DNA of 64,000 bases from Candidatus Campbellbacteria bacterium RIFOXYC2_FULL_35_25. GTDB taxonomy: Bacteria > Patescibacteriota > Minisyncoccia > Phycocordibacterales > UBA12079. Each line of letters starts with the position of its first letter. Within the stretch, counting starts at the first letter, position 1. The position numbers were made by a program, and so were the translations under genes. The notes beneath the pieces were generated by a model. The model saw nothing but the letters and a program-made list of their open reading frames with translations. It was not told the DNA's origin and did not search any database. Below are positions 1-64,000 of this stretch, piece by piece. Where the stretch lies: the NCBI GenBank assembly GCA_001774495.1, contig MFAE01000006.1, positions 5,356 to 69,355 of the forward strand, read 5' to 3'.

Positions 1-421
1 CCAAAATATCAACTGGAATAATAACATGTAAAAAAACTACCCACCAAAACTCTATATCTTCTGGAACAAATTTTTTATACTTATCTATCTTTTTTTGAGA
101 AACAAATTTAACAAGAACCGGCTTCCCAAAACGACGGGCAATCCAAAAAGCAACGATGGAACCTAAAACCCAACCAACAATAAGATAAACAGTTGTTAGA
201 AATGGCCCAAAGAAAACAGCTACGAAAGGAACTATGGGTAAAACGGTCAGAGGGGCAAAAACAGTAGCTAGGAAAATTAAAAGAATAAAAGCTGAGATAC
301 TAAGCAAAGAATTATCTACGATATAATTCCCTAAGAATTCAATAGGGGCTTGCCAAAACAAAGAAATGGCTATTAGAATAAGAAAAATAAAAAAAATTAT
401 GTAATTATAATAATTTTTCAT
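1..421 (-). CDS. TVP38/TMEM64 (DedA-like) family membrane protein, N-terminal part; gene continues beyond the window start
   Basis: Own minus-strand translation from ATG at 421-419: MKNYYNYIIFFIFLILIAISLF...VYLIVGWVLGSIVAFWIARRFGKPVLVKFV. Hydrophobic helices plus a G..LGs...f..aR..Gr pattern typical of the family. Not in the ORF track because the 3' part lies outside the window. Confidence 0.5.
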   Translation of the reverse strand, partial: MKNYYNYIIFFIFLILIAISLFWQAPIEFLGNYIVDNSLLSISAFILLIFLATVFAPLTVLPIVPFVAVFFGPFLTTVYLIVGWVLGSIVAFWIARRFGKPVLVKFVSQKKIDKYKKFVPEDIEFWWVVFLHVIIPVDIL

Positions 422-428
422 TTTTTAA

Positions 429-1436
429 TTAAGAGACTGGATTTATTATGGTTCCTTTTTTAAAAGCCTCTATATTCTTTATGGTAGTCTTGAAGATTCT
501 TTCAATCGCTTCTTGGGTATTAAAGGCATTGTGAGGTGTAATGATTACTTGGGGGTGGTCAATAAGATACTGATTGGCTAGAACTATTTTCAATTCTTCT
601 GGGTTAGCATGTTCTTCAAACAGCAATGCCGTTTCATCACCCATAGACCCCTCTTCCTCTAGGACGTCTAGTCCAGCTCCAGCAATAGATTCTTTTTTAA
701 GAGCTTCAACCAAGGCCATTGTTTCAATAACTTCACCCCTTGAAGTGTTTATTATGTAAGCACCTTTTTTAATTTTTGAAATATTTTCTAAATTAATCAA
801 GTGATGAGTATGGGGGTTATAAGGAACATGTAAAGAAATGACGTCTGACTTTTCTAACAATTCATCAAAGTCAGCATATTCGAAACCAGCTTTCTTGGCA
901 AAATCTTCATCTCGATGGATATCAAAAACAAGAACATTCATATCAAAACCTTTTGCCATTCTAATCATATGACGACCAATATTTCCTCCTCCAACAACAC
1001 CCATAGTTTTACCCATAAGATCAAAACCTCTCAACCCATCCTGAGAAAATTTACCTTCTTTCAAAACTCTATCATAAGCGGGATAAATCTTCCTAGAGAT
1101 AGCCAACAACAAAGCCATAGCAAATTCTGCTACCGTATTTTCGCCGTAAGTCGGAACGTTCGAAACTTTTATACCCCTTTTTTGTGCTTCTTCTAAATTG
1201 ATATGGTCAAAGCCAGTTGATCGAGCAGCAATAAATTTTAAGTTAGGAAATCTTTCCATTTCTTCTGCTCCTACATGAGAATTAACGAAGATAGATAAAA
1301 TTTCTGCTTCTGCATCCCGATAATCAGAATTTTCTTGGATAGAACCTTTCAAAAAAGTTATATTATTTTCTCCCTCTAAACTTTTTGAAAAAAACTCTCT
1401 TTCCCACTCGTCTTGATAAAAATATAAGATTTTCAT
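429..1436 (-). CDS. D-isomer-specific 2-hydroxyacid dehydrogenase (glycerate dehydrogenase / hydroxypyruvate reductase or D-lactate dehydrogenase type)
   Basis: 335 aa. NAD-binding GVVGGGNIGRHM motif (GxGxxG) and a catalytic-domain layout typical of the D-2-hydroxyacid dehydrogenase family. 7-nt gap to the downstream gene. Confidence 0.8.
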   Translation of the reverse strand: MKILYFYQDEWEREFFSKSLEGENNITFLKGSIQENSDYRDAEAEILSIFVNSHVGAEEMERFPNLKFIAARSTGFDHINLEEAQKRGIKVSNVPTYGENTVAEFAMALLLAISRKIYPAYDRVLKEGKFSQDGLRGFDLMGKTMGVVGGGNIGRHMIRMAKGFDMNVLVFDIHRDEDFAKKAGFEYADFDELLEKSDVISLHVPYNPHTHHLINLENISKIKKGAYIINTSRGEVIETMALVEALKKESIAGAGLDVLEEEGSMGDETALLFEEHANPEELKIVLANQYLIDHPQVIITPHNAFNTQEAIERIFKTTIKNIEAFKKGTIINPVS

Positions 1437-1564
1437 AATTCAAACTTAAATAATTTTATTTTAATAATTTATTCTCCATATTATAGCATTAAAAAAACAA
1501 AAACCGCCCTCTCATTCACTAAGTTGGGGGCAGTTTTTGTACATATTTAAAGGAAAAGTTGTAG

Positions 1565-2803
1565 TTATTTTTCCATTTCCTTCTCTATTTCAAGGAGTCT
1601 CTCATACTTCACCCTTCTGACTTCCTGTGAAGGTGAGCCTGCTTTTAGCCCGTAAGCCCCTACTCCTACAGCAAGATCTGCAATAAAAGTATCCATTGTC
1701 TCGCCAGAACGATGGGAACAAATTATTTTCCAACCAGCTCCTCGAGCCAATTTAACAGCTTTATACACTTCGCTCAATGTTCCAATTTGATTTGGTTTAA
1801 TTATGACGGCATTGGCTCTTTTGTTCCTAGTAGAATCAAGGATTGACTCAGTATTAGTGGTGGTTAAATCATCCCCCACAATTAAAACATCTTCCATGAT
1901 TCCTTTCCTTAAGGCTTTTGCATCCCAATTTTTTACTTCCCTTGTTATATTCTCGAAAGAGGGTAAATCTGATTCATCAAACGGATCCTCAATACTCCCG
2001 ATGGGAAAGTTTTCAACTAAATTTTTATAGATATTTAAGAACTGTCCTGATGAATATTCCTCCCCTAAAACACTGTAGACTCCGTCTTTGTATAATTCGG
2101 AAGCGGCAACATCATTTGCAATAACCATATCACTATCCATTAAATTAGATAACAATTCGAACGGTTCTTCGATGGTTTTCATTTCTGGAGAAAATCCCCC
2201 CTCGTCCCCCATTTCTACTTTGCCATATTTCTCTTTTATCGCTTCTCCTAATTTTTTAAGGAAGACTAGTGATTTTCCGTACGACTCTTTAACAGTTTCT
2301 CCCCCAGAGATAACAATATATTCTTGAAAAGGTAATCTAAACTTAGCGTGTACCCCTCCGTTTAAGACATTCATAAACAAGTTAGGTTGTGAAGGCTCCA
2401 CCCTAACCCCTGAAATTTCATTTATATATTGCCAAAGAGGTTTGTTCTCTAGTTTTGCTTTTAATTTTGTTGTGGCGATGCTTACCCCCAAAATTGCATT
2501 AGCTCCGAGATTAGATTTATTTTCTGTTCCGTCTAATTCCAAAAGTAATTCATCAATATTTAATGGCTCGACATCCAAACCCATAATTGCTGGACCGATT
2601 ATTTCATTTACATTTTTAATTGCGGTTTGGACACCTTTTCCATCCTCATCCCTCTTCTCTAGGGCCTCCCGAGAACCAGCACTGGCTCCAGAAGGAACAG
2701 AGGCACTCATAAACACATCCTCGGAACCAATTTCAACTTCAATAGTTGGGTTGCCTCGTGAGTCTTTTATTTCTTTTGCTTTACAAGATGTTATTTTGTT
2801 CAT
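1565..2803 (-). CDS. eno: enolase (phosphopyruvate hydratase)
   Basis: 412 aa. Enolase signature SHRSGETMDTFIADLAVG, overall length, and conserved Mg-binding region. Confidence 0.93.
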   Translation of the reverse strand: MNKITSCKAKEIKDSRGNPTIEVEIGSEDVFMSASVPSGASAGSREALEKRDEDGKGVQTAIKNVNEIIGPAIMGLDVEPLNIDELLLELDGTENKSNLGANAILGVSIATTKLKAKLENKPLWQYINEISGVRVEPSQPNLFMNVLNGGVHAKFRLPFQEYIVISGGETVKESYGKSLVFLKKLGEAIKEKYGKVEMGDEGGFSPEMKTIEEPFELLSNLMDSDMVIANDVAASELYKDGVYSVLGEEYSSGQFLNIYKNLVENFPIGSIEDPFDESDLPSFENITREVKNWDAKALRKGIMEDVLIVGDDLTTTNTESILDSTRNKRANAVIIKPNQIGTLSEVYKAVKLARGAGWKIICSHRSGETMDTFIADLAVGVGAYGLKAGSPSQEVRRVKYERLLEIEKEMEK

Positions 2804-2849
2804 AATTTCTTCAAATTATTCTATTGTTTCTGTATAAAATAATTTAAAA

Positions 2850-5231
2850 TTATTTCCTCTTTCTCTTTGCTTCTTCATTATTAACAGTCATCGTAGTCTT
2901 AATAACTGTGTCAGGAATAAGTGAGATTGAATCAATACCACAATCTACCAAGAACTTTACGAATTCAGGGTAATCGCTTGGAGCCTGCCCACAAATTCCA
3001 ACTTTTGTTTTTGTTTTTTTAGCTTTTTTCACCAATTCTTCCACTAAGATTTTTACAGCTTCATTATTTTCATTAGATAACCCGACTACTTCTAATGTTC
3101 CTGTTGAGTCTCTGTCTATTCCTAGTGTTAATTGAGTTAAATCATTTGAACCGATTGAGAAACCGTCGAAAATCTTAGCAAATTGTTCTGCCAAAATAAT
3201 GTTCGCCGGTATTTCGGCCATAACGTAAACTTCCAAACCATCTTTTCCTCTCACCAAACCATTTTTAGCCATAATTTCTAGAACCTTCTTTCCTTCATCA
3301 ACAGTTCGACAGAAAGGTACCATTACTTTTGTATTAGTTAATCCCATTTCTTTTCTAACCTTCACCAAAGCCTTACATTCCAATTCAAAAGCTGGCAAAA
3401 ACTCTGGAGAATAATAACGAGAAGCCCCTCTGTAACCAATCATCGGGTTTGATTCAACTGGCTCGTATCCGCGACCTCCGATCAAGTTTGCGTATTCATT
3501 GCTCTTAAAATCAGACAATCTCACAATAACCGGCTTAGGGTAGAAAGCAGCAGATATTCTGGCCACACCCTCCGCTAATTTATCAACAAAGAATTCAGCT
3601 TTATTTTTATAACCAATAGTTAATGCCTCTATCTTCTTTTTTGTTTTAGCATCTTGTTTGTTAAAATTGATTAAAGCTAGCGGGTGAGCTTTGATTGTAT
3701 TGTTTATAATAAACTCCAACCGAGCTAAACCAACACCATCATTTGGAATAAATGAATTTGAAAAAGCCATCTCAGGGTCTCCTACATTCATCATTATCTT
3801 AGTCTTTGGTTTTTTTAATGTTCCAATATTTGTTCTGGTTGTTTCATAAGCCAAAAGACCTTCATAAACTTTTCCTGTCTCTCCTTCTGCGCAGTTAACA
3901 GTTACCTTTTGCCCTGATTTTATCTTTTTTGAACCAGTTTCTGTACCAACGATACAAGGAATTCCTAATTCTCTTGAAACAATTGCGGCATGACAAGTTC
4001 TTCCTCCTTTATCTGTAACAATAGCTGAAGCGATTTTCATGATTGGTTCCCAGTCAGGATCAGTCATAGAAGTAACAAGAACTTCTCCTTTCTTAAATTT
4101 CAAAATATCCTTCACGTCCATAATTTTGTTAACCACGCCTGAGCCAATCTTTTGCCCCACACTTTGTCCAGTAATAATTATCTCTCCAGTTTCTTTTAGT
4201 TTAAAATCTTCTATGAAGTTTTTGTCTCTTTGAGATTGTACTGTCTCTGGTCGAGCTTGAACAATGTAAAGCTTCTTATCTTGCCCGTCTAAAGCCCATT
4301 CCATATCCATAGGCCTATTATAGTGTTTTTCAATGATAACAGCCCATTCTGCTAACTTTTTTGCCTGTTCATCGGTAATAGATTGCTTAACTTGGTCGGC
4401 CAAACTAACTTTTATATTTTTAACTGGCTTGCTAGGGTTAGCCGTATAAATCATTTTAATGTCTTTCTTGTTTATAGTACGAGAAATTATAGATTTGGTT
4501 GGTTTAAAATAATAAAACTCATCAGGAGTAACGCTTCCCTGAACCATGTTTTCACCTAATCCATAGATTGAGTTTATTAAAACTGTATTTTCAAAACCTG
4601 ACTCGGTGTCAATTGAAAACATAACACCAGAAGAAGCCAGATCGGCGCGTACCATTTTTTGAACACCAACAGAAAGAGCAATATCAAAGTGATTAAAACC
4701 TTTATCTGTTCTATAAGAAATAGCTCTGTTCGTAAATAATGATGCTACACATTTTTTAACAGCAATCAATAATTCTTTTTCACCTTTAATGTTTAAATAG
4801 GTTTCCTGTTGTCCTGCAAAAGAAGCATCTGGTAAATCTTCGGCTGTTGCGGAAGAACGAACTGCCACATCCACATTTTTTACTTTGTACTGAGAAGACA
4901 ATTTCTCGTAAGCCCCTATTATTTCTTTTTTTAAATGCTCAGGGAATTCAGCTTCTACAATAACCTTTCTTACTTTAGCCCCTCGAGTCATCAAATCCTG
5001 AATATTGTGAGTATTTAAACCTTCGAGAATTTTTTTTATTTCATCCATGGCTCCACTTTCTTTCATAAAATCTCTATATGCGTAAGCGCTAGTGGCAAAA
5101 CCATTAGGAACATTAACACCGCTCTTTGTAAGCTTTTGATACATTTCTCCCAAGGACGCGTTCTTTCCTCCAACAAGCGGAACATCTTTGATTGTTAATT
5201 GTTCAAACCAATATATATTTTTTTGATTCAT
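2850..5231 (-). CDS. ppsA: phosphoenolpyruvate synthase (pyruvate, water dikinase)
   Basis: 793 aa. PEP-utilising phospho-histidine motif GGRTCHAAIVSRELGIPCIVG, N-terminal ATP-grasp-like domain, C-terminal PEP-binding TIM barrel. Confidence 0.9.
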   Translation of the reverse strand: MNQKNIYWFEQLTIKDVPLVGGKNASLGEMYQKLTKSGVNVPNGFATSAYAYRDFMKESGAMDEIKKILEGLNTHNIQDLMTRGAKVRKVIVEAEFPEHLKKEIIGAYEKLSSQYKVKNVDVAVRSSATAEDLPDASFAGQQETYLNIKGEKELLIAVKKCVASLFTNRAISYRTDKGFNHFDIALSVGVQKMVRADLASSGVMFSIDTESGFENTVLINSIYGLGENMVQGSVTPDEFYYFKPTKSIISRTINKKDIKMIYTANPSKPVKNIKVSLADQVKQSITDEQAKKLAEWAVIIEKHYNRPMDMEWALDGQDKKLYIVQARPETVQSQRDKNFIEDFKLKETGEIIITGQSVGQKIGSGVVNKIMDVKDILKFKKGEVLVTSMTDPDWEPIMKIASAIVTDKGGRTCHAAIVSRELGIPCIVGTETGSKKIKSGQKVTVNCAEGETGKVYEGLLAYETTRTNIGTLKKPKTKIMMNVGDPEMAFSNSFIPNDGVGLARLEFIINNTIKAHPLALINFNKQDAKTKKKIEALTIGYKNKAEFFVDKLAEGVARISAAFYPKPVIVRLSDFKSNEYANLIGGRGYEPVESNPMIGYRGASRYYSPEFLPAFELECKALVKVRKEMGLTNTKVMVPFCRTVDEGKKVLEIMAKNGLVRGKDGLEVYVMAEIPANIILAEQFAKIFDGFSIGSNDLTQLTLGIDRDSTGTLEVVGLSNENNEAVKILVEELVKKAKKTKTKVGICGQAPSDYPEFVKFLVDCGIDSISLIPDTVIKTTMTVNNEEAKRKRK

Positions 5232-5317
5232 ATACTCTTTAAAAATTATTCTTATAAGTCTATCTATTATACACTAAAATTAATTTTAGATTTACACCAA
5301 AAAGGGGAAAATCTGTC

Positions 5318-6655
5318 TTATTCTTCTTCCAAAATTGCTTCTTCAACCCCTTTAATTACTAAATAAAAATCTGCCACGTTTGACCCGGTTCTTTCTGTTT
5401 TTATATGTCCGCCAGACTGTTTAAAAAAATTATAGGCGTCATTGTTATCTAAAAAAAGCAAAGTGTCTAAGCCAATGTCTAGTGACTTATCGTATAAGCC
5501 CATATCCGCAATAGCCCCTGCCACATCACTATTATCCCAACCATCAGAAGCACAAGCAGCAACGACTGTATTATAAGGAATATGAGGCAGTGCTCCCAAA
5601 ACAAACTCTTGGTTCCTCCCCCCTTCTCCCTTTCCCAAAACTTTAACGGTTGTTTCTCCCCCCCAAAGATGACAACTTTTAGGAGAATACCCTACGGAAA
5701 CAAATTTTTGACCTAAGATTCTCGCTTCTCCCTCAAGTTTCGTGTCCTCAATGTATGTGTCATACCCCAATTCTTCAGCTCGCTTCTTCATTTCTTCAAG
5801 AGCTACTTGATTTGACCCTAAAAGAATATTAGTAATATTCTCAAAATATTTACCTTTTTTGGGAGTTTCAATCAAGTCTATTTTTAAATTATCCATTCCA
5901 TATTTTTTCAAAATATTAAGAGCATCCTTTTCTGTTGTTTTATCCATAACAGTTGGACCAGAAGCAATAACACTTAAATCATCCCCAGGAACATCAGACA
6001 AAAGAAAAGAAACAACAGTTGCTGGATAAACTAATTTTGCAAACTGACCTCCTTTTATCATAGAGGTGTGCTTTCTTACTGTATTTAATTCTGTAATGGT
6101 TGCCCCTTTGTTCATCAGCTGGTCTGAGATTTCTTTTTGCTCTTCCCAAGTCATTTTATAAGGCAAGCACATTAAAGAAGATCCTCCTCCCGAGATTAGT
6201 GTTATAACCAAATCATTTTTATCTGCTTGTTTTAATATATCAACAATTGATTTTGTCACAGCAACATTTATTCCTGACGGAAATGGGTGGGTTCCTTCTT
6301 CTGAAATCATATTTTTAAAATCACCTTTTTTCACATCAAGAACAACGCCACTGGTTATTTTATCCCCTAACAAATCTTCAAAAACAATAGCAGAATCCAC
6401 GGCACATTTTCCAATAGCGATAAAATAAATATTCTTATAATTATCAAGACAAATTTTGTGCTCAGCAAAACAAATACTATTATCTTTAATAGAGATCTTT
6501 GAACGGATAAGTCTATCGGTTAAAATTGACTCATAGCCAACTTCTAAAATACTAAGTGCGTCTTCTCTTAATTGTGAAGTTGCTAAATCATCAACGTTTT
6601 TTATTACCGGGATTTTATTTTCCATATACACTAAGTATAAATTATAAAGTAACAA
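5318..6655 (-). CDS. glycerate 2-kinase, MOFRL family
   Basis: 445 aa. MOFRL-family layout (DUF4147 N-domain, GGGSSLM glycine-rich segment) like Thermotoga-type glycerate 2-kinase. True start is probably the internal MENKIP. Confidence 0.7.
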   Translation of the reverse strand: MLLYNLYLVYMENKIPVIKNVDDLATSQLREDALSILEVGYESILTDRLIRSKISIKDNSICFAEHKICLDNYKNIYFIAIGKCAVDSAIVFEDLLGDKITSGVVLDVKKGDFKNMISEEGTHPFPSGINVAVTKSIVDILKQADKNDLVITLISGGGSSLMCLPYKMTWEEQKEISDQLMNKGATITELNTVRKHTSMIKGGQFAKLVYPATVVSFLLSDVPGDDLSVIASGPTVMDKTTEKDALNILKKYGMDNLKIDLIETPKKGKYFENITNILLGSNQVALEEMKKRAEELGYDTYIEDTKLEGEARILGQKFVSVGYSPKSCHLWGGETTVKVLGKGEGGRNQEFVLGALPHIPYNTVVAACASDGWDNSDVAGAIADMGLYDKSLDIGLDTLLFLDNNDAYNFFKQSGGHIKTERTGSNVADFYLVIKGVEEAILEEE

Positions 6656-6694
6656 GTAGAAAGTAGGTAGCGGATAATTTAAATTATAAAAAAT

Positions 6695-7660
6695 CTATAC
6701 ACTAAAGAAAAATAGATACGCTAAAAAAACCAAATAAAAAGTTGTCATGATGACCGCGTTTTTCTTTGACAAAGTATAATCACTAACAATAAAAATATTG
6801 ACTAATATAGTAGCCAAAAATAAACTAAGCATTATTTCTACTCCTCCAATAGCAACCGTTATCGTTTCACCAAAAAAAACAGTAGCTAGAAATAATGGTA
6901 AACCAAGACCAACAAAAATATTAAATATATTTGAACCAAAAATATGAGACATCGCATCATCATTATCTCCACTCTTTGCATTCAAAGCTACCATAACAGT
7001 ATCAGGGATTGATGTAGCAACGGCAATAACAGAAAAGCCAACTAAAATTGCAGGTATTCCTAATAAAGTAGAAACTATGATTGCATGTTCAGTTAAAAAA
7101 TAGGCAGCGATACCAATTAAAACCATACTTAGGATAGCTATCGTGATTTCTTTAGCAACAGAGAATACATCCATTACCATCCTAGGGTGATGCGTTTGAT
7201 ATTCTTTTGTTTGTTCAACTATTATATTTGTATACCAAATATAAGCAGCAATAAAAATAACGGCGATAGCGATACCCCAATCAGTTGAATATAAAACGGC
7301 CCCCAACAATGCTAATATCGCAATATTATAAAAAATAGCATCTCTCGCCACAACTTCACGACTAACCCGAAAAACAATAGGTGAGAAAAAAACAGCAACA
7401 CTTGGGATAATTAAAATATTAAACAAAACAGAACCCGCAATAATCCCCACACCAAAATCAAACAAATGAAAATAAGTTACAGAAAAAATAGCAATCATTA
7501 ATTCTGGGAAAGAGCCAGCAATAGCATCTAGTGTAGCCCCTTTAACTGCAGGAGAAAGATTAAAATAATAGCCTATCTCTGAAGAAGCTTTAGTAAAACG
7601 ACTTCCAGAAAGATAGATAACGATGCCACTTATTATTATGATTAAAATACTCGTAAACAT
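6695..7660 (-). CDS. CaCA-family Na+/Ca2+ exchanger-like membrane protein
   Basis: About 10 TM helices with two alpha-repeat motifs (GSNIFNIFVGLGLP and GS.LFNILII). The ORF track starts at GTG 7684; ATG at 7660 (MFTSILIII...) sits 8 nt after a TATACT box and is the more likely start. Confidence 0.7.
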   Translation of the reverse strand: MFTSILIIIISGIVIYLSGSRFTKASSEIGYYFNLSPAVKGATLDAIAGSFPELMIAIFSVTYFHLFDFGVGIIAGSVLFNILIIPSVAVFFSPIVFRVSREVVARDAIFYNIAILALLGAVLYSTDWGIAIAVIFIAAYIWYTNIIVEQTKEYQTHHPRMVMDVFSVAKEITIAILSMVLIGIAAYFLTEHAIIVSTLLGIPAILVGFSVIAVATSIPDTVMVALNAKSGDNDDAMSHIFGSNIFNIFVGLGLPLFLATVFFGETITVAIGGVEIMLSLFLATILVNIFIVSDYTLSKKNAVIMTTFYLVFLAYLFFFSV

Positions 7661-7675
7661 AAGGATAAGTATAAA

Positions 7676-7706
7676 CCCCCACACCTTTTTTTAAAAGGTG
7701 TGGGGG
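7676..7706. mobile_element. MITE-like element copy 1 (minimal): 13-14-bp terminal inverted repeats CCCCCACACCTTT/AAAGGTGTGGGGG, 3-5-nt centre, flanked by 4-bp direct repeat TAAA
   Basis: Read directly: taaa-CCCCCACACCTTTT-ttt-AAAAGGTGTGGGGG-taaa. The same inverted repeats and 4-bp duplications occur at 55585-55709 and 62294-62383. Confidence 0.6.
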
Positions 7707-7730
7707 TAAAGTAGCTAGTATCGAGAAACA

Positions 7731-7761
7731 AAAAACTGCCCCGCATGACAATGCGGGGCAG
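7731..7761 (-). terminator. intrinsic terminator hairpin (ctgccccgcat-gaca-atgcggggcag) followed by a T-run on the minus strand
   Basis: Perfect 11-bp GC-rich stem directly 3' of minus-strand gene 7780..8349, with an A/T-run on both sides. Confidence 0.7.
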
Positions 7762-7779
7762 TACATACAAGGGTGCTTG

Positions 7780-8349
7780 CTAAACCTCAGTAGCAATGAT
7801 ATTAGCCGCTTCTTCATCTGGTTTACCAAAAATCTCATCCATGGATTCGATTTCGGTATCTAATTGTTGCAGGATTCTTTCCATACAAGAACAAATTCCT
7901 GGCAAATCATCAATACCTTTCTTCTGGGCTCTGGAAAGACCCCCAATCAAGTTTTTTAAGAAACCCTCTATCTCCACTAAAAGACGAAACCTGAGGGAAC
8001 CATTCCCTGCGACCACGCCAGGTTTTTCATCCCGTAGTAAAGAGATAACCTTGATCACTTTGCCGAGAACCGCTGTTTCTTCGACATGATTAATGGGAAG
8101 ATAAGCACCTACTGTGGCCTTCCCCACCTCTCGGTTAAGAGGGCCTCCTCCCTCTGCATCAAGAATCTTAATAATTTTATTCCACAAACGAGCAACGGAG
8201 ATGTTGAGATTAATCAGGGTGTTCTTGAGATTCGCTTTCCTCGCTCGCAAGACATACTTCCTGAAAATACAGCAGACCGCGAAAAGAACAAGCGGCAAAA
8301 CAACAACGAAAAACCAAAAAACCCCTGGTAACGCCTTGACTGTAACCAT
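7780..8349 (-). CDS. hypothetical protein with N-terminal TM anchor (GC-enriched gene)
   Basis: 189 aa. AAAGGAGG ribosome-binding site 9 nt before the ATG, own terminator, N-terminal hydrophobic helix. No family recognised. Confidence 0.55.
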   Translation of the reverse strand: MVTVKALPGVFWFFVVVLPLVLFAVCCIFRKYVLRARKANLKNTLINLNISVARLWNKIIKILDAEGGGPLNREVGKATVGAYLPINHVEETAVLGKVIKVISLLRDEKPGVVAGNGSLRFRLLVEIEGFLKNLIGGLSRAQKKGIDDLPGICSCMERILQQLDTEIESMDEIFGKPDEEAANIIATEV

Positions 8350-8439
8350 TCTTGAGAACCTCCTTTAGGTAAAAGTAGTGGTTAGAAGACCAAAATTCTA
8401 TGTCGAGGGTATCAAAAAAGACCCAAAAACACAAGCAAA

Positions 8440-8474
8440 CCAAAAAGTTGGGTGTCCGACACCCAACTTTTTGG
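8440..8474 (-). terminator. intrinsic (bidirectional) terminator: ccaaaaagttgggtgtc-g-gacacccaactttttgg
   Basis: Perfect 17-bp palindrome flanked by A- and T-runs, 3' of the helicase gene on the minus strand. Confidence 0.7.
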
Positions 8475-8508
8475 TTTTTTAAATTTTCTACCAAATATCC
8501 ACTGCTCA

Positions 8509-10149
8509 CTACCAACTAACAAAAAGTCGAGCTAATCTTATCTCTTCATAACTAAAACCATCCCCCAAAATACTTTTAACTGGAGTGAGTTTCGTGTCGC
8601 CAGATTTTTTAAATGCTTTTTTAATTTTTTTTAATTTATCACTTGGAAAATCTTTCTCCAAATAGTTTAAATCTAACTTTTCATTCCCCTCAAGTAATTT
8701 TTCCAAATGGTTGATAATTGTGTTTTCAGTTAAATCTCTTTCTTTCGCAATATCCTCAATTGAAAGTTTTTTCTCAACTAGTAGTTGCGTTTCATCATAA
8801 GTTGAAAGGGTTATTTCTTTCCCTTTTTTTGCACTTCCTCCCACTGATTCCAAAAATTCTTTTTGCTTTTGTTTTTTTGTTTTCTCCACCATCTTTTGTA
8901 ATTTATCAACCGATTTTTTTGATAACTCCATCAATTCAGTATCCAAATTTAAAACATCTTTGTTTACCTGCAGAGCTATTGTATTCAAGCCCATCAAACG
9001 TAACCCATCAATTGATTTAACTCTTGAAAGAGCCACATACCCCATCCCCTCAACAAAAGACTTTGAAAGATCAATCTCTGCTGCATCCAAACTCATTCCC
9101 TGACTTTTATGCACAGTAATAGCCCACGCCAAACGCAACGGAATTTGTTTTAGCTCTGCTTTTATCTTCCCTTCGTCATCAATAATCCAACTTTCTCGGT
9201 CAACTTCAATTTTTCTTCCATCGTATGTTTTAACAATTGGTAACCCTCTTTCACTAAAATCAGCAACCGTACCCAAAGTTCCATTTACATATTTCTTAAT
9301 CGGGTTATTTTTTATAAACATAACCGCAGCCCCTTTTTTTAGTCTCAATTCCTCCTGAGCAAAACAGCTTTTTTTTAAAGTTTCTACTAATGCTTTTTTG
9401 CCCTTGGTTTCCATTTCAAAAATTCTTGCAGGACCATCTATTCCCTCCAATTCACCTTCATTTATTTTATCAATATCTATATTATGAGTATAAAGCTTGG
9501 TTGGAGTAATGTGACTTTTCAGTTCTTTTCTGTACCTAGTTCTTAGCGGAACCAAAACATTCTCTCCTGCATTATTTTGTCTGATACTATTTAAAATATC
9601 AACCAAAGTGTCACATTTATGCCTAAACTGTTCTTCCAGATAACAAACCTCTAGATTCATGTTTTGCCACACTCCTGATTTATTTATAAAACTAGACTCG
9701 CCTCCGCCTCTAGTAATAGGAGGTAACTGGAAGAAATCGCCCGACAGAATTACCTGCATTCCCCCAAAGGGTAACTCATTTTGTTTGAATCCTCGGCAAA
9801 CTCTATCAATCAAATCAAGACGATAGTGGTGAAGCATTGAAACTTCATCAATAATTAATACTTTGGTATTCTCAAATCTTTTTGCTAAATACTGTTTTTG
9901 CAAAAGTGAATCCATTTCCCATTCATCCAAATCGTCTTTTATTCCGATTCCTGCCCAAGAGTGAATGGTCACGCCGTTCATATGAGTAGCGGCAATCCCA
10001 GTTGAGGCAGTTACCCCGATTCCAACCCCATTTTCTTTTAAAAAATCGATATAAGTATTTAAGAGATGGGTTTTTCCACTTCCGGCTGGCCCTGTTAAAT
10101 AAACATTGCGCCCCATTTTTAAAATTTCCAAAGCCTCAGATTGTTTCAT
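8509..10149 (-). CDS. PIF1/RecD-like ATP-dependent DNA helicase (AAA_30 / UvrD_C_2 type)
   Basis: 546 aa. Walker A GPAGSGKTHLL, Walker B LIIDEVSM, C-terminal RecD/Pif1-like SH3 and 2B domains. Confidence 0.75.
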   Translation of the reverse strand: MKQSEALEILKMGRNVYLTGPAGSGKTHLLNTYIDFLKENGVGIGVTASTGIAATHMNGVTIHSWAGIGIKDDLDEWEMDSLLQKQYLAKRFENTKVLIIDEVSMLHHYRLDLIDRVCRGFKQNELPFGGMQVILSGDFFQLPPITRGGGESSFINKSGVWQNMNLEVCYLEEQFRHKCDTLVDILNSIRQNNAGENVLVPLRTRYRKELKSHITPTKLYTHNIDIDKINEGELEGIDGPARIFEMETKGKKALVETLKKSCFAQEELRLKKGAAVMFIKNNPIKKYVNGTLGTVADFSERGLPIVKTYDGRKIEVDRESWIIDDEGKIKAELKQIPLRLAWAITVHKSQGMSLDAAEIDLSKSFVEGMGYVALSRVKSIDGLRLMGLNTIALQVNKDVLNLDTELMELSKKSVDKLQKMVEKTKKQKQKEFLESVGGSAKKGKEITLSTYDETQLLVEKKLSIEDIAKERDLTENTIINHLEKLLEGNEKLDLNYLEKDFPSDKLKKIKKAFKKSGDTKLTPVKSILGDGFSYEEIRLARLFVSW

Positions 10150-10280
10150 TACATAAGAATAACGAATTATGAATCACGAATCAAGGAAACAAAAAGATTC
10201 TGTACCTTTATAATTTCTATGTTTTGACAAGTAACAAGAAACCCCAGGCAACCAAATGCCTGGGGGTGTCAAAATAGAAG

Positions 10281-10538
10281 CTAACGTGCTTTCAATACCT
10301 CAGAAAAGCCAGCTATTTTGGACTTGTCGTGGATGAGGGAAAGAAAATACTGAGTTTTGTGCTTCCGACTTTTCATGTGACACAGAACGTAGTCATCTTG
10401 AACTCTTGTAGTAATAGAAAAGTGGAGATGTAGTTTTTCCAAGGCGGTATTTTTTGAGGCTACTCCAGTGACAACCCCTATAACTTTAGGAGTGACCGAC
10501 CCTTCCTTTTTAAACCTCCTCCTAACAAAAAAATCCAT
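10281..10538 (-). CDS. small hypothetical protein (GC-enriched); start corrected to internal MDFF...
   Basis: ATG at 10538 is preceded by AAGGAGAAAAGC. The gene follows the R1 element and its terminator, and has its own terminator at 10238-10268 (ccccaggca...tgcctgggg). The ORF track gives 10281..10592. Confidence 0.5.
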   Translation of the reverse strand: MDFFVRRRFKKEGSVTPKVIGVVTGVASKNTALEKLHLHFSITTRVQDDYVLCHMKSRKHKTQYFLSLIHDKSKIAGFSEVLKAR

Positions 10539-10653
10539 GCTTTTCTCCTTATAGCTAAAGTTACATTTACTCTTCAAACATCCTAGCAACAAGATATCAA
10601 AAGCAAGGGCTTAGGTCAAACGCTAACCAAAAAAACATAACTTTTTGGCAAAA

Positions 10654-10685
10654 ACAAAAAAATCCGCTTTGCGGATTTTTTTTGT
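10654..10685 (-). terminator. intrinsic bidirectional terminator (aaaaaaatccgc-ttt-gcggattttttt)
   Basis: Stem atccgc/gcggat extended by A-run/T-run pairing, about 25 nt 3' of the R1 element on the minus strand. Confidence 0.65.
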
Positions 10686-10708
10686 TTTCTTGATTAGTTG
10701 AATAAGTT

Positions 10709-10815
10709 AAAATTTTGATACAGTTCGAGGAAGTGAAAAAAAATTATTTGAGGCGTATTTATAATACGGTGAAAATAATTTTTTTAAAACTGACGAAGAA
10801 CTGTGCAAAATTTGG
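10709..10815 (-). ncRNA. R1: candidate structured RNA (novel family, paralog of R2 and R3) starting 2 nt after the cupin stop codon
   Basis: Three nested helices: outer aaattttg/caaaattt, second acagttc/gaactgt, central hairpin cgtat-tataa-atacg. Conserved cores CGTATT.TAATACGCCTC and GCTTCCTCGAACTGTATC are shared with R2 and R3, with compensatory substitutions. Confidence 0.6.
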
Positions 10816-10817
10816 AC

Positions 10818-11216
10818 TTATTCTGTAGTTGTTCCATCAAAATGTTCATCATCAGCCTCAGCCTCTTCTTTTGTTGTATGGATAACTCCGTTTCTGTGAT
10901 GAGCTGGGGAATAGATAGTGTAAAGTTTCATATCTTCAGTTTCAGAAGTATTGATAACATTATGGTCTGTCCCGGCTGGAATTAGGATAGCAAAACCATC
11001 TTCAACAGCAGTTTCAACTCCATCTAAAATTACTTTTCCTTCCCCTGAATCTACTCTGAAAAATTGGTCAGTATCTTCATGAACCTCCATCCCAATTTCT
11101 TCCATTGGTTTCAGACTCATAAGAACTAGTTGGCTGTACTTCCCGGTGTAAAGAACTTCTCTAAAATTTGAGTTCTCTTTAGTTAACTTCTCTATGTTTT
11201 TTATAAATCCATGCAT
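10818..11216 (-). CDS. cupin-domain protein
   Basis: 132 aa, single cupin_2-like beta-barrel (G.DHNVINTSE...LYTIYSPAHH). Confidence 0.6.
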   Translation of the reverse strand: MHGFIKNIEKLTKENSNFREVLYTGKYSQLVLMSLKPMEEIGMEVHEDTDQFFRVDSGEGKVILDGVETAVEDGFAILIPAGTDHNVINTSETEDMKLYTIYSPAHHRNGVIHTTKEEAEADDEHFDGTTTE

Positions 11217-11232
11217 AATATTTTTAAATTAA

Positions 11233-11523
11233 TTAGTAATTTTCTATAATTATATCATAATGTTCTTTGTTATTTTTTCCAAATAACTCCAAACTTTTTT
11301 TATCACTTTTTTCCTTCATTTCAAATGACATTTCATTCCAATTATCCCAAATTCTTATCAATTCATTTTTGGTTGGTTCTTCATGAATAAGCTCAATCCC
11401 AGTCTCGGCTCTCCATAAATGAATTGGATCATTTAACAAACTATTAGCTACATCTTTAGGATACTTTTCTAAAATTTCTTTTTTTGAATAAGGAAGTTTA
11501 TACATTAACCTTAATAATAACAA
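11233..11523 (-). CDS. hypothetical protein
   Basis: 96 aa ORF between the R2 terminator and the cupin gene. No recognisable domain. Confidence 0.4.
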   Translation of the reverse strand: MLLLRLMYKLPYSKKEILEKYPKDVANSLLNDPIHLWRAETGIELIHEEPTKNELIRIWDNWNEMSFEMKEKSDKKSLELFGKNNKEHYDIIIENY

Positions 11524-11535
11524 AGAAATTTTAGT

Positions 11536-11570
11536 AAAAAAAGGATTTTGCTTCGCAAAATCCTTTTTTT
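11536..11570 (-). terminator. intrinsic bidirectional terminator (aaaaaaaggattttgc-ttc-gcaaaatcctttttttt)
   Basis: Perfect 9-bp stem with A- and T-runs, 3' of R2 on the minus strand. Confidence 0.7.
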
Positions 11571-11598
11571 ACTACATATGTTATTGTTTCTAAATAAT

Positions 11599-11707
11599 TT
11601 CAAATTTAGATACAGTTCGAGGAAGCAAGGGAAAATTTTTCGAGCCTTATTTCCTATAAGGTGAGAATAATTTTTCTGAAGATGACAAAGAAACTCGCCA
11701 ATTTTGA
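11599..11707 (-). ncRNA. R2: candidate structured RNA (paralog of R1/R3) starting 10 nt after the secA stop codon
   Basis: Same architecture as R1. The central hairpin ccttat-aggaa-ataagg has a G-C to U-A compensatory change relative to R1, and the 3' core CTTCCTCGAACTGTATC is shared. Confidence 0.6.
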
Positions 11708-11716
11708 AGTTATTTA

Positions 11717-14248
11717 TTATTTTCCACAGCACTTTTTGTATTTTTTGCCACTACCACAAGAACACAAATCATTCCTCCCCAGTTTCTCTCCCTGATTTAC
11801 AATTGGTTTTTGAACCTGCCCTTCTCCTTCTGACCCTGCTTTTTCGGTAATACTCTTTGCTTGTTCATGGATGGCTTGTAGTTGTTGCTGTTCTCTAACA
11901 AAAGCTCCAGCTCCCATACTTGGAATAAAGTGTAAAATCTTTTCATTGATTACCCACTGCATTTCCTTAAACATATTCAATCCTTCTCTTTTATATTCAA
12001 CAAGAGGGTCTCTTTGCCCATAGGCACGTAAATTAACTGATGAACGCAAATAATCCATTACTTCTAAGTGTTCTACCCAAAGCATATCAATAGTTTGCAA
12101 CATCAGTCTTCTCATAACATCAAAAAATTCGATGTCACCCAACAAACCCCTTTTTTCTTTAATAATTAACCCCAGACTTTCCCGAGTACCAAAAAGTTCC
12201 ACAGCTTCTTCGGATGAAGTGCTGTAAACTTCTTCAATAATTCCTTCCAAAATATCTTCTATTTCTTTATCTGTGCCAAACAAAATTTTTCTTCTTCTTT
12301 CGTAAACAATTTTTCTTTGGTAATTTAAAATATCATCATATTGCAAAACATGTTTTCTGGAATCAAAATTAAACCCTTCAATTTTTTCTTGGGCTGATTC
12401 AAGGGAGCGGGTTATCATTTTATTCTGGATAGCCTCATCTTCAGGGATTCCCAATTTGCCCATAAGATTTTTAACCATATCAGAAGCAAACACTCTCATA
12501 AGAGTATCTTCTAGGGAAACAAAAAATTGTGTTTCTCCTGGGTCTCCCTGCCTTCCAGAACGACCTCTCAACTGATTATCTATTCTTCGAGATTCATGTC
12601 TTTCTGTCCCCATAACAAACAATCCGCCCAAACTCTTAACTTCTTTATATTTTTCTGGGGTCATTGGAATACCGCCAAGTTTAATATCAACTCCTCGTCC
12701 GGCCATGTTTGTAGCAACGGTTACTCTACCTTTTTCCCCCGCTTGAGCAATAATTTCACCTTCATTTTCGTGATTTTTTGCATTTAATAATTCGTGTTTT
12801 ATTCCCTCCGCTTTTAAATACTGTGAGAGTAATTCATTTTTATCAATAGAAACTGTTCCAATCAAAACTGGCTGACCTGTTTTATTTAATTCTTTTACTT
12901 TTTTTGCTAGGGCTTTAAATTTTCCTGTCTCTGTTTGAAAAATTAAATCGTCCTGATCTTTTCTTTGAATATCTTGGTGGGTAGGAATAACCACTGTCTC
13001 CAAACCATAAACTTTGTAAAACTCTTCTGAAGAAGAGTGCGCTGTTCCTGTCATTCCTGACAATTTTTTGTAAAGACGAAAATAATTTTGGAAAGTAATA
13101 GAAGCATAAGTTCGTGATTCTTTCTGAACTTTTAATCCCTCTTTAGCTTCTATCGCTTGGTGTAAACCTTCTGACCACCTTCTCCCTGGTTGTAAACGAC
13201 CAGTAAATTCATCAACAATAATTATTTCTCCTTCTTTAACAACATACTCCTTGTTTGCATTAAAAAGCGCCTTGGCTCTAACCGCTGTTTCAAGATGGTG
13301 AACAAATTTGATTCCCTTTTCAGTATAAATATTTTCTATGCCTAATATTTTTTCTGCCTTTTCTACCCCAGCGTCTGTCAGTGTCACTGCTTTAAATTTT
13401 TCTTCTACCTCAAAATCTGTATCCCTAATCATTTTAGTCGCAATTTTCGCAAACTGTGCATACAAATCTTCTGAATCTGTAGTGGGTGTTGAAATGATCA
13501 AAGGGGTTCTCGCTTCATCAATAAGAATAGAGTCTATCTCATCTACAATAGCAAAGTTGTATTCTCTCTGACGAATTTGTTCTTTTCTGTATTCAATATT
13601 ATCTCTCAAATAATCGAAACCAAACTCGTTGTTTGTTCCATAAGTTATATCAGCTCCATAAGCCTCCTTTCTTGTGCAAGGGCGAAGAAACTCATCAACA
13701 ATTTTATAAGAACCTTCTTCATCTCTTTCTTTATCTAGTTCTGTGTGAGTTGAGTCATAAAGATATGATTGTTCACTGTTTATAATTCCGATACTCAAAC
13801 CAAGAGCTGAATAAACTTGTCCCATCCAAACAGCATCTCTTCGTGAAAGATAATCGTTAACAGTAACGACGTGCACTCCTTTTCCTTCTAAAGCATTCAA
13901 ATAAACGGGCAATGTCGCAACCAAAGTTTTTCCTTCTCCTGTTCTCATTTCGGCAATTTTTCCTTGATGTAAAATAATTCCCCCAAAAAGTTGAACATCG
14001 TAGTGTCTTTCTCCTAAATTTCGTTTAGATGTTTCTCTTACAAGAGCAAAAGCTTCTGGCAACAACTCATCTAGGGTCTCCCCCTCTTTCAACCTGTCTC
14101 TATATTCTTTTGTTTTATTTTTTAAAGCTTCTTCAGATAAATTCAAAAAACTATCCTCCCAAGAATTAATTTTTTCCACTAAAGGCTGAAGATCTTTCTG
14201 AGCCTTTTTATTTTCATCCCCACTTAATATTTTCTTTAAAAAATTCAT
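11717..14248 (-). CDS. secA: preprotein translocase ATPase SecA
   Basis: 843 aa. DEAD-like motor motifs (GEGKTLVATLPVYLNAL), preprotein cross-linking domain, C-terminal zinc-binding CSCGSGKKYKKCCGK. Confidence 0.93.
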   Translation of the reverse strand: MNFLKKILSGDENKKAQKDLQPLVEKINSWEDSFLNLSEEALKNKTKEYRDRLKEGETLDELLPEAFALVRETSKRNLGERHYDVQLFGGIILHQGKIAEMRTGEGKTLVATLPVYLNALEGKGVHVVTVNDYLSRRDAVWMGQVYSALGLSIGIINSEQSYLYDSTHTELDKERDEEGSYKIVDEFLRPCTRKEAYGADITYGTNNEFGFDYLRDNIEYRKEQIRQREYNFAIVDEIDSILIDEARTPLIISTPTTDSEDLYAQFAKIATKMIRDTDFEVEEKFKAVTLTDAGVEKAEKILGIENIYTEKGIKFVHHLETAVRAKALFNANKEYVVKEGEIIIVDEFTGRLQPGRRWSEGLHQAIEAKEGLKVQKESRTYASITFQNYFRLYKKLSGMTGTAHSSSEEFYKVYGLETVVIPTHQDIQRKDQDDLIFQTETGKFKALAKKVKELNKTGQPVLIGTVSIDKNELLSQYLKAEGIKHELLNAKNHENEGEIIAQAGEKGRVTVATNMAGRGVDIKLGGIPMTPEKYKEVKSLGGLFVMGTERHESRRIDNQLRGRSGRQGDPGETQFFVSLEDTLMRVFASDMVKNLMGKLGIPEDEAIQNKMITRSLESAQEKIEGFNFDSRKHVLQYDDILNYQRKIVYERRRKILFGTDKEIEDILEGIIEEVYSTSSEEAVELFGTRESLGLIIKEKRGLLGDIEFFDVMRRLMLQTIDMLWVEHLEVMDYLRSSVNLRAYGQRDPLVEYKREGLNMFKEMQWVINEKILHFIPSMGAGAFVREQQQLQAIHEQAKSITEKAGSEGEGQVQKPIVNQGEKLGRNDLCSCGSGKKYKKCCGK

Positions 14249-14374
14249 GATTTGCTTATATTAACACAAACGAGGTTCCAAATAAACAGAAGCTTGATTT
14301 TATTATCAAAATTGATTATAAATAACAACAGAAATCGGTAGTTAAATCTAAACCATTACAAAAAGGGGCGAAAA

Positions 14375-14542
14375 ATGGAAGGGACGGATTGTTTGTGTAA
14401 CATGGGGAAGATTTATGCCGGGGACTTCAAACCCAAAGTTCCTCTTGCGGAACAGTTTCAAATCTTCAAATGTGCTCAGCACTGTGGAAAAATGTTTTTC
14501 CTCCGGAACGGGCAATTCGTTGAAATGGCCCAACCACACTGA
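14375..14542 (+). CDS. small Cys-rich protein (55 aa; CxC...CxxxC), GC-enriched, not in the ORF track
   Basis: Own translation: MEGTDCLCNMGKIYAGDFKPKVPLAEQFQIFKCAQHCGKMFFLRNGQFVEMAQPH. Purine-rich ribosome-binding site aaaaggggcgaaaa before the ATG, and a perfect terminator 35 nt downstream. Confidence 0.45.
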   Translation: MEGTDCLCNMGKIYAGDFKPKVPLAEQFQIFKCAQHCGKMFFLRNGQFVEMAQPH

Positions 14543-14576
14543 AGTCTAAGCAGCAACAGACCACACAAAAGAGCAA

Positions 14577-14610
14577 AGGGTTCCGGAGCGCTAGCTCCGA
14601 AACCTTTTTT
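14577..14610 (+). terminator. intrinsic terminator (ggttccggagc-gcta-gctccgaaacc + tttttt)
   Basis: Palindromic GC-rich stem followed by a T-run, directly after the small Cys-rich ORF. Confidence 0.7.
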
Positions 14611-14627
14611 ACTTCCCATACTTTGTG

Positions 14628-15402
14628 TGCTATGTGCTAAGCTAAGCTTAGCACATTTTATTTTATTCAAAATCAATTACCAAATCTCTTTCTTCTTCAT
14701 CTTCTCCAAAGTCTTTAGTTCCACTTTTGTTATTAAATTCCTTATATTCTTGGTTATTATCAAACTGACCTTTAATAATTTCATAACTTAATAAATTCCC
14801 CCAACGACTCTCGCCAACATAATCCTGAAAACTTGACCATGGGTATTTTTCTTCTTTATTCTTCCATTCTTTTATACCTCTAGGATTTCTATGAATATAA
14901 GCAGATAGATAAAGTAATTGTTCGTTAGATTCAATATGAACTACCTTAAAGGTTCCTTGAAATAAATGCCCTGTTTTTGCATATTTTTTATTATGATATT
15001 TGGTAAAGGATGTACCGATTCGGTGCATATACTGAGAGATTCCACCCTCTTTTGTCTCCCTAAGAGTTAAATGAAAATGATTAGGCATTAAGCAAAAATT
15101 GATCAATTCAACATATCTGTTTTTTATAACTAAATCTAGCTGATCTTTTTTAAAATAAAAAAAATTTCTTTTTACAAAAAAACTAACTGAACGAGAAATA
15201 TTTAAAAAACTAAAGGTAGACTGAAAATAAATAATTAAAAATAAAAAACGAACATAATCACGAATGTCTAAAAAAATATTTTGTTTATTATTCCCCCTAT
15301 TATAAACGTGGTAATATTCACCCACAGAAATTTCTACTTTTCTCATAAGTATTATAATACACAAAAACCTTAAAATGTGCAAAGCTAAGCTTAGCACATT
15401 TT
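14628..15402 (-). mobile_element. IS200/IS605-family (RAYT-like) element: Y1 HUH transposase gene flanked by identical subterminal hairpins
   Basis: Left hairpin atgtgctaagc-taa-gcttagcacat at 14636-14660 and right hairpin aatgtgcaaagc-taa-gcttagcacatt at 15374-15400, in the same orientation either side of the tnpA ORF. No TnpB gene. Confidence 0.65.
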
Positions 15403-15418
15403 GCACTTTTAGTTCCAA
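14663..15418 (-). CDS. tnpA: IS200/IS605-type Y1 (HUH) transposase TnpA / REP-associated tyrosine transposase-like
   Basis: YHVYNRGNNKQNIF, HUH motif MPNHFHLTL, catalytic Tyr region QLLYLSAYIHRNP. The likely real start is internal MRKVEIS (about 15346); the upstream extension overlaps the right hairpin and the murB stop. Confidence 0.7.
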   Translation of the reverse strand: MELKVQNVLSLALHILRFLCIIILMRKVEISVGEYYHVYNRGNNKQNIFLDIRDYVRFLFLIIYFQSTFSFLNISRSVSFFVKRNFFYFKKDQLDLVIKNRYVELINFCLMPNHFHLTLRETKEGGISQYMHRIGTSFTKYHNKKYAKTGHLFQGTFKVVHIESNEQLLYLSAYIHRNPRGIKEWKNKEEKYPWSSFQDYVGESRWGNLLSYEIIKGQFDNNQEYKEFNNKSGTKDFGEDEEERDLVIDFE

Positions 15419-16479
15419 AACACAACCTCTGGTTCAATATCCAATCCTGTTTTTTCTTTTACCTCTTCGGTAATTTTTTGAGCAAGATTTTTAATTTCTG
15501 TGGAAGTTGCTTCTCCGTAATTTACTAAAACCAAAGACTGTTTTTCGTGTGACCCAACACACCCTTCTCGAACCCCCTTTAAACCCAAACCTTTATCTAG
15601 AATATAAGCTAATGCAATTCTAAAATTTTCAGCATTTTCCGAAGTCTCTTTACCATTATCTATTCTCAAAAAATTCTGATCGCATGAATAATATTGTAAA
15701 TCAGGAAAAAGGTTTTTTAAATCTTCTAATTGTTTTTTATTAACTACAGGATTTTTAAAAAATGAACCTGCTGTCCCAGTTTTTTTCAAATCAGGAAATT
15801 TATTTTTTCTAATCTCTACTATAATATTTCTCAAACCTTGAAGGGACACTTCTTTAATACCTCTTTCCAAAATAAGCCTTTCCACATCTTTGTAGCCAAA
15901 CTGTAAGACTCCTTCTTTTTTTAAGCTAAAACCAACCCTAACAACTACTAAATTTTCTCCTGATTCTTTTTTAAAAATACTGTCTTTATATCCAAATTCA
16001 CAATTCTCTTTTGGTATTTTTTTTATTTCATTTGTCTTTATATCAAAAACTTCAACCCAATCAACAACATCTTGAACTCTACCGCCATAAGCTTCAATAT
16101 TTTGAACAACGCTTGCCCCCACTGTTCCAGGAACAAGCGAAAGATTTTCTAAGCCATAGAGGCCCTTCTCGACACATTTTTCAACCAGCTCATCCCAAAT
16201 TTCCCCTGCCCCAGCGGAAACCTGAACAGTATTCGTATTTAACTCTTCAAATTCAATTCCCTTCATTTCGATCTTTATTATCAGACCATAAACTCCTTCA
16301 TCGGAAATTAACAGATTGGAACCACAGCCGAGTACAAAAACAGGCAGTGAGTTTTGTGTAGCAAAATTCACTGCCTGTTTTAAACCTTCAATATTTTTAA
16401 CCACAACAAAATACTTAGCCAAACCACCTGTTTTAAAAGTACAAAAATCAGCCAATGAAATGTTTTGTTGCATTTGCAT
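15409..16479 (-). CDS. murB: UDP-N-acetylenolpyruvoylglucosamine reductase (MurB)
   Basis: 356 aa. FAD-binding PCMH-type N-domain (FKTGGLAKYF...LGCGSNLLISDEG) and MurB C-domain. Confidence 0.7.
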   Translation of the reverse strand: MQMQQNISLADFCTFKTGGLAKYFVVVKNIEGLKQAVNFATQNSLPVFVLGCGSNLLISDEGVYGLIIKIEMKGIEFEELNTNTVQVSAGAGEIWDELVEKCVEKGLYGLENLSLVPGTVGASVVQNIEAYGGRVQDVVDWVEVFDIKTNEIKKIPKENCEFGYKDSIFKKESGENLVVVRVGFSLKKEGVLQFGYKDVERLILERGIKEVSLQGLRNIIVEIRKNKFPDLKKTGTAGSFFKNPVVNKKQLEDLKNLFPDLQYYSCDQNFLRIDNGKETSENAENFRIALAYILDKGLGLKGVREGCVGSHEKQSLVLVNYGEATSTEIKNLAQKITEEVKEKTGLDIEPEVVFWN

Positions 16480-16480
16480 T

Positions 16481-17677
16481 TTATATTTGATTATACGAAT
16501 AATCTTTTCTCAACAAAGTCATAATAACTGAAGCAAGAGCTCCCAACAAGAAGACCCATTGCAGAGGCAAAAAGGACGCCATTATAATAATAATCACTCC
16601 CGAAAGAGCTTTCCCTAAATGAACTGCCATTTCATGCAAAACAGTAAACTCATCAACATAATGCCTCTTGCTGGCAACAATATCATAAAACATAGTGTCG
16701 AAAGAAGTCCTCGCAAAAATTTTCATAACATTATGGTAAACTCCCACAACAAATATATGAAAAGCTGTTAAGACAAATATTTTGATAACCCAACCAAGTG
16801 AATAAAGAAGTGTCCCCATCTTTAGAGCTCTTTTTTTCTCTCGGTTACCACCTCGGTCAAGTTTCCCCCCCAAAATAAATTGCAAAACCATAGTTCCAAG
16901 AATAATCAAAGCAGATACATAACCTACTTCAAAATAATTTCCACCAAGAAGCTGAAACATAAATATAGGCCATACGACTAGACCCACCATTGCCTCAGCT
17001 CCGTCTGCCATAAAAGCAAAAAAGCCAGACCTATTTTTTACCGACAAAAGTTCCTGCCAAGACTCACGATACCCCCAATCAAACCTTTCTTTTGTTTTAG
17101 GTATCTTCAGAAAAAACAGCCCGGCAAGTAGGTAAAGAACAACTCCAATGGCAAACACCACATCAAAACCATACTTAAGAATAATAAAACCAGAAAGAAT
17201 CGGGAGTAACCCTGCTAACAAATTTCTCGTTATATCAAAAAAACTCAATTGCTTTGCCCGATCGCCATCATTAGAAAATTTAGCAAAATCAGTGTGATAA
17301 GGAACCCAATGGAAAATTCTAAACAAAACCAAAACAATCACAAGGACAGGAGTTAGATAAAAATAATTTCCTTTATCTACAAAATAAATAATGACATACC
17401 ACAAAGCTCCAAGAAGAAGACTCACTCTCAGAGCATTTCTGAAACCAAATTTATTCAAAAACATCGCACCAAAAGAGACAGTAAGAGCATACAAAAAAGA
17501 GGTTATACCAAAGAAAAAAACAACCCACCTGACATCACCATCAAATAAATCAAACAAAAACAGAGGGACGAAGATTCCCAAAAAACCTGAGGCTATCATC
17601 AAAACAGCCTGAGCCCCATACAAAGAAAGAAACCCTTCTTTAAATTTTTCGTCAAAATAACCTTTTAAAAAATTCAT
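16481..17677 (-). CDS. MFS-type transporter (putative)
   Basis: 398 aa, about 12 predicted TM helices with 6+6 topology and a central cytoplasmic loop. Confidence 0.5.
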   Translation of the reverse strand: MNFLKGYFDEKFKEGFLSLYGAQAVLMIASGFLGIFVPLFLFDLFDGDVRWVVFFFGITSFLYALTVSFGAMFLNKFGFRNALRVSLLLGALWYVIIYFVDKGNYFYLTPVLVIVLVLFRIFHWVPYHTDFAKFSNDGDRAKQLSFFDITRNLLAGLLPILSGFIILKYGFDVVFAIGVVLYLLAGLFFLKIPKTKERFDWGYRESWQELLSVKNRSGFFAFMADGAEAMVGLVVWPIFMFQLLGGNYFEVGYVSALIILGTMVLQFILGGKLDRGGNREKKRALKMGTLLYSLGWVIKIFVLTAFHIFVVGVYHNVMKIFARTSFDTMFYDIVASKRHYVDEFTVLHEMAVHLGKALSGVIIIIMASFLPLQWVFLLGALASVIMTLLRKDYSYNQI

Positions 17678-17686
17678 ATATTATTT

Positions 17687-19864
17687 CTAAGGATTTCGAC
17701 CAGCCTTAATTTCACTTATGTAATACTCCCCTTGTTCCTTAAACTCGGGATTAGTTTCTATAATACCCTGGAGGACTTCAATGGACTTTGTTCTTTGTCC
17801 TGCCTCAAGATACGCAGCAGAAAGAGACATTTTTGTCTGAGTATCCTCTGGATTTTTTTCTACATATAATTCCAATATATCGATAACCTTTTTGCTTTGC
17901 CCAGTCTCATAATAAGCCTTTAACAATCTATCGTCAGCAACCAAAGTAGAACCATATTCAGGAACCAACAAATCTTCAACCAATTGGTCTTCTCCGGCGT
18001 AAACAGCGGTAGATGCATAAGCCAATCTTATTTCACTAAAACTTGTGTCTAACTCAAAAGCGGTTTTTAAAACTGAGAGGGCTTTTTCGTAATCTTTTTG
18101 AACAAGATGAATAGTTCCGATTGCAAGCAAGATGGATTGTTTATTTGGAGAAGACTCAAGAGCTTTCTCTAAATGAACAAGGGCTTCTTCATAAGAGCCA
18201 CTACTGGCAAGAAAATCTCCCATAATAACTTCTAAACGAGTATTTTCTGGATCGGCTTCTATTTGTTTTGTCATTTCACCGTAAACAAAATCAAAAACTT
18301 TTTGTTTAGTGGCATCATCTGACTGATCAGAAGTCATAACTGATTTCAACGATTGAGTTAATTGTTCTCTGATTTCTTGGTTAGCAAATGTGTCATAAGA
18401 AAGAGCCTTTTGGAAAAGTTCTATGTTTTTTGATAATCCCTCTGGATGATTAATGATAGATTGAAGTAAATTAGTGTTAGCCAAAATAGGTTTTGCATTA
18501 AAAAAGTAAATTGAAAACAAAGCCACTATTATTACAGCCGGCACTAAAACAAAATTTGTTGTGTCTTTAATTTTAAGACTTTCCGTCTTTTCCTTTCCAT
18601 TTAAACTATGTATGAAGCCCAGGATAGCAAAGAAGAAGATAAAGCTGATTAAGTTATCAAAGACGAAGAAATTATGGATAAAATACCCTACTAGTAAACC
18701 GATTATTACTGCTTTGTCAGCAACAGAAAAGTCAGAATTTTTATCCTTGATTAGGTAGTAAATGATCACCCAAAATAAAGCCAAGTAACTTAACAAACCA
18801 AGAATCCCTCCAGCAATTAACCAATCAAAGAACACATTGTGGGTTCTATCAAACCACTGCTCTTGATTGAACATTCTTGGATTGTAATTTTTATTGAAAA
18901 CATAATTAAAATTTTCTTGTCCCCAACCTAGCAAAGGTTTTTCTTTAAAGCCTTCCCACGCCATATTCCAAACCATAAAACGAGACTTTGTGGTTGTTTC
19001 TTGCAAAGAAATATCCGCAAATCTTTTTAAAACTGGGCTATTCTGAACAAAATTGCTCTCTTTAAAACCCAAAAATAAACCGATTAACAAAATGGTTCCG
19101 GCCAGGCCACCAAGGCATATTCTTTTAAGAATAATCTTTTCTTTTTCAAAAATAGCAACAAATAAAGCTGTTACAAACAGTCCTCCAACAAGACCGAGCA
19201 AGGCCCCTCTGGTCGCAGTATTGTAAAGAGTAATTACTTGCAAAATAATCACCAAACCATAAATCCATTTTACGAAACTTTGTTTTTTTACTTTCAATAA
19301 CAAAAACAGGGTTAGGAAAATATGAATAAGCATATAAATCGCCAAATAGGAGGAATTGCCAAAGGTTGCATCCAATCTTGTGCTTCCTTGATGAATTTCA
19401 AATTTACCCGCTAACTGCATAAAACCATAAAAACTCATCAAAATGCTGGCTCCAATAGATACATTAAAAAATCTGTACCAAATTTCTTTTTTCATTAAAG
19501 AACTAGTAACAACAAAAAAACCAAACAAGTGCAAGAGAGTAACCCACCCTTCCATCCTCTCAAAGTTACTCCAAATACTTTTTAATGGGTTAACGCCAAC
19601 GATATCAGCTAAACCGATAACTGCCACAAAAACAGCTGACAATACAAGGACTAAAGAATTTTTGGGTCTATATTTAGCATTCAACAAAGCCAGAATTGCC
19701 CACAAACCAACCATTATCTCGACAAGAATTCTAAATGTAAAAGCTTTTCCTGTGATAAAAGGAAAAAATGTATTATTAAAAACAATAAAAGGAATAAAAG
19801 GTACTAAAAAGATAGCCCCGTAAATTATATACCTAAGTATATTCTCGATTTCTTTTGAATTCAT
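17687..19864 (-). CDS. O-antigen ligase/polymerase-like (Wzy_C) membrane protein fused to C-terminal TPR repeats
   Basis: 725 aa. N-terminal polytopic membrane domain with a Wzy_C-like loop, C-terminal 250 aa of TPR-like repeats (...ALSYDTFANQ..., ...KALSVLKTAFELD...). Confidence 0.65.
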   Translation of the reverse strand: MNSKEIENILRYIIYGAIFLVPFIPFIVFNNTFFPFITGKAFTFRILVEIMVGLWAILALLNAKYRPKNSLVLVLSAVFVAVIGLADIVGVNPLKSIWSNFERMEGWVTLLHLFGFFVVTSSLMKKEIWYRFFNVSIGASILMSFYGFMQLAGKFEIHQGSTRLDATFGNSSYLAIYMLIHIFLTLFLLLKVKKQSFVKWIYGLVIILQVITLYNTATRGALLGLVGGLFVTALFVAIFEKEKIILKRICLGGLAGTILLIGLFLGFKESNFVQNSPVLKRFADISLQETTTKSRFMVWNMAWEGFKEKPLLGWGQENFNYVFNKNYNPRMFNQEQWFDRTHNVFFDWLIAGGILGLLSYLALFWVIIYYLIKDKNSDFSVADKAVIIGLLVGYFIHNFFVFDNLISFIFFFAILGFIHSLNGKEKTESLKIKDTTNFVLVPAVIIVALFSIYFFNAKPILANTNLLQSIINHPEGLSKNIELFQKALSYDTFANQEIREQLTQSLKSVMTSDQSDDATKQKVFDFVYGEMTKQIEADPENTRLEVIMGDFLASSGSYEEALVHLEKALESSPNKQSILLAIGTIHLVQKDYEKALSVLKTAFELDTSFSEIRLAYASTAVYAGEDQLVEDLLVPEYGSTLVADDRLLKAYYETGQSKKVIDILELYVEKNPEDTQTKMSLSAAYLEAGQRTKSIEVLQGIIETNPEFKEQGEYYISEIKAGRNP

Positions 19865-20004
19865 CGCATTAGAAATAATTAGTTTTTAACAGTCACAAAA
19901 CCCGTCAAATTAAAAAATTTCTAACGGGGTTCATATAAAGATAATCATATCATATAATAATTAGCAGAACAAAAAAACAAATGATATTATAAAATATAAC
20001 TTAA

Positions 20005-21273
20005 ATGAAACAGCTAATAGAAAAATCAAAAGATAAAACATACAAATTTCTCCGCTGGACCGAAAAATGGACTAAAACTGATATGGTTTACCTCGCTAAA
20101 GGAGGCTTTTGGCTTACTTCGAGTCAGATGATAACCTCTATTCTTGGGCTTATTCTGACAATAATTCTTGCAAATAAATTACCAAAAGAAGTATACGGGA
20201 CATATAAATATGTTCTATCGTTTTTAGGCATCATTGCTCTCCCTTCAATATCAGGGATGGGTTCAGCCATCGCTCAGTCAGTAGCGAAAGGAAAGGAGGG
20301 TTCTTTCATACCGGCAATAAAAACAAAAATAAAATGGGGAACATTAAGCACAGTACTAAGTTTCATCTTCGCAATATACTATTACACCAACGATAATTAC
20401 ATACTTGCCTCTTCCTTTGCTTTATTAGGAATCTTTACCCCCTTCATGGAATCATTTGGATTATATTCAAATTTCCTACACGGGAAAAAAATGTTTGGAA
20501 ATATGAGTAGATATGATGTTTATTCATATTTAATTTCTGTCAGTATAGTTGGAATCACAACTTTTTTTTCCAATAGCGTATTAATTCTGCTCATGTCCTA
20601 TTTTGGATCGTGGACATTAGTCAGATTTATCTTTCTGCAAATAACAATAAAAAAATTCCAACCAAACAAAGAAAAAGATGAAAAAATGGTAAATTATGGG
20701 TGGCATCTAAGCGGAATGCGTGTCGTAGATACAATCTCTTCAAGCTTAGATAAAATTCTCTTATGGCATTTTCTAGGCCCAATACAGGTAGCCACTTATA
20801 GTTTAGCCATCTCGATTCCAACCCATCTCATCGACTTCACAAAGATATTTAACCGCCTAGCATTCCCAAAATTGGCTGAGCAGGAAGAAAGTTCTTTAAA
20901 AAAAATCCTGTTCCCTAAAATACTTAAATTATTTCTGATCACATTAGTATCTTTTATCTTATATATATTAATTGCTCCACTACTATATAAAATTTTCTTC
21001 CCACAATACAAGGAAGCTATTTTCTATTCCCAAATATTTGGAATAGCCATATTAACCCAACCACTAACCCTCATTGCCACTTCATTTACCGCTCAAGCAA
21101 AAACAAAAAAATTATACTGGGTCAATACATTATCTCCTATCTTCTATATAATATTATGTTTGTTGTTAATCCCAACACTAGGTATAATAGGAGCAATTAT
21201 GGCATTTTTAGGCTTAAAAATATTTAAATCGGTTTTATTAATTTATTTTTTTGTAAAAACTAGTGAAAAATAA
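20005..21273 (+). CDS. Wzx-like oligosaccharide flippase (polysaccharide biosynthesis protein, MOP superfamily)
   Basis: 422 aa, 12 TM helices, Wzx-type N-terminus (DMVYLAKGGFWLTSSQ). Confidence 0.6.
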   Translation: MKQLIEKSKDKTYKFLRWTEKWTKTDMVYLAKGGFWLTSSQMITSILGLILTIILANKLPKEVYGTYKYVLSFLGIIALPSISGMGSAIAQSVAKGKEGSFIPAIKTKIKWGTLSTVLSFIFAIYYYTNDNYILASSFALLGIFTPFMESFGLYSNFLHGKKMFGNMSRYDVYSYLISVSIVGITTFFSNSVLILLMSYFGSWTLVRFIFLQITIKKFQPNKEKDEKMVNYGWHLSGMRVVDTISSSLDKILLWHFLGPIQVATYSLAISIPTHLIDFTKIFNRLAFPKLAEQEESSLKKILFPKILKLFLITLVSFILYILIAPLLYKIFFPQYKEAIFYSQIFGIAILTQPLTLIATSFTAQAKTKKLYWVNTLSPIFYIILCLLLIPTLGIIGAIMAFLGLKIFKSVLLIYFFVKTSEK

Positions 21274-22141
21274 AAATTTTAAAATAGACTTTCTGGGAGT
21301 AGGAACAATAAGGGGGGGAACAACATGGGTACATGAATGCTTAAAAGAGCACCCACAAGTCTGTGTTCCCACACCAAAAGAAACACATTTTTTTAACGAT
21401 TCATATAAATACCAAAAGGGGTTAACTTATTATTCTTCATTTTTTAAGTCCAAAAAATGTAAAGTGAGGGGAGAAATAAATCCCGGCTACTTAAACAACC
21501 CAATGATAGCTGAAAAAATAAAGAAAAATTTTCCAAATATAAAAATATTAATATTTCTTAGAAATCCAATCGAAAGAGCTTGGTCTCATTTTTTAAAACA
21601 CAAAAACAAGGGGTGCAATCAAATAGAAAAATTCGAAGAAATATTAAAAAAAGAAAATATTTACATAAATACTGGTTTTTATTACAAAAATATAAAAAAA
21701 TATATCGAATTATTTGGGAAAGAAAAAGTATTAATACTAATTTACGAAGACCTAGAAAAAAATCCTGAGAAATTTATTGAAAGTATTTATTCTTTTATAG
21801 GAGTTGATAAAACTTTTAAACCGAAGGTACTGAGTAGAAAAGTAAATTATTTAGGTTATAGTAATGCTTATCTCCCAAAATTAAATAAAATACTAATCAG
21901 GCCATCTAAATTGCTGCCTAAAAAATTATTAAAACTTCTTAAAAAAAGTCGTCTTATTGAAAAAATTTTCTTAAACATAAGAAAAATTATGTTTAGATTA
22001 AACACCTCAAAAAACCATCCTTACAACAAAAAAACGGAAGAAATTCCTTCAAAACTAAGAAAAGAAATGAAAGAAATATACAAGGAAGATATCCAAAATA
22101 TAGAAAAATTAATGAAAAGAAATCTAAATTTTTGGAAATAA
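21263..22141 (+). CDS. sulfotransferase-family protein (PAPS-dependent carbohydrate sulfotransferase-like)
   Basis: 292 aa. 5'-PSB-like motif LGVGTIRGGTTW near the N-terminus and a 3'-PB-like region (RNPIERAWSHF). Overlaps the flippase gene by 11 nt, suggesting an operon. Confidence 0.6.
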   Translation: MKNKNFKIDFLGVGTIRGGTTWVHECLKEHPQVCVPTPKETHFFNDSYKYQKGLTYYSSFFKSKKCKVRGEINPGYLNNPMIAEKIKKNFPNIKILIFLRNPIERAWSHFLKHKNKGCNQIEKFEEILKKENIYINTGFYYKNIKKYIELFGKEKVLILIYEDLEKNPEKFIESIYSFIGVDKTFKPKVLSRKVNYLGYSNAYLPKLNKILIRPSKLLPKKLLKLLKKSRLIEKIFLNIRKIMFRLNTSKNHPYNKKTEEIPSKLRKEMKEIYKEDIQNIEKLMKRNLNFWK

Positions 22142-22144
22142 AAC

Positions 22145-23062
22145 TTACTCCTTTTCAGCAATAAACCAGATATAATTTACTCGACCAGTTAAAACAACTA
22201 GCCTACTTAAGCTAACGCCTACTATTTTTTTAATAAAACTATTTTTTGCGTATCTTCTTTTTGATTGATTATTCTCATCAAAAACTACTTTGGATGAAAT
22301 ACTTTCTTGTTTCTTTTTATCTAAAAGGCCTAACCTAAAAAGGGACTCTCTAATAGGTAAATTATTTTGATTAAAATCCCTTTTTCCTGTGGCAACTATT
22401 TTAAAACCTCCCTTTTTTAAGAGTTCCCTCAATGTATTTTTATTAAAATAATAAAGGTGTTCTTTATAAATTAACTTATTTTTATAATTAGATTTTTTTA
22501 TAGAATATGAATTAATATCAGGAGTTTCTATAATTAAACGACCTTCTTTTGGCAAAGAATCAAACACTTCTTTGATTGCTGCCAGAGGATCATTGAGATG
22601 TTCGATTAAATGGAACATTGTTACTACTTTTATATTATTTCTGGAAACAATTTCTTTTAAACCATCTTCAATAGTTTTTTGGTAAACAATTAAGTTATTT
22701 TTTGTATAAAATTCAGACGCTTCACTATTTGGCTCTATCCCTATAATATTTTCATACTCAGCATCAGACAGTGTTTTTAAAAATAATCCCCGGCCAGTAC
22801 CGATATCGCATAAATTTTTCAAATCAACATATTTTGAAAAAAGATTAACCCTATCCTTCATATCCAAGATTTTGGCATGAATTTTTTCATCATTCAGGTC
22901 AATTTTTTTTATACCTTGATTTTCATAATGTTTTATATCAACATCAAAATTTGCTCTCCAAACCAAACCGCATTCCAAGCACTCCCTCATCAAGAGATTG
23001 CTCATCAATTTTTCTGTCGAATCTTTATGGCACAAAATACACTTTTGAGGGGAAGTTTTCAT
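22145..23062 (-). CDS. class I SAM-dependent methyltransferase with N-terminal zinc ribbon
   Basis: CxxC...CxxC (CILCHK...CLECGLVW) followed by a Methyltransf_11/23 fold (DIGTGRGLF). Confidence 0.6.
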   Translation of the reverse strand: MKTSPQKCILCHKDSTEKLMSNLLMRECLECGLVWRANFDVDIKHYENQGIKKIDLNDEKIHAKILDMKDRVNLFSKYVDLKNLCDIGTGRGLFLKTLSDAEYENIIGIEPNSEASEFYTKNNLIVYQKTIEDGLKEIVSRNNIKVVTMFHLIEHLNDPLAAIKEVFDSLPKEGRLIIETPDINSYSIKKSNYKNKLIYKEHLYYFNKNTLRELLKKGGFKIVATGKRDFNQNNLPIRESLFRLGLLDKKKQESISSKVVFDENNQSKRRYAKNSFIKKIVGVSLSRLVVLTGRVNYIWFIAEKE

Positions 23063-23065
23063 TTT

Positions 23066-24040
23066 TTATTTTTCTAAAGAAAAAAGTACATCACCTTTTG
23101 ACATTTTTTGATGAATATCAAGTTTCGACTTAACTCCATTAACATCCAAACGATAAATAGTATAGCCTAGAGAGTTCATAAACTTAAAAACATCAAGTCT
23201 CGTTTCGTTGTTATTGACTTCACAAACAATATTTAATATTTTTTTTCTTTTCAATAAATTTTCCATACCTTTCAGCGCGTCAAGTTCATATCCCTCGATA
23301 TCTATTTTCATAAAATCAACTCTGTCTATATTGTTTTCAACGGCAAAATCATCTATCTTTAGTACATCAATCTTTTGTAATAGTTTTTTGTCATTAAATT
23401 TATCTTTATCAAATTTGAGATCTCCAAATTTATAAAACTTAAATTCAATAAAACTATGCCCCCCATTATTCAAGGGGTGCAGATATAGAGTTAACTTCTC
23501 GTTTTTGTTTCCTACTCCTTTATTTATGGCGAAAATATTTAAAAAAATATTTTCGTTTACATTTTTAACTAAAAAATTGAAATTGTTTTTTTCTGGTTCA
23601 AAAGCGAAAATTTTTCCCTCCTTCCCGACCAATGGCGACAATAGTATCGAAAAATATCCAACATTAGACCCAATGTCAAAAAAAGTATCTCCTTTTTTAA
23701 TGTTGTTTAAAAAAAAATTAGAAATATTAATTTCATAAAGTTTGTGAGAATAAATGTTCCTCTGATTCACTCTTGATAAATCAACATCAATCACCCCTCC
23801 TGTTTTTAATCTCTTTTTAACCCAATTTTCTTCGTAATCATCTCGAAACATTACGCACATCATTTGCTTCAAAAATTCATAAAACCAAAAATAATATCTT
23901 CCTCCTAATTTAAAAGATATATTGCAGAAAAAAACTACTACTTTTCTTTTTTTGTTTTTATCCAAAAAAGAGAAGAGGAACCCTAAGCAACCTCCCGCTA
24001 TTTGAATTATTCTTTTTAAAAAATTTTTCACTCTTTTCAT
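23066..24040 (-). CDS. FkbM-family methyltransferase
   Basis: FFDIGSNVGYFSILL...IFAFEPEKNNF motif typical of Methyltransf_21 (FkbM). Confidence 0.7.
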   Translation of the reverse strand: MKRVKNFLKRIIQIAGGCLGFLFSFLDKNKKRKVVVFFCNISFKLGGRYYFWFYEFLKQMMCVMFRDDYEENWVKKRLKTGGVIDVDLSRVNQRNIYSHKLYEINISNFFLNNIKKGDTFFDIGSNVGYFSILLSPLVGKEGKIFAFEPEKNNFNFLVKNVNENIFLNIFAINKGVGNKNEKLTLYLHPLNNGGHSFIEFKFYKFGDLKFDKDKFNDKKLLQKIDVLKIDDFAVENNIDRVDFMKIDIEGYELDALKGMENLLKRKKILNIVCEVNNNETRLDVFKFMNSLGYTIYRLDVNGVKSKLDIHQKMSKGDVLFSLEK

Positions 24041-25179
24041 TTTTTACTTACTAAGAATCTAAACAAATTATCAAATTCTTTAATAACCATACTAACACTA
24101 ATTTCGTTCGTTTGCCTCAAAGCCTCTTTCTTATCATAAGCCCTAGCATTCATCACATATAATTCTGGTTTCTCTCGATTGTCGATACAAACAACCCTGT
24201 GGATATCACTAATAGGAGGCTGTTCTCTTTCATCAATTGGACCAGTGATATCTATTGTAGCTACCCCGAAAGCTTCAGCAATATAAATTGGGCCAGTATC
24301 CACGCTAATAAAAATATTCATTTTTGAAATTAAAACTTTTAATTCATCTATATTAAACGCATCTAGTGTATTAAAAATTTGAGTATCTTTACTTAAGAAA
24401 CTAATCATTTCTTTTACCTCAACTTCATCCCTCTTCCCTCCAATAACAATGATTTTAGCATCATATTTTTTATAAATATAATCAGCCAATTCGGCGAACT
24501 TATCTGCCCCCCATTTTTTTATTTTATTTCCAGCAGAAGGAGATATTCCGATAACCAAATCATTTTTATTTATATTATTATTTCCAAAATAATTATTTAC
24601 TTTTTTATTTGCTTCATCAGAAAAATATAAATATTTTTTAGTATCAGTAACGAAAATATCAATAGGCTCTAATAGTTTTAAATACTCTCTGGGGGCATAA
24701 CTTCCCATTTTATGAGACATTGTAATAACCAGTTTTCTTAAAATTTTATATTCCCATACTTCATAAGGGGAATATCCGTTTTCTATAAAAGGAACAACTA
24801 TTGTTTTAACATTAGCTAAATATAAAATAGCCAAACTAACAAAATCAGGAGCTGTCACACAAGCAAAATCTACATTTTCTTTTTTTACTTCTTTAACAAC
24901 TCTTAAAAAATTATTGAATACAATATACTTGTTTACATCGCTGTTCCCTTCTAGAATATCCTTATTAATTTTATTCCCTACTACGATTACTTCACAATCT
25001 GGGTATTTCCCCTTCACCGCCCTAAACATTGGGGTGGTGCAAACCATATCCCCCAATTTAGCCATCTGAACAACTAAAACTTTTCTAGATTTATCTACTT
25101 TTTTATTCGCCTTACCTTTGTAGATAGAAAAAAATAAACAGAACAAAAGTAATATTATTTTTTTTATTTTAAAAATCAT
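24037..25179 (-). CDS. glycosyltransferase family 9 (heptosyltransferase-like)
   Basis: KVLVVQMAKLGDMVCTTPMFRAVK N-terminal GT9 motif, two-domain GT-B. Confidence 0.7.
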   Translation of the reverse strand: MIFKIKKIILLLFCLFFSIYKGKANKKVDKSRKVLVVQMAKLGDMVCTTPMFRAVKGKYPDCEVIVVGNKINKDILEGNSDVNKYIVFNNFLRVVKEVKKENVDFACVTAPDFVSLAILYLANVKTIVVPFIENGYSPYEVWEYKILRKLVITMSHKMGSYAPREYLKLLEPIDIFVTDTKKYLYFSDEANKKVNNYFGNNNINKNDLVIGISPSAGNKIKKWGADKFAELADYIYKKYDAKIIVIGGKRDEVEVKEMISFLSKDTQIFNTLDAFNIDELKVLISKMNIFISVDTGPIYIAEAFGVATIDITGPIDEREQPPISDIHRVVCIDNREKPELYVMNARAYDKKEALRQTNEISVSMVIKEFDNLFRFLVSKK

Positions 25180-25181
25180 TT

Positions 25182-26258
25182 TTATTTTATAAAATCAATC
25201 ACCTGCTCAGATCTTTCCCTCCATGTATAATTTTGAACATCAAAAAAAGATTGCTCTGATATTTTAACACCTAACTCATTATTATTTAAAATTCGACTAA
25301 TACCCTCAGCCAATTTTTTTGAATTATCAGGCTCAACCAAGACTGCATTACCTTCATTAAGAATCTCTCTGATAGACGGCAAATCTGATGCTACAATAGG
25401 AGTTTTTCCTGCCATATATTCAAACATCTTTAAAGGAGACGTGTAGTACTTAGAAATATCCTCTTTGGCTGTGTTGGGCAACACAACAACATCGGCTGAT
25501 TTTATCCAAAATGGCATTTCTTCATGTGGGCGGGAACCTACTAATAAAATATTCTTATATCTTATATTTTTATTTTTAAAATCCTCGACATGATGTTCTT
25601 TTCCTCCCACAAAAACTATCATGGAATTATCGCTCAGGTATTGGGACGATTCAGCCAAAGTTTGAACACCCTTCCATTCGTACAAGAGGCCAATATAAAC
25701 AATGATTTTTTTACCCAACGGTAAATTGAGTTTTTTTCTAGCCTCCTCTTTAGAAATTTCAATATCAAATTTTTTAATATTTACTCCGTCAGGGGAAACA
25801 AAAACATTATTTGTGTTCTGTATGACTTCAGCGAATTTACTTTTTATATATTTTGTTAAAACAATGACTTTATCACTCTTTTCTAAAATATATTTATACC
25901 AAAATGATTTTTTAGAATTGAAATCATGCGCCTCGTAGATAAACTTTAATGGCAACCTAAAAAATAATTTATTATAAAAAATAAGAAAAAATAAAAGCTT
26001 TTCTTCTCGACAATAGATATGAGTAAATTTGTTTTTTTTAATAAAAAATAGATATTTCAAGGACAACAAAAAACTTCGCGAAGATCCTTCTATATTTTTA
26101 ATATTCAAACGAGAGTCTTCTTTTATTTTTATATCTTTTCCGCCTAAAACAAAATTTTCTTTTAAAATACTTTGAAATTCCTGAGACATCTGAATAATTT
26201 GCAGTCTATTCGTCTGGTATGAGGGGAAACTTATTGATGTAGCATATAATAATTTCAT
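25182..26258 (-). CDS. glycosyltransferase family 4 (GT-B)
   Basis: C-terminal Glycos_transf_1-like region (E..G..PIVASD...I). Confidence 0.65.
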   Translation of the reverse strand: MKLLYATSISFPSYQTNRLQIIQMSQEFQSILKENFVLGGKDIKIKEDSRLNIKNIEGSSRSFLLSLKYLFFIKKNKFTHIYCREEKLLFFLIFYNKLFFRLPLKFIYEAHDFNSKKSFWYKYILEKSDKVIVLTKYIKSKFAEVIQNTNNVFVSPDGVNIKKFDIEISKEEARKKLNLPLGKKIIVYIGLLYEWKGVQTLAESSQYLSDNSMIVFVGGKEHHVEDFKNKNIRYKNILLVGSRPHEEMPFWIKSADVVVLPNTAKEDISKYYTSPLKMFEYMAGKTPIVASDLPSIREILNEGNAVLVEPDNSKKLAEGISRILNNNELGVKISEQSFFDVQNYTWRERSEQVIDFIK

Positions 26259-26261
26259 TGT

Positions 26262-27431
26262 TTATTCTAAATCTAATGCTTTTAAATATTGATTTAATAT
26301 TTTTTTTGAATCAAAATCTTCTCCCCTCATTAAACTAAGTCCTGAATATTTTTCTCTCAAACCCTTATCACTTAATAATTTTTGTACCGCTTCTGAAGTT
26401 TCTTTTACCCCGCCCATAGGAACTAGTATTCCATATTTTCCGTATTCGATACCTTCATCCATACGATACAATAGGTCTGTATCCGGAGCAATCATTTCTC
26501 TAGGCCCCGAACTGCAATCTGTGGCTACAACAGGAACCCCACAAACCATTGCTTCCTGAAGTGAATTAGAAAAACCCTCCCAAATTGAGGTAGTAACAAA
26601 GACATCAGCCTTTGTCATAAAAGAATACGAATTTTCAGAAAAACCAAAAAAATCAACATCTTCTCTTACCCCTAATTCTTTGGCAAGCTCTTCCATTTTC
26701 TTTTGTTCACGACCGATACCAACAAATAAAATACGGGATGGTACATTTTTTCGAACTTCTTTAAAAGCCTTCATTAAAGTGGGAATGTCTTTTTGCACCC
26801 TCAACCTACCGACAAATAAAATTACTGGTAAATCTTTATTATCCAACCAAATATGCCCCGTTTTTTCCTTTCCCATTCTCTTTATCTCCTCAACTGATTT
26901 TGGGTTATGAATTACTTTTATTTTATCTTTTGGGATTTTAAAAACTTTTGAAATATCATCGGCCACCCCAAAAGAATTTGCTATAAAAATATCAGAATAC
27001 TTATATATCCTTTTTGTTATAAAAGGAATTAAAAAACCTTGTTTGAAACCTTTGTATTGAGAAAATAATATTGAGAACATATTTCCCATTCGAAAAACTA
27101 CTTTTGTTTCGACTCTTGCTATCTTTTTTGAAACTAGTGAAATAATATGGGTAAACTCATCAGTAGCGATTAAAATATCTGGTTTATTTTTTTTAAGATA
27201 AGAAATCATCTTAGGAATGCTAAAAATTATTCTCCCAACATTTAAATCAATAATGTTTATCCCCTCCTTAACTTGTTCTTTATATTGCCCAACTGGTTTT
27301 ATAACTGGCATATCAACCTTAAACCCTAAATCGGCGAAACCATTGGCCAAATTAACCAGATTTCTCTCGCCCCCTCCGGCTCGAAATGACGACAGAAATA
27401 TTGCTATTTTTTTATTTTTTTTATCTTCCAT
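26262..27431 (-). CDS. glycosyltransferase family 4 (GT-B)
   Basis: GT4 N-domain (KIAIFLSSFRAGGGERN) and C-domain EGFSNSLQEAMVCGVPVVATD. Confidence 0.75.
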   Translation of the reverse strand: MEDKKNKKIAIFLSSFRAGGGERNLVNLANGFADLGFKVDMPVIKPVGQYKEQVKEGINIIDLNVGRIIFSIPKMISYLKKNKPDILIATDEFTHIISLVSKKIARVETKVVFRMGNMFSILFSQYKGFKQGFLIPFITKRIYKYSDIFIANSFGVADDISKVFKIPKDKIKVIHNPKSVEEIKRMGKEKTGHIWLDNKDLPVILFVGRLRVQKDIPTLMKAFKEVRKNVPSRILFVGIGREQKKMEELAKELGVREDVDFFGFSENSYSFMTKADVFVTTSIWEGFSNSLQEAMVCGVPVVATDCSSGPREMIAPDTDLLYRMDEGIEYGKYGILVPMGGVKETSEAVQKLLSDKGLREKYSGLSLMRGEDFDSKKILNQYLKALDLE

Positions 27432-27435
27432 CTTT

Positions 27436-28497
27436 TTATAATTCTTTTTTTATATAATCAAAGATTATCTCTTTGGGGACAATCTCAAAGCACTTATTTT
27501 CTCCTCTATTATTTTTAACAATATGATCTAATCCTGAATAAATGCCATCTTCGGATTCTCTTAATTTATATAGTATCGTTGCATTTTTATTATAGTAAGG
27601 CAACCAGTTTAAAGTTCCATTATTAGCGATAACCAAAGATTTTTTGTTTATGAAAGAAGCAAGGTGGGTTACCCCTGTATCAACACCAATAAAACAGATT
27701 GAGTTATTGATGAGATTAAGAAGGCAATTAGGATTTAACCCGCTGACAATTTTAACTCTTGAATCTTTTAAAAAATAATTTTCGATCTCCCTCGTGTAAT
27801 CTTTGTCTGAATTTCCTGCAGTTAACAGTATCTCAGTATTTTCATCTAAATCTAAAATATTTTCCAAAACCCAAATGATGTCTTTATTATTTATACTTCT
27901 TTTTCTAACAGAGCCAAATGGATGAAACACTAAATATTTCTTATCTTTGACACCAAATTTTTCTAGACAATCCAAATTGGGTAAATACCGAAGACTAGGA
28001 ACATTTTTTTTTAAACTAAATCCAATCTCCTGCAATAAATTCTTCATTACATCCAAATAAAAAATCGTTGTGTCGAATTTAAAAAATTTATCATAAAAAA
28101 AATTAAATTTACTTAAATCTTTAAACCCAACCAAAAAACTTCTTGGCATCAAAGAAATAATTCTGGCTAAAATTTTCACCCTAAGCGGAATTGAACCAGC
28201 GGTAGGAGGAACGACAACGTAGTTAGAGTCAAATAAAAACTTTACTAAAGGGACACCTAAATTACTTTTATTTGCCTCAACAACATTAAGATAATTATAA
28301 GAAATAATCATTTCTTTAAAAAAAGACTTATTTCTAGGAACAACTATATATAAATTAAGTTTGGGATTAGAAAGATGGACATTTTCCATAAAAAAAATAG
28401 TCATAAGAAAATCACCAATTGATCCGTTTTGAAAAAAAAATAAATTTTTTATAGACTGAAAATTATTCATGGTGGATCTTCTTGTTTTTGGCCTCAA
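27436..28497 (-). CDS. glycosyltransferase family 9 (heptosyltransferase-like)
   Basis: FQNGSIGDFLMT N-terminal GT9 motif, GT-B fold. Confidence 0.6.
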   Translation of the reverse strand: MRPKTRRSTMNNFQSIKNLFFFQNGSIGDFLMTIFFMENVHLSNPKLNLYIVVPRNKSFFKEMIISYNYLNVVEANKSNLGVPLVKFLFDSNYVVVPPTAGSIPLRVKILARIISLMPRSFLVGFKDLSKFNFFYDKFFKFDTTIFYLDVMKNLLQEIGFSLKKNVPSLRYLPNLDCLEKFGVKDKKYLVFHPFGSVRKRSINNKDIIWVLENILDLDENTEILLTAGNSDKDYTREIENYFLKDSRVKIVSGLNPNCLLNLINNSICFIGVDTGVTHLASFINKKSLVIANNGTLNWLPYYNKNATILYKLRESEDGIYSGLDHIVKNNRGENKCFEIVPKEIIFDYIKKEL

Positions 28498-29119
28498 ATA
28501 AAATCATAAAAGAAAACATTCCCGGCCAAATTTTATCCAAAGAAATAAAACGCCCCAAAGGAAATAGACCCACATCATTAAAATATTTTTTAAACAAATT
28601 GTTTAACTCCCTTCTAGAAAAGTGATTAATATGAGTTGGGTCGTGCAAAGGGGTAGCTTTTTTCTTCCCAAAAAATAACCTGATTCTGTTCTTTAAACTA
28701 AAAGCATTCGGAACAGAACCCAATAAAGCACCTTCGGGTTTTAATATAAACGAAATTTTTTGAATTATTTTTTCAGGATAATATAAATGTTCCAAAATCT
28801 CACCAGCAACAACTATGTCAAAACTATTTTCTAAAAAACCCCAGTCTTCATATAGATTTAAATGTTTTGTTTCTATATTTAATTGAGATTTTGCCTTCTC
28901 TAAAGACTCCTCATCAACATCAACCCCTAAAACGCTATTACCCGCGCAATAAGTTTTGGTTAATTCACCATCACGACACCCAATATCTAAAATTCTTTTC
29001 CCTTTTCCGATCCTTTCTCTTAAAAAAGAGCCTCTTTCATCACCAAAAAGTGTTTTCCCTCTCCTCCCCCCATCTCTATGGTGCTCTGTATAAATTTTTT
29101 TTAAAGAATCATTATTCAT
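28463..29119 (-). CDS. class I SAM-dependent methyltransferase
   Basis: ILDIGCRDGELT (motif I) and DIVVAGEILEHL (motif II/III). Confidence 0.7.
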   Translation of the reverse strand: MNNDSLKKIYTEHHRDGGRRGKTLFGDERGSFLRERIGKGKRILDIGCRDGELTKTYCAGNSVLGVDVDEESLEKAKSQLNIETKHLNLYEDWGFLENSFDIVVAGEILEHLYYPEKIIQKISFILKPEGALLGSVPNAFSLKNRIRLFFGKKKATPLHDPTHINHFSRRELNNLFKKYFNDVGLFPLGRFISLDKIWPGMFSFMILFEAKNKKIHHE

Positions 29120-30176
29120 ATATACTTTTTATTTTTTTAATTAAGTTTCCAATACTATGATTACCAGCAACGGTGTTCCTTAATTCAATACCTAAAGATT
29201 TTCTGCCTTTATCTCCAAGATCAAACATTTCTTTTATTTTATCACATAAAATAACAAAATCATTTTTAGGAAACATTAAACGTTCCTTGAAACCACCCAA
29301 AACCTCCAGAAAAGCTTCGTTGCAATTTAAGATAGGAATTCCGCAGGCCATTGATTCCAAAACTGTCTTGTCTAAACTTCCTGTGTGACTTGTATTAACA
29401 AACAAATCGGACTCCTTTAGATACTTTGGTATCTCGCTATTTGAAACGGGCCCAACAAAAATAATATTATTTTCTAAATTCTTTTGACGCACCATTAATT
29501 TTAATGAATCAAAATACTTTTCCTGTTCAGACAAAACAACACCCCCGATAATCCTAAGCTTTATATTTATTCCACCGCTAACAAGCTTTTCGATTGCCTT
29601 TATCAAAGTTTCATAATCTTTCACAGGAGAAATCCTGCCAACAGTTACGACACTAAAAATAGTAGGTTTTATTATATTCAAACCTGGTTTGAAAATTTCT
29701 AGATTAATTCCTTGTCCAACGACTTTCTTTTTTTTACTATCTATACGAAAGCCGCTTTCTGTGGAAGTAAAAACATGATTGGTGATTTTTTCTGCTATTC
29801 TCAAGCTAAAAGGAACAGACCCGTGAGCATACCATAAACCAACTTTTTTACCCCACAATCGCCAAAATAGACCTCCTAGGAGCACATAAACTTGGTTCAT
29901 ATGTACAAAAACTTGCTCATAACCGGCTCTTTCTTGCCAAATGTATTTATAAAAATTTAAAATGTATTTTAGTTTAGAAACACCCCTCTCTTTCCCAAGA
30001 GAAAGGACCTTCACATTTTCAGGCAAATCATGTTTTCCTTCATAAAGACAGATAACTGTTACCTTTTCATAGTTTTTAGCGAACTCCAAAATCCACCCAT
30101 GGAAGAAACCAAGGACGTCATCATTTTTGTCTACTTTTTGTGTGAGTATTAGTAATTTCATTATTACTTTTTCCAA
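29112..30176 (-). CDS. glycosyltransferase family 4
   Basis: GT4 C-domain (LDKTVLESMACGIPIL). The ORF track starts at TTG 30176 and an ATG lies at 30161. By my reading the frame stays open upstream into the AbrB-like mini-ORF (see finding). Confidence 0.7.
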   Translation of the reverse strand: MEKVIMKLLILTQKVDKNDDVLGFFHGWILEFAKNYEKVTVICLYEGKHDLPENVKVLSLGKERGVSKLKYILNFYKYIWQERAGYEQVFVHMNQVYVLLGGLFWRLWGKKVGLWYAHGSVPFSLRIAEKITNHVFTSTESGFRIDSKKKKVVGQGINLEIFKPGLNIIKPTIFSVVTVGRISPVKDYETLIKAIEKLVSGGINIKLRIIGGVVLSEQEKYFDSLKLMVRQKNLENNIIFVGPVSNSEIPKYLKESDLFVNTSHTGSLDKTVLESMACGIPILNCNEAFLEVLGGFKERLMFPKNDFVILCDKIKEMFDLGDKGRKSLGIELRNTVAGNHSIGNLIKKIKSIYE

Positions 30177-30344
30177 TCTTTAATTACTATTTTTTTATTT
30201 TTTTTATCTACATTAACAACAAGTTTCTGTGATTTTATCCAACCCAAATCTCTGATCCCTTCAATAGGCAAGGTAACAAAGTATGTAGGACCATTTTTTG
30301 CTAATTTTCGAATATTTCTATCTTCTAGTTTTCTTCTTGCCATA
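30177..30344 (-). CDS. AbrB/MazE/SpoVT-like swapped-hairpin DNA-binding domain mini-ORF (56 aa), apparently lacking its own stop codon
   Basis: Own translation from ATG 30344: MARRKLEDRNIRKLAKNGPTYFVTLPIEGIRDLGWIKSQKLVVNVDKKNKKIVIK. Matches the V.LP.E.R.LG.K.GD.V.V..D...IVI. pattern of the SpoVT_AbrB domain. In frame with the GT4 ORF downstream. Confidence 0.45.
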
Positions 30345-30358
30345 ATAAGTAAATTTTA

Positions 30359-30394
30359 ACTGTATAATTAACTGTACAGTTAATTATACAGTTA
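30359..30394. promoter_or_regulatory. perfect 36-bp palindrome AACTGTATAATTAACTGTACAGTTAATTATACAGTT (candidate operator overlapping divergent TATAAT boxes)
   Basis: Sequence equals its own reverse complement. Lies 14 nt upstream of the AbrB-like ORF and 140 nt upstream of the plus-strand HAD gene. Carries a TATAAT hexamer on both strands. Confidence 0.6.
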
Positions 30395-30533
30395 ATTCTA
30401 GTTAAAACAATTTTTTCATGCTACTATTTTGAGTATTGGTATTGTATATAAGATATTCACATAATATACAATATTTCGTTATTAATAGTTCGAAATTTCG
30501 TATAAAAACGAGTTATGTGTAATTTATTTTTTC

Positions 30534-31139
30534 ATGATTAAAATTATTATTTTTGACTTTGACGGAGTTATTCTTGACAATTACGAGCTTCACTACTCGT
30601 TTATTCAAAAACAGATAACTAACATAACAAGGGAAGAACATAGGAGGTTGTTTGATGGAAACATTAATGTTGAGCGAGAAAAACTATCTCATAGAAATAC
30701 TGGGTACGATATAAAAAAACATTTTAGTGACGCTAAGCTTGAAACTGTTATTGATTCTGAGGTAAAAGTAATTCTGAAATCTCTATCGGAAAAATACATG
30801 CTAGGGATTATTACCTCCGCAAGAGAATACGGGGTAAAAGGTTGTCTTGAATATAATCGATTAAGTAAATATTTTTCATTTATTTATGGGTATGAAACCG
30901 GCACATTAAAGAAAGATAAATTTAAAAAAGTTTTTGCGGAGCATGCTGTCTCTCCAAATAAATGTATCTTTGTTGCAGATACAGTTGGAGACATATTGGA
31001 AGCTCGTGAAGTGGGAGTTGAAACAATTGCAGTTGATTTTGGATATCACAACAAGGAGCGTCTTAGCAAAGTTAATCCCTTGGCAATAGCTTCTAATTTT
31101 AGCGAAGTATCTCAAATCGTCAGCAAAATAAGGGTATAA
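30534..31139 (+). CDS. HAD-superfamily hydrolase (subfamily IA-like phosphatase)
   Basis: Motif I IIIFDFDGVILDN, motif II ITSA, motif IV VADTVGDI...EVG. Confidence 0.8.
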   Translation: MIKIIIFDFDGVILDNYELHYSFIQKQITNITREEHRRLFDGNINVEREKLSHRNTGYDIKKHFSDAKLETVIDSEVKVILKSLSEKYMLGIITSAREYGVKGCLEYNRLSKYFSFIYGYETGTLKKDKFKKVFAEHAVSPNKCIFVADTVGDILEAREVGVETIAVDFGYHNKERLSKVNPLAIASNFSEVSQIVSKIRV

Positions 31140-31260
31140 AAAAATAAACTACACATAACAGCGTGTATGAGGCTACGGTTTTTTACAAAAGCCTTCGCCC
31201 AAATTACTTCGTAACTTCTCATACATACAAACGTTAGGCGGAATAAATTAATTTACTATT

Positions 31261-31710
31261 ATGGAAATAACAAAACATTTTACAGCTACTACCTACATCG
31301 TATATGAAAAGATGGTGCTTTTACATTTCCACAAAAAACTTAACCTGTGGTTAGCTATTGGCGGGCACATCGATGACAACGAATTACCAGAGGAAACCGC
31401 ACTACGCGAAATAGTTGAAGAAGCTGGTTTAGTTGCGACTCTATATAATCCAGATAAACAACTCGGGGTTAGTGATATTAAACAATTATTTCGCCCAATG
31501 CACATCTTGCTTGAAGATATTACGGAAACACATAAACATATTGATTTTATTTACTATGCAACATCTCAATCTAATGTTTTGAACCCACAAGAGGGCGAAA
31601 CCGACGACCTTAAGTGGTTTACAGCAGATGAAATTGAAAAACTTGATGCCCCAGAAAATGTAAAAGCAATTTCTTTAACAGCCATTAATCTGCTAGGCAC
31701 CTCAAGTTAA
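31261..31710 (+). CDS. NUDIX hydrolase
   Basis: Nudix box GGHIDDNELPEETALREIVEEAGL (Gx5Ex7REUxEExGU). Confidence 0.8.
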   Translation: MEITKHFTATTYIVYEKMVLLHFHKKLNLWLAIGGHIDDNELPEETALREIVEEAGLVATLYNPDKQLGVSDIKQLFRPMHILLEDITETHKHIDFIYYATSQSNVLNPQEGETDDLKWFTADEIEKLDAPENVKAISLTAINLLGTSS

Positions 31711-31775
31711 TTTGCATCTCTCAACACCGGGTATCAGAATATTTTTTTCAAAATATATAGGGTCACTACAAAATA

Positions 31776-32912
31776 TTAAACAAAACACCTCTCCCAATCC
31801 TCTTTGATTAATTGCAAATAATCTTGTTTGTTTTTTATAATTCTACTATCAATATCTTCCATAGCTTTTAGAGTCATTGTTTTCAGCTTTGCTTTGTTAT
31901 TTAAAATTTCTTCTAACTTTTTAATAAAACATTTTTTGTTTCCTACTTTACAAATTTCGACACTCCCTTCTTTTAAGACATCCCCCACCAAACCAACATC
32001 GGTGGTTAAAACAGGACAACCAGAAGCGGCCGCCTCAATAAGCGTCATTCCGTATCCTTCAAAATTTGAAGTATTTAAAAACAAATCAGCAGTTTTATAA
32101 TAAGAAACTAAATTGTCTTGCCACCCAGCAAAGACAATCGAAGCTGATAGCTTATAGCTTAGAGCTGATAGCTCAAGACTTTTTCTTAACGAACCGTCGC
32201 CGACAATCACTAGCCCGACTTTTGGATATTCTTTGATAATTTCTTTCATTACATCCATAGCCAAAGGAATATTTTTCTCCTTTTCCAGGCGTGAAGCCAT
32301 CAGAATAATAAATTCAAATTTAGAATATTTTTTATGTAAGTCTATTTTGGGCTGTGTATTTTTTATCTTTTCTAAATCAACAAAAATAGGTAATATTGAA
32401 ATTTTTTCTGCTTTTTTAATCTGCCACTTACTAATAGAATTTTTAATCCTTTCACTAACAACACGAACTCCATCAGCCTGCATTATTAAAAGAGTCGCCA
32501 ACTGACCCCTGCTTTTATTTAAAACGGACGCCATTTGGAACTTCATACTCAAAAAATCTGCGTGAACCTGCAAGTGTAATTTTGCTTTTTTTGTTTTAGC
32601 GATAAACCAACCAACCAAGCCTGTTTCAAACGGATCTTGAGTTGTCACCAGCCACTTATCTCTATTTAAATTACTTCCGATTATCTTTCTCCCGATTCTG
32701 ATTGCGTCAAAAATATACATAAATTTATTTATAGAATTCGTCGAATAAACTTGAGTCCGATTCCCAATAATCCTTCTTTCGAAACCAGTTTTTTTAGAAA
32801 AGACAATAATATGCAAGTCATCAACTAAATTTCCATATTCAACCATCCTCTGCCTCACCGCAGAATTTTCCTCAAAAATCTTTCTATCTGTTGAAATCAT
32901 TAAAACTTTCAT
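31776..32912 (-). CDS. glycosyltransferase family 4
   Basis: GT4 C-domain FEGYGMTLIEAAASGCPVLTTDVG. Confidence 0.75.
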   Translation of the reverse strand: MKVLMISTDRKIFEENSAVRQRMVEYGNLVDDLHIIVFSKKTGFERRIIGNRTQVYSTNSINKFMYIFDAIRIGRKIIGSNLNRDKWLVTTQDPFETGLVGWFIAKTKKAKLHLQVHADFLSMKFQMASVLNKSRGQLATLLIMQADGVRVVSERIKNSISKWQIKKAEKISILPIFVDLEKIKNTQPKIDLHKKYSKFEFIILMASRLEKEKNIPLAMDVMKEIIKEYPKVGLVIVGDGSLRKSLELSALSYKLSASIVFAGWQDNLVSYYKTADLFLNTSNFEGYGMTLIEAAASGCPVLTTDVGLVGDVLKEGSVEICKVGNKKCFIKKLEEILNNKAKLKTMTLKAMEDIDSRIIKNKQDYLQLIKEDWERCFV

Positions 32913-32921
32913 CTTTTTATT

Positions 32922-34019
32922 TTATATATTTTTTAAAAGCCCTGATATCTCGCCGAGCATTTTTTCTCTATTAAAGTTCTTTACTTCCTCTTGAGCGTTC
33001 ATAGCGAAATCTACTTTCATTTGATTATTCCCCAACAATCTTATTACAGCCTCTTTTAACTCGTCTTTGTCATCGTAAGAAACTAGCAAGCCATCTTTGT
33101 TATTTTCAATTATTTCTGGATTACCTCCAACATCTGTAGTTATAATAGGAGTACCAACCGACATCACTTCTAGCAACTGATGGGACAGCCCTTCATAACC
33201 AGTATTTAAAACAAACAAATCTGATGCTTTTATATACCTCAAGAGTCTATCTTGAGGCAAGCTTCCTAACAAAAAAACTTTTCCTACCAAACCAAAATTA
33301 TTTATTTTTTGTTCCAACTTTTCTTTATCAGGACCATCACCAGCAATAAATAATTTAATATTTGGCAAATCTTTCACGACTTCAATTAAAGTCTCAAAAC
33401 CCTTCCAGGGAACAAACCTTCCTACAGAAAAAATAATGTTTTCAATAAAACCAAATCCCTTTCTCAACGTCTCTTTTGATTCTTCCACCTCTTTAGGAGC
33501 AAAAGCATTGTAAACAACTTTTATTTTTCCTTCTTCTATACCCCACATCATTACAATCTTTTTCAGATAATTACTTGGGACCACAATCGTATCTGCCTTT
33601 TCCCCCACCCACCTTTCAATTTTTCTCCTTAGACTAGAAACCCAATCAACCTTCATATTTTGAAAATCTTCTGGGGTAACAAAACTAACCCCCTGTCCTT
33701 GTTGCTGTTGCTCCCAAGCGTAATCACCCACCATTTTCAAAACAAATTTTTTGCCAAGAATTTTCGCCACTAAAACTGAAGGTAACCCCACTGAAACAGG
33801 ATCCTGAGCATAAATTAAATCTACCTCTTTACCTTTTTTTAAAGTTTTTAAAAAATAAGCAAAATGTCTAATTATTTTAGGTAAATGTCGTACCTCACCA
33901 AAAGACAAAACTTCCACCTCAATTCCTTTTTTAGGCAATTCATCAAAAAGCAACTTGGAATAAGTCGCCGGCCCCCCAAAATCTGGTGGGTAAATCCCTG
34001 TACAGATAAGAATCTTCAT
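32922..34019 (-). CDS. glycosyltransferase family 4
   Basis: N-domain MKILICTGIYPPDFGGPATY and C-domain YEGLSHQLLEVMSVGTPIITTDVGG. Confidence 0.75.
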   Translation of the reverse strand: MKILICTGIYPPDFGGPATYSKLLFDELPKKGIEVEVLSFGEVRHLPKIIRHFAYFLKTLKKGKEVDLIYAQDPVSVGLPSVLVAKILGKKFVLKMVGDYAWEQQQQGQGVSFVTPEDFQNMKVDWVSSLRRKIERWVGEKADTIVVPSNYLKKIVMMWGIEEGKIKVVYNAFAPKEVEESKETLRKGFGFIENIIFSVGRFVPWKGFETLIEVVKDLPNIKLFIAGDGPDKEKLEQKINNFGLVGKVFLLGSLPQDRLLRYIKASDLFVLNTGYEGLSHQLLEVMSVGTPIITTDVGGNPEIIENNKDGLLVSYDDKDELKEAVIRLLGNNQMKVDFAMNAQEEVKNFNREKMLGEISGLLKNI

Positions 34020-34166
34020 TTCTTAAGAATAGCAATTTTAATGGGTAAAATAAAGCATAGGAGCCAATAGGTTTGTTCTCTTCCTATTTATTTTATATAA
34101 TAAAACAAGAAGTTGGAATCTACAAAAATGGTGTTTCCGAGAAAATCAAACTTGGAGGAGGAAACG

Positions 34167-34382
34167 ATGGAAAAATACCCATATAATGGGCATCCCATTG
34201 CTGTAAACACAACTGTCAGGAACCTCCTAAGCAAAAGTGTCGGGAAGGTTCAACCTCATTTCGGGGAATACAACCCTGCGCTTAGGCCTGAAGTCACCCT
34301 TGTCCCAGTTTTATGGGAAGGTGATGGAGCAAGACTCGGAATCTGTTCTGTACAAGTCAACAATCTTGAACAAATGACTTAA
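34167..34382 (+). CDS. small hypothetical protein (71 aa), GC-enriched
   Basis: GGAGGAGG ribosome-binding site 6 nt before ATG 34167 (MEKYPYNGHPIAVNTTV...). A perfect 12-bp terminator hairpin follows. The ORF track gives a longer 34113 start. Confidence 0.45.
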   Translation: MEKYPYNGHPIAVNTTVRNLLSKSVGKVQPHFGEYNPALRPEVTLVPVLWEGDGARLGICSVQVNNLEQMT

Positions 34383-34387
34383 CCTAA

Positions 34388-34425
34388 AAAAAGGCAGGAA
34401 CCCCTAGGGGTTCCTGCCTTTGCTA
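34388..34425 (+). terminator. intrinsic terminator (ggcaggaacccc-ta-ggggttcctgcc + ttt)
   Basis: Perfect 12-bp GC-rich palindrome followed by a T-run. Confidence 0.75.
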
Positions 34426-34485
34426 ATTTATACAGACACTAAAATCTCATTTCGCACTCAAGAACATTGTGATAAACTAAGAATT

Positions 34486-35046
34486 ATGAAAATAGTAATT
34501 GCGACACCATTATATCCCCCTGAAATTGCTGAATCAGCTATATACTCAAAAAAAATTTCTGAATTACTTACTAAGGAAGGAAATGAAACAACAGTTATAA
34601 CTTACACAAAAATCCCAGAAGAAATTGTTGGGGTAAAAATAATCTCTATAAATAAACAAATGCCTTTACCAATAAGACTTTTTGTTTATACAAAAAAATT
34701 ATTGAAATTAGCGCAAGAAAACGATATTATCTACGCACAAAATGGAGCTTCTGTTGAGTTACCAGTGGCTATTGTAGTTCTCTTAACCAGTAAACCATTG
34801 GTCATTAATACAATTGATGAAAAAGCGGATGAACAAACCCGCGAAAATACCTTATTAAGATACATCCAAAAATTCGCCTTTAACAAAGCAGATAAAATAA
34901 TATGGGAAAAACCTTTATCAAAACCAGAAATTCTTCCTTTCCAAGAAAATCCTAAAAATGAAACAAGGGAATATGAAATGTCATGGAAAAAACATACCAA
35001 ATCACTTATGGAAATATTCAAAAATGCAAAAAACAAAACAAAATAA
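34486..35046 (+). CDS. stand-alone GT-B N-terminal-domain-like protein (GT4 N-domain only)
   Basis: MKIVIATPLYPPEIAESAIYSKKISELL parallels the N-termini of the neighbouring GT4s (MKILICTGIYPPDFGGPATYSKLL). It ends after about 185 aa with no C-terminal sugar-donor domain. Confidence 0.4.
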   Translation: MKIVIATPLYPPEIAESAIYSKKISELLTKEGNETTVITYTKIPEEIVGVKIISINKQMPLPIRLFVYTKKLLKLAQENDIIYAQNGASVELPVAIVVLLTSKPLVINTIDEKADEQTRENTLLRYIQKFAFNKADKIIWEKPLSKPEILPFQENPKNETREYEMSWKKHTKSLMEIFKNAKNKTK

Positions 35047-36118
35047 TTTTGAAAATGAACTTGAACAGATAACACCAATCATTAACCAGTTGGGGTTTTC
35101 TCTTGATACCTTTCAGCCACATATAAGCGGAGAAAAGAAACTTATGCGAGCAGTAACAACGGCCAGTGGCCAAAAGCTTATCCTTATTGGGCATCAAGAA
35201 AAAGGCAACAAAAAAGTTATTATAAAAATAACAAAGGATAAAAAAGGTGTGCATGAGATTGAGAAAGAGAGAATTTGCCGTGACGCTTTAAAAAACATTA
35301 TTTTTGCTTACAAAATATTTTTTTCACCAAAAGAAATTCTTTTCACAAAAATAGAAGGCTATACAATATCTATTCAAGAATATATAAATCAAGAGAGTAC
35401 TTTTTTAGAAAGACCTATCGAAAAACAGTTTTCTCTTGCATTAAAAGTTTTCAAGGCACAAGAAGGAGCCCACGCAACTACGTATAGACACAAAAAAATA
35501 ATTTCAAAAACATTTGGGTATGTAGATTCAGATTGGTATATAAAATCTTACCAAGAATTTAAAAACAATATTGGGGAAGCGTCGCCAGAAAATAAAAAGC
35601 TACAAGAAACCCTCCAAGACGGAGAAATGTCTTTGATAAAAAATAAGGAAATAATAGAACAATACTGTGGCTTTCTAACACACACAGATTTCGTTCCCCA
35701 TAATTTTAGAGTAGTTAATAACGATATATACCTACTAGATCACTCATCAATTAGATTCGGGAATAAGTACGAAGGATGGGCTCGTTTTCTTAATTTTATG
35801 ACATTACACAATCGCCCGCTAGAAGAAGCTCTACTTTTTTATATAAAAAATAACCGTACAAAAGAAGAACAAATATCATTAAAATTGATGCGTATCTATC
35901 GTCTTGGAGAAATAATCTGGTATTACACAAATCTTTTACAAAAAACATCGGGTGATTTACAAACCCTCACTAATGAAAGAATAAAATTTTGGGGAGCTGT
36001 TTTAGAATCAATTCTAAAAGACCAAACTATTTCTGAAGAGGCTGTAAATAAATACAAAGAATTGAGAGACTCTCTCCGTAGTGACGAAGAAAAACAAAGA
36101 CAAAAAAATTTACACTAA
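34958..36118 (+). CDS. APH/choline-kinase-like phosphotransferase (protein-kinase-like fold)
   Basis: Brenner-type catalytic motif FLTHTDFVPHNFRV and LLDHSSIRFGNKYEGWARF (DxD/DFG-like). The real start is probably an internal Met (about 35024), which reduces overlap with the previous gene. Confidence 0.55.
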   Translation: MKQGNMKCHGKNIPNHLWKYSKMQKTKQNNFENELEQITPIINQLGFSLDTFQPHISGEKKLMRAVTTASGQKLILIGHQEKGNKKVIIKITKDKKGVHEIEKERICRDALKNIIFAYKIFFSPKEILFTKIEGYTISIQEYINQESTFLERPIEKQFSLALKVFKAQEGAHATTYRHKKIISKTFGYVDSDWYIKSYQEFKNNIGEASPENKKLQETLQDGEMSLIKNKEIIEQYCGFLTHTDFVPHNFRVVNNDIYLLDHSSIRFGNKYEGWARFLNFMTLHNRPLEEALLFYIKNNRTKEEQISLKLMRIYRLGEIIWYYTNLLQKTSGDLQTLTNERIKFWGAVLESILKDQTISEEAVNKYKELRDSLRSDEEKQRQKNLH

Positions 36119-36660
36119 TCTAAATTATTCATTTGCCCAACCAATTTTTCATACTCATCGACGAGTGGATGCTTCCATGTTTCCTTAAAAACTTTAAGCA
36201 TTTCGTTTTGAAACCAAAGGGTCTTATCTCTACCACGGTTAAAATTATCCCAAGTTTTTTTACCCTGCAAAGAATATGCATTTAATAAACTTTTTGCATT
36301 ATGAATCTTGTCTGATATTGAAACAGCTTTTACATTCTCTGAAGAAATTCTTATTGAATGAATATATGCCTCTTTTCTTTCTTCCCACTCGAGTGATTTA
36401 TCTTCCGAAACAACTTTTATAATTTCAATGGTTTCATTACCTAATTCTTTTACTAATTCGTGTTCAGAAAAATCAGAATCTTCCAAAACATCATGGCACA
36501 ATGCGGCCGCTACAACAAAATCAGAAAAATTATATTTTACTAACTCCAAAGCAACTATAAATGGATGAACAATGTAGGGAGAATTATCACTTTTACGAAC
36601 CTGTTCTTTGTGAACATTAACGGCTATTCTTGTTGCTTTTTCAATCAAACTTAATTCCAT
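36115..36660 (-). CDS. HD-domain phosphohydrolase (RelA/SpoT-type HD, possible small alarmone hydrolase)
   Basis: H...HD motif: VHPFIVA...ALCHDVLEDSDF. Confidence 0.5.
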   Translation of the reverse strand: MELSLIEKATRIAVNVHKEQVRKSDNSPYIVHPFIVALELVKYNFSDFVVAAALCHDVLEDSDFSEHELVKELGNETIEIIKVVSEDKSLEWEERKEAYIHSIRISSENVKAVSISDKIHNAKSLLNAYSLQGKKTWDNFNRGRDKTLWFQNEMLKVFKETWKHPLVDEYEKLVGQMNNLD

Positions 36661-36669
36661 AATATTATT

Positions 36670-37884
36670 TTAAATAAATCTACCAAAAACTTTTTCTCGC
36701 ATTTCTTTGGCAATTACATCCCAATTAAACTTCACAAAAACCATATCCCTCGCCCTCTCTACTATCTCTTTTGTTTTTCCCGGATTTGCGAGCACATCTT
36801 TGACCGCCTCAGCAATTTGCTCAGAATTATCTTTATCTACCACCCAGCCAGTTGGTTCTTTATCAGGGTTATGTTTTTTATCAAACAAAAATTCTGCGAT
36901 TCCACCTTCTCGAGTTGAAATGACAGGAAGCCTTGCCGCCATTGCTGATAAAAATGAATTACCTAGCCCTTCTGAACGAGAGGGTCCTACAAAAATATCT
37001 GCAATGGTTGTGTTTCTATATTTAGGGACATCTTCTCTATCAAGTTTTCCTATAAATTTAACTCTGTTACCCAATTTCTTTTCTTCCACTAAATCTTTAA
37101 GCATCTTTTCGTCAGGACCTCCCCCAATCAATACAAAATGAACATTGTCGGGTAAAAGAAGCAAGGCACGAATTACATCGTCATGACCTTTTTGATATAC
37201 CAGACGAGCTGCATTCATTAAATATATATCACCAGGGTTTTTACCCAACTGTTTTTTAATTTCTTCAACTTCTTCTTGCAAATAGTCAGGGTTCATGTTT
37301 TTAGGGTTAGCCCCATTAAAAATCTTTACTATATCGCCCTTATACCCACGACGAGCGGGCCATTCACCTAAATAACTTGAAATTACTTGAATAACAGAAG
37401 CCTTTCGAAAACCATAATCTAGAAGAGGTGTAAAAGGTCTAATAAACCATCTTTCAAAAACCTTTTCATAAGGGTCCCCGTCTTGAAGAGTTAGAATATG
37501 AGGAATAGAAACACCCCAAAAATGTAACAAAACAACAGGCCATAACATATAGGTCATCATTGCCCAGATAGCATCAAATTTATATTGTTTGTGTAACTTT
37601 TTTGCCTTCAAAGCTGCTAAAGCAGGGAATAGAATTTTTGAAAGATAGACGGAGCCAAAACCAACTCTGTGTATATTAACGTTACCAATCTTTTCATTTT
37701 TTGGAAGAGATTTATCTGATAAGAGAGTCACCATATGAAACTCAATATCGCTTGAATCAATACGATCGGTTATCTCTTTTATTGCTCCTTCGGCACCGCT
37801 AACATTATTAGGATAATACGCAAGGGAAAATATGAGTATTTTTTTCATAACTCTAATTATCACAAAAAACGAGTTATAATACAA
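36670..37884 (-). CDS. glycosyltransferase family 4
   Basis: GT4 C-domain SRSEGLGNSFLSAMAARLPVISTREGG. Confidence 0.75.
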   Translation of the reverse strand: MYYNSFFVIIRVMKKILIFSLAYYPNNVSGAEGAIKEITDRIDSSDIEFHMVTLLSDKSLPKNEKIGNVNIHRVGFGSVYLSKILFPALAALKAKKLHKQYKFDAIWAMMTYMLWPVVLLHFWGVSIPHILTLQDGDPYEKVFERWFIRPFTPLLDYGFRKASVIQVISSYLGEWPARRGYKGDIVKIFNGANPKNMNPDYLQEEVEEIKKQLGKNPGDIYLMNAARLVYQKGHDDVIRALLLLPDNVHFVLIGGGPDEKMLKDLVEEKKLGNRVKFIGKLDREDVPKYRNTTIADIFVGPSRSEGLGNSFLSAMAARLPVISTREGGIAEFLFDKKHNPDKEPTGWVVDKDNSEQIAEAVKDVLANPGKTKEIVERARDMVFVKFNWDVIAKEMREKVFGRFI

Positions 37885-37948
37885 TAATAAAATTAAAAAA
37901 GGGTAGCTCTCAACGAGCTACCCTTTTGCGAAATCAACAAGAGAATGC

Positions 37949-38521
37949 TTATTTCACAGGCTCCCAATCAAAAATTGTAGCGAAACCCGTCTCTTCCTCA
38001 TATACCAACGTTTGGCAAAGAGGAATATCAACCTTCAACTGAACGGAAAAGACATGGAAGCTATACTCCGTCACCAAATCTGGATAAGTTGGGCTTTTTT
38101 TTACCCGACAAAAACCTTTTCCTTGGCTCAAAGTATCTGCTCCCCCACACATAAGTGCGACAGGAAATTCTTCTTTGAGGGCTCTCAGTGCTGCAACCTT
38201 AGGGTCCTCATCAGTCTTGACCATCTCGCCAATGGAAGCATCGAGTTTCCTCTCGCGGATTCTTCCATCCTTAAGAATCTGCATTTTTTCAACAAGAACC
38301 ATAGACTGATCCTTACTAAAAACAAACATTGCCACAACAGTGACGCAACGTTTAAGGAATCCTTTTTCCTCAATAAGATAGAAATCACCGCGGTTGATAC
38401 ACCGGCACATTTCCTCCAATGTGTTTGCCTCTCCCTGCCCATAAAGAGGAACCGGGAGGAGGCATGTGTTAAGTAATTCCTTTAGCCCCTTTTCTGTAAT
38501 CTGGGTGATCTGCTCTTTCAA
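37949..38521 (-). CDS. hypothetical protein (GC-enriched), weak Nudix-like segment
   Basis: 190 aa. GEMVKTDEDPKVAALRALKEEF resembles a degenerate Nudix box, otherwise unrecognised. Confidence 0.35.
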   Translation of the reverse strand: MKEQITQITEKGLKELLNTCLLPVPLYGQGEANTLEEMCRCINRGDFYLIEEKGFLKRCVTVVAMFVFSKDQSMVLVEKMQILKDGRIRERKLDASIGEMVKTDEDPKVAALRALKEEFPVALMCGGADTLSQGKGFCRVKKSPTYPDLVTEYSFHVFSVQLKVDIPLCQTLVYEEETGFATIFDWEPVK

Positions 38522-38655
38522 AATATCCCCTCCATTTTATTTGATATCGATCTTCTTTTTTATCTAAAAACAATCTTAATTCTGCTAAGAATTATACAAT
38601 ACATAAATAAAAAAGCAAGACCTACAGTTTTGCCGGTCTTGCTCTTTTATTGTAA

Positions 38656-39537
38656 TTATTTGTTTTCTTTCTTAACTTCTTCTATATAATCTTTTAGGTT
38701 TCTTTTTTGTTCCCAACCAAGATCTTCTATTTTTGTAGTATCGACGACAGAATGCGGGCGGGTGGTTTTTGTTGCTTCTAACATTTCTATTTCTCCACCA
38801 AACATATTAGCCACATCTGTAAGAGAAAATTCTTCTTTGGCACTGATTCCAAAACCGTCCCCTTCTCCTTTTTCTCCAACTAAAATAATCCCATCTACAG
38901 TATCGTCTACATTGGTAAATGTTCTTGTTTGAGTTCCGGGAGCACGAACCTTGTAAGAAACCTTGTCTAAATAATTTTTTTTAAAAATTTCAATTACTGT
39001 CCCATACTCATCACTTCTTTCCCTGGGACCATAAACATTATAAAAATAAGTGATTGCGCAAGAAAGACCAAACCACCTTCCGTAATTCATTACCAATTCA
39101 CTATTAATGGCTTTCATCCAAGTATAGGGGGCAAGGTCACGCCCAACGACACCATCGCCTCTATCACCAACCGATTTGGTTGAAGACCCGGCATAAACAA
39201 GTTTGCATTTCTTTTTTCTCCAAAATTCTAAAACTCCAAAAGTTCCAGCAATATTCAAATCCCAAACAATTTCAGGTTCATTTAAGCTAGCTGCGACACG
39301 GGAATATTCTCCTAAATGATAAATTATATCAGGGGTTTCTGTAATATGTTTTTCTATATCTTTGGTGTGCCCTTCTCGATATTCTACTCCTTCAACATGA
39401 TTATCTTTTGACCCAGTAAAATAATTATCAAGGGAAATGACTTTATGGCCTTCTCTCACAAGTCTTTCACAAAGATGAGAACCAATGAAACCAGCTCCTC
39501 CTGTAACTAATATTAATTTTTGTTTATCATTTTCCAT
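38656..39537 (-). CDS. NAD-dependent epimerase/dehydratase (SDR family, UDP-sugar epimerase/decarboxylase-like)
   Basis: GGAGFIGSHLCERL Rossmann motif, YxxxK (YAGSSTKSV...) region. 293 aa. Confidence 0.8.
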   Translation of the reverse strand: MENDKQKLILVTGGAGFIGSHLCERLVREGHKVISLDNYFTGSKDNHVEGVEYREGHTKDIEKHITETPDIIYHLGEYSRVAASLNEPEIVWDLNIAGTFGVLEFWRKKKCKLVYAGSSTKSVGDRGDGVVGRDLAPYTWMKAINSELVMNYGRWFGLSCAITYFYNVYGPRERSDEYGTVIEIFKKNYLDKVSYKVRAPGTQTRTFTNVDDTVDGIILVGEKGEGDGFGISAKEEFSLTDVANMFGGEIEMLEATKTTRPHSVVDTTKIEDLGWEQKRNLKDYIEEVKKENK

Positions 39538-39617
39538 ATAAATTAAGTAAAAAGTTTGTAATGTTATAAAGTTCGCAAAGTCTTTTTAATGAACCTTAGA
39601 AACTTTCTAACTACTTT

Positions 39618-41120
39618 TTAGTCTATTATTTTAAAGTCATCAGCACTTAACGTTTCTTCTTCAAGACTAATTTCTTCAGTCATTTTTCTTGAAAAGAGAA
39701 TTCCAACGACTGAAATCAGTATAAGTCCCATAAGTAAAAAAGTCCACTTATTAAATAAATTCAAACCATCTACAGCACCGCCAACAAAAGCTATCTGACT
39801 CTTATTAAAATCTTCAATTTGTGAGTACTCGGTACCCACAATTTCTTTCTTTACTGGTTCACTTTCTGCAGAAACTTCAGGTATCCCCAAAATACCGTTT
39901 CCCTCGGCCCTACTTGTGGGGTTAGCCTCCAAGTTGGCTTTACTTGGGGGTTTAACTCCCAAGTTATTTTTTATTAAAGGATTGGCGACAATTTTCCCAT
40001 ACTGGAAAACGGTTTCTCCGTTTGGATATAATAGGAAAGTTTGATTTATATCAGGGAAATTTAATCCTGTTATTTTTGAAGGTAATATCATTTTTTTATT
40101 AGCCAAAATAATTGTGTCTTTTGGCAAAGTAAAATAATTATTTTCAGACTTAATCATCCACCAAGATAAATTTAACTCGTAGTTAGAATTATTTTGTAAC
40201 TCTAAAAATCCCTTTTCATTGTCTATATTAGAAATAATAATATCAGCGGGCAATGCTTTCACCACGATTCTATCACTAGCAGAATATTTTCCAGAAGAAA
40301 TATTCAAAACCACAACGTATTCGCCAGGATATTGATAATTATGCAAAACATTTTCCCCTTCCTTTGTGTCTCCATCACCAAAACTCCAAACGTAGCGAGC
40401 ATTTTGTAATGGTTCTTTTTCTAAACCAACAGCCAATGCTTCAAAAACAGAGCTGGCCCCCACGATTACATTTTTATCATTTCCAATATCAACAAGAATT
40501 CTTTTTTTCATTAAATCTTCTGTCTCTACCACAAGAGACATTTCACCAGAAACGGTTGCTGCTTCTACCAAAGAGGCTTCTTCATTAAGACTATTTGGCT
40601 GACCGAGAGTCGGACTAACACTTAACCAACTACTACCAACTAACTGAAGAGAATTTCCATCACCATTGGCCCCCATTTCTTTATTGTAAGTAGCAGAGTC
40701 AACCTCAGCTTCATTGATAAGACTTAACGTATCTGTGGTATTACCCAAACTCATAACTGTATCAATAACTGTCCCATTAAAACTTGGGTGTTCACTTCGA
40801 AATAACTCTGCATCACCAGAAAGAATTGCAAAACTACCTGCCCCGATAATTAAAGAGCCCTGCCCACCATTCTTTGGTGGCTCATTTAAATTATGACTAC
40901 TCCCGTCATTAAATTTCCAACCAGTTAGATCAACATCTTCATTTCCATTATTCCAAATTTCAATCCATTCTCTGCCGTCATCTGACCCCTCTATGTCATA
41001 CATTATTTCATTGATAACAATCTGAGCATTCGCAATATTCCCCCAAAATAAAACAAAAACAAAGATAAAACTAAATTTAATCTTTGCTTTCATTTTATTT
41101 CTTTCCAAAATTCTCGTCAT
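39618..41120 (-). CDS. lamin-tail-domain (LTD) surface protein with signal peptide and C-terminal TM anchor
   Basis: Signal peptide MKAKIKFSFIFVFVLFWGNIANA. LTD signature VINEIMYDIEGSDDGREWIEIWNNGNEDVDLTGWKF and a second LTD-like copy. C-terminal hydrophobic anchor. Confidence 0.7.
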   Translation of the reverse strand: MTRILERNKMKAKIKFSFIFVFVLFWGNIANAQIVINEIMYDIEGSDDGREWIEIWNNGNEDVDLTGWKFNDGSSHNLNEPPKNGGQGSLIIGAGSFAILSGDAELFRSEHPSFNGTVIDTVMSLGNTTDTLSLINEAEVDSATYNKEMGANGDGNSLQLVGSSWLSVSPTLGQPNSLNEEASLVEAATVSGEMSLVVETEDLMKKRILVDIGNDKNVIVGASSVFEALAVGLEKEPLQNARYVWSFGDGDTKEGENVLHNYQYPGEYVVVLNISSGKYSASDRIVVKALPADIIISNIDNEKGFLELQNNSNYELNLSWWMIKSENNYFTLPKDTIILANKKMILPSKITGLNFPDINQTFLLYPNGETVFQYGKIVANPLIKNNLGVKPPSKANLEANPTSRAEGNGILGIPEVSAESEPVKKEIVGTEYSQIEDFNKSQIAFVGGAVDGLNLFNKWTFLLMGLILISVVGILFSRKMTEEISLEEETLSADDFKIID

Positions 41121-41156
41121 AACTCAAAAATTCAAAGTCTCTTCTACAAGAAGAAT

Positions 41157-42953
41157 TTAACTTCCCAAAATCTCTCTCAAAATTTTTTCAGGAACTTCTC
41201 TTAATTCCTCTTCCTTTTTGGGAATAGAGGCTTTTTTGTCTTCCTCAGCCTCTTTTAAAGCTTTTTTTAAAGTTTCTTTTAATTTCTCTTTATTCGACTT
41301 TTCGATGTCTTTATTTAAAGTGTCTTGCTTCTCCAATATCTTTTTCTTCTCTCCTACGTCTTCTCCCTTAGTCCTTGAAATACTATCCATTGCACCACTC
41401 AAGGCCTCTTTAAGTGAATTTTTTCCCTCTAATACCGGCCTTTTGGCAGAAGATGGGGTTGTAGGTGTCATTGGTGTTGGTGTTACCTTTGCGGTTGTCG
41501 GCATCGCTTTTGTCGCTGTGGTAGTAGTAGTGGTAGTAGTTGTTGTTGGCGCTTTATTTGCCGAATACTTCTGGCTGTTTCCTTCAAACCTTTTTTGAGG
41601 GGCACCTTCACTAGGCTTCGCTCCCTCTTTCTCGTTAGAAACAACCTTCTTAACCTTGAATGATTTTTCGTGCCAATCTTTTATTTCTTTCTCTACTTCA
41701 GTCTTAGGCCGAGTAAAACGATTTCTAGAAGCAGCAACAATCTCATCCCGAAAAGAGATGCCTTGTTTCTTTATTGGAGGAAGTGTTCTTGCTGAAAAAG
41801 GAGTAGAGCCAACTCCGTCAATCATTAACTTTAAATAGATTTGAGCGAAACCAAGATTAACAATATCATCCATAAGAAAAACTGGCGAAAATTCTTTTTC
41901 AAATATTTCAGCATCAAATGACCCTACTCGGAAAACAATCATAGTCCCGACGTTTCCAAAAACAGCAAAACGAACCACCTCAGGCATTTGCTCAATATAT
42001 TGGTGAGCCATTGTTAAATTTAGTTTATATTTTCTAGCCTGAGATAAAATATCAGCGAAGGAATCATTGGCGAGGTTCTGAAACTCATCTATGTGTAAAT
42101 AAAAATTGGGGTGTTGGGCTAACTCACCCGGAGATAAATCGGCTCTACTCATTGCCGCTAAAAATATTTTTGTTGTCATCATAGAGCCGAGTAAATTTGC
42201 ATTTGACTCCCCAATTTGACCAATGGATAGATTTATCAAAAGGATTTTTCTAGTATCCATAACATTCCTAAAATCAAAAGAAGATTTAACTTGTCCTACA
42301 ATATTTCTGATAATTGAATTTGATGTAAACTGCCCTACTTTATTCAAAACAGCCGAATATGCATCTTTTCTGTATCTATCATCCCAAGCTGCATATTCTT
42401 TTTCCCAAAAGGCTTTAACCGAGGGGTCAGTAACATAGCTGACGACCTCTTTTTGGAAGTCATTATCAGTAAACATCCTTGGCATAGATAACATTGTAGA
42501 ATTTGGGTACTCCAAAAGAGCCAAAATTGTATTGCTGGTGATGTGTTCCATCCTGTCAGAAAAAGTTTCTTCTCCCCAAATCTTTTTAAAGGAAGATAAA
42601 AGACCTTGGGCAACTAGGTGCCTTTTTTCAGGGTCAACATTTTCCATAACGTTGAAAGCAATAGGATGTTCTGTATCAAAAGGAGCAAAATAAATAACAT
42701 CATCTATTCTATTTTCTGGAACGTAATCTAAAAACTTATCTATGGAACCTCCGTGTGGGTCAATAAAGGCAATCCCATTACCATCCAAAATATCCTGCGC
42801 TGCCATATTTTCTAGGAGAGTAGATTTTCCCATTCCTGTCTTTCCTATAACATAAACGTGGCGGGCTCTGTCTAATGCTTTTATTCCAAAAGGAGTTTTT
42901 TTGTTACGAAAATCAGTTTCCGCAAAATATGTAATTTTGTTAAGATCTTCCAT
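41157..42953 (-). CDS. type IV secretion coupling-protein-like ATPase (TraG/TraD/VirD4-like, T4SS-DNA_transf type) with Thr/Pro-rich C-terminal tail
   Basis: Walker A GKTGMGKST, IDPHGG, Walker B HIDEFQNL. C-terminal low-complexity APTTTTTTTTTTATK...TPTPMTPTTPS and a KE-rich tail. Confidence 0.6.
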   Translation of the reverse strand: MEDLNKITYFAETDFRNKKTPFGIKALDRARHVYVIGKTGMGKSTLLENMAAQDILDGNGIAFIDPHGGSIDKFLDYVPENRIDDVIYFAPFDTEHPIAFNVMENVDPEKRHLVAQGLLSSFKKIWGEETFSDRMEHITSNTILALLEYPNSTMLSMPRMFTDNDFQKEVVSYVTDPSVKAFWEKEYAAWDDRYRKDAYSAVLNKVGQFTSNSIIRNIVGQVKSSFDFRNVMDTRKILLINLSIGQIGESNANLLGSMMTTKIFLAAMSRADLSPGELAQHPNFYLHIDEFQNLANDSFADILSQARKYKLNLTMAHQYIEQMPEVVRFAVFGNVGTMIVFRVGSFDAEIFEKEFSPVFLMDDIVNLGFAQIYLKLMIDGVGSTPFSARTLPPIKKQGISFRDEIVAASRNRFTRPKTEVEKEIKDWHEKSFKVKKVVSNEKEGAKPSEGAPQKRFEGNSQKYSANKAPTTTTTTTTTTATKAMPTTAKVTPTPMTPTTPSSAKRPVLEGKNSLKEALSGAMDSISRTKGEDVGEKKKILEKQDTLNKDIEKSNKEKLKETLKKALKEAEEDKKASIPKKEEELREVPEKILREILGS

Positions 42954-43067
42954 ACCTATTAGTATAAAGTTAAAAGGAGAAAGTTAAAAGGGGGAAAATT
43001 GAATTAAAAAATAAACAAAAAACAAACACTCCTGTGTTTGTTTTTTGTTTTCTCTCTTCTTAATTTT

Positions 43068-46000
43068 CTACTGGTTGTAAACATCACAAAAGACTTTCCT
43101 GGTCATAGGGCCAAAGACTCCGTAACCGGTAGTTGCTTCTGTTCCTGAACAAACAACATCATATTTACACTGGTATCTTTGAACAGCTTTGATAGTTAAA
43201 TTTCCGTAATAGCCCGAGTTTATCCCTTTGGGATAAATCTTCTTGTCTAGGGATAAAATTTCTTGTAACTTTTTGACTTGTTCATTTTCCATACCGTAGG
43301 AGAGGGTGGCATTAAAGTATTGTGAGCAAGTCAAACCATCAATTAGTTTTGTTCCTACTGGGTTAACGATTGGGGTTTGGTCTGTTGTGGAAGTAGCAAT
43401 ACTAAAACTAATATTAGCGTCTGTAGTATTAGTATTCCCGACTGTATCTCTGCACTTAATGTAATAATTATGATTACCGTTACTTAATCTACTAATTATA
43501 GCACTGTGAGTATCCCCACTGGCTGTCATTGTTCCTGTCATTGAATCGTAGGCAGTGTTAGCTACTGTGCTGTATTTACAAATGGCTGTTTCATTCGTTG
43601 TGACAGAAAGAATGGTTGAGGTTGTGCCTGCTGGTAATATGCCCGTTGGAATTAAAGAAGAAATAACAGGGGGAACGGTGTCAGTGATCCCTCCACCAAC
43701 AGTAGCTGTGTTTGAATAGGCGCCTAGATTACCCGCCATATCAAAAGCTTTCACAGAATAGGTGTAGTTTGTGTTGGGTATCAGAGCCGTGTCTGAATAA
43801 AAATTAGTTATGGTTGTTGTAAGGGAATTTGTTGGTGTACAAGAAGTCCCGGCACACCTGTATATGTGGTAACCAGCTACCCCTAGATCGTCAGTTGCTG
43901 AAACCCAAGTTAAATTGATTTGGGAAGAAGAAATTGAAGTTGCTTGTAATCTAGCAGGAGCCGATGGAGCGATGGTATCAACCCAAGCGGAATCGTACTC
44001 ATCATTATCTTCTGCAGAAGCACATCCAGGATCAATAGGATAATCTATTTTTCCATCAGAATCATTATCTATTCCATCGTTACATTGATAAATCCCACTT
44101 AGGGCGCAAGTCTGAGTTCCTGTTGTTATTGGTTTAGTTGCTGTGGTACCACAACTGTTAGCATCTGTGCAAGTTCTTGTCTGAGTTTGTGAGTTGTTGG
44201 AACAAACCCCCCAAGCACTCCAAGAGGAGCATGTCCAAGCTTCGATACAAACAGGGGGAGTATAAATACAAGATTGAGTCAAGACTGGTGAGCCTCCAAC
44301 ACACCCTGTTGGAGTTGAAGATATAATTGTTCTTGATTGTGTTCCATTAGATTGGCAAGTTCCGAAAGTAGAATAGGTGAAGTTAGTGCAGGTGACAGGT
44401 GAAGTAATTGTATATTTTTCCAACCAATTTTCTGCTGACCAACCGTCAGGAGCACTGTCGTAATTCACTTGCCACCACCAGTAACCATCACTAGATACAG
44501 GACCTCCAATAATTGTCCCTAACAAACCAACGGCTTGGGTACCTAAATAAGTTCCCGAAGGTGTAGCGCGGACGTTGAGAGTAGTGGTTGTTTTGGCACG
44601 ATCGTTAATAGCTAGTTTTGTGGAAGCTACCAAAGTAGCTGTGCAAGCTTGTGTTTGAGTAACGGACGGTTTGTTCGTAGTAGTGCCACAACTATTGACA
44701 TCGGTGCAAGCCCTGGTTTGGGTTCGGGAACTATTGTTGCAAGCGGACCAAGCACTCCAAACAGAACACGACCATGATTCGGTGCAAGTAGCAGATGAAG
44801 TGGTTAGGTATTTTTCTAAATATTGTTCCACTGACCAACCGTCAGGAGCATTGTCGTAATTCACTTGCCACCACCAGTAACCATCACTAGATACAGGACC
44901 TCCAATAATTGTCCCAAAAGCCCCTAGAACTTGAGAACCCAAGAGTGTTCCTGTTATTGAAGGAGTGGCACGGACATTAAGAGTGGTTGTTGTTTTAACG
45001 TTGTCATTGATAGCTAGTTTGGTGGAAACTGTTGGGGTAATTGTACAAGACTGAGTGGTCACTGGTGAGCCACCGGTACAACCTGTCGGGGAGGAAGTAA
45101 TAACGGTTCTTGTTTGAGTATTGTTGGATTGACAGGTATTCCAGCTTGAATAGGTGAAAGAGGTGCAGGTGGTAGGAGTTGGGGTTGGATTGATAGCAGA
45201 ACTAGATGGCATCCCGTCCCGTACTTCCCAATCATCAACTTGTCTAGAAAATGTACCTGTCTCTTCTGCATCAATAGATGGGGCAGCCACATAATAAACA
45301 TTATTAGGTGTCCAAACTCCGTCTGCATAATCGGCATCCAACTTTAAAGTACCATCGTACCAGAATTTACTAATCCCTGTAGAAAATTTAATATAGAATT
45401 CGTAATGATGCCATTTTCCGTCAGTCATATTAGGAGTGCCAATGTATTTACTCAACTCTATCATTGTCCCATTGCCTTTGGCAGAGTAATATATTGTACC
45501 ATCATTCATCATTGTGTAGTGAACATAACTTTGAACACCATTCCAATGAGGATAAAATAATTTGAAATTTTCAAAAGTATCGGTGCTTGTGAAATTTGGA
45601 TACCGCATCCAAAAAGACACGTGCATCTCATCTGATGGCCAAGGAGATGGGATATTATTCTTCCAAACAAGATGGGCCGAATTCACATTTCCAGAACTAA
45701 ATGAATATCCAGTTCCATTCCGGCCTACAGCATTAAGATTATAGTCTGGAGGAGAAAGCACAGACCAGTTTGGTCCATACACAATTAATCTACTGTCAAC
45801 CTCTTGGTCATCAAAATTTTCCTGAAAAAGAAGAGAGGAGCCAGAAACAGTAGCAGAAGTACAAGCTTGCGATCCAGTTGTGGTTGGTTTACTTGTGGTT
45901 GTACCACAACTATTGACATCGGTGCAAGCCCTGGTTTGGGTTTGGGAACTATTGTTGCAAGCGGACCAAGCACTCCAAACAGAACACGACCATGATTCGG

Positions 46001-47225
46001 TGCAAGTAGCAGATGAAGTGGTTAGGTATTTTTCTAAATATTGTTCCACTGACCAACCGTCAGGAGCATTGTCGTAATTCACTTGCCACCACCAGTAACC
46101 ATCACTAGATACAGGACCTCCAATAATTGTCCCAAAAGCCCCTAGAACTTGAGAACCCAAGAGTGTTCCTGTTATTGAAGGAGTGGCACGGACATTAAGA
46201 GTGGTGGTTGTTTTGACACGATCGTTAATAGCTAGTTTTGTGGAAACTGTCTGGGAAGTGGTGCAAGATTGGGTTTGGGTGGTGATTGGTTTACTGGTGG
46301 TGGTGCCACAAGAGTTGGCATCGGTGCAGGTTTTGGTTTGAGATTGGGAGTTATTGGTGCAAGTGGACCAAGCGCTCCAAGAGGTGCACGACCATGATTC
46401 GGTGCAGATGGTAGATGGAGGGGTAGTTGATATGGATGATGACATAAACGCAAATGGAGGAAGTCCATCCCAAACCTCATAATCATCAATCGCCCATCCT
46501 CCATGACCATCCGCAGAGTCACATGTCGCTTTCAAAGCAGGAGACCTGTCAAGTCCCGCGCCATTATAATGCCCGGTTATTATATTGTTCCTATCAGAAA
46601 CTATTTCATTATTAATAGCCATCACGAAATGACCATCGGGATTGCTATGGCTTGTTCCGGATGAAAGTTTCATATAAATCTCGACCTTCATCCAATCGCC
46701 ACGAGTATAACTGGCTCCAAACCAATCACTGCCTATTGGTGTCCCAGATCCTCCCTGCCACACCAACCCCACTCCCGTATCTGAAAAAGAGGTGAATGCT
46801 ATCTCCGTGTGTCCTAAACTTCCACCATCAAACCAAAGTTGTTTGGTGTTATAGTATGTATTTCCTACACAATTGGAATAATTTGCATCAAACTTCACCC
46901 AATATTTTATATATAACTCATCCGTTGCAGGAAAGGGCGATGAAGGAAATGCAATATTAAGATCACCACCACTATCATCTAAATTATGCGTGCTCCATGC
47001 TGCAAGGCCCGTATGCCCCGGCACATAAGTTACTATATGGTCAGGATTGCTCGGATGATTATACCAATATTCATACGCGTGGATATAGCCCAACGAATCA
47101 GTAAGGTTGTTTTCAAAATCCACTTTGCTGATTTGATTGGCGGCCTGGCTAACTTCTGTCTTGAATAGAAAAATTCCAACAATGAAAATAATAACTAAAG
47201 AATACCTGGTTATTTTTTTTGTCAT
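43068..47225 (-). CDS. giant secreted multidomain surface protein: ConA-like jelly-roll x2, thrombospondin-type-1-like Cys repeats x4-6, SH3b x3, FN3, C-terminal peptidoglycan-binding domain
   Basis: Signal peptide. Repeats CTESWSC.VWSAWSACNNSSQTQTRACTD.NSCG (WSxWS...RxRxC, TSP1-like), SH3b units (LNVRATPSITGTLLG...WWWQVNYD), FN3 (PSAPARLQATSISSSQINLTW), and a PG_binding_1-like segment (LSYGMENEQVKKLQEIL). Confidence 0.6.
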   Translation of the reverse strand: MTKKITRYSLVIIFIVGIFLFKTEVSQAANQISKVDFENNLTDSLGYIHAYEYWYNHPSNPDHIVTYVPGHTGLAAWSTHNLDDSGGDLNIAFPSSPFPATDELYIKYWVKFDANYSNCVGNTYYNTKQLWFDGGSLGHTEIAFTSFSDTGVGLVWQGGSGTPIGSDWFGASYTRGDWMKVEIYMKLSSGTSHSNPDGHFVMAINNEIVSDRNNIITGHYNGAGLDRSPALKATCDSADGHGGWAIDDYEVWDGLPPFAFMSSSISTTPPSTICTESWSCTSWSAWSTCTNNSQSQTKTCTDANSCGTTTSKPITTQTQSCTTSQTVSTKLAINDRVKTTTTLNVRATPSITGTLLGSQVLGAFGTIIGGPVSSDGYWWWQVNYDNAPDGWSVEQYLEKYLTTSSATCTESWSCSVWSAWSACNNSSQTQTRACTDVNSCGTTTSKPTTTGSQACTSATVSGSSLLFQENFDDQEVDSRLIVYGPNWSVLSPPDYNLNAVGRNGTGYSFSSGNVNSAHLVWKNNIPSPWPSDEMHVSFWMRYPNFTSTDTFENFKLFYPHWNGVQSYVHYTMMNDGTIYYSAKGNGTMIELSKYIGTPNMTDGKWHHYEFYIKFSTGISKFWYDGTLKLDADYADGVWTPNNVYYVAAPSIDAEETGTFSRQVDDWEVRDGMPSSSAINPTPTPTTCTSFTYSSWNTCQSNNTQTRTVITSSPTGCTGGSPVTTQSCTITPTVSTKLAINDNVKTTTTLNVRATPSITGTLLGSQVLGAFGTIIGGPVSSDGYWWWQVNYDNAPDGWSVEQYLEKYLTTSSATCTESWSCSVWSAWSACNNSSRTQTRACTDVNSCGTTTNKPSVTQTQACTATLVASTKLAINDRAKTTTTLNVRATPSGTYLGTQAVGLLGTIIGGPVSSDGYWWWQVNYDSAPDGWSAENWLEKYTITSPVTCTNFTYSTFGTCQSNGTQSRTIISSTPTGCVGGSPVLTQSCIYTPPVCIEAWTCSSWSAWGVCSNNSQTQTRTCTDANSCGTTATKPITTGTQTCALSGIYQCNDGIDNDSDGKIDYPIDPGCASAEDNDEYDSAWVDTIAPSAPARLQATSISSSQINLTWVSATDDLGVAGYHIYRCAGTSCTPTNSLTTTITNFYSDTALIPNTNYTYSVKAFDMAGNLGAYSNTATVGGGITDTVPPVISSLIPTGILPAGTTSTILSVTTNETAICKYSTVANTAYDSMTGTMTASGDTHSAIISRLSNGNHNYYIKCRDTVGNTNTTDANISFSIATSTTDQTPIVNPVGTKLIDGLTCSQYFNATLSYGMENEQVKKLQEILSLDKKIYPKGINSGYYGNLTIKAVQRYQCKYDVVCSGTEATTGYGVFGPMTRKVFCDVYNQ
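44440..46270. repeat. intragenic tandem duplication: about 1.2-kb period, about 315 bp near-identical (44687-45000 vs 45893-46206), plus a diverged third copy
   Basis: ORF-track frames 44671..44859 and 45880..46077 translate to identical 62-aa peptides 1209 nt apart. Direct reading shows only a few mismatches across about 315 bp. Confidence 0.8.
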
Positions 47226-47472
47226 ATTTTATTTCCCTTTTTTAAATAGCTCTATGCTAAACAAGAGTGTATTCAAAAAATTTATAGTTTTTAAATGTTC
47301 ACACTATTAATAGTATTAATGATATCACTTCCTTCCAAATTAGTGGGGGGGTTATCCACAATACAAAATTGGGTCGGCCTAACAAGCAAAAAACTCTTTT
47401 GTTTCAAAAACGTTTATATCCTCTCTTTTAAATTATAAAAGGGAATGACTTACAAAAATAAATAAGTTTAAT

Positions 47473-48675
47473 TTATTCTCTTTTTAGCGCTCCACTAGTA
47501 TATTTATTAGAAGCTGACCACAACATCCAACTAGTTAAACCGGCATCATAAGTCGCTTGGATCTGAGCCTTAACTTCTGGAACATCATAATTTCCTCCGT
47601 AATCAAAATCTTGTAACCACGGCCTTAGTTTTGAAGGGGTTGTGCTAGCATTTACCAATTTTTTCACACCCTCATCCATAACAAACTTTATTAATTCGTA
47701 AGGATGTTTGTTAGGGTCACTCCATCCGTTAAAATTAGGAGGGTAATGAGACGGGTAAACCATTGGCGCGACATAATCAAAATAACGAGCGGCATCTTCT
47801 AATATCTGACCAATATTTAAGTCGTCTGAATTTGTTGTTGTCATACCGAAGAGATCTGCCGATAAGATAACATCGGTATCTCTAAAATTTCTCCTCAGAT
47901 AAACAAAAAATTCTTTGAGAACATTTGATTTTCCTAAGTACGAATCAGCATTAATTTTTTCCTCACTAAAAGGATAATAAATATCTTTCATATTTCCATC
48001 AGAGGGGAACCTTATATAATCAAAATTGAGTTCATCAAAACCATACTCGTAAGACTGTTTTCCAATAGCAATAATATAATCCCAAACTTCTTTGGAACCA
48101 GCATCCAACCAACTAATACCCTTGCGGTCTCTCCAAATTCCACCATCGCTAGCCCTTTTTACAGCTAAATCAGGCCTAATCTTGGTCATGTGCAAGTCCT
48201 GAAAAACAGGAATTCTTCCAATAACATAAATATGTTTATCATGTAGATCTTTTATTAAACCTTTTATATCTTGAATTTTACACTCTCCTTCGCTTAAATT
48301 AGCGACGGAATCCTTTAAAAAAGGGTCATCAACATCAAAGGCAATTTTTCCAGTTTCATCTTTTATATTTAGAACAATCGCGTTTAATTCTGTGGTGTCA
48401 ATTAAATTTATTAAATTATCTCTTAGGCTCGGGGTACTCGCCACACAAGCTGTCATATAAATTGCTTTTAAAGACTTTGGGATTTCAACATGAGTAGCAA
48501 CAAAAACCTCTTCTACGGGGAGCTCTACTCCAACTTCTTCTGGAGCTGCATTGTATTTTACAGAAAAGAATTCAGGGAAACTTGAGTAAGAGAAAAATGA
48601 GAGGGCAACAAAAAAAACCCCTGCGAAGAGAGGCTTAGTAGAAAATCGATTCTTTTGTTCTTTTTCTTTTACCAT
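47473..48675 (-). CDS. glycoside-hydrolase-like TIM-barrel protein (GH114/GHL10/DUF4015-like), secreted or membrane-anchored
   Basis: N-terminal hydrophobic anchor, (beta/alpha)8-like core with NAIVLNIKDETGKIAFD and FDELNFDYIRFPSDGN. Family call is tentative. Confidence 0.45.
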   Translation of the reverse strand: MVKEKEQKNRFSTKPLFAGVFFVALSFFSYSSFPEFFSVKYNAAPEEVGVELPVEEVFVATHVEIPKSLKAIYMTACVASTPSLRDNLINLIDTTELNAIVLNIKDETGKIAFDVDDPFLKDSVANLSEGECKIQDIKGLIKDLHDKHIYVIGRIPVFQDLHMTKIRPDLAVKRASDGGIWRDRKGISWLDAGSKEVWDYIIAIGKQSYEYGFDELNFDYIRFPSDGNMKDIYYPFSEEKINADSYLGKSNVLKEFFVYLRRNFRDTDVILSADLFGMTTTNSDDLNIGQILEDAARYFDYVAPMVYPSHYPPNFNGWSDPNKHPYELIKFVMDEGVKKLVNASTTPSKLRPWLQDFDYGGNYDVPEVKAQIQATYDAGLTSWMLWSASNKYTSGALKRE

Positions 48676-48689
48676 TTTTATTCTTTGTT

Positions 48690-48760
48690 TTCAAAATCCT
48701 CAACAGTTTCTTGGTTTCTTTGTTCTTTCGTTTCTATGTTTCTATGTTCTTTTGTTTCTT
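48690..48760 (-). repeat. seven tandem 8-mers (AAC-N-A-W-R-A: aacaaaag aacataga aacataga aacgaaag aacaaaga aaccaaga) about 20 nt upstream of the GH-like gene start
   Basis: Read directly on the minus strand upstream of ATG 48675. Confidence 0.5.
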
Positions 48761-48770
48761 TGTCTCCCAG

Positions 48771-48977
48771 TTATTCATTTTGTTTAAAACTAGAGCTCTC
48801 GCTATTCCCTTTAGTTTTTTTTATATCCTTAAATATTTTTTTCAAATATAAAGCCCTAACAACAATCAGAAAACCAAGAAAAACCAAGATGCCTGTCTCC
48901 CACATACTAGGTAACCCTAAATAAGGGGTCAGCATAACCAGAAAACCGGTTGTTAAAACTATATTCATGATACTCAC
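48771..48977 (-). CDS. small 2-TM membrane protein (hypothetical)
   Basis: 68 aa, two hydrophobic helices, charged C-terminus. Confidence 0.4.
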   Translation of the reverse strand: MSIMNIVLTTGFLVMLTPYLGLPSMWETGILVFLGFLIVVRALYLKKIFKDIKKTKGNSESSSFKQNE

Positions 48978-49019
48978 TATTATAGTAAAAAATTACTAAA
49001 AACAAAAGCCCTGAAAACT

Positions 49020-50450
49020 TTACTTTCTCATAAACAAAGCTTCTGGTATTTTATTTTCTCTTATCGCCTCCTGAATTTTTTCTGCGGTTTGAGGCATAAA
49101 AGGAATCAGTAAAGCTGATATCTCCCATAAACCTTTCAGTAAATACTCGACATCTTTTTTTGCCTTTTCTTCGTCTATTTTAATTGTTTTAAAAGGCTGA
49201 GTATCTTGAACAAATGAATCTAACGCACCAATTTTCTTCCAAATAAAATCCGTTGCGTTGTCTAACCTATACCCATCGATGCTATCCCTGTATTCTTTAT
49301 TGTTCTCGTTATTTAAGACGGTGTCATTATCTAGCAAACTGGTAGTCACGCCATAAGAAACACTCATTTTTAGAACACGGCTAACTAAATTACCTAAACC
49401 ATTGGCTAAATTTGCGTTGTAACTTTCTAAAAATCTTTCTTGCGTATAATCCCCATCTTCAACTGATGAAACTTCTCTCGTAAGATAATATCGAAGGGCG
49501 TCTGTTCCATATTCATTAACGATATCAAGAGGGTTAGATACATTGCCGATACTTTTACTCATTTTTTGTCCATTAGAAGTAATATGACCATGAATAACTA
49601 TTTGTTTCGAAGGAGGTAAATTTGCAGACATTAACATTGCCTGCCACATCGCGGACTGGGCTCTTAGATTATCTTTTCCAGCAAATTGCAATGCCGGCCA
49701 CCAACTTCTAAAAGTATCCATATCATTAGGCCAACCAACAACTGAGACATAATTTGTCAAAGCATCAAACCAAACATACATTACATGGTTCTCATCTCCT
49801 GGGACAGGAACGCCCCACGGCATTTTTTCTTTTAATCTAGAAATGGAGAAGTCATTCAGGCCCCTCTCAACAAAAGCTTTTATCTCATTAAATCTTGATT
49901 CCGGGACAACAAAACTTGAGTTTGATTTATACAATTCCAAAAGTTTATCTTTATAATTAGACCATCGAAAAAAATAATTTTCTTCCTCTATCACTTCTAT
50001 CTCCTGTCCAAGGTGGTCAGGACATTCACCTTTTATTAATTCTGAATCGGTTTTTTCCAACTCACAACCAACACAATATTTTGACTTATAATTCTTTTTA
50101 TAAATATCACCATTCGCCTCACAAACTTTCCAAAACTCTTGTGCAGCTTTCATGTGGTCCTCGTCTGTAGTTCTAACAAAATTAGTATAACTTATATTCA
50201 ATTCTTTTATTTGTTCTTTAAATGACTCTACATGACCGTTGGTATATTCTTTGGTATCTTTCCCTTCCTCTAAAGATTTTTTATATACCTTCATCCCATG
50301 TTCATCTGAACCGGTGTTAAAAAATACCTCGTGACCTTGAAGCCTTTTATACCGAGCGAGGGAATCAGCCCTAACATATTCAAGGGCATGCCCAATGTGA
50401 AGAGGAGCATTGGTATATGGCAAGGTTGTCGTGATATAAAACTTTTTCAT
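49020..50450 (-). CDS. metG: methionyl-tRNA synthetase (short form)
   Basis: HIGH motif PLHIGHALEY, KMSKS motif QKMSKSIGN, CxxC zinc knuckle (CVGC...). 476 aa. Confidence 0.85.
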   Translation of the reverse strand: MKKFYITTTLPYTNAPLHIGHALEYVRADSLARYKRLQGHEVFFNTGSDEHGMKVYKKSLEEGKDTKEYTNGHVESFKEQIKELNISYTNFVRTTDEDHMKAAQEFWKVCEANGDIYKKNYKSKYCVGCELEKTDSELIKGECPDHLGQEIEVIEEENYFFRWSNYKDKLLELYKSNSSFVVPESRFNEIKAFVERGLNDFSISRLKEKMPWGVPVPGDENHVMYVWFDALTNYVSVVGWPNDMDTFRSWWPALQFAGKDNLRAQSAMWQAMLMSANLPPSKQIVIHGHITSNGQKMSKSIGNVSNPLDIVNEYGTDALRYYLTREVSSVEDGDYTQERFLESYNANLANGLGNLVSRVLKMSVSYGVTTSLLDNDTVLNNENNKEYRDSIDGYRLDNATDFIWKKIGALDSFVQDTQPFKTIKIDEEKAKKDVEYLLKGLWEISALLIPFMPQTAEKIQEAIRENKIPEALFMRK

Positions 50451-51505
50451 TAGACTTTTTCTTCTAGAAATTTTTTCTTATCTTTTTCGACGTCACTAAT
50501 AAATTCCATAAGAGCCGCCGCTAAAGGAACTGACAAAATTATTCCTAAAAATCCAGCCAGCTTAGCTCCAATAATAAGAGCTAAAATGACCAAAAGAGGA
50601 GGGACGCCAACAACCTTCTTTACAACAAGTGGATAAATCAAATGATTTTCAAACTGTTGAATAATTATGTAAAAACCAGCAATAATCAAACCTTGAGTAG
50701 TTCCTCCGTCTGTGACTGCAATTAAAATAGCTGGGATAGCCGCAATAATAGGACCAAATAAAGGGATTAATTCCAAAACCGCAGCCAATACCGCTAACAA
50801 AAAAGCATATTTAACCCCAAAAATAGTTAGCCCCAAAAAAACAAGGACCCCGATAATAACCGCGAGAAGGAGTTGCCCCTGCATCCAAAGACCTATCTTA
50901 TTTTGAGACCTTTTCCAGAGATCAGCTATATATTTTTCGTGTTTTACTGGTGTGATTATTTCTAAAAACATAGCAATACCATCTTTCTGAACAGCCAAAT
51001 AAAAAGAGAGGACGATGATTAATATAAAGTTAAACACACCTCCAAAAATCCTACTTACTACTTGGAATAAACCACCAGTAGCATTACTTATATTATTTCT
51101 GAGTTCCAAAATAATATCACTAACAGAAAATCCCTTTGACAGTTCATTGACGCCAGATACCCCGTCAACAGGATTCCATAAATTTAAAGAGTTAAGGTAT
51201 TGAGGAAATGTCGAAGAAAGGTTTGAAGCTTCGTCTAAAAGTGGTGGCAAGAGAAGTAAAAGAGAACCAACAACTACAATAATAAGAGCGGCATATATAA
51301 AGATAACAGAAATTAACCTCGGTATTTTACGGTTAGTAAACCACTTGGTTAATGGCTCAATCGCAGAAGCAATAACAACCGCTGTCAGAATAACGAGAAT
51401 CAAATCTCGCAAAATATACAAAGAAACAAAAAGTAACAAAAAAAGTATTATCTTTATAATTGTCCCTGATGTTATGTTTATAGATATATTTTTATCATTT
51501 AACAT
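50450..51505 (-). CDS. AI-2E family transporter (PerM/YhhT-like)
   Basis: 8 TM helices, LELIPLFGPIIAAIPAILIAV signature region. Confidence 0.75.
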   Translation of the reverse strand: MLNDKNISINITSGTIIKIILFLLLFVSLYILRDLILVILTAVVIASAIEPLTKWFTNRKIPRLISVIFIYAALIIVVVGSLLLLLPPLLDEASNLSSTFPQYLNSLNLWNPVDGVSGVNELSKGFSVSDIILELRNNISNATGGLFQVVSRIFGGVFNFILIIVLSFYLAVQKDGIAMFLEIITPVKHEKYIADLWKRSQNKIGLWMQGQLLLAVIIGVLVFLGLTIFGVKYAFLLAVLAAVLELIPLFGPIIAAIPAILIAVTDGGTTQGLIIAGFYIIIQQFENHLIYPLVVKKVVGVPPLLVILALIIGAKLAGFLGIILSVPLAAALMEFISDVEKDKKKFLEEKV

Positions 51506-51541
51506 AATAACAGTATAAATGAGCGAGTATTAAGTAGCAAG
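51506..51541 (-). promoter_or_regulatory. paralogous promoter, empty site: CTTGCTA-17 nt-TATACT-6 nt-ATG, no MITE insertion
   Basis: Minus strand reads ccTTGCTActtaatactcgctcatt-TATACT-gttatt-ATG. The same promoter, with a MITE inserted at TTTA|TACT, occurs before the 6695..7660 and recO genes. Confidence 0.5.
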
Positions 51542-51549
51542 GCACAAAA

Positions 51550-52950
51550 TTAATTTAATTTTTCCTTCAGATAATCTACTAAATTATCAATGTTTATTCT
51601 CTCTTGTTGCATTGTATCTCTGTCACGAACAGTTACTGCCTTATCCTCAAGAGAGTCAAAGTCAAAGGTGACACAATAAGGTGTCCCTATTTCGTCCTGG
51701 CGACGGTACCTCTTCCCTATTGATTGAGTGTCGTCATACTGAGAAACAAAATGTTCATTTAACTTTCCAAAAAGTTCTAATGTTGGTTTTGAAAGTTCTT
51801 CTTTTTTAGAAAGAGGTAACACGGCAACTTTTACTGGAGCAATTTTTTTAGGAAATCTAAGAACAACCCTTTCATCATCCTCACCAATTTTCTCTTCTTC
51901 ATAAGCCGCTACCAAAGCTAAAAGCAAACTCCTTTCTACCCCAAAAGTTGGCTCTAAAATATGAGGTGTAAATCTCTCATTTTTATCTTGATCAAAATAC
52001 TCCAACTTTTCGTTTGAAAATTCACTGTGTTTAGTTAAATCGAAATCTCCCCTGTGAGCTAAGCCATATAATTCCTTAAAACCAAAAGGAAATTTATACT
52101 CAATATCGACTGTCTTTTTTGAGTAATGGGAAAGCTTTTCTTTCGGATGTTCCAGTCTTCTTAAATCTTCTTTTTTTGCTCCTAATTCCATTGCAAATTC
52201 TTCTTGTTTTACAATCCAATCATCAAACAGGATTCCCCAATCAGCCTCTGGATGAATTAAATATTCAATTTCCATCTGTTCAAATTCTCTTAATCTAAAT
52301 ATAAAATTACCGGCAACAATTTCGTTTCGAAAAGCTTTGCCAATTTGAGCAATCCCAAAAGGAATTTTTATTCTTGTAGAGTCGACAATATTCTTAAACT
52401 CAACAAAAATAGCCCCAGCTGTTTCTGGTCTTAAATAAATATCGCCTTCTATCCCATTCATCTGAGTCTTAAACATCATATTGAAGTCCTTTACTTCAGT
52501 CCAATTACTTTTTTTACAATTAGGACATTTAATTTTTTCATCCTGAATAACCTTTGTCATTTCTTCGTTTTTCCCTTCTAAGTCCTTTCCTGTGGCATCT
52601 TCAACTAAATGGTCTGCCCTAAATCTTTTTTTACATTCTTTGCAATCCACCATAGCATCCCCAAAACCTTCCGTATGACCAGAGGCTTCCCACAACTTAG
52701 GGTGAAGTAATATAGGACCATCCACTCCGACAACATCAGGTCTGGTCGAAACAAATTTTTTCCACCAAAGTTGTTTAATATTATTTTTCAACTCCACGCC
52801 CAAAGGACCGTAAGAGTATGTCCCCGACAAGCCGCCGTAAATTTCAGACCCAGGGTAAACAAACCCCCTTCTTTTAGCCAAAGAAACTATTTTTTCCATC
52901 TTATCTAAAACGGGCTCCTCTTTTTTAGGTTTTTCTTCGTTAGTTTTCAT
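51550..52950 (-). CDS. glyQS: glycyl-tRNA synthetase (alpha2 dimeric type)
   Basis: Class II motifs, N-terminal YPGSEIYGGLSGTYSYGPLG, anticodon-binding C-domain. 466 aa. Confidence 0.85.
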   Translation of the reverse strand: MKTNEEKPKKEEPVLDKMEKIVSLAKRRGFVYPGSEIYGGLSGTYSYGPLGVELKNNIKQLWWKKFVSTRPDVVGVDGPILLHPKLWEASGHTEGFGDAMVDCKECKKRFRADHLVEDATGKDLEGKNEEMTKVIQDEKIKCPNCKKSNWTEVKDFNMMFKTQMNGIEGDIYLRPETAGAIFVEFKNIVDSTRIKIPFGIAQIGKAFRNEIVAGNFIFRLREFEQMEIEYLIHPEADWGILFDDWIVKQEEFAMELGAKKEDLRRLEHPKEKLSHYSKKTVDIEYKFPFGFKELYGLAHRGDFDLTKHSEFSNEKLEYFDQDKNERFTPHILEPTFGVERSLLLALVAAYEEEKIGEDDERVVLRFPKKIAPVKVAVLPLSKKEELSKPTLELFGKLNEHFVSQYDDTQSIGKRYRRQDEIGTPYCVTFDFDSLEDKAVTVRDRDTMQQERINIDNLVDYLKEKLN

Positions 52951-52977
52951 TTTTAAAAAATTTATAAAGTAGATAAA

Positions 52978-54918
52978 TTACCTAACAAATTCATGCCCAT
53001 AACCTGCTCCGGGGTCTGTACTTAATCGAGTAGAAGCACCGGCTTTTGTATTACTCAAAGAATCACCAGTAAATTTGTCAGTACCAGTAATAGTAACATC
53101 CCCAGTTAGGAGGGGTACTAGAGTAAGGTGCGTCAAACTTGGCAAAAAAGCAATCTGGAAAGATATTTCTTTCCTATTATTAACAATACCAACGCCTGGT
53201 TTTATGTCTCCAACATCCCAAATAACTTCACCGCCAACAGGATTGTATGTTATTTTTTCTGAATTAGGAGAAACAACTCCCATCCAACGAACATAAGTGG
53301 GAAGTGAAGAAACAACTCTAACACCACCAGCCTCATTCGTTGTATTGGTGACAGCCCAAGTCACTGTATAGGTTGTTTCTGTCTCAACTTCCGGAGGAAT
53401 TGGACCACTGTTAACAAAGGGGCCAGAATAATATGTGGCATTGGGGGTTACCCTTAGGTCAGTAGAAAATCTAAGGATCTTAGAAACGGAAGAATTTATC
53501 TCTTCCTGCGTCCCCACTTCCGAAATACGGTTTCCTTTTGCGCTAATGGTTAAACGAGCTTCTGGATTCACTAAGTTACCTCTCTCGGAAACATCTAGGG
53601 GTTTAAAAGAAAAACTAAAACGACCGTTCGCTCCGGGGAGGATTTCTGACAATTCACCGTTGGTACTTTTGTTCCAAATAATAGTATTATCGACGGAACG
53701 ATAATATCCCTTGCCGGGAGAAACAGTATTTTTGTCTAAAATCCCCCCTTCCAATTTTATGTTAATTTCACCACCAATAATACTAGTGGAGGAATTATTA
53801 GCCCAGATTACGTCTACTCTTACCGTACCGTTACCGCTCAATGAATATTCTTGGGAGAGAGCCCCATTTACAGCAATATCAACACCAATAAATGGTTTTT
53901 CTATAGAAATAGTTTTAATCAAAGAAGCAAACAAAGCACCGATTTCTTTCTCATCTTTTCGGTCTTGGTTCCCTGCACTAAACCGAAAAACCCTTTCTTC
54001 TTCATTCTGCCCCGAAACAATACCTTTTATTTTAACAACACTCTTATCAGCAGAACCCCCTTCCATTTTCCATATATTATCCCCGTAAGTCGGTTTTGGC
54101 TCCGAAGAGATAAACTTGAAACCAAAAGGATATTCTACCACTAATAAAAGACTTTCTACTGATCTCTCAGAATCGGAAACCACACTAACAGAAAAATCCA
54201 TTTCCTGCCCAGAAATAACCCTCTCCATGGGACTAATGATTAAGTCAATTGGTGAAGAACTTATGTTTATACTATACTTCCTTTCTTTAAAGAAAATAGC
54301 GTTGGAATCTGCAATACGATATTCTAGACTTATAAGGATGTCTTTGTCGCTATTTCTCTCCCCATACAAAACAGACCTAACTTCCTTTCTGATACTTCTC
54401 CCAGAAGGAACCACCCCTAAGGAAACCCTCTCACTTCTCAAGGCTTTCCCAGGCTCGCTAGCGGAATAGGTTCCTTCTGGGTATTTAATCACCAAATCTG
54501 CGACTTCTAAATTTATTGGGTTGTTGTTGGTAACCGTAATTTTCAGAGAAAATTCACCCCCACTTTCCATAGAAGATGGACCAATAACAGATATATCAAC
54601 ATTCTCCGTAGAAACCTTATTATTTCCCAGCCAAACCATCAAAAAAACAAACCCGACAGACAGCATCAAAAAAATAACAGCTATGAATAATATCTTTTCT
54701 GAAAAATTTTTAGTTTTAGGTTTTCTTCTTTCAAAAAAACCGTCTTCCTCTTCCTCTTGTCGAGAATCATTCCAGCCAGATTTTATGTCATATTTTCTGC
54801 GAGAAAAAGATGCTCTGTCTTTAGAAAAACGGGTATTCCGGGAATAGAGCCCCGCTTTAACCCCCTCAATCCTATCACTTTTTTTACTATCATCAGTCAT
54901 ACAGTAAAAGTATAACAA
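52978..54918 (-). CDS. hypothetical membrane-anchored protein with large beta-rich extracytoplasmic domain
   Basis: 646 aa, single N-proximal TM (ILFIAVIFLMLSVGFVFLMVWLG). No recognised domain. Confidence 0.4.
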   Translation of the reverse strand: MLYFYCMTDDSKKSDRIEGVKAGLYSRNTRFSKDRASFSRRKYDIKSGWNDSRQEEEEDGFFERRKPKTKNFSEKILFIAVIFLMLSVGFVFLMVWLGNNKVSTENVDISVIGPSSMESGGEFSLKITVTNNNPINLEVADLVIKYPEGTYSASEPGKALRSERVSLGVVPSGRSIRKEVRSVLYGERNSDKDILISLEYRIADSNAIFFKERKYSINISSSPIDLIISPMERVISGQEMDFSVSVVSDSERSVESLLLVVEYPFGFKFISSEPKPTYGDNIWKMEGGSADKSVVKIKGIVSGQNEEERVFRFSAGNQDRKDEKEIGALFASLIKTISIEKPFIGVDIAVNGALSQEYSLSGNGTVRVDVIWANNSSTSIIGGEINIKLEGGILDKNTVSPGKGYYRSVDNTIIWNKSTNGELSEILPGANGRFSFSFKPLDVSERGNLVNPEARLTISAKGNRISEVGTQEEINSSVSKILRFSTDLRVTPNATYYSGPFVNSGPIPPEVETETTYTVTWAVTNTTNEAGGVRVVSSLPTYVRWMGVVSPNSEKITYNPVGGEVIWDVGDIKPGVGIVNNRKEISFQIAFLPSLTHLTLVPLLTGDVTITGTDKFTGDSLSNTKAGASTRLSTDPGAGYGHEFVR

Positions 54919-54956
54919 TAAAAAAATAATTTTCCAATCAACCCTATGCCCATAAA

Positions 54957-55577
54957 CTACAAATGCATTTCTTCAAAAATCTCTCCTATCATCTTTTGGG
55001 CTTCTTTTTTTACAGTCTCCATTTTTAAAATTAATTTATTACTTAATTCCCTTGAACTCAAAAAATCAGAAAAAAGTTCTTTACTCACATTTTTGTCAAA
55101 GTATCCTAAATTATTTAATATTTTAATATTCGTTATTAACCCTAGGTTCTCTAATTCTTTTTTACTCAAATCTCGTTCTTTCAAAAAATTTACGGTATCT
55201 GAAACAATATCAAAAAGTTCCTCATTTTTTTCTTCACCGTGGATAAGCTTTCTGAGCAAAGAAAATATACTCAAAATAAAATCAAATCTTTTATTTTCCC
55301 TTATCCCTTGCCCAGAGAATATAAAAAACAAATTTTCTATTGGGGAGACATTTGTTATTCTCCAAATGTCTTTTCCTCTGACCAAAGAAATATCAGAAAT
55401 AGAAAAATCCTGTAAACCATAGCGATTTTTCGAACTTATTTTTCGAACACCCTGGGCCGTTGCGTTAATAAGACCGAGCTCTCTTGTGAAAAGATAGAAA
55501 AACTTATTCGATTCGCCAGTGTCAAAACTATTTAAAACAATACCTTGGGTGGTGTAGATGTTATGCATAATATCCAA
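54957..55577 (-). CDS. recO: DNA repair protein RecO (short)
   Basis: N-terminal OB-fold region TQGIVLNSFDTGESNKFFYLFTRELGLINATAQGVRK matches the RecO N-domain. ATG 55568 is the likely start; the ORF track uses TTG 55577. Confidence 0.6.
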   Translation of the reverse strand: MDIMHNIYTTQGIVLNSFDTGESNKFFYLFTRELGLINATAQGVRKISSKNRYGLQDFSISDISLVRGKDIWRITNVSPIENLFFIFSGQGIRENKRFDFILSIFSLLRKLIHGEEKNEELFDIVSDTVNFLKERDLSKKELENLGLITNIKILNNLGYFDKNVSKELFSDFLSSRELSNKLILKMETVKKEAQKMIGEIFEEMHL

Positions 55578-55584
55578 GTATAAA

Positions 55585-55709
55585 CCCCCACACCTTTCAT
55601 TGCAAAAACATGCATATGTTTTATTTTAGACATTTTTATAATGAAAGATATGGGCTGATAAACCCCCGCTCACTTTGTGAGCTCACACCTTTGAATAAAG
55701 GTGTGGGGG
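55585..55709. mobile_element. MITE-like element copy 2 (125 bp): TIRs CCCCCACACCTTT / AAAGGTGTGGGGG, flanking 4-bp direct repeat TAAA, inserted between the -35 spacer and -10 box of the recO promoter
   Basis: Read directly. The interior carries degenerate extra copies of the arm (aaacccccgctcac, gagctcacaccttt) and small hairpins. Confidence 0.6.
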
Positions 55710-55743
55710 TAAAGTAGCGAGTATCAAGTAACAAGATAAAATT

Positions 55744-56079
55744 TTATTTAACAAATAATGATTTTATTTTTAAAATAATACAAGACAACAAATACCAAAA
55801 AAGTATAAAAATAAATAAAGATATTATTATCATTAAAATAATAAAAATTGGTTCTGGTAAAAAATCGATTTCTTCAAAGAATTCTGATGCAACCATTACA
55901 ATGGTAAACGGCTCTATACTAGGAGATAAAATTTTTTGTATAGAATTGGACGGAATACATCCTTCCGTACATAATACTGCATTTGCAGAATAAAAAGCTG
56001 CTCCTATATTTATTACTGCGATAATAACGGCTAATATTATTTTTGCTTTAGTTGGTTTAAAAAAATTTTTCCAATTCAT
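55744..56079 (-). CDS. small membrane protein (hypothetical)
   Basis: 111 aa, 3 hydrophobic helices. Confidence 0.4.
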   Translation of the reverse strand: MNWKNFFKPTKAKIILAVIIAVINIGAAFYSANAVLCTEGCIPSNSIQKILSPSIEPFTIVMVASEFFEEIDFLPEPIFIILMIIISLFIFILFWYLLSCIILKIKSLFVK

Positions 56080-56185
56080 AATTTAATCATATCATCAAAA
56101 ATAAGTCTTGCAAAAAAAATACCCTACTGCTATTCTAATCTTAGAAAGGTAACTTTTTCAATTCTCCACAAAAAGGAGGCTCAAA

Positions 56186-56371
56186 ATGGGCAAAAAATTT
56201 TGGATACTAACGTCTTTGGGCGGATTGTTGGGATTGGGACTTCTTTGCTTGGGCTTTGAAGTAACATCGAAGATTTTACTTTACATTGGAGGTCTCATTT
56301 TTTGCGGGTCATTCTTGCTCTTGGTACTGAGCCCCATTATTATAGAGTGCAGAAAAGGTAATGGGACCTAA
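56186..56371 (+). CDS. small 2-TM membrane protein (hypothetical), with ribosome-binding site and terminator
   Basis: AAAAAGGAGG 8 nt before the ATG. The terminator ccagggaggttctcctccctgg + ttttc follows at 56380-56416. Confidence 0.5.
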   Translation: MGKKFWILTSLGGLLGLGLLCLGFEVTSKILLYIGGLIFCGSFLLLVLSPIIIECRKGNGT

Positions 56372-56436
56372 GCCATAAAAATGCCCAGGGAGGTTCTCCT
56401 CCCTGGGCATTTTCTCTTATTGTCGACGAAGATTCT

Positions 56437-59400
56437 TTATTTATTAAGTTTCAATTTAAAAACTAAATCATCGATTTTTATTATTTCTGCGTCAGTTCTG
56501 CACAACTCCGCGTTTGTTCCGCATTTGATTTCTTCTATTCCAGCTACTTTTTTCAAATCTACTTCAAATTTTTTAATAAGATCTTCCCCCTCTTTGTTTG
56601 TCTCAACTTCTAATTCAACCAAATCACTTGGAACAAGATTTTCTTGCTTCCTTAATTTCTGAATATTTCTTAGCAACTCTCGATAACGTCCTTCTCCTTT
56701 TAATTCCGGGGTGATTGTTGCATCTAATTCTACTTTTTCTTCATCGTGTTCCCCAAAAACGACCATTTTCACATTTACCTCATCTTTAATTACTTCAACC
56801 ATCTGTTCATCCATAACTGTCGCTTGTGGACTGTAGGCAGTAAGACTTTGTAGTGGTTGTCTCACCTTAATTCCAAGTTCTGCCCTTGCCTCCAAAGCCA
56901 AAGAAACGATCTCTTTAACTTTTTTCATGCTTTCCAAAATAGCTTCATCGATGTTTACTTCTTTGGTCCAACTCTCGAGGTGCACACTTTCCAAGCCATC
57001 ATTACCTTTAACTTTCTGATAAATTTCTTCCGCCAAGAACGGCATAAAAGGAGCAATAACTTTTGAAAACTCTCTCAAAACAAATTGTGTTGTTGCCAAA
57101 GCATAATCTCGGTCCTTGTCATTACCCCCCTTAAATCTATCTCGAGACCTTCTAATATACCAGGTCGACAATTCCTCAACAAAATCCATAATTGGTCGAG
57201 AAGCCCTGTCTAATTCATAATTATTTAACCCTATGGAAACTTCTTTAATCAATTGATTTAATTTAGTTAATATCCATTTATCCAAAATGTTTTCACTGTC
57301 TTGCGGGTTAACTTTTGTTTTGGAATCTTCCTTGTACAACTCATAAAAAGAATAAACATTCTTAACTTTCAAAATAATTTTCTTCAAAATCTCATCTACT
57401 CCCTTTTCTGAAAAGTTTAAATCTTCTCCCCGAACAATCGGAGAACTAATCATATAATAACGCATCGCATCAGCTCCATATTTATCAAGGATGTATGAGA
57501 TATCAGGATAATTTTTTAAACTTTTTGACATCTTCTTTCCATCTTCCGCCAACACCATGCCGTTCACAATTACATTCTTATAAGAAGTTTTCCCAAACAT
57601 AGCTGTCGCCAATACTATAGACGTATAAAACCAGCCACGAGTTTGATCGGTTCCTTCGGCGATAAAATCTGCAGGAAAACCAATTCCTTTTTCAGGGTTA
57701 AACTTGTCTAAGTTTTCAAAAGGATAATGATTAGAAGCATAAGGCATCGCCCCCGACTCAAACCAACAATCAAAAACCTCTGCGATTCTTTTCATTTTTC
57801 CACCACACTCGCAATCAAATTCAACCTTATCAATATAAGGCATATGTAAATCTGTTTCATAATTTTTATTATGAGGTAATGGGGCAAAATCCAATTCACG
57901 AATTTCAGCATTTCCAAAAAGATTTTCTTCCTCTTTAAAAGCAACTGTTTTCTCGGCATTTAACCCTTTTGCTACGGAAAGCAAAAACCAAGCAGGATAT
58001 TCGTGAGTAACAATTAAGATATTCTTATCTGAATACTTTTTATCTATGTCGTAAATAAAATCTCCCACTCTATTTTTTGTCTCATTAAGACTTTCTCCGT
58101 TAGAAGTAGCCTGTGTAAATTTCCCCAGTAAAGAGCCGGCAAAACTTCTATACTCATCTACATTTTTACCCTCGAGATCACCTACTTGGGCTTCGATAAT
58201 TCTTTCATCAAAAATAATATCGGTTTTTTTAATTCCGATTCCTTCGGAGATTATTTCAGCGGTTTCTTTTGTTCTAACAAAAGGTGAAGAAATGATTACA
58301 TCTATTTTTTTCTTCTTTAGTTCCTCTAGAGCTTCTTTTACTTGCTCTTTTCCTACTTCTGTTAAATGATGAGGATTCGTTGCTTTTGAACTACAAACAT
58401 TCAAGGTATTATTTTCTGCCTCACCGTGGCGAATCACAAAGTAATTATTTGTTCCTTTTGTCTCTTTTCTTAATTCATCAATCGAACCAATTATTTTTAT
58501 CTTTCCACAACCATTATCTTGAGAATTTGTGTTTTGTGTTTCGTGTTTCGTTTGGTTTTTGTGTTCTACACTTTGTATTTTCCTAGTTTGGCAACGCCAA
58601 ACTGGTAACGGAGCTCCCCAAAAACGAGTTCTGGAAATTGCCCAGTCACGAGCTCCTTCAAGCCACTTACCAAACCTTCCGTCTCGAATATTTTCTGGCA
58701 CCCAATTAACTTCTTGATTAGCTTTAATCATTTCATCCTTAATTCCTGTTACTTTTAGAAACCAAGAAGAGGTCGCGTAGTTAAGAAGTGGGGTGTGACA
58801 TCTCCAGCAATGAGGATAAGAGTGTTCAATTTTTTCTTTTGAAAACAACACGCTACCCCCCTCTCTATTAGCCAAAAGTTTTATCATCTCAATATCAGTT
58901 GCCATGTGGTCATCCTTAGGCTTTACGTACAAACCAGCTAACCCATCCCCCACTTCTGATTTAAATTTTCCATCAATTGAAACATGCTGAACAAAAGGTA
59001 AGCTTTCTTTTTTACCCAACTCCATATCATCAGAACCAAAAGCAGGAGCAATATGAACAATCCCTGTTCCATCTTCGGTAGTTACAAAATCAGCTCCGTA
59101 AATTTTCCAACCATTTTTGTGATTTTCCAAACTTTTGTCTTTTGAATAATAATCAAAAAGTGGTTTGTAAGATTTTCCAATTAATTCTGAACCCTTAGTT
59201 ATCTCATTAACATTTTTTACAAGATGACCTAAAAAATCAAACATGTCTTCGTCTTCTCTTGGAGTTATCGGTGTTTTTTTATTTTCAAAAATTTCTTTAG
59301 CAACCCAATAATATTCTTTTTTAAAATTACTTTCGTAAGTTTCTCCTGGCTCAATTTTTTTTACTTCGTTTGTATTTTCAATTTTTAAATAATCAATATT

Positions 59401-60120
59401 TGGGTGAACTGCCAAAGCGACGTTTCCAGGCAAAGTCCACGGAGTAGTTGTCCAAGCCAAAACAAAAGTTCCGGGCTCGTCTGCTAATTCAAACTTAACT
59501 GTCGCTGACAAATCTTTGATATCTTTATACCCCTGATTAACTTCAAAGTTTGAAAGGGTTGTTTCACACCGAGGGCACAAATGCATTGCTTTGTGTCCTT
59601 CGTAAATTAAATTTTTGTCATAGATAGTTTTAAAAATATGCCAGATAGACTCAGAGTAAGAAGTGTCCATTGTCTGGTAACTAGCATTCATATCCACCCA
59701 TCTACCTGTTCGTGGAATAATCTTTTTCCAATCAACATCATAACGAAGCACACTATTCTTGGCCGCTTCATTAAATTTTTCTACTCCATAATCATAGATG
59801 TCCTGTTTGTTTTTGAAACCTAGTTCATCTTCAATTAAATTTTCAATCGGCAAACCATGACAATCCCAGCCCCAACGACGAGAAACTTTTTTACCAAGCA
59901 TTGTTTGATAACGAGGAATGATATCTTTCATGGTTCCTGCCAAAATATGACCATAATGAGGTAAACCAGTAGCAAAAGGAGGTCCATCATAAAAAACAAA
60001 AGAGCCGTTGGGAGATTCCTTCTCGGTAGATTTTTCAAAAATTTTATTATCCTGCCAAAATTTCAGAACTTCTTCTTCACTTTTAGCAGTCTCGGATTTA
60101 TTATTATTTTTATCTTCCAT
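56437..60120 (-). CDS. ileS: isoleucyl-tRNA synthetase carrying an inserted histidine-phosphatase (PGAM-like) domain
   Basis: HIGH (PHYGHIL) and KMSKS (KMSKSLKNYPD) motifs, editing domain (WTTTPWTLPGN). About 250 extra residues (aa ~513-768) containing RHGEAENN...SSPFVRTKETAEII...IVTHEYPAWF lie between WRCQ and CECGG. Confidence 0.85.
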   Translation of the reverse strand: MEDKNNNKSETAKSEEEVLKFWQDNKIFEKSTEKESPNGSFVFYDGPPFATGLPHYGHILAGTMKDIIPRYQTMLGKKVSRRWGWDCHGLPIENLIEDELGFKNKQDIYDYGVEKFNEAAKNSVLRYDVDWKKIIPRTGRWVDMNASYQTMDTSYSESIWHIFKTIYDKNLIYEGHKAMHLCPRCETTLSNFEVNQGYKDIKDLSATVKFELADEPGTFVLAWTTTPWTLPGNVALAVHPNIDYLKIENTNEVKKIEPGETYESNFKKEYYWVAKEIFENKKTPITPREDEDMFDFLGHLVKNVNEITKGSELIGKSYKPLFDYYSKDKSLENHKNGWKIYGADFVTTEDGTGIVHIAPAFGSDDMELGKKESLPFVQHVSIDGKFKSEVGDGLAGLYVKPKDDHMATDIEMIKLLANREGGSVLFSKEKIEHSYPHCWRCHTPLLNYATSSWFLKVTGIKDEMIKANQEVNWVPENIRDGRFGKWLEGARDWAISRTRFWGAPLPVWRCQTRKIQSVEHKNQTKHETQNTNSQDNGCGKIKIIGSIDELRKETKGTNNYFVIRHGEAENNTLNVCSSKATNPHHLTEVGKEQVKEALEELKKKKIDVIISSPFVRTKETAEIISEGIGIKKTDIIFDERIIEAQVGDLEGKNVDEYRSFAGSLLGKFTQATSNGESLNETKNRVGDFIYDIDKKYSDKNILIVTHEYPAWFLLSVAKGLNAEKTVAFKEEENLFGNAEIRELDFAPLPHNKNYETDLHMPYIDKVEFDCECGGKMKRIAEVFDCWFESGAMPYASNHYPFENLDKFNPEKGIGFPADFIAEGTDQTRGWFYTSIVLATAMFGKTSYKNVIVNGMVLAEDGKKMSKSLKNYPDISYILDKYGADAMRYYMISSPIVRGEDLNFSEKGVDEILKKIILKVKNVYSFYELYKEDSKTKVNPQDSENILDKWILTKLNQLIKEVSIGLNNYELDRASRPIMDFVEELSTWYIRRSRDRFKGGNDKDRDYALATTQFVLREFSKVIAPFMPFLAEEIYQKVKGNDGLESVHLESWTKEVNIDEAILESMKKVKEIVSLALEARAELGIKVRQPLQSLTAYSPQATVMDEQMVEVIKDEVNVKMVVFGEHDEEKVELDATITPELKGEGRYRELLRNIQKLRKQENLVPSDLVELEVETNKEGEDLIKKFEVDLKKVAGIEEIKCGTNAELCRTDAEIIKIDDLVFKLKLNK

Positions 60121-60259
60121 ATTTTAAACTCTTTATATTGATAATTTTTCTAAAAACTTTAGCCAAAGGCTAATCAGCCTCCGGCTGAAAAAACTACCAA
60201 CTAAAAACTTAGTTTTAATATTACATCAAACACCCAGCTTGAGCAATTTAAAAAGATAT

Positions 60260-61624
60260 TTAAACAACAAAACCAAACAAAGGGCTTTTTCTATCAATGA
60301 CCTGATACTTAAAGCCTAATTTATCTAATCTTTTTAGTAACAGATTAAAATTTTCTTTTCTCGCCAATTCAACTCCAACCAAAGCTGGGCCGGACTCTTT
60401 ATTATTTTTCTTAAAATATTCAAACAAAACAATATCATCCCCAGGGCCCAAGGTTCTCTCGATAAATGTTTTCAAAACCCCAGCTCTTTGAGGGAACTCA
60501 ACTATAAAGTAATGCTTTAGTCCTTGATATTCCAAACTTCTCTCGATAATCTCAGGGTATCTACTAATATCATTGTTACCACCGCTTACAATACACACGA
60601 CAGTCTTCCCTTGTATCTTTTCGGCTAATTGCTCAATTGCAGATAAAGCTAAAGCCCCAGCAGGTTCCGTAACAATTCCATTATTTTGATAAAGCAAAAT
60701 CATTTCCTGACAAACCCTTCCTTCGGGAACTAGCAAAACTTTGTCTACGATTTTTTTACAAATTTCAAATCCTAATTTCCCAACAGTTTTAACGGCAGTC
60801 CCGTCTATAAACTTATCAATCTTATCTAAGGTAACTACCTCTCCTTTTTTTAATGATTGAAACATAGAAGGAACTCCCTCTGATTCTACCCCGATTAATT
60901 TAATCTTTGGGTATTTTGATTTCACATAGGTACCCAAACCAGAAATTAACCCTCCTCCCCCAATGGGAACAAAAATATAATCAGGGCTTTCTTCTAGTTG
61001 TTCTAAAATTTCTACGCCCACAGTCCCTTGCCCGGCGATAACCAACTCATCATTAAAAGGATGAATAAAAACCTTGTTTTTATTATCACTAAAATTCTTT
61101 GCTTTATGGCAAGCCTCATCAAATGTATCTCCAACAAGCACTATAGAAACCCATTTACCGCCGAACCTCCTCGCTCTTTCAATTTTTTGTTTAGGCGTAT
61201 TCTGTGGCATAAAAATATACCCTTTTATTTTTAACTTACTACAAGCGAAAGCAAAACCTTGAGCATGGTTCCCCGCGCTGCCACAAACAACCCCTCTTCT
61301 TTTTTCTTCAGGAGTTAACAGGGATATTTTATTGTAGGCACCCCTAAGTTTGTAAGATCTAACTGATTGCAAATCTTCTCTTTTTAAATAAACTTTTGCT
61401 TTATATTGCTTTGATAGCCTCTCGTTAAGCTGAAGGGGTGTTTTGATAACTATATCTTTTAGCCGGCCATAGGCTTCTTCTATTAATTTGGGAGTAATTT
61501 GTGATTTCATATATTTATTATTTATGAGCAATACAAGAGATTTCAACCAAAACATCCTTTGGAAGTCTCGCAACTTCAATAGTTGCTCGAGCGGGATATG
61601 GCTGTTGGGCAAATTTTTCTGCAT
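60260..61624 (-). CDS. ilvA: threonine ammonia-lyase (threonine dehydratase) with C-terminal regulatory domain
   Basis: PLP-lysine motif SYKLRGAYNK, glycine-rich PLP-phosphate loop GGGGLISG, C-terminal ACT-like domain. The real start is probably internal MKSQITP (about 61510), which avoids overlap with ridA. Confidence 0.8.
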   Translation of the reverse strand: MQKNLPNSHIPLEQLLKLRDFQRMFWLKSLVLLINNKYMKSQITPKLIEEAYGRLKDIVIKTPLQLNERLSKQYKAKVYLKREDLQSVRSYKLRGAYNKISLLTPEEKRRGVVCGSAGNHAQGFAFACSKLKIKGYIFMPQNTPKQKIERARRFGGKWVSIVLVGDTFDEACHKAKNFSDNKNKVFIHPFNDELVIAGQGTVGVEILEQLEESPDYIFVPIGGGGLISGLGTYVKSKYPKIKLIGVESEGVPSMFQSLKKGEVVTLDKIDKFIDGTAVKTVGKLGFEICKKIVDKVLLVPEGRVCQEMILLYQNNGIVTEPAGALALSAIEQLAEKIQGKTVVCIVSGGNNDISRYPEIIERSLEYQGLKHYFIVEFPQRAGVLKTFIERTLGPGDDIVLFEYFKKNNKESGPALVGVELARKENFNLLLKRLDKLGFKYQVIDRKSPLFGFVV

Positions 61625-61898
61625 AAATTTTATTCATCTCAACAAAATTATTCATATCAGAGAGATAAACTTCTGTTTTAACAACCTGAGACAAACTGGA
61701 ACCAGCCTCAGACAAAACAATCTTCAAATTTTCAATAACTCTTTCCGTTTGTTCTTTTATATTTTCACCCGCAATTTCACCAGTAGCAGGATCTACGGAA
61801 ATTTGCCCAGAACAAAAAATAAAATTATCAACTTCAATTGCTTGAGAATAAGGGCCAACGACTTGAGGGGCTTTGTTTGTTTTTATTTCTTTAATCAT
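61518..61898 (-). CDS. ridA: RidA/YjgF-family reactive-intermediate (enamine/imine) deaminase
   Basis: 126 aa, KTNKAPQVVGPYSQAIEV...CSGQISVDPATGE...ARATIEVARLP. Canonical RidA, including the Arg in ARATIEV. Confidence 0.85.
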   Translation of the reverse strand: MIKEIKTNKAPQVVGPYSQAIEVDNFIFCSGQISVDPATGEIAGENIKEQTERVIENLKIVLSEAGSSLSQVVKTEVYLSDMNNFVEMNKIYAEKFAQQPYPARATIEVARLPKDVLVEISCIAHK

Positions 61899-61937
61899 AA
61901 TGTTCTAATAGTATCAAATTTCTAAATCTAACAAAAG

Positions 61938-61970
61938 TATTAAAAAAGCCGGCAGGGGGTACCTGCCGGC
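61938..61970 (-). terminator. intrinsic bidirectional terminator (aaagccggcaggg-ggtacc-cctgccggcttt)
   Basis: Perfect GC-rich palindrome with flanking A/T runs, 3' of tRNA-Gln on the minus strand. Confidence 0.7.
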
Positions 61971-62025
61971 TTTCAAGAGTCTAGGACTAAAACCTAGAAA
62001 ATTATGCAAACTCTTGAAATAAGGT

Positions 62026-62099
62026 TGGCTGGGGGGCAGGGATTCGAACCCCGACAAGCAGACCCAGAATCTGCGGTCCTACCATTAGACAAACCCCCA
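62026..62099 (-). tRNA. tRNA-Gln (anticodon CUG), CCA encoded
   Basis: Hand fold of the reverse complement: acceptor TGGGGGT/CCCCCCA (7:66 U-C mismatch), D-arm GTCT-AATGGTA-GGAC, anticodon arm GCAGA-TTCTGGG-TCTGC, T-arm CGGGG-TTCGAAT-CCCTG, discriminator G, CCA. Confidence 0.75.
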
Positions 62100-62112
62100 G
62101 CAAAATTAAAAA

Positions 62113-62240
62113 TGTGAAGAGAGATGAGGAAGAAAATCGGCGGCAGTGTCCTCACACACGCATTCGCCAACATCTCGCAAGTTTTAGCTTCCCAAAGAAG
62201 CCTGCTCTGGGCAATACTTGTAAAATGTATCTCTCTTCAC
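62113..62240 (-). ncRNA. structured leader / candidate small RNA co-transcribed upstream of tRNA-Gln
   Basis: 12-bp long-range stem GTGAAGAGAGAT...ATCTCTCTTCAC encloses a GC-rich core, between a sigma70-like promoter and the tRNA. Confidence 0.35.
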
Positions 62241-62261
62241 AAAAAAGAGCAAATTTACATC

Positions 62262-62292
62262 ATTATACTACCTAAATAAACTTTTACGTCAA
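62262..62292 (-). promoter_or_regulatory. sigma70-like promoter TTGACG-19 nt-TATAAT driving the leader + tRNA-Gln transcript
   Basis: Minus strand reads cTTGACGtaaaagtttatttaggtagTATAATgatg. The -35 box abuts the CAAG duplication of MITE copy 3. Confidence 0.5.
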
Positions 62293-62293
62293 G

Positions 62294-62383
62294 CTCCCAC
62301 ACCTTTCATAATATTATTAAATAATTTTACAAAAGAGATTTACCTATTTTTTCCAAAGAACGATATTATGAAAGGTGTGGGGG
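62294..62383. mobile_element. MITE-like element copy 3 (90 bp): TIRs CTCCCACACCTTT / AAAGGTGTGGGGG, AT-rich 51-nt core, 4-bp direct repeat CAAG
   Basis: Read directly: caag-CTCCCACACCTTT-...-AAAGGTGTGGGGG-caag. Confidence 0.6.
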
Positions 62384-62397
62384 CAAGCAAAAATAAA

Positions 62398-62427
62398 ATA
62401 CCCCGGCCTGAGGGCACGGGGTATTTT
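62398..62427 (-). terminator. intrinsic bidirectional terminator (taccccg-gcctgagggca-cggggta)
   Basis: 7-bp GC stem with T-runs on both strands, immediately 3' of the R3 element on the minus strand. Confidence 0.6.
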
Positions 62428-62553
62428 GGAATAAACCTAAAATTAGATGCGATTCGGTGAAGCGAGAGCAAAATGGAAGGAGGCGTATTACAATACGACG
62501 ACTGACATTTTGTGAATCGCGACGCCGAAGGGCGCTAATTTTGGGTTTATTCC
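62428..62553 (-). ncRNA. R3: GC-richer paralog of R1/R2, overlapping the stop codon of gene 62547..62981 and abutting a terminator
   Basis: Outer stem cccaaaattag/ctaattttagg (19 bp), second stem gcgattc/gaatcgc, central hairpin cgtatt-gta-atacg followed by CCTCC, and the conserved GCTTCACCGAATCGCATC 3' core. Confidence 0.6.
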
Positions 62554-62981
62554 TCAATTCGAGAAAAACTTAAAGTATTTCCATTAGGCAAATAACTCAA
62601 TTCAAGTCTCTCAATACCAACAAATATTATCGTGTAAGTAAATTCCTCTTCATTAGTTATATTGATTAACTTATAGCCATCAACAAACCAGTTTCCAGAA
62701 TCAATCGACTTTCCGTCGTAAATACTCTCGAATCCCCCATTCTCATTAAAAACAATTACACTTTTAGAATCTTCTTTACTTTCCCAGCGACCAACAAAAT
62801 CTTTTTTCAAATCATAATTATCTTGATAATTATTTTCTTCGATAGCGATTGATTCATCGATAGCTTTTAATTCTTCATTAACAACTTCTTCGTTGGGAAG
62901 GTTTGGGAGAGTGTTTTTATAAAACCAACTTCCAACAGCGACCACAACTAAGATCAAAATAACATAAAATAAATTTTTCAT
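62547..62981 (-). CDS. hypothetical secreted/lipoprotein-like protein
   Basis: 144 aa, N-terminal signal/anchor MKNLFYVILILVVVAVGSWFY. Confidence 0.4.
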   Translation of the reverse strand: MKNLFYVILILVVVAVGSWFYKNTLPNLPNEEVVNEELKAIDESIAIEENNYQDNYDLKKDFVGRWESKEDSKSVIVFNENGGFESIYDGKSIDSGNWFVDGYKLINITNEEEFTYTIIFVGIERLELSYLPNGNTLSFSRIEE

Positions 62982-63007
62982 ATAATAAATTAATTAAAAA
63001 ATAAAAA

Positions 63008-63092
63008 GAAGGAGGGAGGGGGTCGAACCCACCATAGATGTTTTACGGCAAGGCCGGTCATCTATTTAAGCAACCATTAATGCTTCTCCTTC
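63008..63092 (-). tRNA. tRNA-like element, non-canonical (85 nt): perfect acceptor stem, D-arm and T-arm, but the anticodon/variable region is replaced by a 7-bp hairpin with an 18-nt loop
   Basis: Reverse complement folds with acceptor GAAGGAG/CTCCTTC (or shifted by one with a 7:66 mismatch), D-arm GCA-TTAATGGT-TGC, T-arm GTGGG-TTCGACC-CCCTC (G53, C61 present). No 5/7/5 anticodon arm could be built. Confidence 0.3.
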
Positions 63093-63156
63093 TTTACTAA
63101 CAATTTTATATTACATCAAAAAATTGACTTGGGCAATTCAATAAAACATGGATTAT

Positions 63157-63930
63157 TTAAAAACTTTCCTCAACCAAGCTCTTGGTTTCTGGGTCAATAT
63201 ATTTGATTTTATTTTCGTGTTTCTTTAAATCTATATGAGCCTCACAATAAAAAGAATCTTTTCCCCATTTCATAATAAACAAATGGTTTTTTTCGCCTAC
63301 TTCAAATGAAAATTTTCCATCAAAGGCGGGGTAGTTGTTTCTAAAACGACTCAACTTTAGTAACCTCTGAACAATCTTTCTTTTTAAATTTTTTTCAATT
63401 TCTTTTTTTGTATAATTATGTCTCATAATTTCACGACCCGTCTTTGTCTTATAAAGTCTTTTTAAATCATTACCCCCAGCCAATAGGCCGACATAAAAAA
63501 TCTGAGGGATCCCAGGCATAAAATATTGAATTATTCTTGCGTTTATATAGTCATCATGCTTTTTGTTAACAGCACAATAAAAACTACTATTAATTTGATT
63601 TATGTTCGTATTTCCAAATCCAAAACCTGACGCAATTTTGGCAGAAGAATTATCGAAAGAAAAAACTTTTTCTTTAATATCCTCTATTTCTTTTTCTGAC
63701 AAAAATCCTTCCACGTCTGAGATATCAATACCATCATGAGTATCCAAGACGGTCATGGCGTTTGTAGGTCTAACCTTTACCCATTCCTCTAAACGACGAC
63801 TACTTTGCGAAAAAATTGTGTGTAAGACAACTAGAGGCAGAGCAAAATCATAAACATAATCAACGCCTTTTATCTGAGACAATTTTATTTGGGAAATATA
63901 TTTAGAGTGAACTTCTGGTAAAACTTGCAT
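63157..63930 (-). CDS. GH13-family sugar-phosphorylase-like protein (sucrose/glucosylglycerate phosphorylase type), C-terminal part; probably truncated by the window edge
   Basis: VLDTHDGIDI and FMPGIPQIFYVGLLAGGND resemble conserved regions IV and following of GH13_18 phosphorylases. Confidence 0.45.
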   Translation of the reverse strand: MQVLPEVHSKYISQIKLSQIKGVDYVYDFALPLVVLHTIFSQSSRRLEEWVKVRPTNAMTVLDTHDGIDISDVEGFLSEKEIEDIKEKVFSFDNSSAKIASGFGFGNTNINQINSSFYCAVNKKHDDYINARIIQYFMPGIPQIFYVGLLAGGNDLKRLYKTKTGREIMRHNYTKKEIEKNLKRKIVQRLLKLSRFRNNYPAFDGKFSFEVGEKNHLFIMKWGKDSFYCEAHIDLKKHENKIKYIDPETKSLVEESF

Positions 63931-64000
63931 TCCGTTACTGTGAGACGTCTTTGCTAGCCATTTTATAAAATTGTAGGTCTCTTCTATAAAAAAACCATTT

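What the first reader, a model, noticed from the sequence alone, without database searches (positions are those of the whole stretch)
62428..62553. R3: third, GC-rich member of the R family with three covarying pairs in helix 2
R3 keeps the same nested three-helix layout as R1, with different sequence.
- Helix 2 is gcgattc/gaatcgc in R3 versus acagttc/gaactgt in R1. Three base pairs change while pairing is kept (A-U to G-C, A-U to G-C, G-C to A-U).
- The outer helix is cccaaaattag/ctaattttagg versus aaattttg/caaaattt.
- The central hairpin cgtatt-gta-atacg plus the CCTC tail is nearly identical to R1 (cgtatt-ata-aatacg-CCTC).
- The 3' core GCTTCACCGAATCGCATCTAATTTT parallels GCTTCCTCGAACTGTATCAAAATTTT.

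R3 starts 4 nt inside the upstream ORF (overlapping its stop) and directly abuts terminator 62398-62427. The spurious ORF 62366..62557 in the track is explained by this GC-rich RNA.
Basis: seen in the sequence. Interest (0 to 1): 0.75.

Follow-up and report, generated by a model that had tools for sequence, protein, structure and literature searches.

The report
Conserved hairpin element behind a stop codon
R3 is a real third copy of a roughly 120-base conserved hairpin element that sits between a gene's stop codon and its terminator in a Campbellbacteria genome.

Summary
R3 (62428-62553) exists as described and belongs to the same family as R1 (~10700-10823) and R2 (~11591-11717). A covariance model built without R3 recovers it at 69.5 bits, E=6e-15. 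Independent copies occur in three other Patescibacteria contigs. Across 7 sequences the consensus rod has 46 pairs; 90% of cells are paired and 28 pairs show double changes (shuffles 11.7±2.4; 0/500).

- **Strand.** The selected fold is on the + strand, antisense to the upstream genes. All six independent copies fold 7-22 kcal/mol better there, with 26 G·U cells against 6 A·C.
- **Helix 2.** The cited pairing (gcgattc/gaatcgc) is a suboptimal alternative and is not the positional homologue of R1's helix 2. The homologous helix has one compensatory pair and two mismatches.

Rfam 15 has no match. Insertion positions are not conserved between related species, and orientation is fixed in 6 of 6 copies. 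Five of six start at or within a few bases of a stop codon; five of six are followed by a hairpin.

Best reading (confidence about 0.4): an old, structure-constrained palindromic insertion element, similar to MITEs or REPINs, handled as a folded single strand. Its mobiliser is unknown. The rivals are a 3'-UTR RNA and an antisense sRNA.

The parts
62428..62553 (+). R3, the whole element. The strand given is the one on which the fold is selected; the host gene and its mRNA are on the - strand.
   Evidence: Fold energy is -66.3 kcal/mol on + against -44.2 on -. CM hits: 136 bits, 106.8 bits, and 69.5 bits leave-one-out.
62428..62446 (+). P1 5' arm. It pairs with 62535-62553 to give 19 bp including one U·G. 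The outer pairs GGAATAA/TTATTCC include the host stop codon.
   Evidence: helix 1: 13 of 25 pairs show double changes.
62535..62553 (+). P1 3' arm. Positions 62547-62549 are the complement of the TAA stop of ORF 62547-62981(-).
62448..62459 (+). P2 5' strand, UGC..UUCGGUG. It pairs with 62523-62534 (CGCCGAA..GCG). It starts with the U·G pair that is invariant in all 7 sequences. The UUC/GAA part is the homologue of R1's helix 2.
   Evidence: (columns 23-30 with 104-111).
62462..62465 (+). P3, GCGA pairing with UCGC at 62517-62520.
62468..62513 (+). P4 (GCAAAAUG/CAUUUUGU), two tandem GA/GA purine loops and the terminal hairpin CGUAU-UACA-AUACG (62484-62497).
   Evidence: GA/GA loops are also present in R1, R2 and L123.
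62547..62981 (-). Upstream host gene (144 aa, near-orphan, weak DUF3994 match). Its last codons and stop lie inside P1.
62398..62427 (-). Intrinsic terminator of the host transcript, directly abutting R3.
10700..10823 (+). R1, the family copy behind the cupin gene 10818-11216(-). A bidirectional terminator at 10656-10682 follows it in the sense direction.
11591..11717 (+). R2, the family copy directly behind the SecA stop (11717-11719). It folds poorly and is probably decaying. The terminator is at 11532-11574.
   Evidence: (z=-2.4).

Best explanation
R3 is one copy of an old, low-copy family of ~115-130-bp palindromic insertion elements in Campbellbacteria and related Paceibacteria.

**Shown**
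- Each copy is an unbranched rod: P1 of 17-19 bp, a bulged A, P2 starting with an invariant U·G, a conserved purine-rich internal loop (GAGGA / GACGAA), P3, P4, tandem G·A pairs and a terminal hairpin.
- Copies occupy the one dispensable slot of a compact genome, between a stop codon and the terminator. Five of the six independent copies start at or within a few bases of a stop codon, and all six have the same orientation. The sixth (L009) lies 46 nt after the stop, behind that gene's terminator.
- The 5' end carries (A)AATAA, which coincides with or follows the host stop codon.
- The family is gained and lost between species.

**Inferred**
- The form under selection is the folded single strand complementary to the host mRNA. 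This follows from the G·U (or G·T) and G·A pairs lying on that strand.
- The element is therefore handled like REP/REPIN units, IS200/IS605 ends or integron attC sites. An enzyme that reads a folded single strand would recognise it, and the mRNA would carry it passively as a 3'-UTR hairpin.
- A HUH-type Y1 transposase family is abundant in Patescibacteria, and one gene lies 3 kb from R2. It is a candidate mobiliser only. No link was demonstrated.
For: - **Copy number and spread.** There are three dispersed copies in 64 kb and no others. Further copies sit behind unrelated genes elsewhere: FtsZ in L123, PIF1 in L132, and between a terminator and SecA in L009.
- **No orthologous conservation.** The element is absent behind the orthologous cupin, PIF1 and SecA genes in L127, L129, L131, L132, L141, L142 and L144. 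R2 lies inside a 546-bp segment that is replaced in strain L100.
- **Pre-existing gene ends.** The host C-termini are the same in relatives that lack the element, so it sits behind a pre-existing stop.
- **Structure under selection.** 90.4% of cells are paired and 28 of 46 pairs show double changes, with 0/500 shuffles as good. Shifted-register controls give 37-47% paired.
- **Strand asymmetry.** It holds in 6 of 6 independent copies. It runs against the expected mutational bias, because the mRNA-sense strand is the G-rich leading strand.
- **Resemblance to bacterial MITEs.** These are described as <200 bp, A+T-rich, with terminal inverted repeats bearing 5'-TA-3' and a stem-loop formed by pairing of the two ends (PMC2229807).
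- **Candidate enzyme.** The Y1/HUH gene is at 14663-15418 and has more than 3500 Patescibacteria homologues.
Against: - No target-site duplication is visible at any copy.
- No transposase with matching ends was found. The Y1 gene is flanked by its own, different hairpins (GTGCTAAGC..GCTTAGCAC). Three other Y1-bearing loci have no R copy.
- Copies are old and diverged (39-78% identity between independent copies), with no sign of a recent burst.
- The conserved asymmetric internal loops look more like a protein- or RNA-recognition surface than like simple inverted repeats.
- The selected strand is the leading-strand template. This is the opposite of the bias known for IS200/IS605-type single-strand transposition (from established knowledge of that family).
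- Only six independent copies were available.
Confidence: 0.4

Rival explanations
1. This is the first reader's view: a cis-acting 3'-UTR RNA in the host mRNA (- strand). The hairpin, transcribed with the upstream gene and ending at the adjacent terminator, would stabilise the mRNA. Alternatively it would be processed into a 3'-UTR-derived sRNA whose C/U-rich loops (CUUCCUC, CCUCC) pair with Shine-Dalgarno-like sequences.
For: - The gene-R-terminator layout in R1, R2, R3 and L123 makes sense-strand transcription almost certain. L009 also has a hairpin after the element.
- The sense strand is still strongly structured, with z from -7 to -10 for R1, R3 and L123.
- The conserved pyrimidine loops resemble anti-Shine-Dalgarno sequence.
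Against: - On this strand the variable wobble positions become C·A mismatches (26 cells against 6 G·U), and the tandem G·A pairs become U·C.
- The consensus energy is only -20.1 kcal/mol against -33.1 on the other strand.
- The leave-one-out model does not find R3 on this strand.
- The element is not conserved behind orthologous genes.
Confidence: 0.2
2. An independent structured small RNA encoded on the + strand, convergent with the host gene and overlapping its 3' end. The rod with its conserved GA motifs and internal loop would bind a protein, and the long P1 would protect both ends.
For: - Covariation, G·U pairs, an invariant U·G and tandem G·A motifs all lie on the + strand.
- The family is conserved across genomes whose SecA is only 66% identical.
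- The outer P1 pairs extend into each gene's own last codons, as if the helix had been lengthened by selection.
Against: - No promoter-like sequence is conserved upstream.
- In R1, R2, R3 and L123 a terminator hairpin sits 0-20 nt upstream in this orientation. It is bidirectional for R1 and R2, which leaves no room for a promoter.
- The patchy, multi-copy distribution with non-orthologous positions is unusual for a housekeeping RNA.
- There is no Rfam match.
Confidence: 0.2
3. A folded-strand recombination site, analogous to an integron attC site, that marks ends of exchangeable gene segments.
For: - It lies at the 3' end of ORFs, overlapping or touching the stop codon, in a fixed orientation.
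- Structure is conserved more than sequence, and the selected strand is the bottom strand relative to the ORF.
- R1 and R2 lie in the hypervariable SecA-to-PIF1 interval.
Against: - No RYYYAAC/GTTRRRY cores.
- No integrase in the window.
- Flanking genes include the essential SecA and FtsZ.
- Each copy but one is followed by a hairpin (a terminator in four cases), unlike cassette arrays.
- The one strain-level replacement has its breakpoints inside SecA and before the cupin gene, not at R2.
Confidence: 0.1
4. Chance resemblance between unrelated terminator-like hairpins.
For: The genome is A+T-rich and full of hairpins. Weak CM hits to plain terminators do occur.
Against: - The leave-one-out E-value is 6e-15.
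- R1, R2 and R3 share an exact pattern.
- Foreign copies score 95-127 bits.
- Covariation exceeds all the controls.
Confidence: 0.01

Closest known systems
Bacterial MITE-like palindromic repeats (ERIC/IRU, RUP, Correia/NEMIS, YPAL), as reviewed by Delihas (PMC2229807)
   Same: - About 100-170 bp, non-coding and A+T-rich.
- A rod formed by pairing of the 5' and 3' ends.
- Termini containing TA.
- Dispersed copies in transcribed intergenic DNA next to gene ends.
- Orientation matters for the RNA fold.
   Different: - No target-site duplication and no matching transposase ends.
- Very low copy number.
- Copies are old and diverged, with compensatory changes and conserved asymmetric internal loops.
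- Strictly one orientation (6 of 6).
REP/REPIN elements with their RAYT (Y1/HUH) transposases
   Same: - Hairpin elements in 3' intergenic DNA that persist for long periods.
- Recognised as folded single strands by a single-copy, vertically inherited Y1 enzyme.
- A RAYT-like Y1 gene lies in conserved synteny (MurB-Y1-SecA) 3 kb from R2.
   Different: - The Y1 gene is flanked by different short hairpins, not by R copies.
- R is not a doublet of one short REP.
- Its conserved loops are not symmetric.
- Y1-bearing loci without R exist.
Integron attC sites
   Same: - 57-141-bp imperfect palindromes at the 3' end of ORFs, often overlapping the stop codon.
- Structure conserved rather than sequence.
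- The functional fold is on the bottom strand.
- Extrahelical bases are present.
   Different: - No R''/R' core sites.
- No integrase seen.
- Not arranged in arrays.
- Next to essential genes.
- Usually followed by terminator-like hairpins.
3'-UTR-derived small RNAs and 3'-UTR stabiliser hairpins
   Same: The layout is a stop codon, then a structured element, then the shared intrinsic terminator.
   Different: The pairing pattern (G·U against A·C, G·A pairs) is on the strand that is not the mRNA.

Membership tests
R family (R1, R2 of this window) | Significant match to a sequence-plus-structure model built without the candidate | tested here: met
   The leave-one-out CM from A5 finds R3 at 69.5 bits, E=6e-15, on the + strand only.
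R family (R1, R2 of this window) | Same genomic setting and orientation (behind a stop codon, before a terminator) | tested here: met
R family (R1, R2 of this window) | Helix 2 of R3 (gcgattc/gaatcgc) is homologous to helix 2 of R1, with three compensatory pairs | tested here: not met
The alignments pair UUC (62453-55) with GAA (62527-29), and the segment gaatcgc serves as P3. The homologous helix has 1 compensatory pair and 2 mismatches.
Bacterial MITEs | Shorter than 200 bp, non-coding, with a terminal inverted-repeat stem and multiple dispersed copies | tested here: met
   The definition is taken from PMC2229807.
Bacterial MITEs | Target-site duplication flanking each copy | tested here: not met
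   No direct repeats are present at the flanks of R1, R2, R3, L123 or L132. A TA duplication is incompatible with the preserved stop codons.
Bacterial MITEs | A parent transposase gene with the same terminal repeats | tested here: not met
   The only transposase in the window (Y1, 14663-15418) has unrelated flanking hairpins. The rest of the genome could not be searched.
REP/REPIN-RAYT | A RAYT (Y1/HUH) gene is present | tested here: inconclusive
   Pfam Y1_Tnp scores 38.7 bits, above its cut-off. NCBIfam REP_Tyr_transpos scores 38.6 bits, below its cut-off of 80. HUH and Y..NP motifs are present. Synteny is conserved in L144.
REP/REPIN-RAYT | The repeat flanks the RAYT gene and is a short hairpin or an inverted doublet of one | tested here: not met
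   The flanking hairpins are GTGCTAAGC..GCTTAGCAC, and there are only two copies. R has non-symmetric conserved loops.
Integron attC | Conserved R''/R' cores RYYYAAC ... GTTRRRY | tested here: not met
   No such cores are conserved at the ends in A1, A3 or A4.
Integron attC | Bottom-strand fold located at the 3' end of the ORF | tested here: met
Integron attC | An associated integron integrase | not testable with these tools
   None is in the window.
Any Rfam 15 family | A hit at the gathering threshold, or a consistent sub-threshold hit | tested here: not met
Intrinsic terminator | A short G+C-rich stem followed directly by a U tract | tested here: not met
   The scan calls only the neighbouring hairpin (62398-62417 plus tail), not R3.
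cis-regulatory or 3'-UTR RNA on the mRNA strand | Wobble pairs and covariation consistent with the transcribed strand | tested here: not met
   There are 26 G·U against 6 A·C cells in favour of the opposite strand.

The most novel reading that the evidence does not exclude
R elements would be the substrates of a single-strand-specific DNA enzyme in candidate-phyla-radiation bacteria. The resident RAYT-like Y1/HUH protein, kept in MurB-Y1-SecA synteny, is one possible enzyme. On this reading they are an attC- or REPIN-like system of folded bottom-strand sites that docks at AATAA-type gene ends and helps exchange or capture small gene segments in these minimal genomes.
Probability: 0.15. Interest if true: 0.8.

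Novelty: new variant of a known kind. Interest (0 to 1): 0.55.

Why it matters
- Patescibacteria have tiny genomes with few described non-coding or mobile elements.
- This is a covariation-supported ~120-nt element that persists across genera, is locked in orientation at stop codons, and is absent from Rfam.
- If it is mobile, it gives a handle on how DNA moves in these organisms, which cannot be manipulated genetically.
- If it is an RNA, it is a new structured RNA class with a conserved purine-rich recognition loop.
- In practice it also explains a spurious ORF call, and the model built here can be used to annotate further copies.

Tried and rejected
- **Rfam.** Searches at gathering and permissive thresholds over the window and the foreign loci gave nothing.
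- **Phage and plasmid collections.** blastn gave nothing relevant.
- **Pattern scans of viral contigs.** One returned 0 hits and the other 7 chance hits.
- **Metagenome pattern scan.** It returned 31 hits, of which only L100 and L123 were real. This is about the chance expectation.
- **Riboswitch or attenuator reading** (aptamer plus terminator before a downstream gene). Rejected because the downstream genes are unrelated and the strand is wrong.
- **Hammerhead-like CUGANGA** in R1 and R2. It is not conserved in R3 or L123.
- **K-turn at the P2/P3 loop.** The strand lengths do not fit.
- **Resemblance of CAGUNCGAGG to the sarcin-ricin loop.** The segment is not a local hairpin here, so I judged it coincidental.
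- **Coding potential of the + strand.** Rejected because indels break the reading frame.
- **Promoter on the + strand.** No conserved -10/-35 elements.
- **Link to the Y1 transposase.** Tested on L022, L143 and L144 and not supported.
- **Cassette-boundary idea.** The L100/window breakpoints do not coincide with R2.
- **An R3 orthologue in an 84%-identical relative.** The contig ends at the stop codon, so this was uninformative.

Full report
**Source.** The window comes from Candidatus Campbellbacteria bacterium RIFOXYC2_FULL_35_25 (Patescibacteria). Its SecA is 100% identical to that MAG's protein. The same DNA is found in several aquifer metagenome contigs. The genome is A+T-rich. Most genes lie on the - strand, which is also the G-rich leading strand (GC skew of the + strand about -0.2).

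**The observation.**
- Positions 62428-62553 form a 126-nt imperfect palindrome.
- It folds far better than shuffled controls on either strand: z=-8.8 and -11.1, with 0/200 shuffles as good.
- The outer helix covers the TAA stop (62547-62549) and four coding bases of the 144-aa ORF 62547-62981(-).
- The other end abuts the intrinsic terminator 62398-62427.
- The ORF at 62366-62557 exists only as a mechanical ORF. Gene callers did not call it on the public contigs.
- A pattern for the 3' core finds exactly three sites in the window: R1, R2 and R3.
- Covariance models scanned with filters off find these three copies and no more.

**Family membership.**
- Models built from the window copies found independent copies elsewhere:
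  - behind FtsZ in metagenome contig L123;
  - behind the PIF1 helicase gene in L132;
  - between a terminator and SecA in a Paceibacterota MAG, L009, whose SecA is only 66% identical.
- Strain-level copies occur in L100, L133, L135, L137 and L140.
- A model built from R1, R2, L123, L132 and L009 only recovers R3 at 69.5 bits, E=6e-15.
- R3 is 62% identical to R1 and 39-58% identical to the other independent copies.

**Structure.**
- On a 7-sequence alignment (A4) the consensus is an unbranched rod of 46 pairs.
- 90.4% of cells are paired. 28 pairs show changes on both sides, against 11.7±2.4 in column shuffles (0/500 as high). Shifting the 3' partners by 1-3 columns drops pairing to 37-47%.
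- Helix 2 does covary within the family: U-A becomes C-G in L132 and A-U in L009, and A-U becomes G-C in R3 and L009.
  - MAFFT and Infernal both align R1's gaactgt with R3's gaagggc, and they use part of gaatcgc as P3.
  - In the homologous helix R3 differs from R1 by one compensatory pair and two mismatches.
  - Over the whole rod R3 has 7 compensatory pairs against R1.

**Strand.**
- All six independent copies fold much better on the strand antisense to the upstream gene. The energies in kcal/mol are below.

| Copy | Antisense (model) strand | Gene-sense strand |
|---|---|---|
| R3 | -67.5 | -45.7 |
| R1 | -43.6 | -29.7 |
| R2 | -30.5 | -20.8 |
| L123 | -43.0 | -31.1 |
| L132 | -49.7 | -31.3 |
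| L009 | -58.6 | -51.8 |

- In the consensus pairs there are 26 G·U cells against 6 A·C cells on that strand.
- One U·G pair is invariant. Several positions show the classic U-A / U·G / C-G series.
- Tandem G·A loops lie on the same strand.
- RNAalifold gives -33.1 kcal/mol with 46 pairs on this strand, against -20.1 with 38 pairs on the other.
- Mutational bias would predict the opposite asymmetry, because the sense strand is the exposed, G-rich leading strand. I therefore conclude that the fold is under selection on the + strand of the window.

**Context.**
- Five of the six copies start at or within a few bases of a stop codon, and all six have the same orientation.
- Five of the six are followed in the sense direction by a hairpin 0-20 nt away. 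It is a terminator in four of them; L132 has none.
- The host C-termini (cupin ...TTTE*, PIF1 ...LFLEK*) are the same in relatives that lack the element. The element therefore sits behind a pre-existing stop.
- The 3' end of the element (TTATTC, TTATTCC, TTATTTTT) is complementary to each gene's own last codons.
- No direct repeats flank the copies.
- The element is absent behind the orthologous cupin, PIF1 and SecA genes of related genomes.
- R2 lies inside a 546-bp segment that is replaced in strain L100.

**Candidate partners.**
- Pfam scans of the window's proteins show housekeeping and glycosyltransferase genes, with no reverse transcriptase and no integrase.
- The only mobile-element enzyme is a Y1/HUH IS200-like or RAYT-like gene at 14663-15418(-).
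  - It has its own flanking hairpins.
  - It lies in conserved MurB-Y1-SecA synteny with the same hairpins in L144.
  - A distant homologue lies 2.7 kb from the L009 copy.
  - L022, L143 and L144 carry Y1 genes without an R copy, so no link is shown.

**Interpretation.**
- The dispersed, non-orthologous, low-copy distribution points to an insertional palindromic element of the MITE/REPIN kind. So do the end-to-end rod, the TA-bearing termini and the placement in a dispensable slot (PMC2229807).
- Strong covariation, conserved asymmetric loops and fixed orientation show that the fold itself has been maintained for a long time on the strand complementary to the mRNA.
- That is what one expects for sites read as folded single strands, such as REP/RAYT, IS200/IS605 ends and attC. 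It is also what one expects for an antisense RNA.
- An antisense RNA is hard to reconcile with terminator hairpins 0-20 nt upstream in that orientation and with the lack of a promoter.
- A sense 3'-UTR RNA is almost certainly transcribed, but its pairing pattern is the disfavoured one.
- I rank the readings as follows:
  - insertion element handled as a folded single strand: about 0.4;
  - sense 3'-UTR element: about 0.2;
  - antisense sRNA: about 0.2;
  - attC-like recombination site: about 0.1.
- Defining MITE, REPIN and attC features were tested and not met (duplication, matching transposase ends, flanking of the RAYT gene, core sites). I therefore do not file the element as a member of any of those families.

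**Limits.**
- Only six independent copies were available.
- The genome-collection and metagenome scans were capped at one each.
- The MAFFT alignment misplaces part of R3's P3/P4, which inflates the count of 'broken' cells for R3.
- No expression data were available.

Noticed in passing
window 14632-15418 (gene 14663-15418, - strand; hairpins at 14632-14656 and 15375-15399): A Y1/HUH IS200-like or RAYT-like gene is flanked by its own hairpins (GTGCTAAGC..GCTTAGCAC). The same MurB-Y1-SecA synteny and the same hairpins occur in L144 (63% aa identity). The gene is absent in strain contig L135. It has more than 3500 Patescibacteria homologues, many on ~1-kb contigs.
   Followed up: partly
window 63003-63092 (- strand): A tRNA-like cloverleaf with a good T arm (GGGUUCGACCC) and an oversized anticodon arm. 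ARAGORN does not call it, and the Rfam tRNA-Sec model gives only 19 bits.
   Followed up: partly
window 62100-62262 (- strand): A structured region directly 5' of tRNA-Gln with a 12-bp closing stem (GUGAAGAGAGAU/AUCUCUCUUCAC). Its z-score is -3.6 and it has no Rfam match. It may be another small RNA.
   Followed up: partly
window 62295-62384: A perfect 19-bp inverted repeat (cccacacctttcataatat / atattatgaaaggtgtggg) separated by 52 nt, lying between R3's terminator and the region above.
   Followed up: no
window 56437-60120 (- strand): The isoleucyl-tRNA synthetase is 1227 aa long and carries an inserted histidine-phosphatase (His_Phos_1) domain.
   Followed up: no
window 11223-11768 versus L100 1396-1917: The SecA 3' tail, R2, its terminator and the 96-aa ORF form a 546-bp segment. 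A close strain has a different 522-bp segment here, carrying another SecA C-terminus and a 121-aa ORF. L140 is a mosaic with 98% identity only from mid-SecA onward.
   Followed up: partly
window 62547-62561 versus L145 831-845: The 144-aa gene ends CGAATTGAGGAATAA in the window. In an 84%-identical relative it ends CGAAAATAA, a 6-nt difference. That relative's contig stops exactly at this TAA.
   Followed up: partly
L009 9764-9810 and 7320-7460: The 5' arm of the L009 element (GGGCTTTTTGTTTTGA) repeats the tail of the preceding terminator. A 69-nt tandem duplication containing a hairpin follows the L009 Y1 gene.
   Followed up: no
window 41157-47225 (- strand): A TrwB-like type IV coupling-protein homologue lies next to a 1385-aa fn3-containing protein, in a stretch of higher G+C content and near-zero GC skew (40-48 kb). 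This may be acquired DNA.
   Followed up: no
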